Shown here: positions 1 to 64,000 of the stretch, in pieces
How positions within the stretch are numbered: the stretch's first letter is position 1
Layout: every line of letters begins with the position of its first letter
Assembly: GCA_043228905.1 (NCBI GenBank)
Contig: JBHGNT010000013.1
Coordinates: 18,662,001-18,726,000, forward strand
Direction: 5' to 3'
Length of the DNA stretch: 64,000 bases
DNA from: Azolla caroliniana
Lineage: Eukaryota; Plantae; Polypodiophyta
Made by a program: the position numbers and the translations under genes
Notes under the pieces: generated by a model
What the model was told of the DNA's origin: nothing
Seen by the model: only the letters and a program-made list of their open reading frames with translations
Database searches by the model: none

Positions 1-655
1 TTTTTTATTAGTGCCACTTTTGAAACTTTATTTAAAATGTGATAGATCTTTCAACCTCCGTTTGAATTGGCTTTGCACAAACCTCAAGTCAAATGCATTC
101 ATATTTCTAGAGTTTTCTCATCTTTAAGAACAATTCATTTACATCGAGTTGTAAGTGTGAATGGACTTGGTTACTTTGGTGGTGCATTGGAATTGACCTC
201 CTTCTAGTAAATAAGTCAATACCTAAAGTTTTGAAGACTTGGTTCATTTGCATATCAATCTAATCTCAACACTGCTAACACTAGATAAAAATATATGCTC
301 ATTCTAACTTTGACATCACCCCCACTCATTTTTGTGACCTTTTTCTTGACAAGAGAAATAGTAAAAAAAACTATCATCACATGCATTATCCCCTAAACCT
401 TACAAAAGCTTTCTATTTGAGTTGGGTTCATCTCAACCTAGATCTTTGGGTGATCCTTCGCCCTCATCTAACTAGGTCATCATCTTCCCTTTAGACCATG
501 GCCAACATGGATTTTAGACAATGCAATTTTCAACATCTAGAGTACATTGAGATTTTCCTTTTTAGTGTATTCTAATCGCCTTCACCTCCTCCCTCCCATC
601 TTCGTACTTTGTTTGGTTAGAGACCAAATTGATCACATCGAAGAAATATTTGATG

Positions 656-914
656 CTAACACTTTATCATCTTAAGGACCCCCAGTTTTACTTGGTTGTT
701 AGTACTTTTATCAAGGTAATTCTCCTATAAACCTTGTTGTTGCTAAACCTCATGAACTAAGTTAGACAACATTATCTTTCTTGTGCCCAATCTAGGCCGT
801 TTCTTTGATGTGATCAATTTGGTCTCTAACACTTTATCATCTTAAGGACCCCCATTTTTACTTGGTTGTTAGTACTTTTATCAAGGTAATTCTCCTATAA
901 ACCTTGTTGTTGCT
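656..914. repeat. ~90-bp direct repeat upstream of gammaCA
   Basis: ctaacactttatcatcttaaggacccccaKttttacttgg..tataaaccttgttgttgct at 656-744 and 826-914. Confidence 0.85.
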
Positions 915-1190
915 GGGGGGGGGGTATGGGTGCCCAGCCCATCATTATCATTGGCTTCATAGTGATGATGGGGGGGGGTATGGGTGACCCTAATACATAC
1001 AAAGGAGGGGTATTTTTGGGAATTTCCCAAAAGTATAGAGAGAGCTGAAAGACTTCCATCATCTGTGCAGAGAGAGGCTGTTGTATGAGAGAGATTCCTC
1101 TGCATTTCTCCATTGATTGTGTGTGTGTGTGTGTGTGTGTGTGTCTGAGAAGTCCCAGAAGACCCAGGAGGAGGAGGAGGAGGAGAAGTT

Positions 1191-3902
1191 ATGGGATCCT
1201 TAGGTAAGGCTGTCTATTACATGGGACATTGGATCAGAGGAGCAGGGCAAGCTCTCGATCGAGTTGGATCTGCTCTGCAGGGTCGCCATGCATTTCAAGA
1301 ACACAGTAAGTTTCTTTTATCTATCTCTATGTTAATGTATACTTGTGGATTTCTTCTCCTTCTGAGAAACAAATGCTAGAACTTTCTCATAAACCTTCAA
1401 ACTGAGTTTAGTTTTAACCAATTATCCATCTCTATGTGTACGTATCAGTCTGGATTTTTTCTTCTCGTGAGAAACAAATTCTAGAACTTTCTCGTAAACC
1501 TTCAAACAGAGTTTAGTTTTAACATAAGGACTATTTTTTTTGTTAGAATAAATTTTGTTACCTGCGCTTTCCGCAAAAAAAGGCTAACGTTTTTAAGAGA
1601 CCCTTGAAATATGCTTTTAGAAACGCCAGAAACAACACACAATTTTTTTATCTTTACAAAAGGACTAGTGTTTTTTAAAGGAACCCTAGACAAGGAATAA
1701 CCATATTGTGATAATAGCGAGTTTTATTCAAATATTTTTGCTGAAAGAAAGAGAAATGTGAAGGATTTGAGATTTGAATGGTTCAAGAACTGAAGCCAAA
1801 TTATGTTAAATTATTGGTGTTTTTTGTATTTTTACCATACTTCTTGAGCTGTTGGTTCTCTATGTATACATACACACACACACACGTCTATAGGTTACCT
1901 ACATTGATAATGTATGGTCAAATAAGGCTAATTACCAATATTCATGCAAATTAAACTGCAAATTGTTGTCATAGCGAAGTCACATCATACGTGTATGCTC
2001 ATTTATTCACCGCCAGTGGTATAGATTTATACTGTATTCTCATGGTTCTTATTAATGGAGCATTGAGAATAACATCACAATATGCTTAGGTTATGTTAAA
2101 ACACCATTTTGCAAAGATGTGCATGTTGTCCTATTTATGGGTACTCAATAAATATGTGGTGAATTTGGTACATGAATCTAACTACTTGATTGAGGGTTTT
2201 TAAAAGAATTATCATTGGTTTTAACTTTTGATGGTATTTAATGCATTTTTTCTTGATTCCCATTGTTTTAGCTTCAAAGCATCGCACCCTTATGAACCTA
2301 AATGGCAAAGCTCCAAGTGTCGCTCAAAATGCTTTTGTTGCCCCTGGTGCATCAGTTATTGGAGATGTAAAAGTGGGTGCTAACTCGTCGATATGGTATG
2401 GATGTGTTCTCAGAGGTAAGCCTGAAAATACTGAAAATAATTCATTCCATATACTGGTTGAATGCTCATCATTATCTGTTTCTCACAAAACATGAAAACT
2501 TGCTTTTTATACAGGAGATGTCAATAGCATTAGTGTTGGCTCAGAAACCAACATTCAAGATAATACCCTTGTCCATGTTGCCCAAACCAATATCAGTGGT
2601 AATGTGAGGCCAACCGTTATTGGTAGCAGAGTGACGATAGGTAAATCCTTTTAGTTTGTGCTTAATGTCAATTACAACTTGTTTTGTAGTTCCCATCTCG
2701 TTAGTGGATTTTTACATATAGTTCTATCACATTGTTTTGATTTGGTTATTAGTTCCATTGCTTTAATTCGATTTTCAATCCATATTGGCAATCAAAACTC
2801 CATTAATACTCCTTAAAATATTTGGTATGTATCAGAATACCTAGAAGATTTTTCAGAATTTATTATAATATCCCTGTATATCAGAATAGTGTTCAACTAG
2901 ATGGGCACAACATTTTTTGTTTTTGTGAAAACTTATTGTTTACTCTGGTAGAAGTACCCAACAAGGTGAGATTTTTTTGGAGTGTTTTTGTTGCGCATAA
3001 TGTATTTTAGAGATAGCTCTATTTGGTTGTATGCTCATCGCAATGGTGTATTTATAGTGTATACTTGGATGTAGAACAGGGCATAATGCTGTGATACATG
3101 GATGCACAATAGAAGATGATGCATTTGTTGGTATGGGAGCAACTCTTCTTGATGGTGTTCATGTTGAGAAGAATGCCATGGTTGCTGCCGGGGCTGTGGT
3201 GAAACAACATACTCGGGTTCCAACAGGAGAGGTAAGAATTTACTAGCCCTTTTTGCAAGAGATACACTTGCATATATACCATACTATTTAGGAGATCAAA
3301 GCAGAGAAAGCAGATTAAAATCACAAAATTTCACTTCTGTTTTAACCTGAGAAAATCTATTGTTAGGTTGTTGCAAAGCATCTTGTGCTACGAATGCCTT
3401 GTGTTAGGATCACTCACTTCTGCATACATCCTTAACTTAATAAGTATATGATTAACTGATAAAACAATATGAAAATTTAAAATTTTAAGTTCACACAAAC
3501 CACGTACATTCATCTCTGATTGATATGATATAGCCTTTATTAAAATCTTAACAGATTTGAGTTGATAACATAGTTATTCTTCTAAATGTTGATTGTTTTG
3601 CATTTTTGTAATGTTATTTTTTCTTCCATTTATCATAAAAGGTGTGGGCAGGAACGCCAGCTAAGTTGCTCCGGAAATTGTCTACTGAAGAGATGGAGTT
3701 CTTCGGCAAAGCAGCCGAAAATTATGTGAAACTTGCAGCCACACACAGAGATGAAAATCGAAAAACCTATCAAGAAATCGAGGCAGACAAAGTCATCAGG
3801 AAGAAATGGGAAGTTCAAAGTGACGATTACGATTCACATATCGGTGTATTCCGGGACAAACAACCTGCCCATGTCGCCTCAAGAGATCCCACTTTGGTTT
3901 AA
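1191..3902 (+). CDS. GAMMACA: Gamma carbonic anhydrase (mitochondrial complex I CA subunit), 5 exons
   Basis: Exons 1191-1305, 2272-2415, 2515-2640, 3080-3231, 3642-3902 with GT-AG introns splice in frame. Protein MGSLGKAVYYMGHWIRGAGQALDRVG..SKHRTLMN..IWYGCVLRGDVNSISVG..NIQDNTLVHVA..VTIGHNAVIHGCTIED..VWAGTPAKLLRKL shows hexapeptide repeats and the three His ligands of plant gammaCA1/2. Confidence 0.95.
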
Positions 3903-5528
3903 ATGCTCTCTTTATTTTTACAAGGTTTTTAATTCTCTTATCTACTAATGGTACGGAAATGTTCCTTCAAAATTTTCATGATTTTTGGATTTGAATTGAA
4001 AAGTTTCTTGGTCGTTCTGGAATGGAAAATGGAGGCTCCTTTAGAGAGTTCCCAACCTAGTTGTTTAGCCTCGAATTTGATTGTTATGGTTAAATAAGGG
4101 CACTTGACAACTAACAAAATCTCCGATTGGAGGTTTATAAATAAAGAAGTTCTTCCTGATTAAATTTTGTTTCCTTTATTCCTTGGTGTTCTTTTAATGC
4201 TCATACGTCAAAAATCAAATTTCGGTTTTTAGTTTTATGATATTCCCCATGAAATGACAGAAGATAATGCATTTGGCAACGAATGAATATCTTATGAGAG
4301 GTTTAAGATGAATTGATTCCTTTTTGTCACCTATGTATTTTCCTGTCAATGTAATATTAATTACTGGCATTTTTCTTGTAACTTGTCGGTCAAGTAGAAT
4401 GTAGTTATGACTTGGGAGAGAAGCCTATTAAAATGTGTGCATCTAGAAACGAATGTATGAGTTGTCTGACAATATGTCAAGTATTTGTCCATAGACATAG
4501 AAATTAAAAATACGTTGCATTCATTTTCGATGGACAGAAGTCTTCACACCAGATGTATTGGGGCTTGGCATACTTTCTATTCAATATCACATTATTGATC
4601 TCATCAATACCCTTTTAAGGTATAAACCTGAGTAGCAACTAATCTTGACAAATCTAGAGCAACTTTTAAGCACTGCAAATGCTCTAATATGCAGTGGTGA
4701 GTCCTTAGTAGTATGGAGTTACTAAAATGAGGACATAATTTGTGGGATGCCAATAATGGAACACAGAAATCAGCTATGAAAACTAGTTGTACATTTAAAT
4801 TGAAGAAAATAGTCCCGAGTAGAAGACAGTAAAGTAATAATCTCTTTGCAACTTTGTCTGACTATTCCTAGAGCTACCAGTGTACTGAATTGGGCAGCCC
4901 ATTTCAATACAACCTATTGTATGGTAAAGCACAATATGAAGGAGTTGCCTTTATACAAATTGTAAATTCACATGTTGGAGTTTTAAAACGCTCTTCTTCA
5001 TAGTTCCAAATCTCAACAATTGGGGGTTAATGTTGCATTTATTATAATCCTCGCTATGAGATCATGCACATTAACAATTGGCTCCTGCAAAAGTGTACCT
5101 TCAAGAATATAAGGGTTTTTTAGAATTCCAATATCTTGAAAATGATGGATGGCACACTACCCTCTAAAATCCAAATTTACAGATGACAAAAAGAAAGTGC
5201 AAGCAAATACATATAAGTTGAGTTCTTCTCCCGGGCATCAAATTCATGTCTAAAGCTAAGCTTGCATGCATAATGGAATCTAGAGAGAGGACTAGGGTTC
5301 GTTCTCATGCAATATTAAAGGAATGAGTGCATGGAATATAAGGGATTGGGATTTTTACTGAGAGAATCGTTATATATTTGAAGTATGATTTTTGAATAGA
5401 CCTACAAATGCTAATATTTCGAAGGACAAAAGAGGAAGAGATTGTTTTGGCAGAACAGAAGTGTACTAGAAGAAGAAGAAGAAGAAGAAGTTAGTAGTAA
5501 TAAGTAGTAGTGTAGGGGGGAAGTAAAG

Positions 5529-6484
5529 ATGGGCGGAGAGGAGAGAAGGATTGTGGTGGGCATGGATGAGAGCGAGCATAGCTTTCATGCTCTCCAGTGG
5601 GCTCTCCAGACTCTTATCCTTCCATCCACACAGCCTTCATCAAATGACCACATCATCCTTGTCCATGCCAAGACCTCCCAAACAGCTGGTCTTGGTGGCC
5701 CAGGTACTGCTTTTTTTCTGATAAATATATACTTTAACAAGATCAATTAGCTCTTCTTTTTTGAACTTGTTTGCTTCTTTTTTTTAATGACTTTCAGGAT
5801 ACATCATAAGTGCAGAGTTGCTATACTCCATGGAGAAATCTCGAGAGCGCGAAATTGAGAATTTCATGACAAAAGCCCTCTCCTTGTGTGAAGAGAACAA
5901 GGTATATAATATAGCCAGCCCATTATTACCAACACGTCGTGTTTGTTTTCTGTCTGTTGCTTCAATGTCTTCATGCATCAATTTTGAGATTGCCATGCAA
6001 TTCACTAATCCATAAAATGTGTGTGTATGTATTGAATTTGCAGAGTAATTTTAACCTATTGAAATTACTTCCTTTTTTAATCATGAATCAGATATCTTGT
6101 ATTAAACTTTTGTAGGTAAAAGCAGAGTCCAAAGTTATACCAGGGGATCCTAGAGAGGTGATTTGCGACGTGGTCCAAAATGTTAACGCAAATTACCTGG
6201 TGATAGGTAGCCATGGCTATGGAGCAATCAAGAGGTAATGACATGAATGCAGATCATTATTAGCTAGTTAGTTTATGTTGAATTCTCACATGTTAGGGTT
6301 ACATATATTCCAATTCTCATTAGATATGTGTACATATATATAATGGTAGTTCATGCCAGATTTTTTCTATATTTATAACTGTTTATTTATGTTTGGGTTC
6401 AATGTGTGCAGAGCAGTGCTCGGAAGTGTGAGTGACTATTGCGCTCGTCATGCGAAATGCCCTGTGGTGATTGTAAGGAAATGA
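5529..6484 (+). CDS. Universal stress protein A-like (USP) protein, 4 exons
   Basis: Exons 5529-5703, 5798-5901, 6116-6234, 6412-6484. Motifs RRIVVGMDESEHSFHALQWAL, GDPREVICD and [34 protein letters not shown] (USP ATP-binding signature). Confidence 0.95.
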
Positions 6485-8283
6485 TTTACAGATGTAGGTC
6501 TAGGGTTTTGGCCCATTAATCAAGGGGTTTTACCATTGGCTACTTTCTTTCTTGTAAAAGATGATCATATCTTTTCTAGGATATATGTACATATGATTTT
6601 GTCACTAGTCAAAATAAAAGGTTAATTGTTTTGTTAAAATAGAGTTACCAAATGTACTTGAAGCGCTTAATCACTTGCTTGGAAATAGTATTATTTGTCA
6701 CTAAAGAGTGCGTTAATAGTTCTCTCTTACATTAAGGATATCGGAGTTTTCCCTACTAAGTATCCACAAATATAGTTCATTTTTGACAGAAGGAGAAAAA
6801 GAATATATTATTTATGTAATTCCATAATCTCTTCAAATAATAGTTAGTACATCTCTCATTTGCATTTGCTATTGATATTTGACCTTGGCCTTTCTTAATG
6901 TAGAGTTACCATGGCGGGAGAGATTGTGCTAGATGTAGTTCTTGTGCATTACCACATGCAATATTTTAATACCTTCTTTTTCATGGTTACAAAAAGTAAT
7001 TTGAGTTGATGTTGCCAATTTATCATTGTCTTGGGTGTTGGATCTCTTTTACCATTGTCAAACAAAGCTTCATAATTATAGTCAATCCTTACACATTTGC
7101 TTTGATAGGTTTGATTCCATGATACTAATATGCATAGATAACAAAATTTTGTGGAGGTGATTAACAAATTGCATAGATAAGCAAATTCATTCATATTGTA
7201 ATGGGCACTTAACAAGTTGCAAGGATAAGCATATATTATTTCAAACTCAGGTGCGGCTTCACCTCTTTAAGAATATGGAGGGGAGAACACTGAAGGAGTC
7301 TGTCTAACTTTAGGCTAATGGCAATTGAGCATGAGGCAACATGGACACATATGGATAGAGCAATCTCTGAGTTATGTCTCCCATGCATTACATTTTTTAA
7401 CTGGCAACATGGACAACAGTGATTATACACATGATTTTGAACATGTGATAGATGTGATTATATTTTTGATTGCTTGCAAGTAGATATACATTTAAGTATA
7501 TGTACCGATAATGGCATTCATTCATGTATATGACCAACATGTTTCTTCTCATTTCTCATTTATGATAACCATTGTTTACTACAGCTGCACCAACACAATG
7601 GACCCAAGTATATAGTTATGGTTTATACTGGAAAACTTAACCTTAATCCTGAAAACAGTTTGGAGCCAATATGACGTGATTAATCATCTATCAGATCAAT
7701 GTGTGATGAAAATGATGTTAAGGAAGCCCCTATTGAATAATTACAATTTAATAGCATGTGCTTTGGTTTAGCATTACCTGCTAGAATTGTTCAATCTTCA
7801 ATGAAATTAGAAAATAGTGCACAATGGTAACAGTTGAGCTCAATATTAGACCAGAACGCATGTGTCAACTCCAATACACTTGGATCTCTGAAACAAGCCA
7901 TCTGTAAAATGTGTATCACATTGCATTCTCAGAAAATGGTTAGCTTAAATGGATTTCAATTTCATAAGTATAAATATGCAGAAAGCAATAACCATGAAAC
8001 ATATCTATAGGTTCATAAAACAAGTTGCATAAACATACAATACTAACACCTTTGAACATGCTAGCATACCTTTACTCTTCTTTTGTATGGCAACAACTGG
8101 ACATCATTAACCTTAACGTGACAGACTTCTTGAAAAATGGCTAGTTTTCATTCAGAACTAAAACTTTATATATAATGGATAGAAAGGCAATGCTACTTCC
8201 ATTTAGTATTATTTTCTCATATATAACTCAATCTAACACGAAATAAGATTCACATGACCTCCAAACCCCATATATGTTCAATT

Positions 8284-10182
8284 TTATATATACTGTGATA
8301 GCCACATGAACCCTTCACCATACCCAGCTTTTCTTACAGTACTACACATAAAAACCTCAATAGCTCTCACATTTGTATCTCCAAGATTCACTTTCCTTTG
8401 CCAGTAGTGTAGTTTGAAAGCCCTAGATAATACCTTAGCTCTTCCTCTGATGCTGCAATGGGTATATCTATCTTGTTTCCAAGAATAAGAAATGGCACAC
8501 CAGCCAATGAATCATCGGAAAGCAGCCCATCAAGCTCTTTCTTAGATTCAGGAAAACGCTCTCGATCAGCTGCATCAACTAGGTATACAATTCCATCTAC
8601 CTACAATTGGCACACAAAATACTTTAATTTAATGCTCTCTAGAGATCTACTCATACTAGGAAAAACTTAGAAATACCACTAGGTCTTTCTTAATTCCCAC
8701 CAAAGTCTCCAGATTTTTTGTTATTTCCCCAAATGCCCTTGGTAAAGATCCTCTCAAGCAAATATGTGGTCTGTTCATCCCTATTTTTATGTGCTATACG
8801 AGCCATCATATAGTGAATTCACCCACCCTTTTTTCCTCTCCATCTTTTTGGGATTGACAGGGGAATCTAGGGAAACTGTGATTTCCAGGTTTTCCCTTAT
8901 TATTATTCTACCTTCACATAGTAATCTTTCCAAACTCTTCTTGCAATCAGATGGCCACCCAAATCAAATGCTTTGAAGTTGATCTTGCCGATGGTTAATT
9001 CTTCCGAAGTAGGATGTTGTGTTGGCTGATGTTGAACTAATCTCTGCATGACACAACAAGATTTATTTTAGTTTTCAACTTCCAAAGATAGAATGCAAAC
9101 ATATTAAGCAATGCTTTGAAGATCAAAACACTTCCTAGCAAACAAAGCATCAATGCGCAGGAAAACACATGGATATGAAATCATGCAAATTTTGGTTCAT
9201 CAAACGCATTCATGAGCAACATTCATTATTGCATTTTTTATCCTCCACTTTCTCAATCATGAGAATGAGATTTTCAACATACATTATTACCTCCTTATAT
9301 GGTACTCTCATAGTTGTGAAAAGAAAATAAGCATGAACATTAAAATTTAAAAACAATATTAATAGAAGCTGCAAAGAGCAATCATTGACCTATATCAAAA
9401 CATATCCTTGCAATCTTTTAATATACCAGGGAGTATCCAGATAATTCAATAATTTTCTCTCTACATGACAAACCAATATATTGCCAATTTCTTGCATTAT
9501 ATTTTATGTTATCTAATATACAGAAAATATGGAACTTAAAAGTAATCAATCAAAAACCTTCATGAAAGGCATTAAATGCTCTGGAGTCAACCAATTTCTC
9601 ATTCTTATTGTGCATCTGAATTCCTGGCCAAACTCTCATATCAAAACTTAATCCATTCATTGAATATCAGAAACTGTCGAAACAGGAACCAAACTTATAT
9701 ATAGATTTGATTATCCAGAAATTTTAACCGTGAAACGCATACGAAAATGCAGATCAATAAAAGTTTGTCATCCAAATTTAAAAACTTTGAATGTCTTCCA
9801 CGAGCGCAAATTCCAGTACACCTGTAAAGCATGATTAAACAGAGCCTGAATTCCTTCAGAAATCTTTTGAAACCCATAGGAAAGGATTTGGTTCTTTCTT
9901 TCGACAATGCAAAATTTATCTTTCAATCGTCCGAAGTCCTTAACAAAACACAAATTGGTTCTTTCTTTCAAAAACTGAAATTCCTTCAAAACTCCTCATG
10001 AAATTTTAACGAAAGGAATCAACAAACGAACGAACAGGAAGAAGGGAATTACCTCTCCCACGAGCATACGAAGCAAGGTAGTTTTTGCCTGCGTTGTCGA
10101 GACCGAGGAAGAGAACCTTGGCCTCCTTATTCCAGAGACCGAGCGAGGCGAGAAGGCCATAGAACCAGTCCACCAGGAACAT
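8284..10182 (-). pseudogene. SAR1: SAR1 small GTPase (COPII), 3 exons, two frameshifts as assembled
   Basis: Exons 10182-10053, 9043-8912, 8600-8284. [79 protein letters not shown]. One extra A follows GK in exon 1 and one base is missing at GKGK|VNL in exon 3. Could be assembly error rather than true pseudogene. Confidence 0.88.
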
Positions 10183-10268
10183 CTCTGTCTACAAAGTCTC
10201 TCTCTCTCTCTAAGCCGTTCACTGTCTATATGTGCGTCTCTGTGTCCCTGTATCTGAGACGCAGAGCA

Positions 10269-10300
10269 AGGGTTTAGGGTTTAGGGTTTAGGGTTCAGGG
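10269..10300 (-). promoter_or_regulatory. Telo-box / interstitial (TTTAGGG)n cluster upstream of SAR1
   Basis: agggtttagggtttagggtttagggttcaggg about 90 bp upstream of the SAR1 ATG; reads as tandem AAACCCTA on the gene strand. Confidence 0.6.
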
Positions 10301-12185
10301 CACAGGGATTCCCCACGCTTCTTCTTAGAGTAGACATAAGCCTGAGGTTGTTAAAGTTTCTTAATCTCTTTAATCACATCTTAATTGCGATTAACAATCT
10401 GGGTTATGATGGTTAATGATGATGATTAGTGTTAGCGCTAGTGTTATAGGGATGGAATTTGGTCATGAATTCCAATGTTAAATTTGGGCATGATGTCGGT
10501 CACCCATCTCCCTCCTCTCTAGAGAGAGTTCTTTGGTGACCACGATAGCAACACTCATGTATTACATTGAAACGAGAGCCAGGATCACACGATACATACA
10601 TTTTGGTAACAAATGTGTGTCGTATAATGCATTATTCGGGTTTGATTTAGAACGATCATGTAGGCAAAGGGTTTGGAAATCAGGCATTCATATCCAATTG
10701 CATCCTCTTAGAGGAGACTTGCCTCTCTATTGGGTGACTTCTGCTTTGGGATCTCGAGTGTTATGGTGTGGTGTGGTGTAACAAAATAATTTGAATGTTG
10801 CCATTATCACCCAGTTATCACCTCAAGAGATGTGAAACCTTGTTTCATCTACTCCACATTTGTCCCATGTATGATACTTTTTCTTGTCACAAATTACCCA
10901 TAGCATATATTCAAAGGTTCCTCCTCATCAACTATTAAACTTGTTTTGGGTTATCAGGGTTTTTACCATGAGAACTTGAGCCATTTTGCCATTCTTTTTG
11001 CATAGGTTAATAGTAACTCTTGCATTGTTTGTCATGATCAAAATTTTGGGTGATTAGCTTCCGGTTGATATTGGTTAGCTTAGGTTCCCGTCAAATAACC
11101 CTATTATGTTTGTTGCATCTCTCATAACAACATTGGGCATTTTCATGCTCTATTTTTGTAATGTTTGTCAACTATGTTGTAAATATTCTTTGTGGATTTT
11201 TACTTTACTTTGAGGCCCCATTAGTAATAGTCATGCAATGCATGCCTGGAAAAAAAACTTGTAACATTGGATGTCCATATGCGTATCAGTATGTATGTTT
11301 TAGTTCATGTTAATTGTGTACATAATTTGTGAAGGCAATTAATTTCACATTGTGCTTTAGGATGGAATGTTTAGTTGACTTTTTGTTTTGGCATAAATAC
11401 TCACCAAAAGAAAGACTCGCTTGGCCAAGTGAGTCAAATAAGCTAAACAAAAGTTTTGATTCTTGTATTTTGATTGTACGGATACATCTCACCACAAGGT
11501 TTGTGTAGTTGTATTTCATTTTTTCTTACGTATGTCTTGATCAAGTGAACATGTTCGCTTGTAAGTGTGCCAATTGTCTCCAATTTTCTGATAGATTGAG
11601 CTTTACAATTTTAGGTAGAAACAATAGCGACAAGATAATGCACCCCATCACATTTACCAATCATGATTCATTACCTCTCTTTGGAAAAATTTGTGTTTAT
11701 TTAAGCCCATGTATGATAGCATTTGACAAATCTATGATTCGTACACCATCAATTGTATCATGTTATTGATATGATTCTCAATAGATTGTATACCCATTGA
11801 GGGTGCAAAGAATCTCAATATATTAGATATTGATCAATAATCATTAGATTCTTCAATATTTTTCAAAGTCTTATCCAAGAAGAAAGTAACTTACATGTAT
11901 TCATTGGTGTATATATTTCTTGCTTTACAAAACCTTGTATATGCATTAGTAAACATACAATGTGATGTCACAAATACTCCTATAATTCATACACATAAAG
12001 GATGAGCCGAAAAGTTTAGAATTAAGTAGTTAAAGAGTGTAGTCATGTATATCTTCATGTATAACTTATAAGCATGAGGACATACACATACACACATTAC
12101 TCTTATGTATGCTCAAATTTTCCACTGTACAAAATACAATATATAAGTGAGAGAAAAAAACTACAAAAATGAACTTGATCATGTT

Positions 12186-14545
12186 CTAATTTGCATAGCC
12201 CTTTCTACGTTCTTCCATATAATAAGAAGTATTTGGTTCCATTGTTCTTGATGATAGCGATGTTGTTCTATGAGTCAAATACTTCATTTGAGGATCGTAT
12301 TGGTATCTTTTGAAGAACTTTGTTTTAACAAAATAGTCATACATGTAGGCTGCACCATTAAATTGTGGTAATACCAGCCAACATGCAACCAATACCTTCA
12401 CCTTTCCCCATAATGGTATCCTTGCAAAAGACAAAGATACAAGTAATGTATTAGCTTTGTAGTGTTACACGGATTGTTAGTTTTGAAATCAAATTAACGA
12501 GCCTCTTTATGTTGTGGTGGCTAATGATCCTAACAAATATCACAAAAACTAGGTTATACTATCACATACAAGCTTATCTTGAAATTATTTAACAAGACTT
12601 ATATTCCAATTGTGCTTCATTTAATAAATGCTTATGTGTGTTGTACTTAATGTGAAAGGATTCAATACATATTACATACCACACGTGCACAATAGCAAAC
12701 TTCATCTATTCAATGATTAATCTTGTAATGGTTCACAGTCATCATATAATACATTTTATCATGTGCATCCCCAATGATCCATGATAGGCATGTCTTTTCT
12801 AAGTTATCATCAATATGTATGAATGTCCAATGATTGGTAGCATCATTGACTCCATAACTTGGTAACGTTATGATACTAAAGACTCTAGGAAGCATTGGGT
12901 TAGACGTTAGGGATGGACAAGACTAGTTTGTGTATTACATATTTAGAGTGTACACAAATCCACATCCACATGTAGGAACCCACAAATGGAACCTTATTTT
13001 GTTAGTGTAAATTACACTTCCTAAAATAACAATAAGATTTCCTAGAATACTTCATGTAATTACTTCAAGTAAGAGAGATGGGAGGGAATAAGAAATACCA
13101 ATAGAATATCCCTGCAAAAGATAACTCAATGAGGGTGACAAACGAATATATCACCCAATATGTCAACCATTGTTTATCATATGCTTTATCACGACTCTCA
13201 ATTGCTTTAATAGACATTATCCTGCACAATGACCCATTAGAGAGGAATTTGATTAATCGAGGCAAGATTATCATTAAACGCCCAATGTTGCATATTCTCA
13301 TTCACTATGGTTTGTGAGGTTCATGTGCTCACGTGTTTATAAACCCCCATGAAAAGGGGTTCTTGAAAGTTATATTGCATGATCTAAGAATGTTGGTTTG
13401 TGAAACCCTTAACAATGAGTCATAGATGTACTAAGTAATGTTAACAACATGGACTAGTAATCAACTGTGGACAAAATTTAAATGTGGCATTTTGGTAATT
13501 AGCTTACCTAGTGGTGAGTTGTTAAATTACTAGTTATAGGTCATGGGTTCGAGACCTAACTTTCTCACCTCTCTATTACTTCTTCATATATATTTTCTTA
13601 ATTTACTACATGCCATTCTGGAATCTGGGGTTTGAACATATAATATAAACTTCAAGTGACCTCGGGCTCGATACACAACTTTCGCACCTCTCTATTGCTT
13701 CTTACATATTTTCTTAATTTATTAAATGCCATTGTGGAATGTAGAGGTTAAACATCTCTTTCTCTCTCTCTCTCTCTCGTAGTTAGCTTACCCTATTGGG
13801 CACTACATCTTGGGCACGAAACTCAATTTTCTCACCTCTCTATTACTCCATAGATATCTCTTATTTCACTAGATGCCAGTGTGGAATGTAGGGGTTGAAC
13901 CCATGACCACTTGGTCTCCCTTCCCCCCCCCCCCCCCTTATCTCTCTCGTGAAAACACACAATTATATTAATAAATGTGTGTGAAAAAACACTACTTAAA
14001 ATGGGTATCGCAATGAAGTATGGTCACCCATTAACTACAATAGAAACACACAATTATATTAATAAATGTGTGTGAAAACCACTACTTACAAAGGGTATCG
14101 CAATGGAGTATGGTCACCCATTAACTACAATAGAGAGAGCAATCCATTTGATTGATAACTTATAGAAGAAATATAAAAAGGAATAAAAATTTAGGGGTGT
14201 GGGTGTAGACCTCTAAACATATTTAAAACATATTTGTTCATTGATGCAATTTTTCTTGCATTCAAAACTATTGATATCATTTTTGTATAATGTATTTTCA
14301 TGGAATTATAAAAGCATAAAAGGGAAGATATACACTATACTTACAAAGGATAGAGAAGCATGAATGAAGTCCTGTTCAAATAAATAAACATTTGTATGAT
14401 GAATAGTTTATATGAGGTTTGTATGCTTATCTTTAAGTTATTTATCTTCAATTTTAGATTTTGTTTCACACTTGTATGATGAATAGTTGTTCAAGCAATA
14501 TGAAAAATATCGTATATACAACCTGTCATGAAAATATCCCTTCAT
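12186..14545 (-). CDS. HVA22: HVA22-like (TB2/DP1/REEP family) protein
   Basis: Exons 14371-14345 (TSFMLLYPL), 13221-13099 (SIKAIES..DKQWLTYWVIYSFVTLIE) and 12420-12186 (WIPLW..K....CWLVLPQFNGAAYMY) splice in frame. First exon is tentative: 14545-14523 has an ATG, a GT donor and the correct phase. Confidence 0.85.
13495..13915 (+). repeat. Three diverged ~130-bp copies with tRNA/SINE-like A/B-box motifs in the HVA22 intron
   Basis: The core cacctctctattRctYc..atgccaKtStggaatStRgRgg recurs near 13560, 13680 and 13830. Each copy is preceded by gggttcgagacc, gggctcgatac or gggcacgaaac; tagcttacc precedes copies 1 and 3. Confidence 0.55.
13953..14133. repeat. ~90-bp tandem duplication
   Basis: aaacacacaattatattaataaatgtgtgtgaaaa..gggtatcgcaatg..gtatggtcacccattaactacaataga occurs twice in tandem. 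Confidence 0.85.
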
Positions 14546-16279
14546 GTACTCAATACTTTAATCTTCTTCGAGTTAAAGTTTGCACATTAACAATGTTGAT
14601 TCTCAAAACCCAAAATGATGGACCTTTACTTATGTGAAGCTAGTGTCTACTTCTTTTAAGGAAACAATACTATTTTGAAGTATAAAATAAAGGTTTTGTT
14701 TCTTAAATTAAGAAAATTTGCTCTATATTTGATTGCTACTAAATCTGAGAAGAGAACCCACAAAGAATTCAAAGTTGTAGGCAAGGACTACGCGATAAAG
14801 GGACTAAAGTTGTGTTGAATGACATTTTAACTGATGGAGTATATTCTTTTGTGAAAAAATCAAATAAAATTCAAAGTTGTAACACCCAAAGAAAAGTTTA
14901 ATTATGCTCCCCACCAACTTTGTGGGAGACATTTCACTCACATTGTTTTTAGGAATGCATTATGTTATGCAAGAGAAACATGGCAAAAATAAATGGATTG
15001 TCTTAGGGAAAACCTAATAAGTTATCTTAATCAAACATTGATGGCCCTAATTTATAATATCTCAAATGGTTGAACCTCCCATTGGAAAATGCCAAAAGAA
15101 CTTTTGAAAATGATGAGTAGGAATCCATTATTGGAGATTGCTTCATCTGTTTGTGCACACCTCTTATACTTGTGGCCAAAGGAAATTGGTATTGATTATA
15201 GAAACACACCATCATGCAAGATTCAACGAAACATTGCTAAGAGGCATTCCTAAGAGGCAATGAATTCTTTCAAACTCCTTTGACTACTTGTTTCCTATAA
15301 ACCAATTGCTTTTTCATATGCCACACACATTATTATAAAATGTATCAAGCCATAGTTTGGGTTGCAATACCATACAAACATTTGTGGCTAATTAAAATCT
15401 ATAGAAGCCGAGGTGATCTGGAAATTATCAAATGTCAATCCTTAAGTAATGTGTCCTCCCATATGGAGGCACAAGGTATGGGTTTAAATAAGTTGACAAA
15501 TCTCATACCACATGGGCTTGTGTGCATAGGAAGTTTGTGGCTTGTGATCCATTATTTATGACTCATATGTCCTTTTCTGAAACAAAATATGCCAGGTAAC
15601 ACCAACGATAAGATACATGCATAAGATATTGATATTGATTGCACCAACTCCTATTATAAATGCATCCCCCAATTCTCTACTTTCTAATATTGTAGTTGAC
15701 CTTTGATTTTTTCTAAGTACATAATCCATTTGCCAATTCCCTACTTTCTAATATTGTAGTTGTCCTTTAATCTCTTTAAATGCTCAACCTATATTATATG
15801 GGGATTGATATATTTCACGCTAGTAGATATACAAGATTGGAAATTTGAAGAGCATTTTTACTATGCTAATGGAGGGAATCCCATTGATTAACTCTTAAGA
15901 GAGTAAAATAAATATATCAAAATTCATCATCAACCTCATGGCTAAAGCAAAAAGAACGCACACTCATATCATAGCTTAAGGATATGTTAATAATATCGTA
16001 GTTTAACTTAATCATATTTTTTTGTGTGAACAAATAGTCATTAGGAACCTGCAACATTATCTATGATCTGTATTCAGGAATGAAAGCCACAATATTAGGA
16101 CATCTTTTAGACGATTTGCAATCCACTAGAGTTTCATGTAACGCCTTTTAGAAAGAATCATCAAAAGCCTCTCCTACCATGACTTTGGTACATTTGCCAA
16201 TCAATGTTGACATTAGATAAAAATTAGCATGGGGGCTTTTAACTCCTCCCAAAATTGCTTGAAGAATTCAATTGACCCG

Positions 16280-19200
16280 TCCTAGTGTTTTCTAGTGATC
16301 CCATCCATTCAAAGATTCTTAAAACTCATATTGTAAAAATTGATCCTAACTCCACAACTCCCCCCCGTTCGAAAAGTGGGTCCCCCCCCAGTTCGACAAG
16401 TGAGAACCCACCAACCACAATTCGAGTAGTTGGCCCCCACTCCCATACACCCCCCCCCCCCCCCCCCCCCCCCAAAAAAAAGATGCATTCCAACTCCGTC
16501 ACTCATGGCACCTTCGAACATCGCGACTGTCAAACACATAGCACAAACAAGACCCTCGATCGATGACGGAAAAAAGCAAGATAAAAACATCTCTGATAGC
16601 GGGGGTCTTGTTGAGATTATTTTCAATAACGAAGAGATGCTTCTACTTGAGCAAGAGATAGAGCGCCTTGAGCGAATAGTGGTCATATGCTACATGATGG
16701 GATCATGACCAAATAGAGGGTTGTTGCGAGATATGTTTCAAGCTAAATTTCATTCACAACTGCGTGGTATAAAAGAAGTCCAAATCATACTAGAAGACAA
16801 GGATTCTGCAACGAACCTCATAGCACTATCTCCCTTCCAGGTCCGAAACACATGGTTGTTCATGCGTAAATGGACACATGGTTTTAACCTAGAGAAAGCC
16901 ACGCAATAGGATGATTCCATGAAAAAGGTAACAATGTTGTTTCCTGGATTATCCTTAGAATACAACATGTTACTTCCTACTATTGGGAACTCCTTTGGTA
17001 TGATGCTGGATGAGGAACGAACGCTAGCGGACAGGCTAAAGAAGCACCTAGGCCCTCCCTCTATCCGCCTCTTGGTACAGGACATCAATAAACTTACCTC
17101 CAAGATCCTCATTCCCGGGAAAAATGGAATGCGGAAATTGAACAACGCATAGAAGTGATTGGCGCACCGAGGCAATGTTTTGCCTGCAAAAAACTTGGTC
17201 ATATAAAAAAGAACTGCCCCACAAGACGTATTGAAGATCCTACAAAGGAGACTCTGGAAGGTCAGGACACCATAAGACATTAGAAGCCTCCCCCACCACG
17301 ACCCGACAAGACTGTGATGGAATGGCGAGTGGTGGAAAAAACCCATGTCCTTCGAAAAACTTCACTGGCACAAAATCCTCCATCGCCTACGAGCCCCAAT
17401 CGATTTGATCTACTACAAGAGCTCCCCCCCACGGATGAACATTCCCCTAGTTCTTTCTTAAGCCCCAAGGAACGGCCTAAGGTGACACTAAGCACACAAG
17501 AGAAAGTTCTCATTAAAGCTTACAAAATAGGGAAGCAAAGAAGAATAAGTCACGTTAAGACCTTAATATGGAGCTTGAGTGGAACGACACCCAATGCAGA
17601 AGCAACAAACCAAGGCAGAATATCATAGTCTTCTTGGACACAAATGAGTGTGCTTCCTCTAGCCAAGACCTTGAACCACACCTGCAAAACGCCTTGAAAT
17701 GGCTAGGTATAGGGCTCAAGACAGTGGAAAAAATAAGGGTACATGTATCAGCGGTACACAATAACGGAGTTTCGATGACCTCAATCTCCTTTCCACTCTT
17801 GCTTCCAACACAGGAAGATTGGTCGAAATCTAAGATTAAAGATACATTATGTAGCCAAGCAGCATGCTTTGTAGCAAAAATAAGAGATGAAGAGCTCATG
17901 AACGAACTAAAGTAGCATTGGTATAACACTGAATTCTGGTGCACCATGAATGAAGAGGAACCTCATCTTTGCCACATCCACCTACGGACTATCATAGACG
18001 CCCAACTAACTCCAAGCTTTTTCTATTTCTATGAGAAGTATGAAGGGGCGATTGAAGCTCACAGGATAGCCCACAAACTCCACTCATGGATGTGGACCAC
18101 TATTCCATCCTTGGAAATGACTGGATATCTAAATGGTGAGTGCTCCCCACTCACGACCTGTTGTGCAAAGCACCAGGAACAATTGGAAATCTCCCACCCC
18201 ACTCCATGAGTATGAAGATTATAACATGGAACGTGCAAGGGCTCAGACGTAGACTAGACAAGCAAAACAAATGGAAACTGAGAAGGGATCTTGAAGAATA
18301 TTTACTAGGGAGTGGTGCTGACATCGTCATGTTGTAGGAACACCACCTCGATAGCATGCAATCAAAGGAAGTCGGAGACCTTCTACCAGGATCATGGCGA
18401 ATGATTTGGGAGCCAGCAATTGGGGAGGATGGAAATCATGGTGGTATTTGCACTTGGATTCGGGAACATCTAGCCCAAGGCTTAATACACCAGGAATCAC
18501 TTATACCTGGTAACGTTGGCCATCCAAGGGCAACGATGGAACTTCATGAATGTTTATGCTCCAAATAGCAGAACAGAAAGGGCAACATTCTGGGACCGCA
18601 TCCGCCTACAAGTAGCAGATGCGGAAGAGTGGTGCATTGGAGGGGATTTTAATATGATCGAATCCATTCACGATAGCTCCAACAACAACCCCATAGTTCT
18701 ACGAGGAAGGGAACGTAAACAATGGGAGAAGTTATGTGTCCACCTTAACTTGCGAGACATCTGGCATTCTGACAACTTCCAACGAAAAAGGGATTCTCTC
18801 CTATTCTCCCGATCATACGGGTGGAATAGTGGGCCCACCCTATCTCGCATTGACCACATTTATGTGGGGGAGGCTCTAGAAGCGAAGGGAGGGTGGTGTC
18901 ACATAACGCCAGGGACGACTTTCTCTGACCATTACCCGATAGCTAGTCATTTTCAATTGCACCGAAAATGGGGCCCATTCCAAACTCACATCCCACACAC
19001 TATTTACACACTTACATATGTGAAGGACCAACTATCCAACCAATGGTCATTACCCGTCAATGACTCATCAGCATCTGACAAACTTCTAGCTAAACCAACA
19101 AGAGCTTCTACTCTCCTACATGAGATTGTCCAGACCAAAAGCAAGGATGCTCAAGAGAAGCGACAGATGACAAAACGGGGACTAATAGCCATAGAACGAC

Positions 19201-22200
19201 TCCAACAGAGATACCCATCTTGTATTTGGATCGCAGGACAAGTCGCCACGGCCAAACATGAACTTAGCATGGGGGAAAAGGAAATATATGACATGGAGTT
19301 TCATGGAAGCATGGCGCAATGGATTCGAGTAGGGGACAAAACCACAAAGGAATTCTTCTGCTCCAAAGGCCCGAGGCACGCTAGAACTGTGATGCGTAGC
19401 CTCAACCGAGAGGATGGAACGACCATTGAGGATGGCGACGAAATGAGGAATATTGCCACAAGTTATTATCGCCGCCCACTTACCGAAGACATTATAGCTA
19501 CAGGGGAAGACATAAAAGAAGATATTATCCTCCCAAGCATACCCGAGAAAGTCACGCCGGAAATGAATACATGGCTCGTGCGTCCCCTATCAATCATCGA
19601 GATATGGGAGACCCTCACTGATTTAGATGTCGATAGTTGCCCCAGAATCGACGGCCTCACCCCACACTTTTTCACAAGCCTTTGGGACACTATTAGAGAA
19701 GACCTCCTCCAGGCATATGAGGATATCATCACCTCTGGAAGCATGCTGGAGGAATTTGGACAAGGGATGATACATCTCATTCCTAAAAGTGGTGGGAATG
19801 CCAATGACATTAGCAAGTGGCGGCCCATAACTCTTCTCAATATTGTCTATAAATTGCTCGCAAAAATCGTGGCATGCCGTTTAACACCACTTCTCCCTCA
19901 ACTCATTCATCCGTCCCAGACAGGTTTCGTTAGAAATCGGAGGATCCTAGACAACCTCTTCTCATTCTGGGAAGTAGTAGCCCTTGCCAAGCGAACCAAC
20001 AACAAGGTAGCGGTGGTGTTACTAGATTTTGAGAAAGCATATGACAGGGTATGCTAGAACTTTCTAGAAAGTGTGATGGGGAAACTCGGCTTTCAAGAGA
20101 CATGGATCAAAGGCATTGCAGGACTTTATAGGAATGGCAGCTGAAAGGAGCCCCTTTTTCCGAATATCCCGATCTGTACGACAGGGGATGCCCACTAGCT
20201 CCATCCTTATTTCTATTATACACCGAAGCACTCTCTTGCTTTCTCAACTCGTGGCATCTCAACCTACGTGGTCTTCCCGTACCTCATTCTCACCAAAGCA
20301 TCCTGGATATAGAATTTGCAAATGACACAACAGTCTACCTGCAAGGGGACTTGGAAAACCTCCAAAAGCTAGAAAGTGGGCTAGCTATATTTTGCGAGAG
20401 ATCCAACACCATGATCAATTAGCACAAATCCTGCGCAATATGGCTCTCTCAAGAAACACATCCGGTGTGGCACCCACATCCCGCTTTCAAATGGATCAAT
20501 CAAGGAGCGAGCACCAAATATTTGGGTTTCCAAATTGGTTTCAACATACCTCTGGAGACTATGATTGCACCTGTTATCCATTCCATTCGACAAAAGTTGA
20601 TACATTGGAGTTCGAAAAAACTGTCGTTAGCGGATCGCATCATAGTGGCAAATCAAGTAGTACTCGCAACAACATGGTACAGTCTATCATGCTGGACAAT
20701 CTCCAAGGAATGTATACATCATATTCAATGACTGGTTCACAACTACATTTGGTCTGGTAAGGAAGACCACGTAGCTCGCGCCAAGGTGGCGTGGCCTATA
20801 CTCACATCACCTAAGTCGGGAGGAGGATTGGGTCTTATCGATCCCCTTTCACAATCGAAAGCCTTACTTGCCAAATTTGTGGTGCGAGGACTCCAACCAG
20901 GAAATGATTGTTGGAAAATGCTATTGAGGTTACGTTTCGCTTACTTTAGGCCACGAAAAGGGGTCAATTGGGCCCCCCAAACGGGATGGATTCTAAACAT
21001 GGATCCCAAACCTAGTTTCTCCCGCCAATTGGAGGATAGATTCAGTGCATCCATGTGGAAGGCATGGTGTGACATTCGTCGAGGGCTCAAGTGTGATCAA
21101 CCGAGATTCGAACCTGCCTAGCTTAGTCAACGTATCCTATGGAACCCATGTATCAAGGATGAATCTAATCAACTACTGGGATCACGTAAGGGGTTGGCAT
21201 GGGGATACATTGTAGAAGGTCCAGGAAAAAGTATAAAATGTTGGTGACGGTTTATGTCACTGCCACTACAAGATCAGGCAAACATACTCCATGGAATCAA
21301 TGGCGGATGGACTATGAGATCGGAAATCATTAACGCTCTACTAATTAGGGAATCTGCTACTCAAAGGACGACAATGGAGAAATGGATAGGCCACGGGGAG
21401 GAGGGATCTCTATTCCCAAGAGGTAGGGGACCACCAAACAAACTTGAAGGCTCTAAATTGCGACACACTGAGACACCAACACAGAATAACGCAATTGGAG
21501 TACTCACGTATACTGGTCATAAATGGATTATAGATCCGGATCCAATCAAAGTACAACCCAATTGACACATATGTATTCATGAAAACACATGGCTACGTAA
21601 GGTCAGTTGGGACCCTTTGCAATGCACATGGCGTGATCCCTATGCGGCGCAAGGAAGCAAACACATCCCTTTCTTCCAATTCACAACTAGATTGGGTCGC
21701 CACATTCTAGCCGCTCAAACCGCCCGAGAGCTGGCTGCTGCGAAGGTCTGGCACACATTTCAAGTTCCTCCCATAATAATCACCTAGTTTTGGTAGAAAA
21801 TCTGGAAACAACAACACACGAGGCGAATTACCACGTTCCAATGGCTATTAATACATAAGTCCCTACAGGTGGGAGCATGGCAACGTGGGAACCTTAGCTC
21901 TCCTAATTGTGTAGAGTGCCCACATGCAGTAGAATCAATACGACACACTCTATGGGACTGCCCAACATCCCATCGAATATGGCGGGGGGTTGGCCGCTTG
22001 TTGCAATTATGCCAGGTGCAAGGCTCAATCAAGGTGGGAAATATATGTTGGCTATCATGGCAGGGCGCAATTGGTAGATACGAGCATTAGGAGGAGGGGA
22101 TGACTTTGGTGATAAAAGCACAAGAGGTCTTTTTCTCCTCTAGCGGCAATGTCCACTCCACTCCTCTTAATGACAAATCTCAAGAGCTGTTGGAATTGGT

Positions 22201-22526
22201 CAGCCCAATAACTCTTTGGATTCTATGGAAACAACGATGTAGGCGAGTCTTCTCCAACCAAACCGCACATCCAACAAGGTTACTACAAGAGATATGGAGT
22301 GAAATTGTAGCCACTTTGAAGAGCCAATACGATGGCCTTAAGGGCGGCTACGAGGGAGTTGAAAGACAACGAATAGCCTTCATCCAACAATGGTCGTCCT
22401 CCCCTTTCTTGAGTCAGTGGGCATCCACATAAGATGGAACTATCGCATCCCTTCAGGGATTTGTACATAATCGTCTCATTTGTAAAATTTTATAACTAAT
22501 GGGAGGAGTTTTTTTTTGGAAAAAAA
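16280..22526 (+). mobile_element. L1-clade LINE, near full length, degenerate
   Basis: ORF1 remnants from ~16505 with zinc knuckle QCFACKKLGHIKKNC (~17173-17217). ORF2 18206-22432: APE (MKIITWNVQGL, GGDFN, SRIDHIY, FSDHYPI), RT (WRPITLLN..YKLLAK, HPSQTGFV, DFEKAYDRV, RQG, EFAND) and zf-RVT (CVECPHAVESIRHTLWDC). Many stops and frameshifts; short A-tail 22520-22526. The 5' end is approximate and no TSD was found. Confidence 0.93.
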
Positions 22527-24563
22527 GAGAGAGAATATATGTGTGATTGTATTTAGGATTGACCTTGATGAGGCTCTAGATGGTGATTCACTATTAGATG
22601 GGCAAGAGAAAATAGAATTAAAATGGATCACACATTCCATTGCCAAATCCAATTTATTTTAGTCTAGTTCATGTTTGCTTTGAGCCCATCATGATGTATA
22701 AATTCAAGAATGTTGTAGAATAGCAACATGTATCTATTACAAGCATTATCTTAGCTATATTTGCCATTTACAAGTGTTATCAAAGCATAAAAGAATGAGA
22801 CAAAGCCGAAATATAGGATGTCGTGTACACAATCATCATGTGTAGAATGGATTTGATATTGAAATTGATTTTTACAGGTAAAAGGTGGCAAATGCGTTGA
22901 GAATTTTACCTCAAGAATTAGTTAGTTATTGAGTTAATAATGCCAAGGGAGAAGGTAGTTTATCATTAGGAAAACCATATTTGGGACTAGATGGCCACTG
23001 TCTAGTTTGTGAAATTTCGTAACCAATCAGCATGGAGATGTATCCCTACATTGCCCTTCGAAATTTGATGGCATGGTCACTACTTTGTCACTCTTAAGTA
23101 AATAGTCCCTCACTTTCCTTTGAGGATTTTTTCCATTACTTTAAGAGAAAGAACTGAGGATGGATATTCTTCATTAATCAAGTAAATATCCTACCTTGCT
23201 CCTAAAATAAAAGGTGTTATATTGGAAGTGGTTTAGGTAATGTAAGCAAATTGACCTCACCAAGGTATGGTTAGATGCAAGGAATATAAAGTTGCCACAA
23301 TAGCAAGAAAGTGAATTCTAATCCTTTAGAAGTTGATATACACATCTTCTCACATGGATCAAGGGAAATTGGACAATGAAAATTTTCCGCTAGAAACTAG
23401 ATAATGTAAGTCTCATTTGTATGTGTAGGCTTGCACATTCTTCCTCCATCATTGAGGACATATACTTATTTCATTTCACTTGATAATGCTGATCTATACC
23501 TATAGAATTACCTTGCAACGATTTGGTATAAAAAAACAAATGATGTCAAGAAACTAATAGCAACAAATGATGTCATTGTATATTGAAAAACGTTGCATGC
23601 ACTATTGTTTATATTCAAATGGTTATGAATTTACATGAGCATGTAAGAATTTCCTTATTTTCATATACATATGTATATATTTTGAATACAATCCCAAGGC
23701 CAATTTCTACCCTGTGAGAGGGAAAATGTTGAATATACACATAAGCGGGAAGACACTCATCATTGGCATAAGGTTATATATACATTAATATGTCATTATA
23801 ATCCAAGATGAGAACATTTCAAAATTTCCACATTTTCTTATTTACATGAGTATCTTACCGATCTATAGAGTTCAAATAAAAGTCTTTACCATGGAACTCT
23901 ACTTTCATCTATTATTTAATCAAACTTTCACACCATGAAACCCCATTTTAAAATTATTTACTCTATAACTAAATGAAGTGTGAACTTTGAAGGCATCTAG
24001 AAACAACATTAAATTGTGAACTAAGGCAAATAATATTAAATGTGAGAGAGGATGTACCCGGCAATTGTGTCGAAATTTCTTAAGAATGCAAAGAGGAGTG
24101 AGAAAAGGAATGAACATAAGGACACCTCTTGAGCCATCTCTCAAGTTAGCTCACTCACTCACAAAGCTTCTCATCCTTTATAACATTGAGGAAAGCATCA
24201 AATCTCACCCCACGCAAAGACAATTCCATGACTACCTTTTCTTAACTTAAAAGCAAGGGATAAATATTGGGTATATTTTCATTGCCATATCAAATTGTTT
24301 GGCCTAATGTGAAATGTGTGTGCATAAGATCTTGCCAACTAGTTTCTTTGGCGTAATATGAAAGAACCATAATAAGAAACTTCACCATGACTGTTATGTC
24401 TTATGTGAAGGTAGTACAAGGTCGACCCTCTAGTATGTTGAATGAAACATTGCGGTGGTGTTATTGTCATATAAGTAAACAAAAACTTTGCTAAAATAAG
24501 CTTGATTGTTCATTAAATTGCAAGAATACCCCTTCATCATTTGAGATTGTCAAAATGTATCAC

Positions 24564-24597
<34 letters not shown>

Positions 24598-25201
24598 GAG
24601 TCATGTTTGACTTCTAAGGAGAATTATAAAATGTATGTATGTACATATCTCTACCATAAATATGTAGAAAATGAGGGATATTTTTTAAATATTGTAAAAC
24701 GGTGAGGATATTATCATAAATAAAGAGGGTAGGCTCCTTTTATCCTCAAATTCATTAATATGAAGTGAAGACACTCCCATTTGAATATGCTTACATTCAC
24801 TTTTACCCATCCACTACGGTAGCAATCTTTAAAAACAATAATCAATACATACCTACATGTTCATGATTCATAAGGAAACATTTAAACACACTAAGAGGCT
24901 TCAACGGAAGTATCTACAACATACTTTAAAAGTATACAATATTTACATACTGGAATTTCCATGAAAATCTGAACATCGTGACGTTATCGTACGGGATAGA
25001 TTAGCTCATGCAAATGGGGGCTTTGATTTCGGTTAGGACTCTTGCATAGGAGATTGATCCTAGGTAAGTATTATATACATACATTCCTTACATATTCCAC
25101 ATCTTGATGTATGTGAGCTTTACATATTCCACATCTTGATGTCAATGTGAGTGTGGCTATTGTTATGAGGTCATCTTTATCTTTGTTCCAAAATGTATGC
25201 C

Positions 25202-28200
25202 CTAGAAGTAGGACGATTGTTCTTGTAAGATGTTCAAATGAGCTAAAATCCTTGCCGCATAATGCCGAGCTTTGTTTGTCCCATCTTGTGTCAACGATAT
25301 TAGAGCCATTTGAGCCATGTTCCCATACTTCTCCCTAAACGTATTCCTCCTGAAGAACCTCTCAAGAATCCATAATGCACTTTCTTGAACTCTTGGAGTT
25401 CCGGTTGTAAGTAACCGAACAATGGGACCCACACCTCGCTCTTCAGCAATGGCATCTGCACCTTTCTCCCAAAACTCATCATAAAGGAGTGTGGCAAGGG
25501 CACCAAGTGCAGCCTCCACGACAGCAGGCTCTTTCTCTTCCAAAGTTTTTATCAACAAAGGTAGCGCTTGTGCTTCCAAGAGGCAAAAAGACTTCTCAAT
25601 AGAGCACGTGCCACCATGGACCTTACATAAATCTTCTAGCAGCTGCGGCGAACTGTGTCTGAAACACCAAAACCTACCACGTTCCTTCTTCTGCGAAGAA
25701 TGGCATGTTGTATTCAGTGTGCTCTCGGAGAGTTGCCCAAGTGAAATTGCGGCTCGACACTTTGTCACATGTGAACCTGACCGAAGCAACCGAAGCAACA
25801 CTGGGATGATTCCTTTCTCAGCAACATAACGTTGAAGCGACACATTGGAAGGAGACGTGAATCTCACGAACACCCCTATAGTGTTTTCCAAAAGCTCTCG
25901 CTTTATACAATCCTTGGAGGTCGCTTTCTGAAGTATTTCTAAAACCACTTGAAGCAACCCACCTTCGACCATCAGTTCCGTAATGGAGTTGTTATCAACA
26001 GGAATGTGTTGAAGTATACCCATGACACTTGATTTGACATCATCCCGAGATGACTCGAGCATAAGGAGGTCAACTAGAGATTTTAAAGGCTTCACACCCA
26101 TCTCATTTGCCAATGTCTGTCCACCTCCATCTTGTGTCACAACATATAGAAGCTTCAGTGCAAAGAGACGTACCTCAGCATCAGCAGTTACCATATAAAG
26201 ACTAACAAGAACCTCGATATATCCAGCCTCTCTCATAGTTTCCCTCAGGACTCCTGCACACAGTGGTGATGAGAGACCAACAAGAGCTTGAAGGAGGCGA
26301 GCTTGAAGCAAAGAACCACTAAGATGCAAAAGTGAAAGTAATTGGTATATTGTTTCATTCAGTTCCGGACCATTCCCCAGCAAGTCATAATAAGAATCAC
26401 CAGATGAAGTATTTTTAGTAGTCGCAAGGTTTGCAAACACATCAGCTGCCTGTTCTTTCATAGTCATTAGGATTGACTTTGATGTGAAAAGAATCTCCAG
26501 CAAAAGCCTAACTACCCCAGCGTTAACAATATCATCTCTATTTCTAGAGAGTTTTGATAGATTCTGGAGAGCTCCAAGGGAGGCTGATTTTAACTCAAAG
26601 TTACCCTCTGACAGCATCTTTACAAGAGGATCTAAAACTCCCAATTGGACCAGTGTTCTTCTACTGTAGTCCGTTAATTGCATCTCCGTTATAGTGTTTG
26701 CCATAAGGATTTGGGTCATATCCAACCCTGCACTAAAACCAGAAGTTTCGAAATCACAACCTAAAACTCCGAAAACATCCTTTCAAAAACTATGATTTTT
26801 TTTATATACAACAAGATATGTCAGAAAATAAATATGATATAAACCAAGACAAGTCGAACTAAAATATATACCAAGACATGTCACAAATATGACATACAAC
26901 AAACCTGTCAAAATATGATGTGCAACAGCTCACATTGGCACATAAATTAATGTGCCAATTCACCATTTCTATGCATTATTCACCAAAAATGATTAATAAA
27001 AAAGAGGGAATTGTTTACACTCTCAAACCTTAACTAACTAGCCTTTTAAAGAAAATGATGTTGAATTGACAATGTCAACATGGAGTAGGATCATGTAATA
27101 TGATTACAAATCAATCTTAGACATAGTTTTAAGAAGATTACCTTCATGCATACGTTGCACTAGGGGCTTGAAGTAGTTAGCTTCCGCCATGAGAATCACA
27201 TTATGGTCTTTATTTTTAGCGAGGTTTTCCAAGACCATCTGAGCATCTTCAGCAGCCTGTCGGACTTCACTAGTTGTCATGGTTACTAAGAGTAATACAC
27301 AACCTTGGGTTTTGGTTAACTGCTTGCACAGTTTTTGTTCTTTTGAGAGCTCAAGGAGAAGGGATACAGCTTGTCTTGATTCAAGCATTTCCCGAGCAAG
27401 AGAACGAACCGCAAATGTTATCACACCAGCTTCACATGCTCGAACCTTCATACAAAACCAACAGAATATCATTCATCACCTATATCAAGCTAAGGTTCAA
27501 ATTATTATTAAGTTTTTTCTGAGCCAATTTACTTATTGGTGACATTGATTTCTCACCTTATTATCAAGGTTTCCTTTAATTAGCATGGTTAAAGTTGTGA
27601 ACGTTTTCTTCCTTATGGTGCTTTTACTTGACTTCAAAAGATTCACCAATACAGGTACTAAACCTTCAGCCGCAATCCAGTGTCCATCCACTGACTTCGC
27701 TTCACAGAGCTCATAAAGCTCCTCCAAGGTACCAAACACTATAGCTTCATCCTCACTATTAAGTTTAGACCCCATAGATGTGAGCCGAAATTGTAAATTC
27801 CTAGTTTTCCATTCCTCAATTGATCTCTTGAGGATCGTATTGGGCTTGAGATCTAAATGTTGCAATTCTACAAGGCTAAGTGGGCACATCGTATGACCTT
27901 CGGCAAACCACTTCTGAATAGCCTTTCTCTCGAATGCATGTCCAGACGCCACTTCTACAGGATCTTCCATCACCTCTTGTGTTATAGGACAATAGAATGA
28001 ATGCAAAGGTGGGAAAGGATGTGAACCTAGAACCCCTCTTTTATCCATGAATTGTTTCTCCCGTTCTCTTCGGGAATATGCAATGTCTGCCCAACTAAGT
28101 AATGCCAATATTCGTTGTAATTGAAGAGCCTCGGCCTCGTTTTTCTCAAGCTCAGCGATTTCCTTCTCTTTCTTAAGCTTTTCAAGCTCTTTCTTAAGGG

Positions 28201-28768
28201 AGAGAGGATTCAAATCGACTCCAACGACTTCGGCGATCTCTACCAAGAACCTCTCATTGGAGAAGTTAGTGCTTTCTCGGTAATCCTGAAGACCCGTTTT
28301 GATCTTGTTAGCAACCTCTTCAACTGCATGTGATGTCTTGAACTCTACATATTGCATTTGTTTGACGAGAAGCATAGCTTTATCTTGAACCTCAATGGAA
28401 AGGTCAATATGAGAATGCAGAATAAGGCTAATCGCCTGCCCAATTTCACCCATCATTTTTTTCACCGTTTTCAGCAGAAAACAGCTATTGATAAGAAGAT
28501 AAAACCGGCTTTTAATTTTGTATGTTTCCATGAGAACTTTTGCATTCTTTACCTCATTATCCAGGCATTCCATTGCACTTCTAAAAGTATCTGGCTCTTC
28601 AATTCCATCGGCCTGGATTTCCTGAAGGATAAGGTGGATATTTCCAAGGCAAGCAGAAAGGCACCCAAAATTCTCTTTCTCGATCAACACATGCCGAGCT
28701 GCCTCGAGGATCTCCATAATGTGCAGTGATGTCCGGGACAAAAGCTCGGATGTGGGCACAAAGGCCAT
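25202..28768 (-). CDS. U-box/ARM-repeat E3 ubiquitin ligase, PUB43/PUB44(SAUL1)-like, ~1013 aa, 3 exons
   Basis: Exons 28768-27557, 27445-27142, 26727-25202 total 3042 nt in frame. N-terminal helical domain, U-box SFYCPITQEVMEDPV..GHAFERKAIQKWF..CP..LKPN..LKRSIEEW, ARM repeats with MAEANYFKPL, CKVHGGTCS..FCLLEA, and C-terminal ARILAHLNIL.EQSSYF. Confidence 0.95.
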
Positions 28769-28864
28769 TTATACATAGGAGGAGGTGTATAACAACCTTC
28801 TTGTGAGATGAAACAAAACCCTTTTTTATGCAATGATTTCTCTCTCACATACTAAAACAAACAT

Positions 28865-29151
28865 AACTTCCTTCTTGATTAATTTGGATGAGGGAGAGGA
28901 GGAGGAGGAAGAAGAAGAAGATACATCCAGACCTCCCCTGTTCTGTTCTGTTCTGTTCTGTTCTGTGCTCTTCACCAACAACAACTGTAAGAGTGTTCTA
29001 TGCTCCACACCAAAAACAAAAAAAACTTCCTTCTTGATTGATTTGGATGAGGGAGAGGGGCAGGAAGAAGCAGAGGATAAATCCAGACCTCCTCTGTTCT
29101 GTTCTGTTCTGTTCTGTTCTGTGCTCCAAACCAACAACCATGTAAGAGTGT
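28865..29151. repeat. ~160-bp tandem duplication with (CTGTT)5 upstream of the U-box gene
   Basis: aacttccttcttgattRatttggatgagggagagg..atccagacctcc..(ctgtt)5ctgtgctc..ccaacaac..tgtaagagtgt occurs twice. Confidence 0.85.
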
Positions 29152-31620
29152 CTTCAAGAGGAAAAGGGTAAAAGGTGTTGAAGATAATGAGTACGTAGGG
29201 TAAAAGGAGAGAGAGTGAGAGAGTGAGAAGGGTGTGTGTGTGTGTACAGTACAGTGTGTGTGTTGTGTACAAGTCTCTACACACTTTTCTCTGTAGATTC
29301 TCTTTTCTCCTGTGCAGAGTTAGGAGGGGAGGGAGGAGCCTAGTCCCTTTCACTTTCTTTGTAGATATTGATCCATCCATAGCACCTAGGGGGCATCTAA
29401 CATGTTCCCGTTGGGTTTTTCGTCCGCACCGATCGTTGGGATGATCGACCCCTACAAGGACTATCCATTTACATGGCACATAGATCCATTATTCGCAAGA
29501 GTGAATGAAAATTTGTCCATCTTGAGGGGAGGGATGGGGCCAATTCATAACGATCATTAGTAGGCGCCAATCCATAATGATCATTAGCCCTTTTGTAAGC
29601 ATCAAAGTATATAAGGTTGCTTCCCGAACCCTAGGCCATCTGAAGTGTGCTTCGAATTCATTCGCCAATCGATCTCTCCATTACTAGTCTTCGTTTTGCC
29701 TCCCCATTACTTTCTTTGTAGTTGTGCCTTTTATTTTACACTTTAAAGAGTTAACATTTAAAATGTTTACAAAATCATACTCTCCTCTTCTTAATTTTGT
29801 ATTTGTTGTCAAAATATTATTAGGGTTTGAATTTAAAAGTTTAAGTTTGTGCTTTTTCTAACCTACCACTCAAGTAGTATAAATCCTATATCCTAACTAG
29901 TGCACTAACTTTTTCCGCTAAGGTATGAAACCTATACAAAAATTTCATATTATAGCAAAGAGATTCCTTAATTGAAAACACAGTTTTTCATCGCGTAATT
30001 AATGCTTGAATCATTTCCTCTTCATTGATATTTTATACTCTAAAGGAGAGTTTGTCAACTTGCGACTATGATCTTTGCCCTTTAATTAGCTAGTTGGATG
30101 ACCTCAACTTATCCTTTTCATGGTTGTAAGAGACATATGATTGTCATAAACTAGCTGATTAATTGAGAATGCTTAAAAGCACGCATGGTTAGACGAAAAG
30201 CAACCATAATATATTTTTATATCTCCAAATGTGATCAATTTCTTTCAAACTTGCTTGTCTCTTTTTTAATCATTCATCACACATCAATAAATATTGTTGA
30301 GATGTCCCACTTTTAATTATTTGTGCAATGTAGTTATCTTCTATCTATTTATCATAAGGGTTAGGGTATTCTAATGTAGAACCAATTATATTTTTGAGTG
30401 TCACGATCAAATCGTGATGTGTCTTGCCCTCATGGCCTACAAAATGTTGACAAGAAAAGATGTTAGTAATGACCCACATTTGTCACCTTTTCTAGTTGGA
30501 TTTTTTGTATTCATTTTGAATGGATACAATTTGAATGATTACACTTTGACTCGTCTTTTGAAGCCAATTCTCTTGTTACGACTTAAAGAACATGATATTT
30601 GTAATATAAGCTAATTATTTTAATCTTACAAAACAAATAATGGTCTGTGGTTGTTAGGTTTGATGGATATAGCCTATAGGTTGATCGCTCTTGAAAGACA
30701 AATATGAATATCACTTTATTTGTAAAAAATGTAACCTACCTTAATTGTATATGTCTCTCTAGATATTGTGAAATGCACATAAGAGATCAAAACCAGCCTA
30801 CTTAAGTTCTTACTTCATACTCAATTTATAGTTGATACAAAGGTACCCATTTGGGTTGGCTTAGATAAAAAGGGTGTGCTAAAAGGGTGGCACAAAGGAA
30901 CACATGCACACCACATTTCCCCCCTGAGAGAAACAAGAGACTGAGGAGTAGGAACAGGAACATGAACATGAACAGTGGCTCGTCGAAGGAGGGGGAGCAT
31001 CTATTGGAGATAGAGCTCCCAAGTAGCATAATCCATGTTGGCAGGTTTCGAATGGACATCAATGGACGATTCTGGTGGGAGGTGAAGGTTACACCCATAG
31101 AGTGCTCGAAAAGGGTTAATCCGTGTCAATGCATGTACATATGTATTGTAAGCATGGGTGACGAAAGACAATATTTGATCCCAAGTTTTGTGGCATGGAT
31201 CGATGTAAGTGACAATCTCCTTCTTGAGGGTCTTGTTGAGGCATCTGGTGAGACCATTTGTTTGAGGATGGTATGGGGACTTAAACACATGTTGGACATC
31301 TAGTTGAGCTGTAGCGACGTTGAGGACATCCCCATTGTTACGGGCATGACCATATAATATCCTGTGGTCAGAATTTACCGTAGTATTCTATACACGTGGA
31401 TAAGTGTGAGGGTTAAACGAGAGTGTAAAGAAGGGGAGTATTACTTTTAATCCTCGGTATTGAGACAACCCATTAGGCCAAGTGTGAACTTACTTGGGGG
31501 CCTTGGGTATCGCTATAAATAAGAGACCTAGCTACCCTCATTTGATCATCTAGTTGACTACGTCAAGACTCTATCTTGTGGTGGGTCAACTCTTGTAGTG
31601 AGCACGCCAGCACTAGGTAC

Positions 31621-34600
31621 TGTCAAGATTCGAACTCTTGACACGACCATGTTATAATCTAGTATTATGAGTTAACCAAGATATCTAGTACATAGTTATG
31701 TATGTAATTGGTCCTTATTATTTTGCTAGCATCATGTGCATAGTTGCTCCCTTGTAGTATTTACACTTGGCACATGCATGCATACCTACATGCTCTATTG
31801 TAGATTCACATGCGTGCAACAAGTATGCATGCCATGTAGTATAAATAGAGGAGTTCACCTTGAAGGAATTCAAGGTGAACAACACTAGTTATGGAGTCTT
31901 TCCTTTAATACTATCTTCTTTCTTGTCCATTTGGTTATCTTCTTGCTTGTCTCTTGAGCTTATGATCCGTGACAGTTTGTTCACCTTCCCATCCTCATAG
32001 CTCTCCCTCTCATAAGCCATAGCTATGTCTGACTCAACTAGTGAGTTAGGCCAAATAATGGTAGCCTTACGACAACTACAACTTGAAAATGAAGCTCTTC
32101 GAAATTCTTTACAAGAACTTCAAGTCAGTACCTCCCTATCCTCACAACCCCCGAACCCTAGTCTCCCACAACAACCTAGCCTAGAGCCCGATCTTCTACC
32201 AACATCTAGCCTAGCTTCGTCATGGTTTCTTGAGCCTAAGGTTAGACTCCCAGAAAAATTTGATGGAACGAGGTCGCGTTTCCGAGGATTCATCAACCAA
32301 GTTCGACTTATCATTCGGCTACAACTTCAACGTTATGGAGATGGTCTTCAACAAGTCGGCCTTGTGGGCACCCTTCTCTCCGGTCCGGCCCAAGCTTGGT
32401 TTGCACCATTGGTAGAAACCTCGTCACCTCTATTGGAGGACTTTCCCGCCTTCCTCGCCGAGTTAGAGGCCACATTTGGAGAGACGGACCGACGACGTAC
32501 AACTCTTAACAAGATTTATGCATCGAACAAGGTTCGCGTGCAGCTTCGGCCTATGCTTCAGAATTTTGACAACTAGCATGCGACGTCAATTGGGATGATC
32601 AAGCTTTAGCTGATCACTTTCGGCGCGGCCTTTGAAGTAATGTCAAGAATCTTCTCTTAAACTTTCCGGAGCCCACCTCGTTATCCCAAGCGATTTCACA
32701 AGCAGTCCATTGTGACAATCGTCTTTTCGAATTTCGCCAAGAAGAGCGCCGGACTTGGGTTCCACATCATTCACTTCCACGCCACGCCCCGGTCATACAA
32801 CCCCAGGCATCCTCACACTCGTCTACTTTGGCAGATGCTCCTATCCCCATGGAAATTGATCAAGCCCGATTTCGGTCATTGACTAATGCTGAACGCCAAT
32901 TTCGGCGGGCTAATGGCTTGTGCATGTATTGTGGTGCCTCCGGTCATGTCGTTCACCATTGTCCTAGGAGTACTTGCCCACAATTCCATCGAGCTAACAG
33001 ACCCCAACATCCGGAAAACGACATCGTTCGGTTGCAGTAGGAGCCATGCAACTGGACATCTCCCATCGCCCACATTCTCTTGGTTCCATTGTCAGACCAT
33101 CAGGCAATTTCACATTAGAGGTATGGCTTTCGTTTAACTCTAGTTCCATTCAATCTGTTGCTTTACTTGATTCTAGGGCATCTTCTTGCTTCATCGACGT
33201 CGCGTTTGCCCAACCACATGGCGTACCTGTCGTTGGCCTCTCAAAACCCATTCCAGTTGAAGCCATCGACGGGTGCATCCTCTCGTCAGGTGCAATTACT
33301 CAAGCTACAATCCCATTAGGGCTTCGGGTGGGCTCACACCAGGAGGAGCTCGCCTTTTACCTCATCGCATCTCCTCGACATCCGATCGTTTTAGGACTAA
33401 CGTGGTTGGAGGCGCACAATCCAATAGTGGATTGGTGCAACCACTCGATCACATTTAGCAAGCCAAGATGCTCGTGCAAAAGTATGAAGGTAAATTCAGT
33501 TTCCTATCCTTCGGTCCATCATCGAATTGACTACCCCATCATCGGTCCAGGATGGGTTTGTTTGTGGCGCCATTTCTAACACACTCCATGTTATTCCCGA
33601 AAAATAACAACACTTCTCCGACGTATTTGAAAAATGTAATGTTGATCGTTTGCCTGAACACCGGCTCTACAACTGTCCGATTGATCTTCAAGAAGGTGCG
33701 TGTCCAGCCTTTGGTCCTCTATATGCGTTGTCTGCACTAGAGTTGAAGGCCCTTCGTGTGTATCTCGATGAGAACCTCGAGAAAGGATTTATTCAACCTT
33801 CTAAGTCACCAGCCGGGGCCCCCATTTTATTTGTGAAGAAGAAGGACGGCTCTCTACGCTTATGCGTCGACAACCGAGGTCTCAACAAACTCATTGTGCG
33901 CAACCGCTATGCGCTACCTTTGATCCCCGAACTCCTTGATTGGCTCCGAGTTGCGCGTGTCTTCTCCAAAGTTGATCTGCGTGGAGCGTACAATCTAGTA
34001 CGCATCAAGCCGGGGGATGAATGGAAAACCGCATTTCGAACACGGTATGGGCATTTCGAATACAAGGTAATGCCTTTTGGTCTTACTAACGCTCCCGCAG
34101 TTTTTCAACATATGATGAACGATATATTCCGGGAATATCTTGATCTTTTTGTTGTCATTTACCTCGATGATATTCTCATTTTCTCGCCAAACATAGAGGA
34201 GCACACTCGCCAAGTTCGATTAGTTCTTGCCAAACTTCGCGAGCATGGCCTTTATGCCAAAGGTGAGAAATGCGAGTTTGACCGTACCTCGATCGAATTT
34301 CTAGGCTACATCATCTCGCCCACTGGCATCACCATGGATATGAAGAAGGTCTCTGTCATTCAGGCGTGGGTGACTCCAAGGCGACTTAAAGATGTGCAAT
34401 CCTTCCTCGGCTTCGCGAATTTTTACCGTCGCTTCATCAAGGGGTTTTCCACCCTAACACAACCTCTTATCGCTCTCACCCATAAAGGCACTCCATTTTT
34501 ATGGACCTCGGAGGCGCAAAATGCGTTCGACTCACTCAAACACGCATTCATCACTGCCCCGGTGCTGCTACATGCCAACCCCACAAAACCCTTCCAAGTC

Positions 34601-36903
34601 GAAACCGATGCCTCTGACTTTGCCATTGGCGCCATCTTATCCCAGGCAAACGATAACAACCTAATGCACCCAGTGGCTTACTATTCCCGAAAATTTACGG
34701 CATTCGAAATCAATTATCCTATTTACGACAAGGAGCTTGCTGCTATCATTGCTGCCTTTGAAGAATGGCGACCCTACTTGGCCGGCGCACAACATCGTGT
34801 CCAGGTAGTGACTGATCATAAAAATTTAGTTTATTTTTCCACCACTCGTACTTTGAATCGAAGGTAGGCCCGTTGTTCGACATTTCTCGCTGACTACGAT
34901 TTTGAGATCGTATTTCGACTTGGTGGCCAACATGGGAAGGCTGATGCCCTTTCTCGCCGAGCTGACCTTGCACTCCGCCCTGGGGATGTTGCTTATGCTC
35001 AACAATCTAGACGTTTGTTGAAACCCGACCAATTGCATCTTTTTGCCACTTGTATGTTGCAGGATGATTCTTTACTCCAACAAATCACTGATGCATCCAA
35101 GACCGATGCGTTCGCCAACGAGATTCGAGATAATCTGCAAAACCCCTCCAAGGCGACCAAAAGGAAGGATCTTGACACCTTCACCATACAAGAGGGTTTG
35201 TTGTTCCGAGATCATCTCTTATATGTCCCAAAGGGCCCATGTTGCACCCGAGTGTTGCGGGAATGCCACGATGACCCACTTGCAGGTCATTTCGGGGTCG
35301 CGAAAACCCTCGAGCTAATCTCTCGGGGTAATTGGTGGCCACAACCATGGAAGTTGGTCAAAGAATACATAAAGAGTTGTGAGGTTTGTGCTCGCTCCAA
35401 AGCCATTCATCATCGGCCATATGGCTTACTACAGCTGCTTCCATGTCCTCGTCGTCCTTGGGCCTCTATCTCTATGGACCTGATAACTAATCTACCCTTG
35501 GTCAATAGCTATGACTCAGTGTTGGTCGTTGTCAATCAGTTTACGAAGATGGCTCACTTCACTCCATGCTCCAAAACCATTTCCGGAGAAGGAATGGTGC
35601 ATCTACTACTCAACAATGTGGTACGCTTGCATGGACTCCCTAATGATGTCATCTCGGATCGCGGACCCTAGTTTGTCTCTCACTTCTGGCAGCCTGCTAC
35701 AAACTTTAGGCATCTCTGTCAAGTTGTCCTCCGCTTATAACCCCCAAACTGATGGGCAAACGGAGCGTGTCAACCAAATCCTTGAGCAGTATCTTCGGTG
35801 CTCGGTTAGTTACCAACAAGATGATTGGGTCAACTTACTTTCGCTCGCGGAATTCGCCTACAATAATTCTCTCCATGCATCGACTGGCGTCACTCCCTTC
35901 TTTGCCAACTATGGTTTACATCCTCGCTTCAACATTTCCCTTCCTACCACTTCCGTGAACCCTTCGGCGCAGGATCGCGCCCGCATTTTGGAAGAACTAC
36001 ATCATGATTTATCCTTGGAGCTTAGTCTTGCTAGTGAACGATACAAGAAGCAGGCTGATCGCCATCGATCTTCCACTCCACACTTTGTCGTTGGAGACAT
36101 GGTCTGGTTGTTATGTTGACACATCTCTACTACTCGTCCATGTGCGAAACTTGATTACAAGAAGTTGGGACCATTCTGTATCATCGAGTGCATCAATCCC
36201 GTCGCCTTCCGGCTCGCCCTTCCATCCCACTTCCGGATTCACGATGTTTTTCATGTCTCCCTCCTCGAACTCCATTATGCTTCACAACTCCCAGGACGTC
36301 AGGCCCCACCACCACCACCTGTGCAATTGACGATAGGGGAGGAATACGAGGTTGACCAAATCCTTGACTCGCGTTGGCACCGTCGACACTTGCAATACCT
36401 CGTCCTATGGAGGGGTTACCCCATGTCTGAGGCCATGTGGGAACCATCGGGAAATTTACAAAATGCCCAGAGGTCGTCCAAGATTTTCATCACCGATATC
36501 CCCACAAACCAGCGGCCGATTTGGGAAGGCAGCGTAGGAGGGGGGATAATGTCAAGATTCGAACTCTTGACACGACCATGTTATAATCTAGTATTATGAG
36601 TTAACCAAGATATCTAGTACATAGTTATGTATGTAATTGGTCCTTATTATTTTGCTAGCATCATGTGCATAGTTGCTCCCTTGTAGTATTTACACTTGGC
36701 ACATGCATGCATACCTACATGCTCTATTGTAGATTCACATGCGTGCAACAAGTATGCATGCCATGTAGTATAAATAGAGGAGTTCACCTTGAAGGAATTC
36801 AAGGTGAACAACACTAGTTATGGAGTCTTTCCTTTAATACTATCTTCTTTCTTGTCCATTTGGTTATCTTCTTGCTTGTCTCTTGAGCTTATAATCCGTG
36901 ACA
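31621..36903 (+). mobile_element. Element C: Tcn1/Tf1-sushi-type chromovirus inserted in B's 5' LTR
   Basis: 354-bp LTRs 31621-31974 and 36550-36903 (1 mismatch seen), TSD GGTAC, PPT aggagggggga, no tRNA PBS. gag PEKFDG..PMEID..RRANGLCMYCG..GH..C; RT YLDDILIFS; RH ETDASD; IN; chromodomain EEYEVDQILDSR..QYLVLWRGYP..WEP. Confidence 0.95.
32025..36530 (+). pseudogene. Element C gag-pol, disrupted
   Basis: ORF fragments 32025-32576, 32828-33040, 33046-33579, 33650-34867, 35015-35671, ~35690-36119 and from 36165. Premature stops near 32633, 34865, 35669 and 36117; protease DSG mutated to DSR. Confidence 0.92.
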
Positions 36904-38112
36904 GGTACGACTCGACGCCACGGTAGTGGGATGGGACGCCGATTGAGGCTCGAGTCCATCTCGATCCCTTCGCTCGGGGGTGGTGGTTGGATCGGCACCC
37001 TTCTTTCTCTCTCTCTTCTCTATTTAGATCTATCTATTCATCTATATTCCATCCTTATCTAATGCTTACATTAGTTCATGTCTCTAACAGTTGGTATCAG
37101 AGCTCATTTTCTAATGTTTCTTTTGTTGTCTTTTGTTTTCTTGATTGATGGCGATCGATTTACGTGCGGTCGGCCTTCATGCAGACAAGGATCAACAAAG
37201 GAACTTCGGTAATCTTTCTTGTTTTTTTTTGTCTATTTTTTTCTTCTCCCATCTAATCATGTGTATGGTTAATATGTAATTTTTTTCATTAATTCAATGA
37301 TGTTGTAGTGGTAATTCATTGGTTGTATAAAACGTTTACATATGTGTATGAGGTCAATACCTCATTTGACGTATATTGATTATGTGATGAGTGTCGTATG
37401 CGCACAAGGTTAATACCTCAATTGCGTATTACATTCACAAACATATGTTACGTTTGCGTATGAGGTCAATACCTCGATTCGTTGTAAATGATATGTGTTT
37501 GGTCTCGTATGCGTAAGAGGTCAATACCTCAATTGCGTATTACGATTAACCTTTATTTTTGGTATATGCCTCGATTGCGTATCTCAATTACGTCATTTTT
37601 GGCTATTAAATATAACGATTTGTTTAATATAGGTATATGTGGTCACGTGTATACGTAGTTGATCGTATATATGTGATAATATACATATGTGTATATAAGT
37701 TATTACGTGATTTTAAATCGAATGTTTTCCTTTTTGGGGAAAGGATCTTGGTGGTCATCCTCACATTTTTGTGAGAATAGCGTTGTCACCATCCCTTTTT
37801 TCAACAATTTTTTATTGTTGAAATCCCCATTGGTGACTTTGATATTTCGTTACGTAAAGAAATGCCTATAGCCATAATGATGTTGAGAACGTAGGGCTTG
37901 ACCCATTTCATGTGAGGTCGCTCCTATGACACACGTATCCAACATCCCTCCCTCATTACATGGATACGATGCCACCATGAAATCATTCTTATGAGAGATA
38001 TTCATAATGATGTGACCATGTGATGGGTTTTTGTCCGCCGGAATAGTAACCGACGGCCAAAAGCGTAGGAATAAGAAACTATATAAAGCGTAACATATGT
38101 AACGGTTCACGA

Positions 38113-38807
38113 TGTCGTGAAGAAAACCGTCCCCGGGCGCAAACCGTGTATAGCGTGTGTCAACCGACCCTTACACGTGGGCACGCCCCTTGTTGTATAA
38201 TAGATAGGTAGGCACAAAAGTCAAATCCTAGGTAGCAATATTCTATAGGGAGAATCGAGGAGTATCTCTGTCCGAAAGGACAGAGAATTAATGTGATGTA
38301 AACAGGTGAAAACGGTCTCCCTCCTTGAGATATAAAAGAGAGGTAGACGGGGAGAGAGGGGTATCGCGCGCGAGAGGGGACGAAGTGTTGTCGGACTGGG
38401 ACCGAGCTCCTCTTCTCTGTCATTCTCCATTGCTTTCTTTTGCGCAGGTTCTCGAGAGGCTGATTCTGCTCCGTGGAACGCCCGTGTGCTTCCGGCAGAA
38501 TCTCCATCTTGCTCCCCTGCGCGCGTGGGTTATCAGGCGTCGGTATCCATCTAGCCGACCTGATCGGTTGTAACCGTTCGCGTCGTCTGCATACATATAT
38601 TTATATACGTACACTAGTGTTCATATACTCTATTCCCCTTTCAACTCGTGTCTCCTGTGTTGTTGGGCCACGTTCCCGTGCGCTTCTTTGTCTATACATG
38701 TGAGAGCGTGTCTCTCTCTCTCTCTCTCCCCTTTTCTCACCTATTCCTCGGTCCAAGACCCCAATGGTCCCGCCTTGTTCTCCACGCACGCGCGTAACAA
38801 TGCGACA
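38113..38807 (+). mobile_element. Solo LTR F inserted in D's 5' LTR
   Basis: TGTCG..CGACA termini; absent from D's 3' LTR (empty site ttcACGCgggg); flanks ACGA/ACGC. The last ~55 nt match the ends of the E and G LTRs. Confidence 0.88.
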
Positions 38808-39457
38808 ACGCGGGGAAGCGTGAACGACTAATTAGACCATGCATATATAAAGGGCAGAAAACCTCTTAAGGAGGTGCGTGTAAATTTTGGGAAATGTAAA
38901 AGAACGCTTGATAATAGAATACTATCTTCTCTGAGTTTCTGTGTATAGGTACGACTAATTCAGTGTCTGTGTCTCGGATACGTAATCGTAGTAGTACGTA
39001 AGCGCAACCTGTGATAAGGAGTCGGTTGTAGCCGTCTCCCCTTACACACGGAGGAATCACAGAGGTTCTCTCCTTACGTAGTACGATTAAAGCTCTGTTC
39101 GTTGTTCCACACCCACCTTGGGGTCTAGGTCGAAGGACTGACCATGGACCGTGTTCCTAAGAGGCAACACTTTTGGCACGCTTGGTGATCTGTGTTTCCT
39201 CACAGACGAACAACAACGAATGGATGTTTAGCTGCAGACGACCCAGAGAACCAACAAGACAAGACCGGCCAATAACAAGGTCGGTCACACGCCAGGCAGA
39301 AGAATGCGCCCGGCAAAAGCCACGCATCGGCGACCCCAGTAATACCTGCCAGGAGTGCAAAGGGGATTCCTTGCTCCCCAAATACCTCGACGAGGCGAGG
39401 GGACCACACTTACCGCAACCACCCGGTGACCTTTTCCGATCCGCCGTAGCTCCCACG

Positions 39458-42400
39458 ATGGCCTTTGCCTACCCCCGCTTTAATGGCGAAACCGACACCG
39501 CAACTCATATTCGCATGTTCTTAAACGTTTGGAATGCAAACCACATGGCACAGAACCTTTCCGAGACGGTGTCGCGTTGTTACGCGCGTGCGTGTGGAAG
39601 GGGCGGGACCACGGGGGTCTTTGGCTAGGGAGAAGAGGAGAAAGGTTAAGACAACGAATGGAAGATTAGCTCATAGCTCAAGAGGAGAAGAGAACGAATA
39701 TGACATTATGATAGAAGAAGATGAAGAAGATGAAGAAGATGGAGTCAAGATACTCAACAAGAAGTTCGATTAAGAAAACATAAACGCTTTACAATGGTGG
39801 CCGCCATGGCCGCACCAAACGACTATAAGAAAACCCTAAAGGAAAACCCAAGAAGAAAACCCTAACCGAACCCTAACGCTCGACCTATGTGGTATACCTC
39901 GCACACTCAAAATAGGCAACCCCCACAATGGTGCCTTCTCTCTCCTTTTATAGCACAAGGAGGGAAGACCGTTTACAAAAGTGAGACTAAAATATCCCCT
40001 TTCATTCAAAGGGGATATTTGCCTTGATTTGGGGGAGGGTGAGATTGATGGCCCCTTAACTCCCACCTCCTCACAAACGACTAGGTACCTATGTACCGCA
40101 TAGTACCTCTCTCTCTCTCTCCCGCGTGGATGTGCGTACAACCACATCACCTTTATACCTTTATTACTATTACAAATACATTATGTACGTGTGCAACGTT
40201 GCACATCGCTCTTTGGCTCTCGTTGCTCGGGTTTCCGCTTGTGGACGAAAATCTTCACGACAACGGTGGCACACCAGTCGAAAATGACGGAGTTCGGATT
40301 AACATTAGATGGGTGTGCGGTGTTCTGGCATTCACAGATGGATTTACCAGCCATAACAACCTTCGATCAACTGCAGTCCGTCTTCTTGCGTTTTTTCCAC
40401 CGGAGGGTTCCACAACGCGAGATTCTCGGGCAGTTTTATAGAATTAAGCAACTACCGACTGAGACGATAGCAGACTTCAGCTTACAGTTCCAAAATTTAC
40501 GACGGAAACTAGATCGAAGCCCTGCGGAGGAGGAGGCTCGGGAGACATTTCTAGCAGCGTTACGTCGGCCCATCCGAGCAACACTCAACAGCAATAGCGT
40601 GAAAGGGGAAACGGCGGATATGGTGATTGAACGAGCGTTACAACTCGAATTGGATGACGAGGAGGAGAGGTTTTCGATGTCATCCTTACGACAAGCGTTA
40701 CCTCAGGATGAGGAACGCCAATTTCGTCAGGCAATCCAGTGCACGATTTGCTTGAACTCGGGGCATTCCGCGATGGAGTGCAATATGCGAATCCACTGCC
40801 CAATCTGCCACTCGAAGGTTCACATAGTCGACCAATGCGAGTACAATATGTTAAACAGGGCCACGCCCGCGGTCCGCAGCATGGACACACAGTGGCAACC
40901 ACATCGAGCGGAACAAAGGAGGCAAGAAGACCGACCCTGGTATAAGGATCGCAACCCACGGGAGGACAGGTACAACCGAAATCGCCAGAATCACAACGAG
41001 TCCGAGGAGGAGGACCCGGAAGACGAGGATTATCGTGGACATTCGAGTTACGCCAAAGGGGGTCGGCGATACGAACATCAACGCCCGATAAACAAACGGG
41101 GCGGCTTCAATGGCTATCGAGGTAAGCCTCGACAATATAGCGATCACCGGCGTTACGACGAAAGCTCGGGGGATGAGTGGCACCAGGAACAACGACGGGA
41201 TCAACAGCAGCCACCGCGTACGTCCCGCCAAACGAGGCCGGACCGCGAGGAGCAAGTAGCGCCCGTAGAACGACACACTCCACCTGGGGTTGAGAAGGGA
41301 GAATCAAGCATCCATTGTTTTATTTGTCAGCAACCCGGACATTATGCCACACAATGCCCAACATGCAAGGGAAAGGGGCCCGCCGTCAACACGATTACAG
41401 CGGAGGTGCAACAAGTCACGACACGCTAGAAAACGAAAACGGCGGATTGGGTTGCGCAGGACGAGGTACGACGACAAGCCCAAGCCTGGGTGGAAAAAGC
41501 AAACGCGACCAATACGGAACGTATGAGGCAGGAGTCCGCGAACGCAATGAAGCGAACAGAGAACGAAAAACTGGGGCCGGACCCCATTTGGCAAGTGTTA
41601 GCGGGCTGTGAAATCACGCTAATTATGGAAAAACTGCTACAGCTAGTTCCACGTTTCCGCCAGACCATGGAAGCACAGGTGGCGGGCATGACCGGGTCGA
41701 GCGTTGCCACAAACCTGACTGACGTCAGCGAGGGACCACCAGTGGTAGATCAGCACAACCCGGCCATTACAGTAATATTGCACGGAGAGGAAGTCCCTGG
41801 ATGTGTAATCGACGGCGGCTCAGGCGTCAATGTGATTAACGCAAAAACTTGCGAACAGTTGGGCATTTCCGAATGGGAGGCGTGTCCATTCTGGCTTCGC
41901 ATGGCAGATACCCGATCAGTGCGGCCGTTGGGGCTAATTCGCAAAATAGGCATCATCGTGGGCGGACACCGCTTCGACATATCGGCGGTCGTCCTCGCTT
42001 TGGATGCGCCAGGAGCATACCCAGTGCTTCTGGGCAGACAATGGCTTCAGACAGAAAATATCAAGCAGAGCTGGCAACACGAGTGTATCAGTTTCCGGCA
42101 GGGACGCATCAAGGTTCGTGTTCCTACGAAAGGCAATACGCCCCAACCTAAGGGGATAACACCGTTGTATGCGGAAGACATCAATATGTTGGCTGGGGTG
42201 GAGAATGCCGAATTGGAAGCGTACCTTGACGAACATCCTCGGATTATTCCATTGTTCGAGATAGATGTCATCGCAACTGCGGCAGAATATACTACGGCCA
42301 TTGTTCCGAGCGAAGAGCCGTACGAACCAAACCCAGAGTCCATATTGGAACTCAGCAGAGCACAGGCGGCCTTCGAAAGGGAAATGGAGATTTCATGACG

Positions 42401-45277
42401 GGTCACCGCCTCCGCTCTCGACGAAGTAAATGTGGGTACGGGATCGGAACCCCGGTTCCTCTCCATAGCAAAAGAATTGAGGCCGGACCAGAGAACCACA
42501 ATGATCGCACTACTCACGGAATATAAAGATGTGTTTGCGTGGGCTCATGAGGACATGAAGGGGTTAGATCCCAAATTCTATCAGCATAAGATCAATTTAG
42601 CAACGGACGCGAAACTTGTCCAGCAGCGTCGCTACCGCATGAACCCCAATTACGCGACCCGCGTGAAAGAAGAAATTGACAAGCTGTTGAGGGCTGGGTT
42701 CATACGGCCAGTAAAACAAGCGACATGGCTTGGCCCGATAGTGGTTGTCCCAAAGAAAAACGGCAAAATACGGGTATGCGTGGATTACCGGAAATTAAAC
42801 GTCGTAACCATTACAGATGCATTTCCCTTACCCTTCACCGATAGCGTGTTGGACGCCGTCGCAGGCCATGACATGTACAGTTTCTTAGATGGCTTCAGTG
42901 GCTATAACCAAGTACGCATGCACCCCGACGACCAGGAGAAGACGACATTTGTCACGGACTGGGGAGTATATGTGGCGGTCGTCATGATGTTCGGGCTAAA
43001 GACAGCACCGGCAACATTCCAACAAACGATTATGGAGATCTTTGGGGAATACATTCCGGCATTCATGCAAGTCTTTTTAGACGATTTTGCGGTATATGGC
43101 CGAACAAAAGACCATTTCTCGCACTTACGTCTCTGCCTGGAACGTTGCCGCACCGCAAGCTTAAGCCAGAATCCCGCGAAATGTGCCTTCGGCGTGACCA
43201 GCAGGACTCTCCTAGGCCACATAGTCAGCAAGGAAGGAATAGCGGTCGACCCAAACAAGATCTCCGCTATTACGCAAGCTAAAACTCCGACAAATGCCAA
43301 AGCACTTACCGGTTTCTGGGCCAAATACGGTGGCATAGTCGGATGATACGGTATTTGGCGGACTTCGCCACGCCACTACACGCTGTCGTACATCGGACTC
43401 CTTTCCAATGGATTGCAACAGAGGATAAGGCCTATGAGGCACTTAAGATAATGCTCACGCAAGCGCCTGTAGTACAACCTCCAATTTGGGCGAAGCCATT
43501 CCACGTGTTAGTCGACGCCTCGGACATAGCAATAGGAAGCGCGCTAATGCAACTCACCGAACCAAATTGGTACAGGCCAGTATACTACGCAAGTCGTAAA
43601 TTATCAGCAGCAGAGCGTAACTATTCCACAACAGAGCGGGAGGCGCTAGGGATGATCTATAGCATCAATAAATTCCGACATTATTTACTGGGACGGAAAT
43701 TCACGTTCCACGTGGATCATTCAACATTATTGTATTTGGTAGAGAAACAAGCCCTGACAGGGAAATTGGTGCGGTGGATGCTGCTGCTCCAGGAATTCGA
43801 GTTCGTAATTCAGCACCGGCCAGGGACGCAACACGTAGTGGCGGATTTTTTGAGCAGACTTGAGAATGGAGAAACAGTACAAAAAGACGACGACGATTTT
43901 CCGGATGCCGACATTTGGCGAGTAGCGACATTTGTAGAAAAAACGAAATCGACCTTTCTGGATCGATGGCTTATGGAAATGACGTACTTTTTGACTACAG
44001 GACTACCTCCACCACAATTAAGCACAGACGAGAAGAAATGACTAGCCGTCCGAAGCCGTCACTTCTGCCTCGTCGAAGGAATTTTATATCACAAAGGAAG
44101 TGACGGCATTTGGCAACGCGGAGTCCGTAAGGATGAGAAGGAAGCAGTTTTACGGGAGGCACACTACGGCACGGCCGGCGGCCATTACGCAGGCGACGTG
44201 ACAACCCGCAAAGTATGGCAGGCGGGCTTATGATGGCCAACAACGCAGAAGGACGCATCCGAGTATTGTAGAAAGTGTGATTTGTGCCAGTGGATGGGTC
44301 AGCCCGCGGAGGACGCAAGGATGCCACACCAGCCCGTATTACCACTAGACCCCTTCCAAAAGTGGGGATTGGATTTTGTGGGGCCCTTCACACCAGCAGC
44401 AGACCGTACGGGCAACAAATACATATTGGTAGCCACGAATTACTGTACCAAATGGGAAGAACCAAAGGCACTACGGGAAAATACGGCGGCCGTCACAGCC
44501 AAATTTCTGTACAAGCACATCTGGTGCCGGTTCGACTGCCCGATTGAGCTCATCAGTGACCAGGGGAGCCACTTCCTCAATACGGTGGTTCGGGAACTAA
44601 CACAGCATTACGTAGTCGTCCACAAGAAAAGCACGCCATACTACCCGCAGGCGAATGGATTAGCGGAATCCACGAACAAAACTTTACAGACCATTTTGAA
44701 GAAAACCGTCAATGAAAACAGAACGGACTGGGATACCAAACTCCAGAGTGCGTTATGGGCGTACAGAACTAGTTACAAAACAAGCATACGGTCAACACCG
44801 TTCCGGCTAGCGTTTGGACTAGAAGCGGTAATGCCGGTCGAATTTCGGGTACCTAGTTTGCGCATTCAGGTACGGAACCGATTATCAGAAGCCAAGTCAG
44901 AGGAGGAACGACTCTACCAACTCCTTGAACTAGGGGAGAAATGCATCCACAACATGGCTATGTTGGAAGAAGAACAGCGACGGCGTAAAGCATTTGTCGA
45001 TCGACATCGGAGCGCAAGGGAAAAGGAGTTTGCCGTGGGCCGAGCGGTGCTAGTTTTTCAAACGCGCATGGGCCAGATGTCGGGTAAGCTACGTTTCCGC
45101 TGGACCGGCCCATACTGGATAATTGGAGCGGAACAGGGCACGTTCCAACTAGGAACACTGGCTGGATAAATAGTACGGCAAAAAGTGAATGGGTTTCGGC
45201 TCAAACCTTCCCTAGGCCCTACGCCATCTAACCCATTCACCGCCGAACGGGACAAAGCCGGAGAACCCGCAGCGTAA
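39458..45277 (+). pseudogene. Element D gag-pol, interrupted by solo LTR G and several stops
   Basis: Removing 39570-40266 restores QNLSETV-AHQSKMTEFGL. ORF pieces 40191-41429, 41490-42398, 42432-43346, 43343-44041, 44282-45169. Confidence 0.9.
39570..40262 (-). mobile_element. Solo LTR G inserted in D gag, inverted relative to F and E
   Basis: TGTCG..CGACA termini with perfect 4-bp TSD ACGG. Reverse complement starts tgtcgtgaagattttcg and ends ccaagacccccgtggtcccgcc..cgcgcgtaacaacgcgaca. Confidence 0.9.
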
Positions 45278-45628
45278 AAGGGACAGGCCCAATTGTACTA
45301 TAATGTAAAAATAGGGGGTAACTAACCGTTAGGAAAAAAAAAAAAAAAATTGAAAAAAGAAAAGAAAAGAAGAGAAGATAGCGACTATTAAAACGACTAA
45401 AGGCATGCACAAACTCCTAGTTCAAGAACACGCGGCACCACGATGGCTCACCGCCCAATGAACCCTAAGCCACAAAAAGAAGGAAATAGAAGGTTTTCTG
45501 CACAAAGCAGAAACACAACGTCTAGCTATCAGCGCTCCCATCACTCCTCCTCACCTTCTTCCCCATCACATCTCAGAGCTCCAACTCACCACTGCTACCC
45601 GTCGCCTCTCCACGAACCTACTCTGGCG

Positions 45629-47732
45629 ATGCCGATCTTCATCTCTACTGCCCTACGCCGATGGCTCGTGGAGAAGCGCTTGGATGGTTATATTCGGGTC
45701 GCAGAAGCACCTCCGCACCCGGACACCATGGACATCGCCAGGCGGCTTAACATCGACACGGTCACAAACTCTTCCATTCGGAAGAAGTTAGACCTATCCT
45801 CACTAAGCGAAAGACATTTCGAAATACCTCCTACAGAGGCGTTGCAGCGGTATTTTGGCCCATACTCATCCTCCGCCAAAGCCTATAGAACAAAACAGAT
45901 TCCGGATCCCTTCTTCCGTGAAGTTGCCAAGTTCCTACTGGAAGTAGGCTGCGTCCATGTCAACGCTTACGGGATGCCTAAACAGAAGGCGGGCATCATT
46001 ATCGACACCTTTGAGGGGCGTACAGTCGACTGGGGGATCATCACAGGGCCGACGTTAAGGGAAGGCTTGCATGCGTACCAAGCAGGCAAAAAGCTCAGGC
46101 CAATCATCCAACAATACCTTACGGTACTGTTTCCACCCCGAGACCTACTAGCACCACAGCCCAGCCAACCCACGGCCCCGCCCCGCTCCGCGAAACACAG
46201 GTTAGCGGAGTTAGCGGCCCCAGAGTGGGAGGAAGAACCCCAACCGGCCCAACGAGACCCAAGGACAACACCTCCTACCGACCAACCGGATACACGGGCA
46301 ACGCAGGAGGAACAACCGAGACACCCCATGGAGGCAGCCCCAGAACCAGACACCGAAGCACGGGGGGAAAGCCCTAGATCCAAACGGCGCAGATTGGACA
46401 GAAAAGATGGGCGGGGGTTGGTAAAAAACGCTCCCACAGATCCGGAGGCACCGACCGCAGGCGAAGGCCCCGCAACAGCAGAGCCGAATACCACCTTCGA
46501 AATCATCCGGGAGCCGCGGCCGATTATTACGACTCAATCCCAGCGAGGGAAAGTCGTATTGACGGCGGAAAGCAAGGTTTTGGCATATCCGGATATTCCG
46601 GATACGGCCCACGAATTCAGCGCCCTCTTGCAGTTCGGTACCTCTTTCGAGCTCATGGAGTTCCTGGCAACACAACAGGTCAAAGCCGCCCAATGCATGG
46701 CCGAGGAGCATGCAGAATGACAGATGATAGAGTGCGCCCTAACACAAACAACGGCTAGCCAGGGTCGGCAGACAGAGGAACGCTGGGGTACGGCGAGTAG
46801 GGATGGAGATACCACCCTTAAACACGGCCCTAGTCGAAGTCCATCGGGAACTGGCAAAGGTCAGCACGGGCGCCAAGGAGATGGCCATAAAAAATAAGAA
46901 TGTCTGGAAGAAGGTTAAACTGACCGAAGCCGAACTACAAAAGGCCAACGCACGCATCGCGGAGTTAGAAGCTCATACGACTACGGCGCAACACGAAACC
47001 CTGCCACCGAACCACGTTATCAACGCTCTCAAAGAAAAAATAGAGGCTCAGACTGCCATCGCCTCAAAATAGAGGGTTTTATAAGCTAAACGAGGAGAGC
47101 ATTGTGACCGTACGGGAGGACCTAGCGCAAGACTATCGCGCGTTAGCAGACCAACACTCCGAAGAACTCGCACAACTCCTAGACGATTTTGGTGAAAGTC
47201 AGGAGGAGCTATTTCACCAGATCACACAAACCGGCAACATGCACACAAACGAGGAACCCAGCGAGACACCAATTCCGGTCACAACCGAAGAAGAGGAACC
47301 TCAGGTCCGATCACCAGCGAGGACAACGAGGGAGAATAGCGGGGACGAACGAGCGGAGTTCCCCACAAGACCAGACAGCGAAACCATTAACCAACAAAAG
47401 GTCCAGCCCACACCATCTTCAGAAAACGCGGAAAATAGTGCGGACCAGGCGGAATCCCCACCCCACGCCCAGGGACACACAAAAACGGCCAACACCACGG
47501 AGGACGTAACAATAGAGGCGGAGCAACAGCCGACTGCAAGCACGCTACCGGCGGAGCCCAGCCCACGAACTCAAGAAGAGCCCACCGTACCCGGACCACC
47601 CGCACACGGCGAAGGCGACTTCAGGAGAAACCAGGCCGACCAAGCAGAGGAGCCGCACCACGATGCACTATGGGCCCTACATCAACTCCGGCCGAGGACT
47701 CCACAACAGAGCCGAATATCCGGGGCATTTTG
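45629..47732 (+). pseudogene. Element D extra ORF (env-like position), unknown function
   Basis: Sense ORF pieces downstream of IN (45443-46720, 46803-47072, 47104 onward): a ~170-aa ordered-looking N-terminal region (..IIDTFEGRTVDWGII..), a P/E/T-rich linker and a coiled-coil-like segment. Confidence 0.65.
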
Positions 47733-48360
47733 TGTTGGGAAACAGGTCCCTCCGGATGGGAAGGTAGAAGAACAGCGCCGACGAACAAACTCGGCCGAGG
47801 CCGACAGGCCGAGGCCGAACCGGTATGAACCGGATGAGGAGTACCCGACTGCGGAGAGTCGGATGGTGCAGGCCCGGTATGAACCAGATGAGGAGTACCC
47901 GACTGCGGAGAGCCGGATGGAGCCCATCGTGGCTACATTTGTAAATAGCCGAAAAGTCATATTTGTATAAATATGACTTAGGGCAAACTTTTAGTAGTGG
48001 TTGTCATTCTTGTTGTCATTCCTTCTTGTTGGTGCAAGAAGAGATTAGAGCGCGTAACTGTACAGAGAGAGAGAGAGAGACGAGGTCGTTGCCTCTGTTG
48101 TAACCGCCGCCTGTGGCGAAGATCTGTGAGCACGAGGTCGTTGCCTTAGTGATCTCACTGTTGTATATTTCTGCATAGTGACAGTTTGCAGGTTGTGGGC
48201 TGCCGTGGTTTTTCCCCTATTTTGGGGTTTTCCACGTATACCTCCTGTGTACCATTTCTCCTCTTTTCTTGTCGCGTTTTTCATTACCTGTTTTTCTGTG
48301 TATGTAAAGAATCTCGGTTGTGGCCGAGCATTGGACATAAGGAACGTTAAGTTCTCAACA
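47733..48360 (+). mobile_element. Solo LTR H (copia-like appearance) in D's 3' region
   Basis: TGTTG..CAACA termini with perfect 5-bp TSD TTTTG; TATAAATA at ~47966; internal ~54-bp tandem duplication (~47820-47920). Superfamily assignment is uncertain. Confidence 0.85.
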
Positions 48361-48991
48361 TTTTGAAAGAAGATTAACGGGATGGGTCCGACGTGCAAAG
48401 GCACTGTCCCACAGGCGTGCCAGGTGTTGTCCGCCGGAATAGTAACCGACGGCCAAAAGCGTAGGAATAAGAAACTATATAAAGCGTAACGTATGTAACG
48501 GTTCACGCGGGGAAGCGTGAACGGCTAATTAGACCATGCATATATAAAGGGCAGAAAACCTCTTAAGGAGGTGCGTGTAAATTTTGGGAAATGTAAAAGA
48601 ACGCCTGATAATAGAATACTATCTTCTCTGAGTTTCTGTGTATAGCTATGACTAATTCAGTGTCTGTGTCTCGGATACGTAATCGTAGTAGTACGTAAGC
48701 GCAACCTGTGATAAGGAGTCGGTTGTAGCCGTCTCCCCTTACACATGGAGGAATCACAGAGGTTCTCTCCTTACGTAGTACGATTAAGCTCTTTTCGTTG
48801 TTCCACACCCACCTTGGGGTCTAGGTCGAAGGACTGACCACGGACCGTGTTCCTAAGAGCCAACATGGGCCACGTGGGCCTACTACGAAAAGAGGGCTCA
48901 TTTGGCTTGACCATTAGGTTGCACTTTGGCGTATGCCATCGTAATTACGAGACTTGAGGTTAGGTAACATACCAACATAGTTGTGCACTCA

Positions 48992-49178
48992 CCCTTGTGT
49001 AATTGTGTGAATAATAGGAGTTAAGTCGGGACAAAGAATCCCATGTAAATCGGGATTTATCCCACATTGTAACGCATCCCTCTCCTTGTTCTATAAAAGG
49101 AAGGGATGGTCCCTTGTAGAAGGGTTGCCCATTTTGTATTAGTAGCGTATACCGTTAGACGGAGAAATGTTCTCTCTT

Positions 49179-49220
<42 letters not shown>

Positions 49221-49562
49221 TAGGGTTTTTCTTTCTCTTGCTCTCCTCTACTTCTTCTTCTTCGTCCTTCTGTGCATCAAGCCTTGGCATCTAGCGTTCC
49301 AGTTTTCTGCCATGTACTCTGTGCAAGACCCCGCTCGGCGTGACAAGCTCGAGATCTCCCCAACCGGCGGCTTGGCAGTAGACCACGGTTGTATCTCGTG
49401 CGACCTAGGTCCGGCTTGAAATCGGTGTTGAATCTCGTTGTCTTGTAAATACATATACATTTGGTTGTGCATATTCGGGTCTCTGTTGGTGTGTGTGTGT
49501 GTGTCTTAATGTTTCTTTCTTGCTTATGTACTTGTTCGTGCGAGAGTCAATGTTGCATGTCT

Positions 49563-49597
<35 letters not shown>

Positions 49598-52500
49598 TCA
49601 ACTACTTCCGGTGTGTTCCAGGGGTGCCCCGGAAAGGGTGAAGCACGACTTCCTACGCTCCGTCACTCCCTAGTCCAAGACCCCCGTGGTCCCGCCTTTC
49701 TCCACGCACGCGCGAAACTTCGCGACATCTTTGATGAACCCGACGTGAAAAGCGGCAAGGGAGGATGGAGTCGGAAGACGATGACCTCGCGGTGATGGTG
49801 GCCGAAGTGGTGTTGGAGTCTGCACGAGTGGTGATGAGGCAAGAAGTAGCGCAACAAGCGGTTGAGCGAGTGGTCGAAAGAGTCGGTCGTTTCAACGGGG
49901 ACAAAGTCCCATCTTACTTGGAAGCCTACAACGCGGAAATAGAGGAGCGAGACGTGGACGAAGCGTTGAGGCTGGAGTTCTTCTATCGGGTTGTCGCCGT
50001 CCGAATGCACGCGGAAGTGAAGGAGCTCCGAGAAGCTCATAGTTCGTGGGAGGCCTTTGAAGAGGCACTCCGGCAGGCATATGGAGGACGGCGGAAGAGC
50101 CGGGGACGGCACGACTTCGACCAGTGGGTAGCAATGGCAAAGACCCACCGAGGCGCAACGAAGGCGTTCCGAGAGTTCGAGCGACGGCTTGCTCGGCTTC
50201 CAGAGCGGGAACAAGGTTTGGTGGGGGCGGACAAAGTCCTATTGTTCGTCAGGTCGATCGACTGAGCGGAACGGGAGGCCATCGGGATTGAGCTCGAAGA
50301 CGATGACGGAGCGAATGGACTTACGGAGGACTGGTCGAAGGTCGGAAGGGTGTGCCAACGGCTAGACAACGAGCGAGCCGAGAAGGCTCAGAGGAAGAGG
50401 TGCGACGGCGTGCCATCACAACGGGAAGAGGCAGAATGGCAAAGAGAGTCGACAAGGGTCGGCGTTGGGGCCATGATTGCGAATGTGTACGCAGCTCTCG
50501 AGGCGATGCTCGAGGAAGAGGAAAGATCGAGGCCGCAAGCCAAGATTGAGGAGACGGACTTGCCCCACACGATGACAGAAGATCGGTACCACGGTACCAC
50601 GGGAGAGGGTGCAGAACAAAACGCCCTCTCGACTTGCGGAGATAGAACGGCCAAGGACGAGGCCGAGATACCAGTCGCGGGATCGGAACGTTCGAACCAG
50701 CGGTGTTGGGCGTGCCAGCCCGAAACCCCGGTCATTGGAGAAGCAAGCCCAGACGGGGCTTGCGCGATCGGTAAGGAAATGACCGCCGACCACGAAGAGC
50801 CGGTGGCTACGGACAAGGGCATAAAACGAACGGTCGATTCTTTGTGTATTCCCACACTTGCTCCCGAGACGATGGCAATCGGGCCCAAGTGCCCACGTGA
50901 GTCCCAAGAGGAGGAAGGCGGCGACGAGAGACCAAGAATCACCGGCGAGACGATACGGGGAAGGAGCGGACAAAAGCCCTCGAACCCGATTCCGGAGAAC
51001 TCGGCATTCGGGCCCGTATGCCCATGTAAGACCGAGGAGATGGATGGCGGTACCGAGGAGTCCTAGCACGATGCCAGCGAAGATGGATGGGAGATGGCCA
51101 ACGAAAAGGTTGACGAAGAGACCAAGGAATGACCCGACCGGGGACCGAACCGCGTGACGCTCCGATACGGGTGGAGCGTAATCCGGTCGTGGATTGTTCG
51201 ATCGGGGCCGGATTCGGCATAAAGGTGCCGATACGAGAGAGGGTGCGGGACGAGCCGCCCTCTTTTACATGGGGAGAAAGACCGACCGGGCGAAGGTCGG
51301 GAATGGAAGGAGGGTGATCAGAGGTTCGGAACGAGTCTGGCAAGATCGGCATCAGAGCCGAAACTCCAGACATTGGAGAATCAAGCTCAGGCAGGGCTTG
51401 ATTGATCACAGAGCGGATGCTATCCACCGACACCACTAAAAGGGGCGGTGGCCCGGACGAGTTGCCGAAAGACGTTGCGAAATCGGTTATGCCACATCCT
51501 ATCCGGAGATTGCGGTTGTTCGGCCGACGGGGCAACGTAAGACCAAAAGAGATGGAAGATGGAGGCGGGAACGCAGCAACGAGAGCGACGACGAGTTTGG
51601 GAGAAGTACGGGGATGAAGAGGAGAACGAAGACCGGTCCCATGAGATCTTCACACCAATCCGGCTGTCAGCCCGAGTGCCGGCGTGAGTCCTATAAGAGA
51701 GGTCGGTGGCAACAGGAGAACGGGACCCGGCAATCCGGAGAATGACGAACGGACCCAGACGAGAACCGGGCGGAGCAGACTCCCGGATAACCATTCTGGG
51801 AGGGAGGAAGAGAGCAATCCTATGAAGAGGCCGAGAACACGGTACGTCGGTACCACGGGAGAGGGTGTGGAGCGAGCCACCCTCTCGGCTTGCGAAGGAA
51901 GGAAGACCCGGGATAAGGGTCAAGGATACGAGGAGCCCAAGGAGGATCCTTCACACCAGATCTAGAGACTTCGGCAATCGGCAACGCGGTCGACGTAAGA
52001 CCAAGATACTGACGGTGGCGACGAGGGGACAAGGGCGGAAACGGCGAGAGAGGAAGTCCCACGAAGACACTCACACCGATCCGGAGACTCCGGCGGCAGG
52101 CTAGCAAGAGCCAGCGTGAGACCTAGGGAGATGGACGGTGGCGGCAGGAGAATGTGATCGGACGACAGGAGGCGACGAACGGCAAGGAGGTATGAGGCCG
52201 GCAAGGCGGCTACAGACCATCTCAAACCTTCCGGCAAGGTCAACGGGCGTAAGGAAGTCCGGTCCTACGGGATCCCCACACCGAACCAGAGACTTCGGCA
52301 GTTCGGCCAACGTGGCAACATGAGACCAAGAGAGAAGGTTGGTGGCGGTGGGAAACAGGACCCGACTACGCAAAGGACTCCGACAAAAGACATCCTGAAT
52401 TTCGGCAAGCAACAAAACAAAGACCGGTCCTATGGGATCTTCACACCGGTTCTAGAGACCCCGGCTGTTCGTCCAACGTGGCAACGTAAGACCGAGGGAG

Positions 52501-55500
52501 AAGGAAGGTGGCGGCAAGGAACGGGACCCGACGACACGAGATAATGGATCGGGAGTCGGTAAGACAGGGGAGGACGAAGTGCGAAACCCATACCGGTCGG
52601 TTACAGTTTCGGAAGGAACCGGTAGGGGGCAAACACGGGGAGGTGTGTCGGGCCGGAAAGGCACACCTAGGACGGAACAAGAGTCGTGGGCCGGATCGAA
52701 GCGTGACTACGGGTTGGTGTTCGGCACGGGCGGTGCCGAACAAAGGAAGCGGAAGACGGCACAAGGGAGGTGACGGGTGCATAGTGGACTGCACAGGGTC
52801 GGAGTCAAGGGATGACAAGGGAGTCCGGAGGAGGATCCTCCACATCCACTTCGTAGATCTCGGCCAGACAGTCAGAGTAATGAAGACTGACACGTCAAGC
52901 CCGGGATGACAAGCTGGTGGGGGCGATGGGACGACGGCAAGCGGAAGACTCAGGACCTGTTGCTGCAGCGCAAGACGGGAAGGGTCAAGCGGGCTACTAC
53001 GAGGTGTTCCTCGGAGGCGGAGGACACCGGTATGCGGATGAGCAGCGATGTACGATCTGGCCGGAAAGGGGCCGACAAGGTGTGCAATAAACCGGCGTAC
53101 GGCATAGGCAGTGCCAAACAACGGACGAGCATATGCGGCGCACGGAGGTGCCGGCGCGGAAAGGCGAGCGCGAAGATGGGTTGCGCGGTTCGGAGGTAGC
53201 GTTGTCGCAAAGTTTTGCGCACGTGTGTTACTTGGGCGGGACCGCGGGGATCTTGGACTAGGGAGTACTCAAGGGATAGAGGAGACCCGAGGTTTGCTTT
53301 ACGACAATACTACTTCCCGACCCCTTCCCGAGCAAGGTCTCGTTGCCCTTTGTTTTGTGAGGCCGGTGGCTCTTGTTGATCACGACTCGTTGACCTTCCG
53401 AGGTCACCGCACGAGCCAAGTGACCAAACAAGTACAAGCAAGATGAGCACGCAACATGAACACACAAGGGGACGATAACACAAACACGAATGTCCGTACA
53501 TCTTTATGAGGAGGAGAGGTGCATGGGTACGCCCGAACACTCCCTCTTCACAAGACGTCTAACGTACTAGGAAGACACAAAACACATGCACAAAATGCTC
53601 GTACGCCTTTATGAGGAGGAGAGGTGCATGGGCAAGCCCGAACGGTCCCCTCGTCACAAGACGGCCGAACGTACAAGGAAGACAAACACACGCACAAAAT
53701 GCACGTACGCCTTTATGACGAGGAGAGGTGCATGGGCAAGCCCGAACGGTCCCCTCGTCACAAGATGGCCAAACGTACGAGGAAGACACAAACACACACA
53801 CAAATACTTGTACGCCTTTATGAGGAGGAGAGGTGCATGGGCACGCCCGAACGGTCCCCTCGTCACAAGACGTCTAACGTACGAGGAAGACACAAAACAC
53901 ATGCACAAAATGCTCGTACGCCTTTATGAGGAGGAGAGGTGCATGGGCAAGCCCGAACGGTCCCCTCGTCACAAGACGGCCGAACGTACAAGGAAGACAC
54001 AAACACACGCACAAAATGCACGTACGCCTTTATGACGAGGAGAGGTGCATGGGCAAGCCCGAACGGTCCCCTCGTCACAAGACGGCCGAACGTACAAGGA
54101 AGACACAAACACACGCACAAAATGCACGTACGCCTTTATGAGGAGGAGAGGTGCATGGGCAAGCCCGAACGGTCCCCTCGTCACAAGACGGCCGAACGTA
54201 CAAGGAAGACACAAACACACGCACAAAATGCACGTACGCCTTTATGAGGAGGAGAGGTGCATGGGCAAGCCCGAACGGTCCCCTCGTCACAAGACGGCTG
54301 AACGTACAAGGAAGACACAAACACACGCACAAAATGCACGTACACCTTTATGAGGAGGAGAGGTGCATGGGCAAGCCCGAACGGTCCCCTCGTCACAAGA
54401 CGACCGAACGTACAAGGAAGACACGAATAAAGAAAGGAGAGAAAGAAACATGAATGATATCGACCAAAAAGATAAATACGTGTTTGATTCCAACGCAAGA
54501 GGACCCTTTATAAAATAGGGTTTTGTTTACAATGGCAACTTATAGTTAACCACAAGCTCAATCAAAACATAAATATTAAATGCCCTTAGAGACAGCAAAT
54601 TCGAACACGGCGAAGATGAACACACGAGCACCACCAAAATGCCAATCCCAACGAACCACAACAGCGCGTACAAGGCCAGAGAAGGATCCTCCACACCATT
54701 CCGGAGACCATGGCGGTTCGAGCCGACGTGGCGACGTAAGACCATGGACAAGGAAGGTGGCGACGAGAGGACGAAGGCAACGCAAAACAACATGGGATGG
54801 CAATCAGGACAACACGAATGGTCGACGGAGGCCAAGCGGGCCACTACGGGCGTTCCTCAAGCGGAGGACATCGGGCATACGACGGAGAACGGAGCGTGCA
54901 TACGGCCTAACAAGGGCCAGCGGAAGTATGCGTACCACAGAGATCGCGGCAAAGGACCCATCGACGGGTCGAACGAGCCTACGGGGAGGTAAGCTCGAAG
55001 GAAGAATCGAAGCCGACGGTTCAAACCGGCAGCGAGCCGGGATGCGGATTACGGAAGACCGGTTTCTCACCGGCCGAAATCTCTCACCCTTCACCGGATT
55101 TGGCACGTACCAGTGGACGTGTGGTTAGGTGGGGGCGGATGTCATGAAGAATTTTGTCTAGAGGCGGAAACCGGGAAATATTGGCTACATCGGCGGGGTG
55201 CCCTTGTGTAATTGTGTGAATAATAGGAGTTAAGTCAGGACAAAGAATCCCATGTAAATCGGGATTTATCCCACATTGTAACGCATCCCTCTCCTTGTTC
55301 TATAAAAGGAAGGGATGGTCCCTTGTAGAAGGGTTGCCCATTTTGTATTAGTAGGGTATACCATTAGACGGAGAAATGTTCTCTCTTTCTCTCTCTCTCT
55401 TGTTCTAGGGTTTTTCTTTCTCTTGCTCTCCTCTACTTCTTCTTCTTCGTCCTTCTGTGCATCAAGCCTTGGCATCTAGCGTTCCAGTTTTCTGCCCTAT

Positions 55501-55900
55501 ACTCTGTGCAAGACCCCGCTCGGCGCGACAAGCCCGAGAGCTCCTCGACCGGCGGTTTGGCAGTAGACAACGGTTGTATCTCATGCGACCTAGGTTCGGC
55601 TTGAAGTCGGTGTTGAATCTCGTTTTCTTGTAAATACATATACATTTGGTTGTGCATATTCGGGTCTCTGTTGGTGTGCGTGTGTGTGTCTTAGTGTTTC
55701 TTTCTTGCTTATGTACATGTTCGTGCGAGAGTCAATGTTGTGTGCCTGCTCTCTCTCTCTCTCTCTCCCTTCAGCTGCTTCCGGTGTGTTCCAGGGGTGC
55801 CCCGGAAAGGGTGAAGCATGACTTCCTACGCTCCGTCACTCCCTAGTCCAAGACCCCCGTGGTCCCGCCTTTCTCCACGCACGCGCGAAACTTAGCGACA
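48992..55900 (+). mobile_element. Element E: large non-autonomous LTR element (LARD-like), tRNA-Trp-type PBS
   Basis: 3' LTR 55140-55900 (TGTCA..CGACA); 5' LTR 48992-49727 lacks the first 61 bp; about 96% identical. PBS TGATGAACCCGACGTGAA 49732-49749; PPT aggtgggggcgga. gag-like N-terminus 49765-50265 (RFNGDKVPSYLEAY..WEAFEEALRQAY). No RT/RH recognisable. Confidence 0.88.
53475..54425. repeat. Tandem array of ~9 x 105-106-bp units inside element E
   Basis: Unit gtacgcctttatgaggaggagaggtgcatgggcaagcccgaacggtcccctcgtcacaagacggccgaacgtacaaggaagacacaaacacacgcacaaaatgcac. Variant pattern suggests a ~315-bp higher-order duplication. Confidence 0.95.
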
Positions 55901-55904
55901 ACGA

Positions 55905-58900
55905 GTATATCAATGGATCTCCCATACAATTTTTGTTTGATTCAAGAAGCTCATACAACTTTCTAAATGATCGTTTTGTTTAGATATGGGGAATCCAACC
56001 CACCGTAAGTGATCACACCTATACGATGCACTTGGCCGATGGAAGAGTACAATACATCAATGAGGCGATTCATTCATTGGGAATTTCTATCGATACTTAT
56101 ATAGGAAAGTAGACTTCCATGTAATGAATCTTTGTACCACTGATGTAATCTTGGGTTATCCCTAGTTCTATAATAAAAACTCTTCTTTATCTATCGATTG
56201 GGTTCATCATTCCATTTCCTTTGTACTGAACGATTGTACTCATTTTATTCAATGTGTAAAAAAACAATCCCTCTCGATTGTTTCCTCTCCATCAATATCC
56301 GAGTTGTCTTGTTCTACTCTATTTTATTGTGTACTTGATCCGGACATTCACGTTTACAATATCGATAATGTCTCGGTTCAATTAACATATTTTGAACAAC
56401 AGCAACTTGATGGAATCTTAAATGATTTTCGTGATGTTTTTCCGAGTGAATTACCAGATGGTTTACCTCCTAAACGTAATATAGACCATCGTATAGATAT
56501 TGTACCTGGCATTGCACCAATAAGTGTACCTCCATATCGCTTAAGTCGATCTGAAGAGGATGAGGTAGCTAAGCAACTCAAGGACTATTTACGAATGGGT
56601 TATATACGTTATAGCAAATCTCCATGGGGGGCACCAGTTCTCTTGGTTAAAAAGAAAGAGGGCACATGGCGTATGTGTATTAATTACCGACGCTTGAATA
56701 AAGTGACGATCAAGAATTCGTATCCATTGCCCCGGGCTGACGATCTAATTGACCGTCTCCAGGGAGCTCGGTATTTTACAAAACTTGATCTCCGTACTGG
56801 CTACCATCAAATTCGTATAAGTGAGGACGATGTTCCTAAAACGGCATTTCGTACGCGCTATGGCCATTATGAGTTTTTGGTTATGCCTTTTGGTTTGACC
56901 AATGCTCCGGCTACATTTCAACAAGAAATGAATTACATTTTCCGAGAACAACTTGGAAAATTTTGTCGTTATTTTCTTGGATGATATTTTAGTTTATAGC
57001 CGTACATTACAAGAACATGCTAAACATGTCCGCTTTGTTTTACAAACATTGCGTGACAAACAGTTTTACATGAAGATCTCAAAATGTGAGTTCTTCAAGA
57101 AATCAATTACTTATCTTGGACATCTCATTACCGAACGAGGAGTTGAAATTGATCCTTCTCACATCAACAAAATCAAGCTTTGGCCCACTCTTCGGAACAT
57201 TCGAGAAGTTCAATCATTCCTTGGTTTTGTCGGGTTTTTGCGAAAATCCCTTCGTAATTACTCCCAATTGACGATGTCATTTACTGATCTTCTAAAAGGT
57301 CAAACGCATAAGTCTACAAAACCTATTGTCTTGAATGCTACACTAGACCTCACCTTTAAGGAACTCAAGGACCTGGTGTGCAAGGCTCCTTCACTTCTTT
57401 TACTCGATCCTTCAAAACCTTTTGAGGTTGAAATCAATGCAAGCGATTATGCTATAGGTGTTGTCTTATATCAAGATGGTAAACCAATAGCATTCAAGAG
57501 TAAGAAACTTGATTCTGCTCAATGTCGGTATACTGTTCAAGAAAAGGAATTATTTGCAGTTATACATGCACTCAAAACATGGTGCCATTATCTTTATGGA
57601 AATCGCTTTGTGGTAACTACGGACCACGAGTCCTTGAAATATTTTTGTGACCAACAAGACCTCAAAGGTCGTAAGGCACGATGGGTTGATCTCATCCAGG
57701 ACTTTGATTTTTCCATACGATATCGTAAAGGTTCCATGAACACTGTCGCTAATGCACTAAGTCGCATTTGTGAAGTTAACATGCTTAGCTTCATTAAAAT
57801 ATCATCAGATCTTTATGATCACCTTCGAGGAAGTATCATGATGACAGTTATTTTGCAGAATATTGGGCAAGAGTTGAGTTTGGAACAGACACCACCACAT
57901 CCTCGAAGGAATACTTCCACATTGCTAACGGTCTGCTCTATCGTAATGGGAAGGTTTGTGTTCTAGATTTGCCTAAGGTCAAAAATAGAATTCTTTTTTA
58001 ATGCCATGATGCACCCTCAGCAGGGCACCCTGGAATACATTGTACACTCGTTCTCATCTCCACTCAATTTTATTGGCCTAAGATGTGTCGTGACATACAT
58101 AACTATGTGACTAAATGTCACCAATGTCAGGTTAAGAAAGCCGAGCGACTTAAAGCCGCAGGACTTTTACATCCCTTGGACATTCCCAATAATAAGTGGG
58201 AAAGTATATCCATGGATTTTATTGTTAGCCTTCCTCACACCCAAAAAGGCCATGATGCCATCTGGGTTGTGGTTGATAGACTAACTAAAATGGCCAGATT
58301 TATTGCTACTAAAACCACGATAACATCTCCTAAATTGGCTTACCAATTTGTTGACGAGTTATTTCGTTTTTATGGCTTACCGATGGATATCGTGAGTGAT
58401 CGAGATCCAAAGTTTACTAGTGACTTCTAGACGCAATCCACGGATCATCCTCAATCCGATGGACAGACAGAACAAGTAAATCAAATTATTGAGGACATGC
58501 TTCGAGCATATGTTGGTGCAAAACCAACAAAATGGGAACGTTATCTCCCAATTTTGGAGTTTGCTTATAATAGCTCCAAGCATATGTCAACGGGATATAG
58601 TCCTTTTATGTTGATGTATGGTTTTCAGCCACGAGCCCCAATTGATGTTAATATACATCATGATGAGTTGCGAAGTACACAAAACTTTCTTCGGGATATG
58701 CAAGATATGTTGCATATTGCACGAGATAATATAAAAACAGCTCAAGATAGAGCGCGTTTTTATGTTGATCATCATAGGCAACCTCGTGTATTCAACCCTG
58801 GACAGAAGGTATTTTTACGCATACCTCACAATTCTAAGACATTGTGTAAGGGTAAGTGCGCTAAGTTAGCCCCACAGTTTTGTGGACCTTTTACAGTCCT

Positions 58901-59244
58901 CAAATGCATTGGGTCATCGGCCTATCGTCTCGCTCTTCCCGATGGTGTTGAAATTCATCCAGTTTTTCATGTGAGTCGTTTAAAAGAACTTCTAGGTTCT
59001 GGCGACAATAAAGTTACAACTGAAACTCTGGTTACTTGTAAAGAATTGTCTTCTAAACCACATGTACCAGAAAGAATTCTCGATGTTAAAACAAAAAAAT
59101 TACGTACTAAAGAAATCCGAGAATTTAAAATAAAATGGATGGATAAATCAATAAAAGATGCCACATGGGAACGCGAAAATACTCTTAGAACTAACTTCCC
59201 TAACTTTGCATTGCAAGAGTGCAATGTTTTAAAGAGGGGGAGTA
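55905..59244 (+). pseudogene. Element B pol (PR-RT-RH-IN-chromodomain), disrupted
   Basis: FLFDSRSS (degenerate protease), [47 protein letters not shown], and chromodomain PERILD..EFKIKW..DATWE. Several stops and frameshifts. Confidence 0.92.
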
Positions 59245-60573
59245 TGTTACGGGCATGACCATATAATATCCTATGGTCAGAATTTACCGTAGTATTCTAT
59301 ACATGTGGATAAGTGTGAGGGTTAAACGAGGGTGTAAAGAAGGGGAGGATTACTTTTAATCCTCGGGATTGAGACAACCCATTAGGCCAAGTGTGAACTT
59401 GCATGGGGGCCTTGGGTATTGCTATAAATAAGAGGCCTAGCTACCCTCATTTGATCATCTGGTTGACTACGTCGAGACTCTATCTTGTGGTGGGTCAACT
59501 CTCATAGCAAGTGCGCCAGCACTAGGTACGACTCGACGCCACGGTGGTGGTATAGGACGCCGATCGAGGCTCGAGTCCATCTCGATCCCTTCGCTTGGGG
59601 GTGGTCGGGTGGATCGGCACCCTTCTTTCTCTCTCTCCTCTCTATCTAGATCTATCTATTCATCTATATTCCATCCTTATCTAATGCTTACATTAGTTCA
59701 TGTCTCTAACACCCATGGAACTAGCGGCCCTGATCAAATAATAGTTGGACGGGGCTTGTGATGGAAACGAGCTAACTATTAGTGAATAGAGATCAATTAC
59801 TCCTGTGGACTGAGGGCCACCTAGACTTGGCTGAGGTGGGGGACAAGAGGGCTATTGTTGTGTAGGAGGGGGGTCAGGAGAAGATCAATTGGCGGAGAAA
59901 GATCAATCGCTCCTGTGGACTGAGGGTCACCTGGACTTGGCTGAGGTGGGGGACAGGAGGGCTATCATGTCGGAGGGGGATCAAGGGAGCTCATGGGACA
60001 AGAAGTTAGTGGACAGTGAAATCAATTATAGCGCAATGCTTGAGGAACCAATTGCAACCTAAGGTGATGGGGAGGAGCTAGTGGGGCAAGACATAAAAGT
60101 GGCGTGAGAAAGTGAGATTGCCTAAGGTGACGATGCAACGGGCGTGCAAGAGTGGTATAAATGTTGGCGATTGCCAAAAAGAACTTGGATGGAAGGCGCG
60201 GTGGATGTCGAGATGCCTAACTAGTGAACTAAGGCGGTGCTAATGGAAGACATACCACTACAAGAGACTAACAAGATGTATACCTACGAAGCGGAAGAGG
60301 TGGATGCTTGGACGTGGGGGACTAGTACCCCACATCTCCACCAATATGTGAAATGCACATAAGAGATCAAATGCAGCCTACTTAGCTTCTTACTTCATAC
60401 TCAATTTATGGTTGATACAAAGGTACCCATTTGGGTTGGCTTAGTTAAAAAGGGTGTGCTAAAAGGGTGGTCGGCCTAGGTACATGCATCCTAAAAAAGG
60501 TGTGTTAAAAGGGTAGCACAAAGGAACACATGCACACCACAATATAGAGATATAGATAGATAAATTCTATTAT

Positions 60574-62721
60574 CATCTTCGGAGGTCAAATATGACTTAC
60601 GAGACCAAAAATATTACATTTCATGTATCCAAAGATAACGAGCCAAATCTTGTGATTGTGGGTTGTTAGAACACCTTCTCATTTAGAATACCTTTTCCAT
60701 TAGAATAAGAAGAAAACCACTATGAGGTTAATAGATCCTTCATTGGTTTAGACGACGAAGCTACAAGAACTATGTTACCATCATAGGTAACAATGATTAA
60801 ATAAAGAAGAAAATTAATAGTTTTGCATAAACTTGTTCACTTAGTTGGTTCCTTAATAATGAAAAACTATATTACAACCCAATTCCCTTCGCTTTTGTAT
60901 TTTTTAGCTCCCGTCCTCTTTTTAGCAAATTTAGACTATCCATTAGCAAATTTAGGCTTCCATTTTTCTAGTGGTCTTCCAAGCACATCACCCAGGCCCA
61001 AAAGGCGTTCAAAGCTCGTGGCCTTGAGAGCATCTCACCTTTATGAGCTTTTGGTAAAATGAGCACGTGATCTCTAGATATTATCACCTTTAGGGGCACA
61101 CTGATGTTGAAGGAGATGGAGAGGATGTAGTTCATACACCATATCACTCCTATTGGCCTTCCCTCATTATGTGGCATAACCTTATCTTCGGTCTTTACCA
61201 CACCTTAACAAGGCAACTATTGAAGAAATAAAGATAAAATTCTATTTTGGTACTAAAGATGATGATGATGATTATTCTTTTCCCATCTTTTTCTTGCACG
61301 TTCTTATTATTGTTATATAAGGCCATGTGCTAAAAGTATCACAACATACAAAGCACCACATCTCCACGGGTAAGAAATGAGGGAATATCAAAGTCAAGAC
61401 ATAATCACCAAATGGATATTTGCTAGTATGTGCCCACTCACTCCTACTTGCACCATAGTTATGCATTCTTATTTGGATACAAAATGCATATGATCCTTAT
61501 ATCAACTTCCTAGACTTGTACGAGCAACCAATTTTAAAAATTTAAAAACCACAGAAAAGCAAAATTGTGAGTTTCAAGGAAATGAGTTTTTGCATATAGG
61601 TTGTGTTACACTTGCTTCATGATGGGTCAATGGGTTCCTCATTGAATGACTTTTATTTTGCAACATATACATATCACAACTTGGGAGAAATGTGGGGGTT
61701 CATATCTCATGGATTATATTACATATATTGCACTAAAAGACAAAACCATATTATTCTTCGAACATGCAAAAGACACCACATGTATGGGTTAGACCTCATC
61801 CCATCGAGTGTCATTTATATCATTGCATCTATGTCTAATCTCACATCCTCTTTGATATAAGATAGGGCACATGCGAGGAAACTCATCTACTATGCATGTT
61901 TTACTCTCAATGAGTTCATGAGTTTAGTATAGGACTGTACAATGCCTTTGATCACGTTTGATTGTGGTTTGCCTAGGACAAGGGCCTTGTGTTCACATAA
62001 TGTGAAAGGGGACAAAGGCCATTAAACGTAAAATGCAAAAGAAGTATAAAAAGCCAATTTAAGTTTTACTTCTTCTCGATTTCTCACTATTTACGTTTTA
62101 AATTTTGTGCTGTGGTTGGATGCATGATATGGAATTTTGGTTGGGTAGATGGGATGCAACACACTTGTTTCATGATGTACTCCTAGATTCCTCTGTAAAT
62201 GAGGCCTTTTTGCGACGCCCAATGTATCTTGACATGGAACAAGTGTGGAGGGTTATGCTTCACACATTATACTACATATGTTGCACCTAACTAGAAAGCC
62301 ATATTCTTTGTTGCGGAATGGGGGAACCATACACATGGATACACATTAGAGCCCACCATGTTGTCTACCATTCGAAGCATTGCTTCCATGCTACTTAGCT
62401 CACATGCATTGCGGTGTGAGACGAGGCGTCGGGGCACAAGTGATGAGAGTGGTCAACTATGCACGCTTTGCCTAAACAAGTTCGAGAGTTTGAGTATCAC
62501 ACATTGATACAATGCTTTGCCTTTGATCATATTTGACCATGCTTTCCATTCAACCAAGCCCAATCCTTGCATGAAATTCTCTCACATCCACAATGTGCAC
62601 TCTCGATTGCAACATTCATTGGTAAAGTTCTTAAACATCGAGAGTCACTACTCACTTTCACATGTATCACGTGAAATGTTATATTTTTGGTCTTATAGGT
62701 CATATTTGACCTCCAAAGATG
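60574..62721. mobile_element. TIR-bounded non-autonomous DNA transposon-like element (~2.15 kb)
   Basis: 53-bp terminal inverted repeats 60574-60626 and 62669-62721, 47/53 identical (catcttYggaggtcaaatatgac..agaccaaaaatat.acatttca.gt). Flanks tat/taa; TSD not firmly established. Confidence 0.7.
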
Positions 62722-62726
62722 TAACG

Positions 62727-62729
<3 letters not shown>

Positions 62730-62800
<71 letters not shown>
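62730..62800. repeat. (CT)n(CA)n compound microsatellite
   Basis: Directly visible next to the right TIR. Confidence 0.9.
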
Positions 62801-63199
62801 TTGATTAGTGCTAAGTAAATTGCGAGCCTTGCATTAACCCTAATTAATGATAGTGCATATGTTCACCACCCCTTTTACTAAAAAATCCTTGCAATTAAAA
62901 CGAATCTTGAAAGAACATACTAAGGTCATGAATGTGTAAAAGTCTTTGAGTTAATTAACAAAAACTCAAGAATAGAACTCATGAACGAGTACGTGAAAAT
63001 AAATAAAAATAAAACTCGCGAGCATGTAAACAAAACAACAATTAAAAAAAGCTCATGAGCATGTAAACAATATTGTCACAGATTTGATTCCCAAGCCAAA
63101 TTATCCTCCAAAGCTAAAACTAGCATTAGAGAGAAAGTCACCGCCCTTACAAACACATTATTCAATCTAGATAGAGAAAATTTAATAAGGGAGGAGTGT

Positions 63200-64000
63200 G
63201 GAAGAATATGCTCAAGTTTTGCATGACCACATCCAAAGGGCGCATCAAATAAAATATCTCCACATGTGAAACATTAATCAAATTATTTAAGCAATATGGA
63301 GGATGGCTATCCCTTAAAAGGGAATAATAGAACTAGATGTAAACCACGGTTGGAGGGCTAGTTAGGTAGGTCCAATAGCACCTCGACAAGTTTAACCCCT
63401 ATACATTAGTACCTAGACATTAATCTTTGGAGGTGAAACATAGACGACAAGATGTATTATTTGGAATATGTTGTTGCAACATACCCCGTGGTTTCATGAA
63501 CATGCAAATGCATTATGGCACCTACACAAAACACACTCATGGTAGAAAAACATGCTTACAATCTTATGGAGTTGTGGTCTTCCAGTTAAGCAATAGGTAT
63601 TCCTATGGAGATGCCTGGTGGGTGTGCTCCCAACTAGATCAAATCGTCAAAAGCAATCGATAGCCTTGTCACATTGTGCAAGATGTGGTGGATGATTGGA
63701 AACAATATGGCACTTATTATGGACTTGCTCATTCACTACAACATTTGTACAAATATTCCGTGCATCTCTTTCTCACAGTTTTCCTGGCCGAAGGTTTGGG
63801 AAACACTTTTGGTTATTTGGACAAATTCCGTGCGCCCTATCTAGCAATGCCTATTTTCTCCAATGGACAAGATTTTGCGCACTCTAGACCATTTGGATGA
63901 CTCACAATAATAAGGTCTTTAATCGAAACCAATTGCATGAAGTTAACTTCTATAAGCAATTCCTCAGCCTTAGGCAATCTCTATTTGATTGTTTGCAACT
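63200..64000 (+). mobile_element. Degenerate LINE ORF2 3' remnant (zf-RVT)
   Basis: C..C..ETIWHLLWTC at ~63666-63730 resembles the L1 C-terminal zinc finger; heavily decayed, boundaries approximate. Confidence 0.5.

What the first reader, a model, noticed from the sequence alone, without database searches (positions are those of the whole stretch)
38109..55904. Three related LTR insertions (F, G, E) all hit 4-bp NCGN targets, suggesting CpG-centred integration
Seen: F is flanked by ACGA/ACGC (empty site ACGC in D's other LTR), G by ACGG/ACGG, and E's surviving right flank is ACGA. All three share TGTCRTGAAGA starts and a conserved ~55-nt end (ccaagaccccNNtggtcccgcc..cacgcacgcgcg.aac..gcgaca) while their LTR interiors differ strongly. 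B, C, D and H have 5-bp TSDs with no such bias. Inference: a lineage with a 4-bp stagger whose integrase prefers a central CpG. In an AT-rich, CpG-poor background this would steer it into young CpG-rich TEs and away from genes. The sample is only three, and E has one flank only.
Basis: partly seen in the sequence, partly recalled or inferred. Interest (0 to 1): 0.7.

Follow-up and report, generated by a model that had tools for sequence, protein, structure and literature searches.

The report
Retrotransposon lineage that inserts at CpG
A family of plant jumping genes with well over a thousand copies of its end repeat lands almost only on a CG pair and duplicates four bases around it, a habit already published for the moss lineage Phygy, to which this family likely belongs.

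Summary
Genome-wide, 827 of 1004 LTR ends not followed by the primer leader have CG at positions 2-3 (background 3.6%). On contig 1, all 106 host flanks read CG or its decay products CA/TG; 21 of 22 paired flanks match at 4 bp, none at 5 bp. Coding partners exist: gag-PR-RT-RH-IN, tRNA-Trp primer site, no chromodomain, no extra RNase H. These are the published marks of Phygy, which Neumann et al. 2019 describe as preferring NCGN. No labelled Phygy sequence could be compared, so membership rests on diagnostics, not a tree. Added here: the rule looks near-absolute, avoids T at position 1 and A at position 4, and extends to relatives in other genomes. Look-ups in this scan's earlier notes found no NCGN report.

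The parts
38109..38112 (+). left target-site copy of F, ACGA
38113..38807 (+). F: solo LTR, 695 bp, inserted in D's 5' LTR; 88% identical over its length to the LTR of coding element L061
38808..38811 (+). right target-site copy of F, ACGC
39566..39569 (+). target-site copy of G, ACGG
39570..40262 (-). G: solo LTR, 693 bp, inserted between D's primer site and gag
40263..40266 (+). target-site copy of G, ACGG
48505..48508 (+). empty site for F in D's 3' LTR, ACGC
48992..49727 (+). E 5' LTR, first 61 bp and left flank deleted; 96.6% identical to the 3' LTR at aligned sites
49732..49749 (+). E primer-binding site, complementary to the 3' end of host tRNA-Trp(CCA), one mismatch
49738..51066 (+). 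E gag-like frames, broken by a stop; first frame about 40% identical to gag of the coding partners; no pol found in E-type copies
53199..53202 (+). target-site copy of the fourth LTR, GCGT
54664..54667 (+). target-site copy of the fourth LTR, GCGC
55121..55139 (+). E polypurine-type tract, shared by the whole family
55140..55900 (+). E 3' LTR, 761 bp
55901..55904 (+). right target-site copy of E, ACGA; ACGG or ACGA in empty host copies
38029..48865 (+). D: host of F and G; unrelated gypsy element, 5-bp duplication (control family)
31336..59711 (+). chromodomain-bearing gypsy element that hosts E; 5-bp duplication CCCAT

Best explanation
F, G, E and the fourth LTR are copies of one Ty3/gypsy lineage, likely Phygy, that inserts with a 4-bp duplication centred on CG, likely because its integrase itself reads the central CG. 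Shown: coding members carry gag, protease, RT, RNase H and integrase and a tRNA-Trp primer site; E is a non-coding derivative that keeps the same ends; F, G and the fourth are solo LTRs. Shown: the target is CG at positions 2-3, mostly A or C at 1, seldom A at 4; CA and TG versions are later decay, since one of the two copies is still CG in 22 of 22 pairs. Inferred: the conserved ~55-nt end and TGTCG...CGACA termini are the cis signals that let one integrase type move all subfamilies. Inferred: a 4-bp stagger needs a sharp kink at a flexible pyrimidine-purine step, and base contacts narrow that to CG. Inferred: the bias for CpG-rich, repeat-rich DNA follows largely from where CGs are.
For: 827 of 1004 genome-wide ends have CG, 942 of 1004 CG or a V-pyrimidine-purine decay form. 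106 of 106 contig-1 flanks are CG/CA/TG, none TA. 21 of 22 pairs match at 4 bp with at most one mismatch, 0 of 22 at 5 bp. Controls: CG at positions 2-3 in 1 of 17 and 1 of 19 flanks of two other families. A 4-bp element in the same window uses ATAT. Primer site matches tRNA-Trp genes. No chromodomain; RNase H end to zinc finger is only about 380 nt in 4 of 4 coding copies. The Phygy table gives 4 bp (100%) NCGN and tRNA-Trp 81%. Flank CpG density equals the random-CpG expectation, 5.86 against 5.81. Retroviral 4-bp integrases also favour a central YR step and avoid T first and A last (PMC4422553).
Against: No labelled Phygy protein was available, so the clade link is untested. Three of four coding copies (7.0, 7.0, 7.0, 7.8 kb) are shorter than the Phygy range of 7.66-9.97 kb. 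Phygy was defined from one moss; the named relatives found here are from Riccia and Adiantum. No biochemistry: a host factor could supply the specificity. CpG-poor flanks are rarer than sequence alone predicts (2 of 106 against 12.6%). All coding copies seen are broken by stops or frameshifts.
Confidence: 0.8

Rival explanations
1. The integrase or a host partner reads methylated CpG, so insertion is aimed at silenced DNA rather than at the bare sequence.
For: Only 2 of 106 flanks lie in CpG-poor DNA against 12.6% expected from random CpGs. Target CGs decayed to TG/CA in one copy of 7 of 22 pairs, so they were likely methylated at some time. 16 of 61 right flanks match the family itself, against 8 of 60 random windows.
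Against: Decay can follow insertion: 51 of 379 CpGs in LTR pairs decayed likewise. Selection against insertions in genes would also empty CpG-poor DNA. No chromodomain or methyl-binding domain was found by Pfam in the integrase. The background rests on 20 stretches of 10 kb. No methylation data were available.
Confidence: 0.2
2. The family is a separate lineage (for example TatI-like, or a sister of Phygy) that reached NCGN targeting on its own.
For: TatI also has 4-bp duplications and a tRNA-Trp primer. The elements are shorter than Phygy. Drosophila ZAM-group elements target CGCG independently (PMC5408687).
Against: TatI always has the extra RNase H; there is no room for it here. RT is only 25% identical to the OTA-like element D. 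The paper names Phygy as the only plant lineage with a target motif.
Confidence: 0.12
3. The CG bias is only generic flexibility: a 4-bp stagger prefers any pyrimidine-purine step, and CpG-rich nesting does the rest.
For: Retroviruses with 4-bp duplications enrich central YR steps.
Against: Their enrichment averages 63% over random. Here TA is 0 of 106 and every pair keeps one CG copy. Even in the family's own flanks CG is about 6% of positions.
Confidence: 0.03
4. The flanking CG is an artefact of misplaced LTR ends or of duplicated loci.
For: The LTR ends are themselves CG-rich, and one duplicated locus was found and dropped.
Against: Ends are fixed by the primer site and polypurine tract on the inner side. 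Empty sites show the same four bases once. Bases 6-12 of the right flanks are mixed.
Confidence: 0.01

Closest known systems
Phygy (non-chromovirus Ty3/gypsy; Neumann et al. 2019, PMC6317226; passages and Additional file 5 read)
   Same: 4-bp NCGN duplication, tRNA-Trp primer site, no chromodomain, no extra RNase H, no extra ORF, polyprotein filling the interior.
   Different: Defined from Physcomitrium patens alone. Here three of four coding copies are shorter (about 7.0 kb), there are many non-coding derivatives and diverged LTR subfamilies, and the motif is resolved further (T1 and A4 avoided). Sequence identity to Phygy could not be measured.
TatI and Selgy (same paper)
   Same: 4-bp duplications; TatI also uses tRNA-Trp.
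   Different: No target motif is reported for them. TatI has the extra RNase H; Selgy uses tRNA-Ala.
Drosophila ZAM-subgroup errantiviruses (PMC5408687, passages read)
   Same: Gypsy elements with a palindromic, CG-rich target (CGCG).
   Different: Animal elements with env and AGT/AnT ends. Their target is CGCG, not one central CG; not compared by sequence here.
Retroviral integrases with a 4-bp stagger, PFV and MoMLV (PMC4422553, abstract and one section read)
   Same: Central YR step favoured, T first and A last avoided.
   Different: Their bias is weak (about 63% above random) and covers any YR step; here it is close to absolute for CG.

Membership tests
Ty3/gypsy | domain order PR-RT-RH-IN between TG...CA LTRs | tested here: met
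   4 of 4 coding copies
Phygy | 4-bp target duplication | tested here: met
   21 of 22 pairs at 4 bp, 0 at 5 bp
Phygy | NCGN target motif | tested here: met
   827 of 1004 genome-wide; 106 of 106 CG/CA/TG on contig 1
Phygy | tRNA-Trp primer-binding site | tested here: met
   complement of tRNA-Trp(CCA) genes found in the genome; 5 of 5 scanned loci called Trp
Phygy | no chromodomain | tested here: met
   none in the integrase tail of L143 or in five full-length homologues; the same scan finds it in two neighbours
Phygy | no extra (archaeal-type) RNase H and no extra ORF | tested here: met
   about 380 nt from RNase H end to zinc finger, integrase tail within about 360 nt of the 3' LTR in L061 and L072; a weak RVT_3 hit overlaps the ordinary RNase H
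Phygy | length 7656-9968 bp | tested here: inconclusive
   6958, 7014, 7037 and 7806 bp; 1 of 4 in range; the paper calls size of little weight for classification
Phygy | shared clade with P. patens Phygy in RT/RH/IN trees (the formal definition) | not testable with these tools
   reference FASTA too large to read; no named moss hit. The RT groups with Riccia and Adiantum proteins, far from D, C and H
TatI | extra RNase H domain | tested here: not met
   no room between RNase H and integrase
Chromovirus (Galadriel, Tcn1) | chromodomain; Met or self primer | tested here: not met
   RT 26-27% identical to the window's chromodomain elements
Selgy | tRNA-Ala primer site | tested here: not met
   primer site is tRNA-Trp

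The most novel reading that the evidence does not exclude
This is an old clade, spread from liverworts to ferns, whose chromodomain-less integrase has an all but absolute need for a CpG and prefers it methylated. It would be a retrotransposon that finds silenced DNA by reading the methyl mark at the cut site itself, and a natural CpG-specific integrase.
Probability: 0.2. Interest if true: 0.7.

Novelty: new member of a known kind. Interest (0 to 1): 0.33.

Why it matters
Almost all plant LTR retrotransposons insert with little sequence preference; Phygy is the one exception named in the reference survey, in one sentence and one table cell. My searches found no study of its mechanism. This genome gives about a thousand CG-rich, readable sites, shows the rule is near-absolute, and suggests it holds beyond one moss. 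That makes a clean test system for how an integrase reads a central dinucleotide and whether methylation matters. The basic fact is not new.

Tried and rejected
Looking for a labelled Phygy sequence: three homologue searches, one cluster look-up and the paper's supplements gave none. Host identity: the U-box exon gave only distant named hits (Ginkgo-type id 47%, flowering plants 37-38%) and sequencing runs carry coded names; no RNA holder listed. The literature search for NCGN was swamped by a kidney disease; the P. patens RLG paper gave no target data in the passages seen. The Atlas search of the integrase returned generic rve clusters only. One search had a bug that flooded the output; it was redone. 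Rejected: generic YR flexibility and misplaced ends (see rivals). Not supported: extra steering into repeats compared with 5-bp families (the repeat test used only 1.09 Mb of fetched DNA, enriched for these families). Position 4 of left copies shows fewer C than right copies (5 of 45 against 15 of 61), which would fit CHG decay next to the LTR's TG, but P = 0.11. No structure or complex prediction was run; it would not decide the question.

Full report
What is in the window. F is a 695-bp solo LTR at 38113-38807 with flanks ACGA/ACGC; the empty site in D's other LTR reads ACGC. G is a 693-bp solo LTR on the minus strand at 39570-40262 with ACGG on both sides. E has a 3' LTR at 55140-55900 followed by ACGA and a 5' LTR that has lost its first 61 bases. 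Other copies of E's host element read ACGG or ACGA at that spot in the six of seven loci printed, and more than a kilobase of host DNA left of E is missing, so E's left flank was deleted. A fourth relative was missed: a 1461-bp solo LTR at 53203-54663 (minus) inside E, flanks GCGT/GCGC; other E copies lack it. Three neighbours have 5-bp duplications. The outermost element, 30767-60541, has a 4-bp ATAT duplication.

Genome-wide count. A 22-letter motif from the shared end occurs 2155 times. A tight pattern for the last 21 bases occurs 1673 times. Of these, 669 are followed by T-N-T, the leader of the primer site after 5' LTRs. Of the other 1004, 827 (82%) are followed by N-C-G. V-pyrimidine-purine follows 921 and T-C-G 21, so 942 of 1004 (94%) are CG or a form reachable by its decay. 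The remaining 62 were not inspected; some are primer leaders of other spelling. Only 21 of 827 CG sites begin with T, against 33% of background NCGN words. The pattern is itself CG-rich, so it favours little-decayed copies.

Site-by-site check. I fetched the first 100 listed ends on contig 1 (plus loci already held). The script returned 99 after dropping one exact duplicate. By eye I moved L133 to the 5' LTR class, treated the left side of L172 as polypurine tract and dropped the left side of L059. Right host flanks: 53 CG, 4 CA, 4 TG of 61. Left host flanks: 37 CG, 4 CA, 4 TG of 45. No other dinucleotide occurs. In 22 insertions with both flanks, 11 match exactly and 10 with one mismatch at 4 bp; none matches at 5 or 6 bp. 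In all 22 at least one copy is CG, so CA and TG arose after insertion. The 106 flanks stand for at most 84 insertions. Background from 20 evenly spaced 10-kb stretches is 3.55% CG and 42% GC. Two control families have CG at positions 2-3 in 1 of 17 and 1 of 19 right flanks. T at position 1 or A at position 4 occurs in 6 of 61, against 55% expected.

The elements. Among 20 fetched LTR pairs, four regions held RT of this family; two more coding copies came with the contig-1 sample. L061, L072, L143 and L157 run gag, protease, RT, RNase H, integrase and are 7.0-7.8 kb long, each broken by stops or frameshifts. F's LTR is 88% identical to that of L061. E-type copies keep a gag-like frame about 40% identical to the coding partners and gave no pol hit. 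LTR pairs are 95.0-98.5% identical in eight elements of this lineage. The primer site is the complement of the 3' end of tRNA-Trp(CCA), whose genes are in this genome. Pfam finds no chromodomain, though it finds one in two neighbours. The gap from RNase H to the integrase zinc finger is about 380 nt, too short for an extra RNase H.

Relatives. The RT is 50-70% identical to proteins named from Riccia and Adiantum, up to 84% to unnamed proteins, and 25-27% to the other three gypsy elements of the window. In a 40-row tree it falls in a supported group with them, though the outgroups are long branches. Of 80 metagenome loci that encode relatives, 37 show the same tRNA-Trp site. Host flanks fixed by a second LTR copy are NCGN in 5 of 5 (L263 twice, L271, L275, L301). 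Four more, judged by the start motif alone, read ACGC, ACGT, ACAG and ACTT. These are collapsed short-read contigs, most with related names, so they are weak and not independent.

What is known. Neumann et al. 2019 (PMC6317226; passages, Additional file 5 read whole) state that Phygy elements prefer NCGN, the one exception among plant LTR lineages. The table gives 4 bp (100%, NCGN), tRNA-Trp 81%, 7656-9968 bp, no extra domain or ORF. The element list and protein FASTA were too large to read; they bear directly on membership. PMC6911290 (passages) reports GC-rich centres in 4-bp duplications and Phygy nested in Tcn1 elements in P. patens. PMC12885004 (passages) reports Phygy in a liverwort. PMC5408687 (passages) gives CGCG targets for Drosophila ZAM-group elements. 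PMC4422553 (abstract and one section) gives the YR preference and the T-first, A-last avoidance of 4-bp retroviral integrases. Searches listed no paper on the mechanism of Phygy targeting; the library lacks most subscription journals.

Mechanism. Shown: 4-bp stagger, central CG, T1/A4 avoidance, shared ends across diverged LTRs. Inferred: the integrase kinks the target at the central step, as retroviral 4-bp integrases do, and base contacts narrow the choice to CG. Flexibility alone does not explain it, since TA never occurs. A host factor or a methyl mark cannot be excluded.

Steering. Flanks of 300 bp hold 5.86 CpG per 100 bp, against 3.55 at random positions and 3.69 for the control families (P = 6e-8). 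Choosing any CpG at random predicts 5.81. So the pull towards CpG-rich DNA is real and its mean needs nothing beyond the sequence rule. CpG-poor flanks are rarer than that rule predicts (2 of 106 against 12.6%), which fits either methyl reading or selection. Flanks are repeats in 52 of 61 cases, more than random windows (33 of 60) but the same as the controls (30 of 36). Avoidance of genes as a special effect of CG targeting is therefore not shown.

Verdict. Real, strong and well quantified, but a likely new member of the known Phygy kind. The gain is a near-absolute rule, a finer motif and a wider host range. Interest 0.33.

Noticed in passing
window 48415-48424 and 39174-39181: Element D has no polypurine tract: a reverse-complement copy of its primer site lies 2 nt before the 3' LTR. 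Earlier notes of this scan describe the same in other windows of this genome as possible double tRNA priming.
   Followed up: partly
window 30767-60541 (-): Outermost LTR element with short LTRs (~150-195 bp), a 4-bp ATAT duplication and a primer site that I recall as tRNA-Ala type (not tested). This combination resembles Selgy in the table.
   Followed up: partly
window 30767-60541: One nest of eight LTR insertions: outer element, chromodomain element 31336-59711, element 31621-36903 in its LTR, D, F and G in D, E, and the fourth LTR in E.
   Followed up: partly
window 53458-54427: Tandem array of ~105-bp units inside the fourth LTR; copy number differs between family members.
   Followed up: no
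window 45401-47970: D carries long extra frames after integrase with no Pfam match.
   Followed up: no
G000:C8:17796786-17823370, G000:C16:4989496-5105657, G000:C5:10105608-10112200: Clusters and tandem arrays of a tRNA-Trp 3' motif, 65 matches genome-wide, many spaced 0.9-1.3 kb apart. Only five loci outside these arrays were scanned and confirmed as tRNA genes.
   Followed up: no
L259:1440-1500: Another copy of the chromodomain host element has a family LTR inserted at an ACGT 8 bp from the site E uses.
   Followed up: no
window 25202-28768 (-): Host gene with U-box and ARM repeats, about 2 kb from the nest.
   Followed up: partly
window 18486-20057: Frame that looks like the endonuclease and RT of a LINE; not scanned.
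   Followed up: no
window 60546-60626 and 62669-62748: 81-bp inverted repeat pair, 81% identical, possibly a DNA transposon.
   Followed up: no

What the first reader, a model, noticed from the sequence alone, without database searches (positions are those of the whole stretch)
48406..48424. LTR retrotransposon D has an inverted tRNA primer site where the polypurine tract should be
Seen: immediately 5' of D's 3' LTR (starts 48425) the sequence is GTCCCACAGGCGTGCCA-gg-TGTTG, with no purine tract. Its reverse complement, CAACA-cc-TGGCACGCCTGTGGGAC, is an LTR end plus PBS of the same type as D's normal PBS after the 5' LTR (CAACA-cttt-TGGCACGCTTGGTG). It fits a recalled tRNA-Arg 3' end (..GTCCCACCGGGCGTGCCA) better than the normal PBS does. 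The LTRs are direct repeats with a near-perfect TSD, and A, B, C and E here all have ordinary PPTs. Established: LTR elements prime minus strand with tRNA and plus strand with a PPT. Inference: minus-strand cDNA would display a tRNA-complementary site exactly at the U3 edge, so this lineage may prime both strands with tRNA. Alternatively the two complementary sites pair and circularise the RNA, or an antisense genome is also replicable. I know of no description of this, but cannot search.
Basis: partly seen in the sequence, partly recalled or inferred. Interest (0 to 1): 0.85.

Follow-up and report, generated by a model that had tools for sequence, protein, structure and literature searches.

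The report
Retrotransposon priming both strands with tRNA
A large plant LTR-retrotransposon lineage has a reversed tRNA-binding site where the polypurine tract normally sits, and stray tRNA copies left at the matching LTR ends show it likely starts its second DNA strand from a host tRNA, which the textbook scheme does not include.

Summary
Confirmed, and larger than reported. The site at 48406-48422 matches 17 of the last 18 nt of host tRNA-Arg(TCT), with one base missing, 2 nt before the 3' LTR. It marks a whole Ty3/gypsy clade: 2,585 genome matches (control 0), 7/7 PBS-anchored and 9/9 RT-anchored copies, no PPT, and it occurs in other organisms' contigs. It extends upstream: a covarying 4-bp hairpin sits at the tRNA A58 position, then about 10 more tRNA-like bases, so the minus-strand cDNA can pair about 28 nt of tRNA. 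Best evidence: six independent aberrant insertions carry an ungapped, hairpin-free copy of real tRNA-Arg (three of exactly 18 nt, three of 56-63 nt) joined to a U3 start, while the element's own 3' site is gapped. The commonest families use tRNA-Arg(TCG) at the normal PBS but tRNA-Arg(TCT) at the reversed site, which argues against RNA circularisation and against those copies coming from the minus-strand primer. Best reading: tRNA primes the plus strand (0.8; inferred, no biochemistry). Nine searches of open literature found no description.

The parts
38024..38028 (.). left target-site duplication (4/5 match to 48866-48870)
38029..39169 (+). 5' LTR of element D, interrupted by a nested TG..CA insert at 38113-38807
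39174..39187 (+). normal PBS, 14-nt perfect complement of the 3' end of a host tRNA-Arg(TCT) isodecoder, after a 4-nt spacer
40104..41429 (+). gag (Retrotrans_gag, zf-CCHC); its 5' part is interrupted by a second nested insert at 39570-40262
41430..45169 (+). pol in broken frames: protease-like region (recalled motif, no Pfam hit), RT, RNase H, integrase
45401..47970 (+). extra 3' sense ORF region with no Pfam or Atlas match; about 47733-48358 is absent from other copies
48382..48391 (+). tRNA T-arm-like segment (8/10 to the host tRNA bases 5' of the last 18 nt); likely the distal part of the binding site on minus-strand DNA
48393..48404 (+). 4-bp hairpin inserted at the tRNA A58 position; stem covaries across families
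48406..48422 (+). reversed tRNA-Arg(TCT) site in place of the PPT: last 18 nt of the tRNA minus one base
48423..48424 (+). 2-nt spacer to U3 (2 nt in 82 of 86 catalogued gapped sites)
48425..48865 (+). 3' LTR
48866..48870 (.). right target-site duplication

Best explanation
This Ty3/gypsy lineage has a reversed tRNA-Arg(TCT) site instead of a polypurine tract and likely uses a second host tRNA to prime plus-strand DNA. Shown: the site, its conservation, the hairpin, and tRNA-templated copies at U3 starts. Inferred steps: (1) the minus strand is primed at the normal PBS by tRNA-Arg(TCT) or tRNA-Arg(TCG). (2) After strand transfer and RNase H clearance, the minus-strand cDNA shows the anti-tRNA site next to U3. 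(3) tRNA-Arg(TCT) anneals over about 28 nt (11 bp, one bulged base, 6-7 bp, the DNA hairpin looped out at A58, about 10 bp), and RT extends its CCA end through the spacer into U3. (4) The broken, short hybrid may shield the primer from RNase H (speculative). (5) The tRNA is normally removed or trimmed before integration. When this fails, the finishing minus strand copies it up to m1A58 or beyond, leaving the fossils.
For: Site present in 7 of 7 PBS-anchored copies with a U3 start in range (20 fetched) and 9 of 9 RT-anchored LTR pairs (20 fetched). 2,585 genome matches, control 0. One RT clade, 100/99 support. Six firm U3-side tRNA copies: L184 18/18 at two LTR-LTR junctions of a TSD-flanked element whose family site differs from tRNA in 12 of 12 copies; L185 18/18; L019 18 nt with 2 transitions in a fold-back with a perfect TSD; L143 57/57; L149 56 nt with a changed base at A58; L107 63 nt (lengths). 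In L143, L149, L184 and L185 the copy precedes a 5' LTR, whose left end is templated by plus-strand strong-stop DNA. L143 and L185 belong to families whose PBS fits tRNA-Arg(TCG), yet their copies are Arg(TCT). None of 94 Arg(TCG) 17-mers with CCA has a 2-nt spacer. The same kind of tRNA copy occurs at U5 ends, where tRNA priming is established. Hairpin 4/4 paired in 77 of 100 metagenome contexts (shuffle mean 20.9) and 58 of 78 own-genome contexts (37.9).
Against: No biochemical or raw-read evidence for an RNA-DNA junction. Fossils are few: of 19 ungapped 2-nt-spacer hits (16 events), 5 are at U3, 7 at the U5 side and 4 unresolved. A template switch onto free tRNA could also make them. The L019 jump has 5 nt of microhomology, 3 nt more than a tRNA template explains. 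One gapped 17-mer with unrelated upstream sequence (L482) could be a copy of a genomic-RNA primer. A tRNA:DNA hybrid should be an RNase H substrate, and the protective role of the bulge is untested. The hairpin shuffle ignores relatedness. Duplex energies use RNA parameters and ignore tRNA folding.
Confidence: 0.8

Rival explanations
1. The site is a non-purine PPT substitute: a structured piece of the element's own RNA survives RNase H and primes the plus strand. The tRNA copies arise when the minus strand, having copied that piece, switches template onto free tRNA.
For: The plus-sense RNA can fold locally, and hairpin covariation fits RNA or DNA equally. L482 is a possible genome-templated copy. 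L019 has extra microhomology.
Against: It does not explain why about 27 nt stay tRNA-like, ending in CCA, across diverged families. A search for gapped sites with altered upstream bases gave 9 hits, 8 of them ordinary 3' sites and 1 unplaced, against 6 firm tRNA-templated copies.
Confidence: 0.12
2. The site pairs with the 5' PBS to circularise the genomic RNA or gate minus-strand priming, and plus-strand priming occurs elsewhere.
For: In D itself the PBS region and the 3' site form a stable predicted duplex (-36.6 kcal/mol).
Against: In the abundant families the PBS fits tRNA-Arg(TCG) and shares only 4 nt with the site (8 of 9 RT-anchored pairs). The site follows the tRNA beyond the PBS-pairing part. 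It does not account for tRNA copies at U3.
Confidence: 0.04
3. An antisense genome is replicated with the reversed site as its minus-strand PBS.
For: The architecture is symmetric. One TSD-flanked element has LTRs that appear flipped against its internal region (L155/L175).
Against: A working PBS is refreshed from tRNA: normal PBS copies vary among three isodecoders. The reversed site stays gapped. Only 10 hairpin-plus-ungapped sites exist; 9 are joined to long-spacer ends (U5 where a reference existed) and 1 is a mosaic.
Confidence: 0.03

Closest known systems
Plant non-chromovirus Ty3/gypsy elements (OTA superclade: Athila, Tat including aRH-less Tat Z1/Z2; REXdb, PMC6317226, PMC10508981)
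   Same: Domain order gag-RT-RH-INT, no chromodomain, 5-bp TSD, tRNA-Arg PBS as in Ogre and TatIII, extra 3' ORF; nearest named RTs are from a fern and liverworts.
   Different: No PPT (Brassicaceae Athila have a conserved PPT junction). No added RNase H found, unlike most Tat. The PBS is Arg, not Asp/Asn as in Athila. Exact lineage not resolved.
Yeast Ty3 (PMC5371799)
   Same: RT homologous (E about 1e-42); uses tRNA contacts at both RNA ends (bipartite PBS including T-arm pairing).
   Different: Ty3's second PBS part is on the RNA and serves minus-strand priming, and its plus strand is PPT-primed. Here the site is complementary to tRNA only on the minus-strand DNA.
Hepadnavirus DR2 plus-strand priming (recalled, no call)
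   Same: A short RNA anneals to a complementary site on minus-strand DNA instead of surviving in place as a PPT.
   Different: That primer is a leftover of the viral RNA; here it is likely a host tRNA, in an LTR/integrase element.
Helenus/Cassandra TRIMs (PMC10886601)
   Same: LTR elements carrying small-RNA-derived sequence.
   Different: Their tRNA or 5S pieces lie inside the LTR as promoters, and they keep both PBS and PPT.

Membership tests
Ty3/gypsy LTR retrotransposon | direct LTRs with TG..CA ends and TSD | tested here: met
Ty3/gypsy LTR retrotransposon | order gag-(PR)-RT-RH-INT; RT closest to Ty3 | tested here: met
Ty3/gypsy LTR retrotransposon | tRNA PBS after the 5' LTR | tested here: met
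Canonical LTR replication scheme | polypurine tract before the 3' LTR | tested here: not met
   0 of 7 and 0 of 9 copies
Chromovirus | chromodomain; RT in the chromovirus clade | tested here: not met
   no chromodomain in D or L433 frames; RT apart from the window's other gypsy RTs
Tat (aRH-bearing clades, Ogre, Retand) | additional RNase H domain | tested here: not met
   no such Pfam hit in D or in two long frames of L433
Athila / Tat Z1-Z2 | RT/RH/INT phylogeny with labelled references | not testable with these tools
   no labelled reference set available; one search has only species-named proteins
Athila | tRNA-Asp/Asn PBS | tested here: not met
   PBS is Arg against the table
Phygy / Selgy | 4-bp TSD, Trp or Ala PBS, no extra ORF | tested here: not met
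tRNA-primed plus strand (proposed) | tRNA covalently attached to plus-strand strong-stop DNA | tested here: inconclusive
   indirect genomic fossils only

The most novel reading that the evidence does not exclude
A whole, abundant lineage of plant LTR retrotransposons has abandoned the polypurine tract and primes both DNA strands with host tRNAs, in many families two different tRNA-Arg isoacceptors, using a bulged three-way tRNA:DNA junction on the minus strand; the symmetry also allows LTR swapping and flipping between families.
Probability: 0.68. Interest if true: 0.93.

Novelty: new variant of a known kind. Interest (0 to 1): 0.88.

Why it matters
tRNA for the minus strand and a PPT for the plus strand is given as the general scheme in the papers read. 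A lineage with over 2,500 copies that replaces the PPT with a tRNA site would be a real exception. It gives a direct way to test how RT and RNase H pick and spare a plus-strand primer. It predicts a second target for tRNA or tRNA-fragment control of transposons, on the cDNA. It also warns that annotation tools that score a PPT or look for the PBS on one side can mis-score or mis-orient these elements.

Tried and rejected
One-off rearrangement: rejected. I first read L175 as a family with an ungapped site; it appears to be a recombinant with flipped LTRs, so I dropped it as a family example. I first counted L208, L212-L215, L217, L221 and L189 as U3 fossils; they are at the opposite LTR end and were dropped (L214 and L217 by context only). 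L206, L209, L210 and L216 could not be oriented. L155, L186 and L182 are probable U3 copies and are not counted as firm. Scripts had regex faults and were repeated. No tRNA gene in the window. No relatives in viral contigs. No Pfam or Atlas hit for the extra ORF. No RNA holder listed; contigs of two guessed-RNA runs say nothing on strand or ends. Earlier findings were not available. No structure or complex prediction was run, as the claim concerns nucleic acids.

Full report
Observation. The 17-nt site, 2-nt spacer and 3' LTR are as reported. D spans 38029-48865 with a 4/5 TSD and 430 of 439 aligned LTR positions identical. It encodes gag, RT, RNase H and integrase in broken frames plus unannotated 3' ORFs. 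The host is a plant with a 523-Mb assembly; the nearest named RTs are from a fern and liverworts (46-59% identity). Host tRNA-Arg(TCT) genes occur as several isodecoders. D's PBS matches one for 14 contiguous nt. The reversed site matches another for 11 nt, lacks one base, then matches 6 more, and ends exactly where the last 18 nt of the tRNA begin. That RT stops at m1A58 after 18 nt is recalled knowledge.

Family and lineage. All 29 other junction-selected copies carry the site with 0-2 substitutions (selected by the query, so biased). Two less biased tests agree. Of 20 copies picked by their PBS (from 40 hits, leaving out those already seen at the 3' end), 7 had a U3 start in the fetched 10 kb and all 7 had the site; 1 had a partial LTR and 12 none. 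Of 20 copies picked by hand from 105 hits to a fern RT, 9 had an LTR pair and all 9 had the site; 1 more had the site without a detected pair; 10 had no 3' LTR in range. Genome-wide the gapped pattern has 2,585 matches, control 0. Twelve own-genome RTs form one clade (100/99); the site was seen in 11 of them and L434's 3' end was out of range. The window's other gypsy RTs fall far outside. The listed records have neighbouring accessions and may be one campaign. Contigs of a run labelled as another organism pile up on the site more than on its flanks (X16).

Anatomy. Upstream of the 17-mer lies a 4-bp hairpin, then about 10 nt resembling the tRNA T-arm. The stem occurs in at least five complementary versions: 4/4 paired in 77 of 100 metagenome contexts (shuffle mean 20.9, max 32) and 58 of 78 own-genome contexts (mean 37.9, max 46) (relatedness not corrected). 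A duplex calculation pairs the tRNA's last 28 nt with the minus-strand site as 11 bp, a bulge, 6-7 bp, a 14-nt loop-out and about 10 bp (RNA parameters, rough). The spacer is 2 nt in 82 of 86 gapped sites.

tRNA copies at U3. If a tRNA primes the plus strand, failed removal should leave ungapped, hairpin-free tRNA sequence at U3 starts. Six firm events were found. L184: a TSD-flanked element, LTRs 99.8% alike, with three tandem 5' LTRs; both junctions read U5 end, spacer, then 18/18 host tRNA, spacer, U3. Its own 3' site and 12 of 12 family copies differ from the tRNA by the gap and substitutions. L185: 18/18 of another isodecoder before a 5' LTR. L143: 57/57 (three tandem copies, one event); the orientation is fixed by gag-pol in L197 and L169. 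L149: 56 nt with a changed base at A58, as also seen in two U5-side copies. L107: 63 nt. L019: a D-family mini-insertion with perfect TSD in which U3 folds back, reads the spacer and 18 nt of tRNA, then jumps into the 3' ORF. Of the 19 hits (16 events) of the 2-nt-spacer search, 5 were U3, 7 U5-side and 4 unresolved; L149 came.

Controls. The abundant families have a PBS for tRNA-Arg(TCG) (host genes; 8 of 9 pairs), but their reversed site and their U3 copies (L143, L185) are Arg(TCT). All 94 Arg(TCG) 17-mers with CCA have 5-8 nt spacers, none 2 nt (ends not individually oriented). So these copies do not come from the minus-strand primer, and PBS-site pairing is not the conserved feature. Normal PBSs vary among isodecoders, while the reversed site stays gapped: 10 hairpin-plus-ungapped sites exist, 9 joined to long-spacer ends and 1 mosaic. 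This fits inheritance through the RNA genome and argues against antisense replication. A search for genome-templated copies gave 9 hits: 5 point mutants and 3 hairpin deletions in native context, and 1 unplaced (L482), which counts against my reading if it is a primer copy. That pattern would catch only about half of such copies.

Mechanism. Most likely (0.8) tRNA-Arg(TCT) anneals to the minus-strand cDNA and primes the plus strand. The main open rival (0.12) is an element-derived RNA primer with occasional template switching onto tRNA. Both imply that tRNA pairs with this site during reverse transcription. How the hybrid escapes RNase H is untested.

Known work. Nine searches of the open library (listings and abstract starts) found no description. 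Passages read: PMC6317226 (plus its supplementary file 3 in full), PMC5371799, PMC11358816, PMC10886601, PMC7466625, PMC13468544, PMC10508981, PMC6894440 and bioRxiv 10.64898/2026.03.20.713144. None of these passages mentions a second, reversed tRNA site; the REXdb table has no PPT column. Subscription papers, Repbase notes and preprint supplements were not seen. The hepadnavirus comparison and the protease motif are recalled.

Verdict. Real, lineage-wide and apparently undescribed. A new replication variant within Ty3/gypsy; interest 0.88.

Noticed in passing
window 38113-38807 and 39570-40262: Two nested TG..CA inserts of about 695 nt in D, with 4-bp NCGN-type target duplications, the TSD type listed for Phygy in REXdb.
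   Followed up: partly
window about 47733-48360: Segment absent from other D copies; it ends in an LTR-like end that other contigs follow with a Met-type PBS (label recalled).
   Followed up: no
L155/L175 (G000:C3 about 8.087-8.094 Mb): TSD-flanked element with 99% identical LTRs that appear inverted relative to an internal region from another family; tRNA-templated sites at both ends.
   Followed up: partly
L467-L476: U5 ends with a full PBS joined to the reversed site of other families, suggesting plus-strand strong-stop DNA sometimes anneals to the tRNA-like site of another RNA.
   Followed up: partly
L222, L223, L229, L236, L238, L239: Nearly whole tRNA-Arg copies (70-76 nt, with CCA) attached to long-spacer LTR ends; tRNA scanners can call them genes.
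   Followed up: no
L159/L179, L201, L274: Short elements with no detected RT use the same reversed site, so likely non-autonomous partners of the lineage.
   Followed up: partly
L184 family (G000:C16 about 17.53 Mb): Spacer of 11 nt between U5 and the PBS; U5-side spacers range from 1 to 11 nt across the lineage, suggesting the integrase trims long ends.
   Followed up: no
L433:479-3421 (-); window 45401-47970: A 981-codon extra 3' ORF in a relative has no Pfam match; D's homologous frame has no Atlas match.
   Followed up: partly
window 25202-28768 (-), 18486-20057 (+), 53474-54424: A U-box/ARM host gene, a LINE fragment, and a 106-nt tandem array inside a neighbouring element.
   Followed up: no
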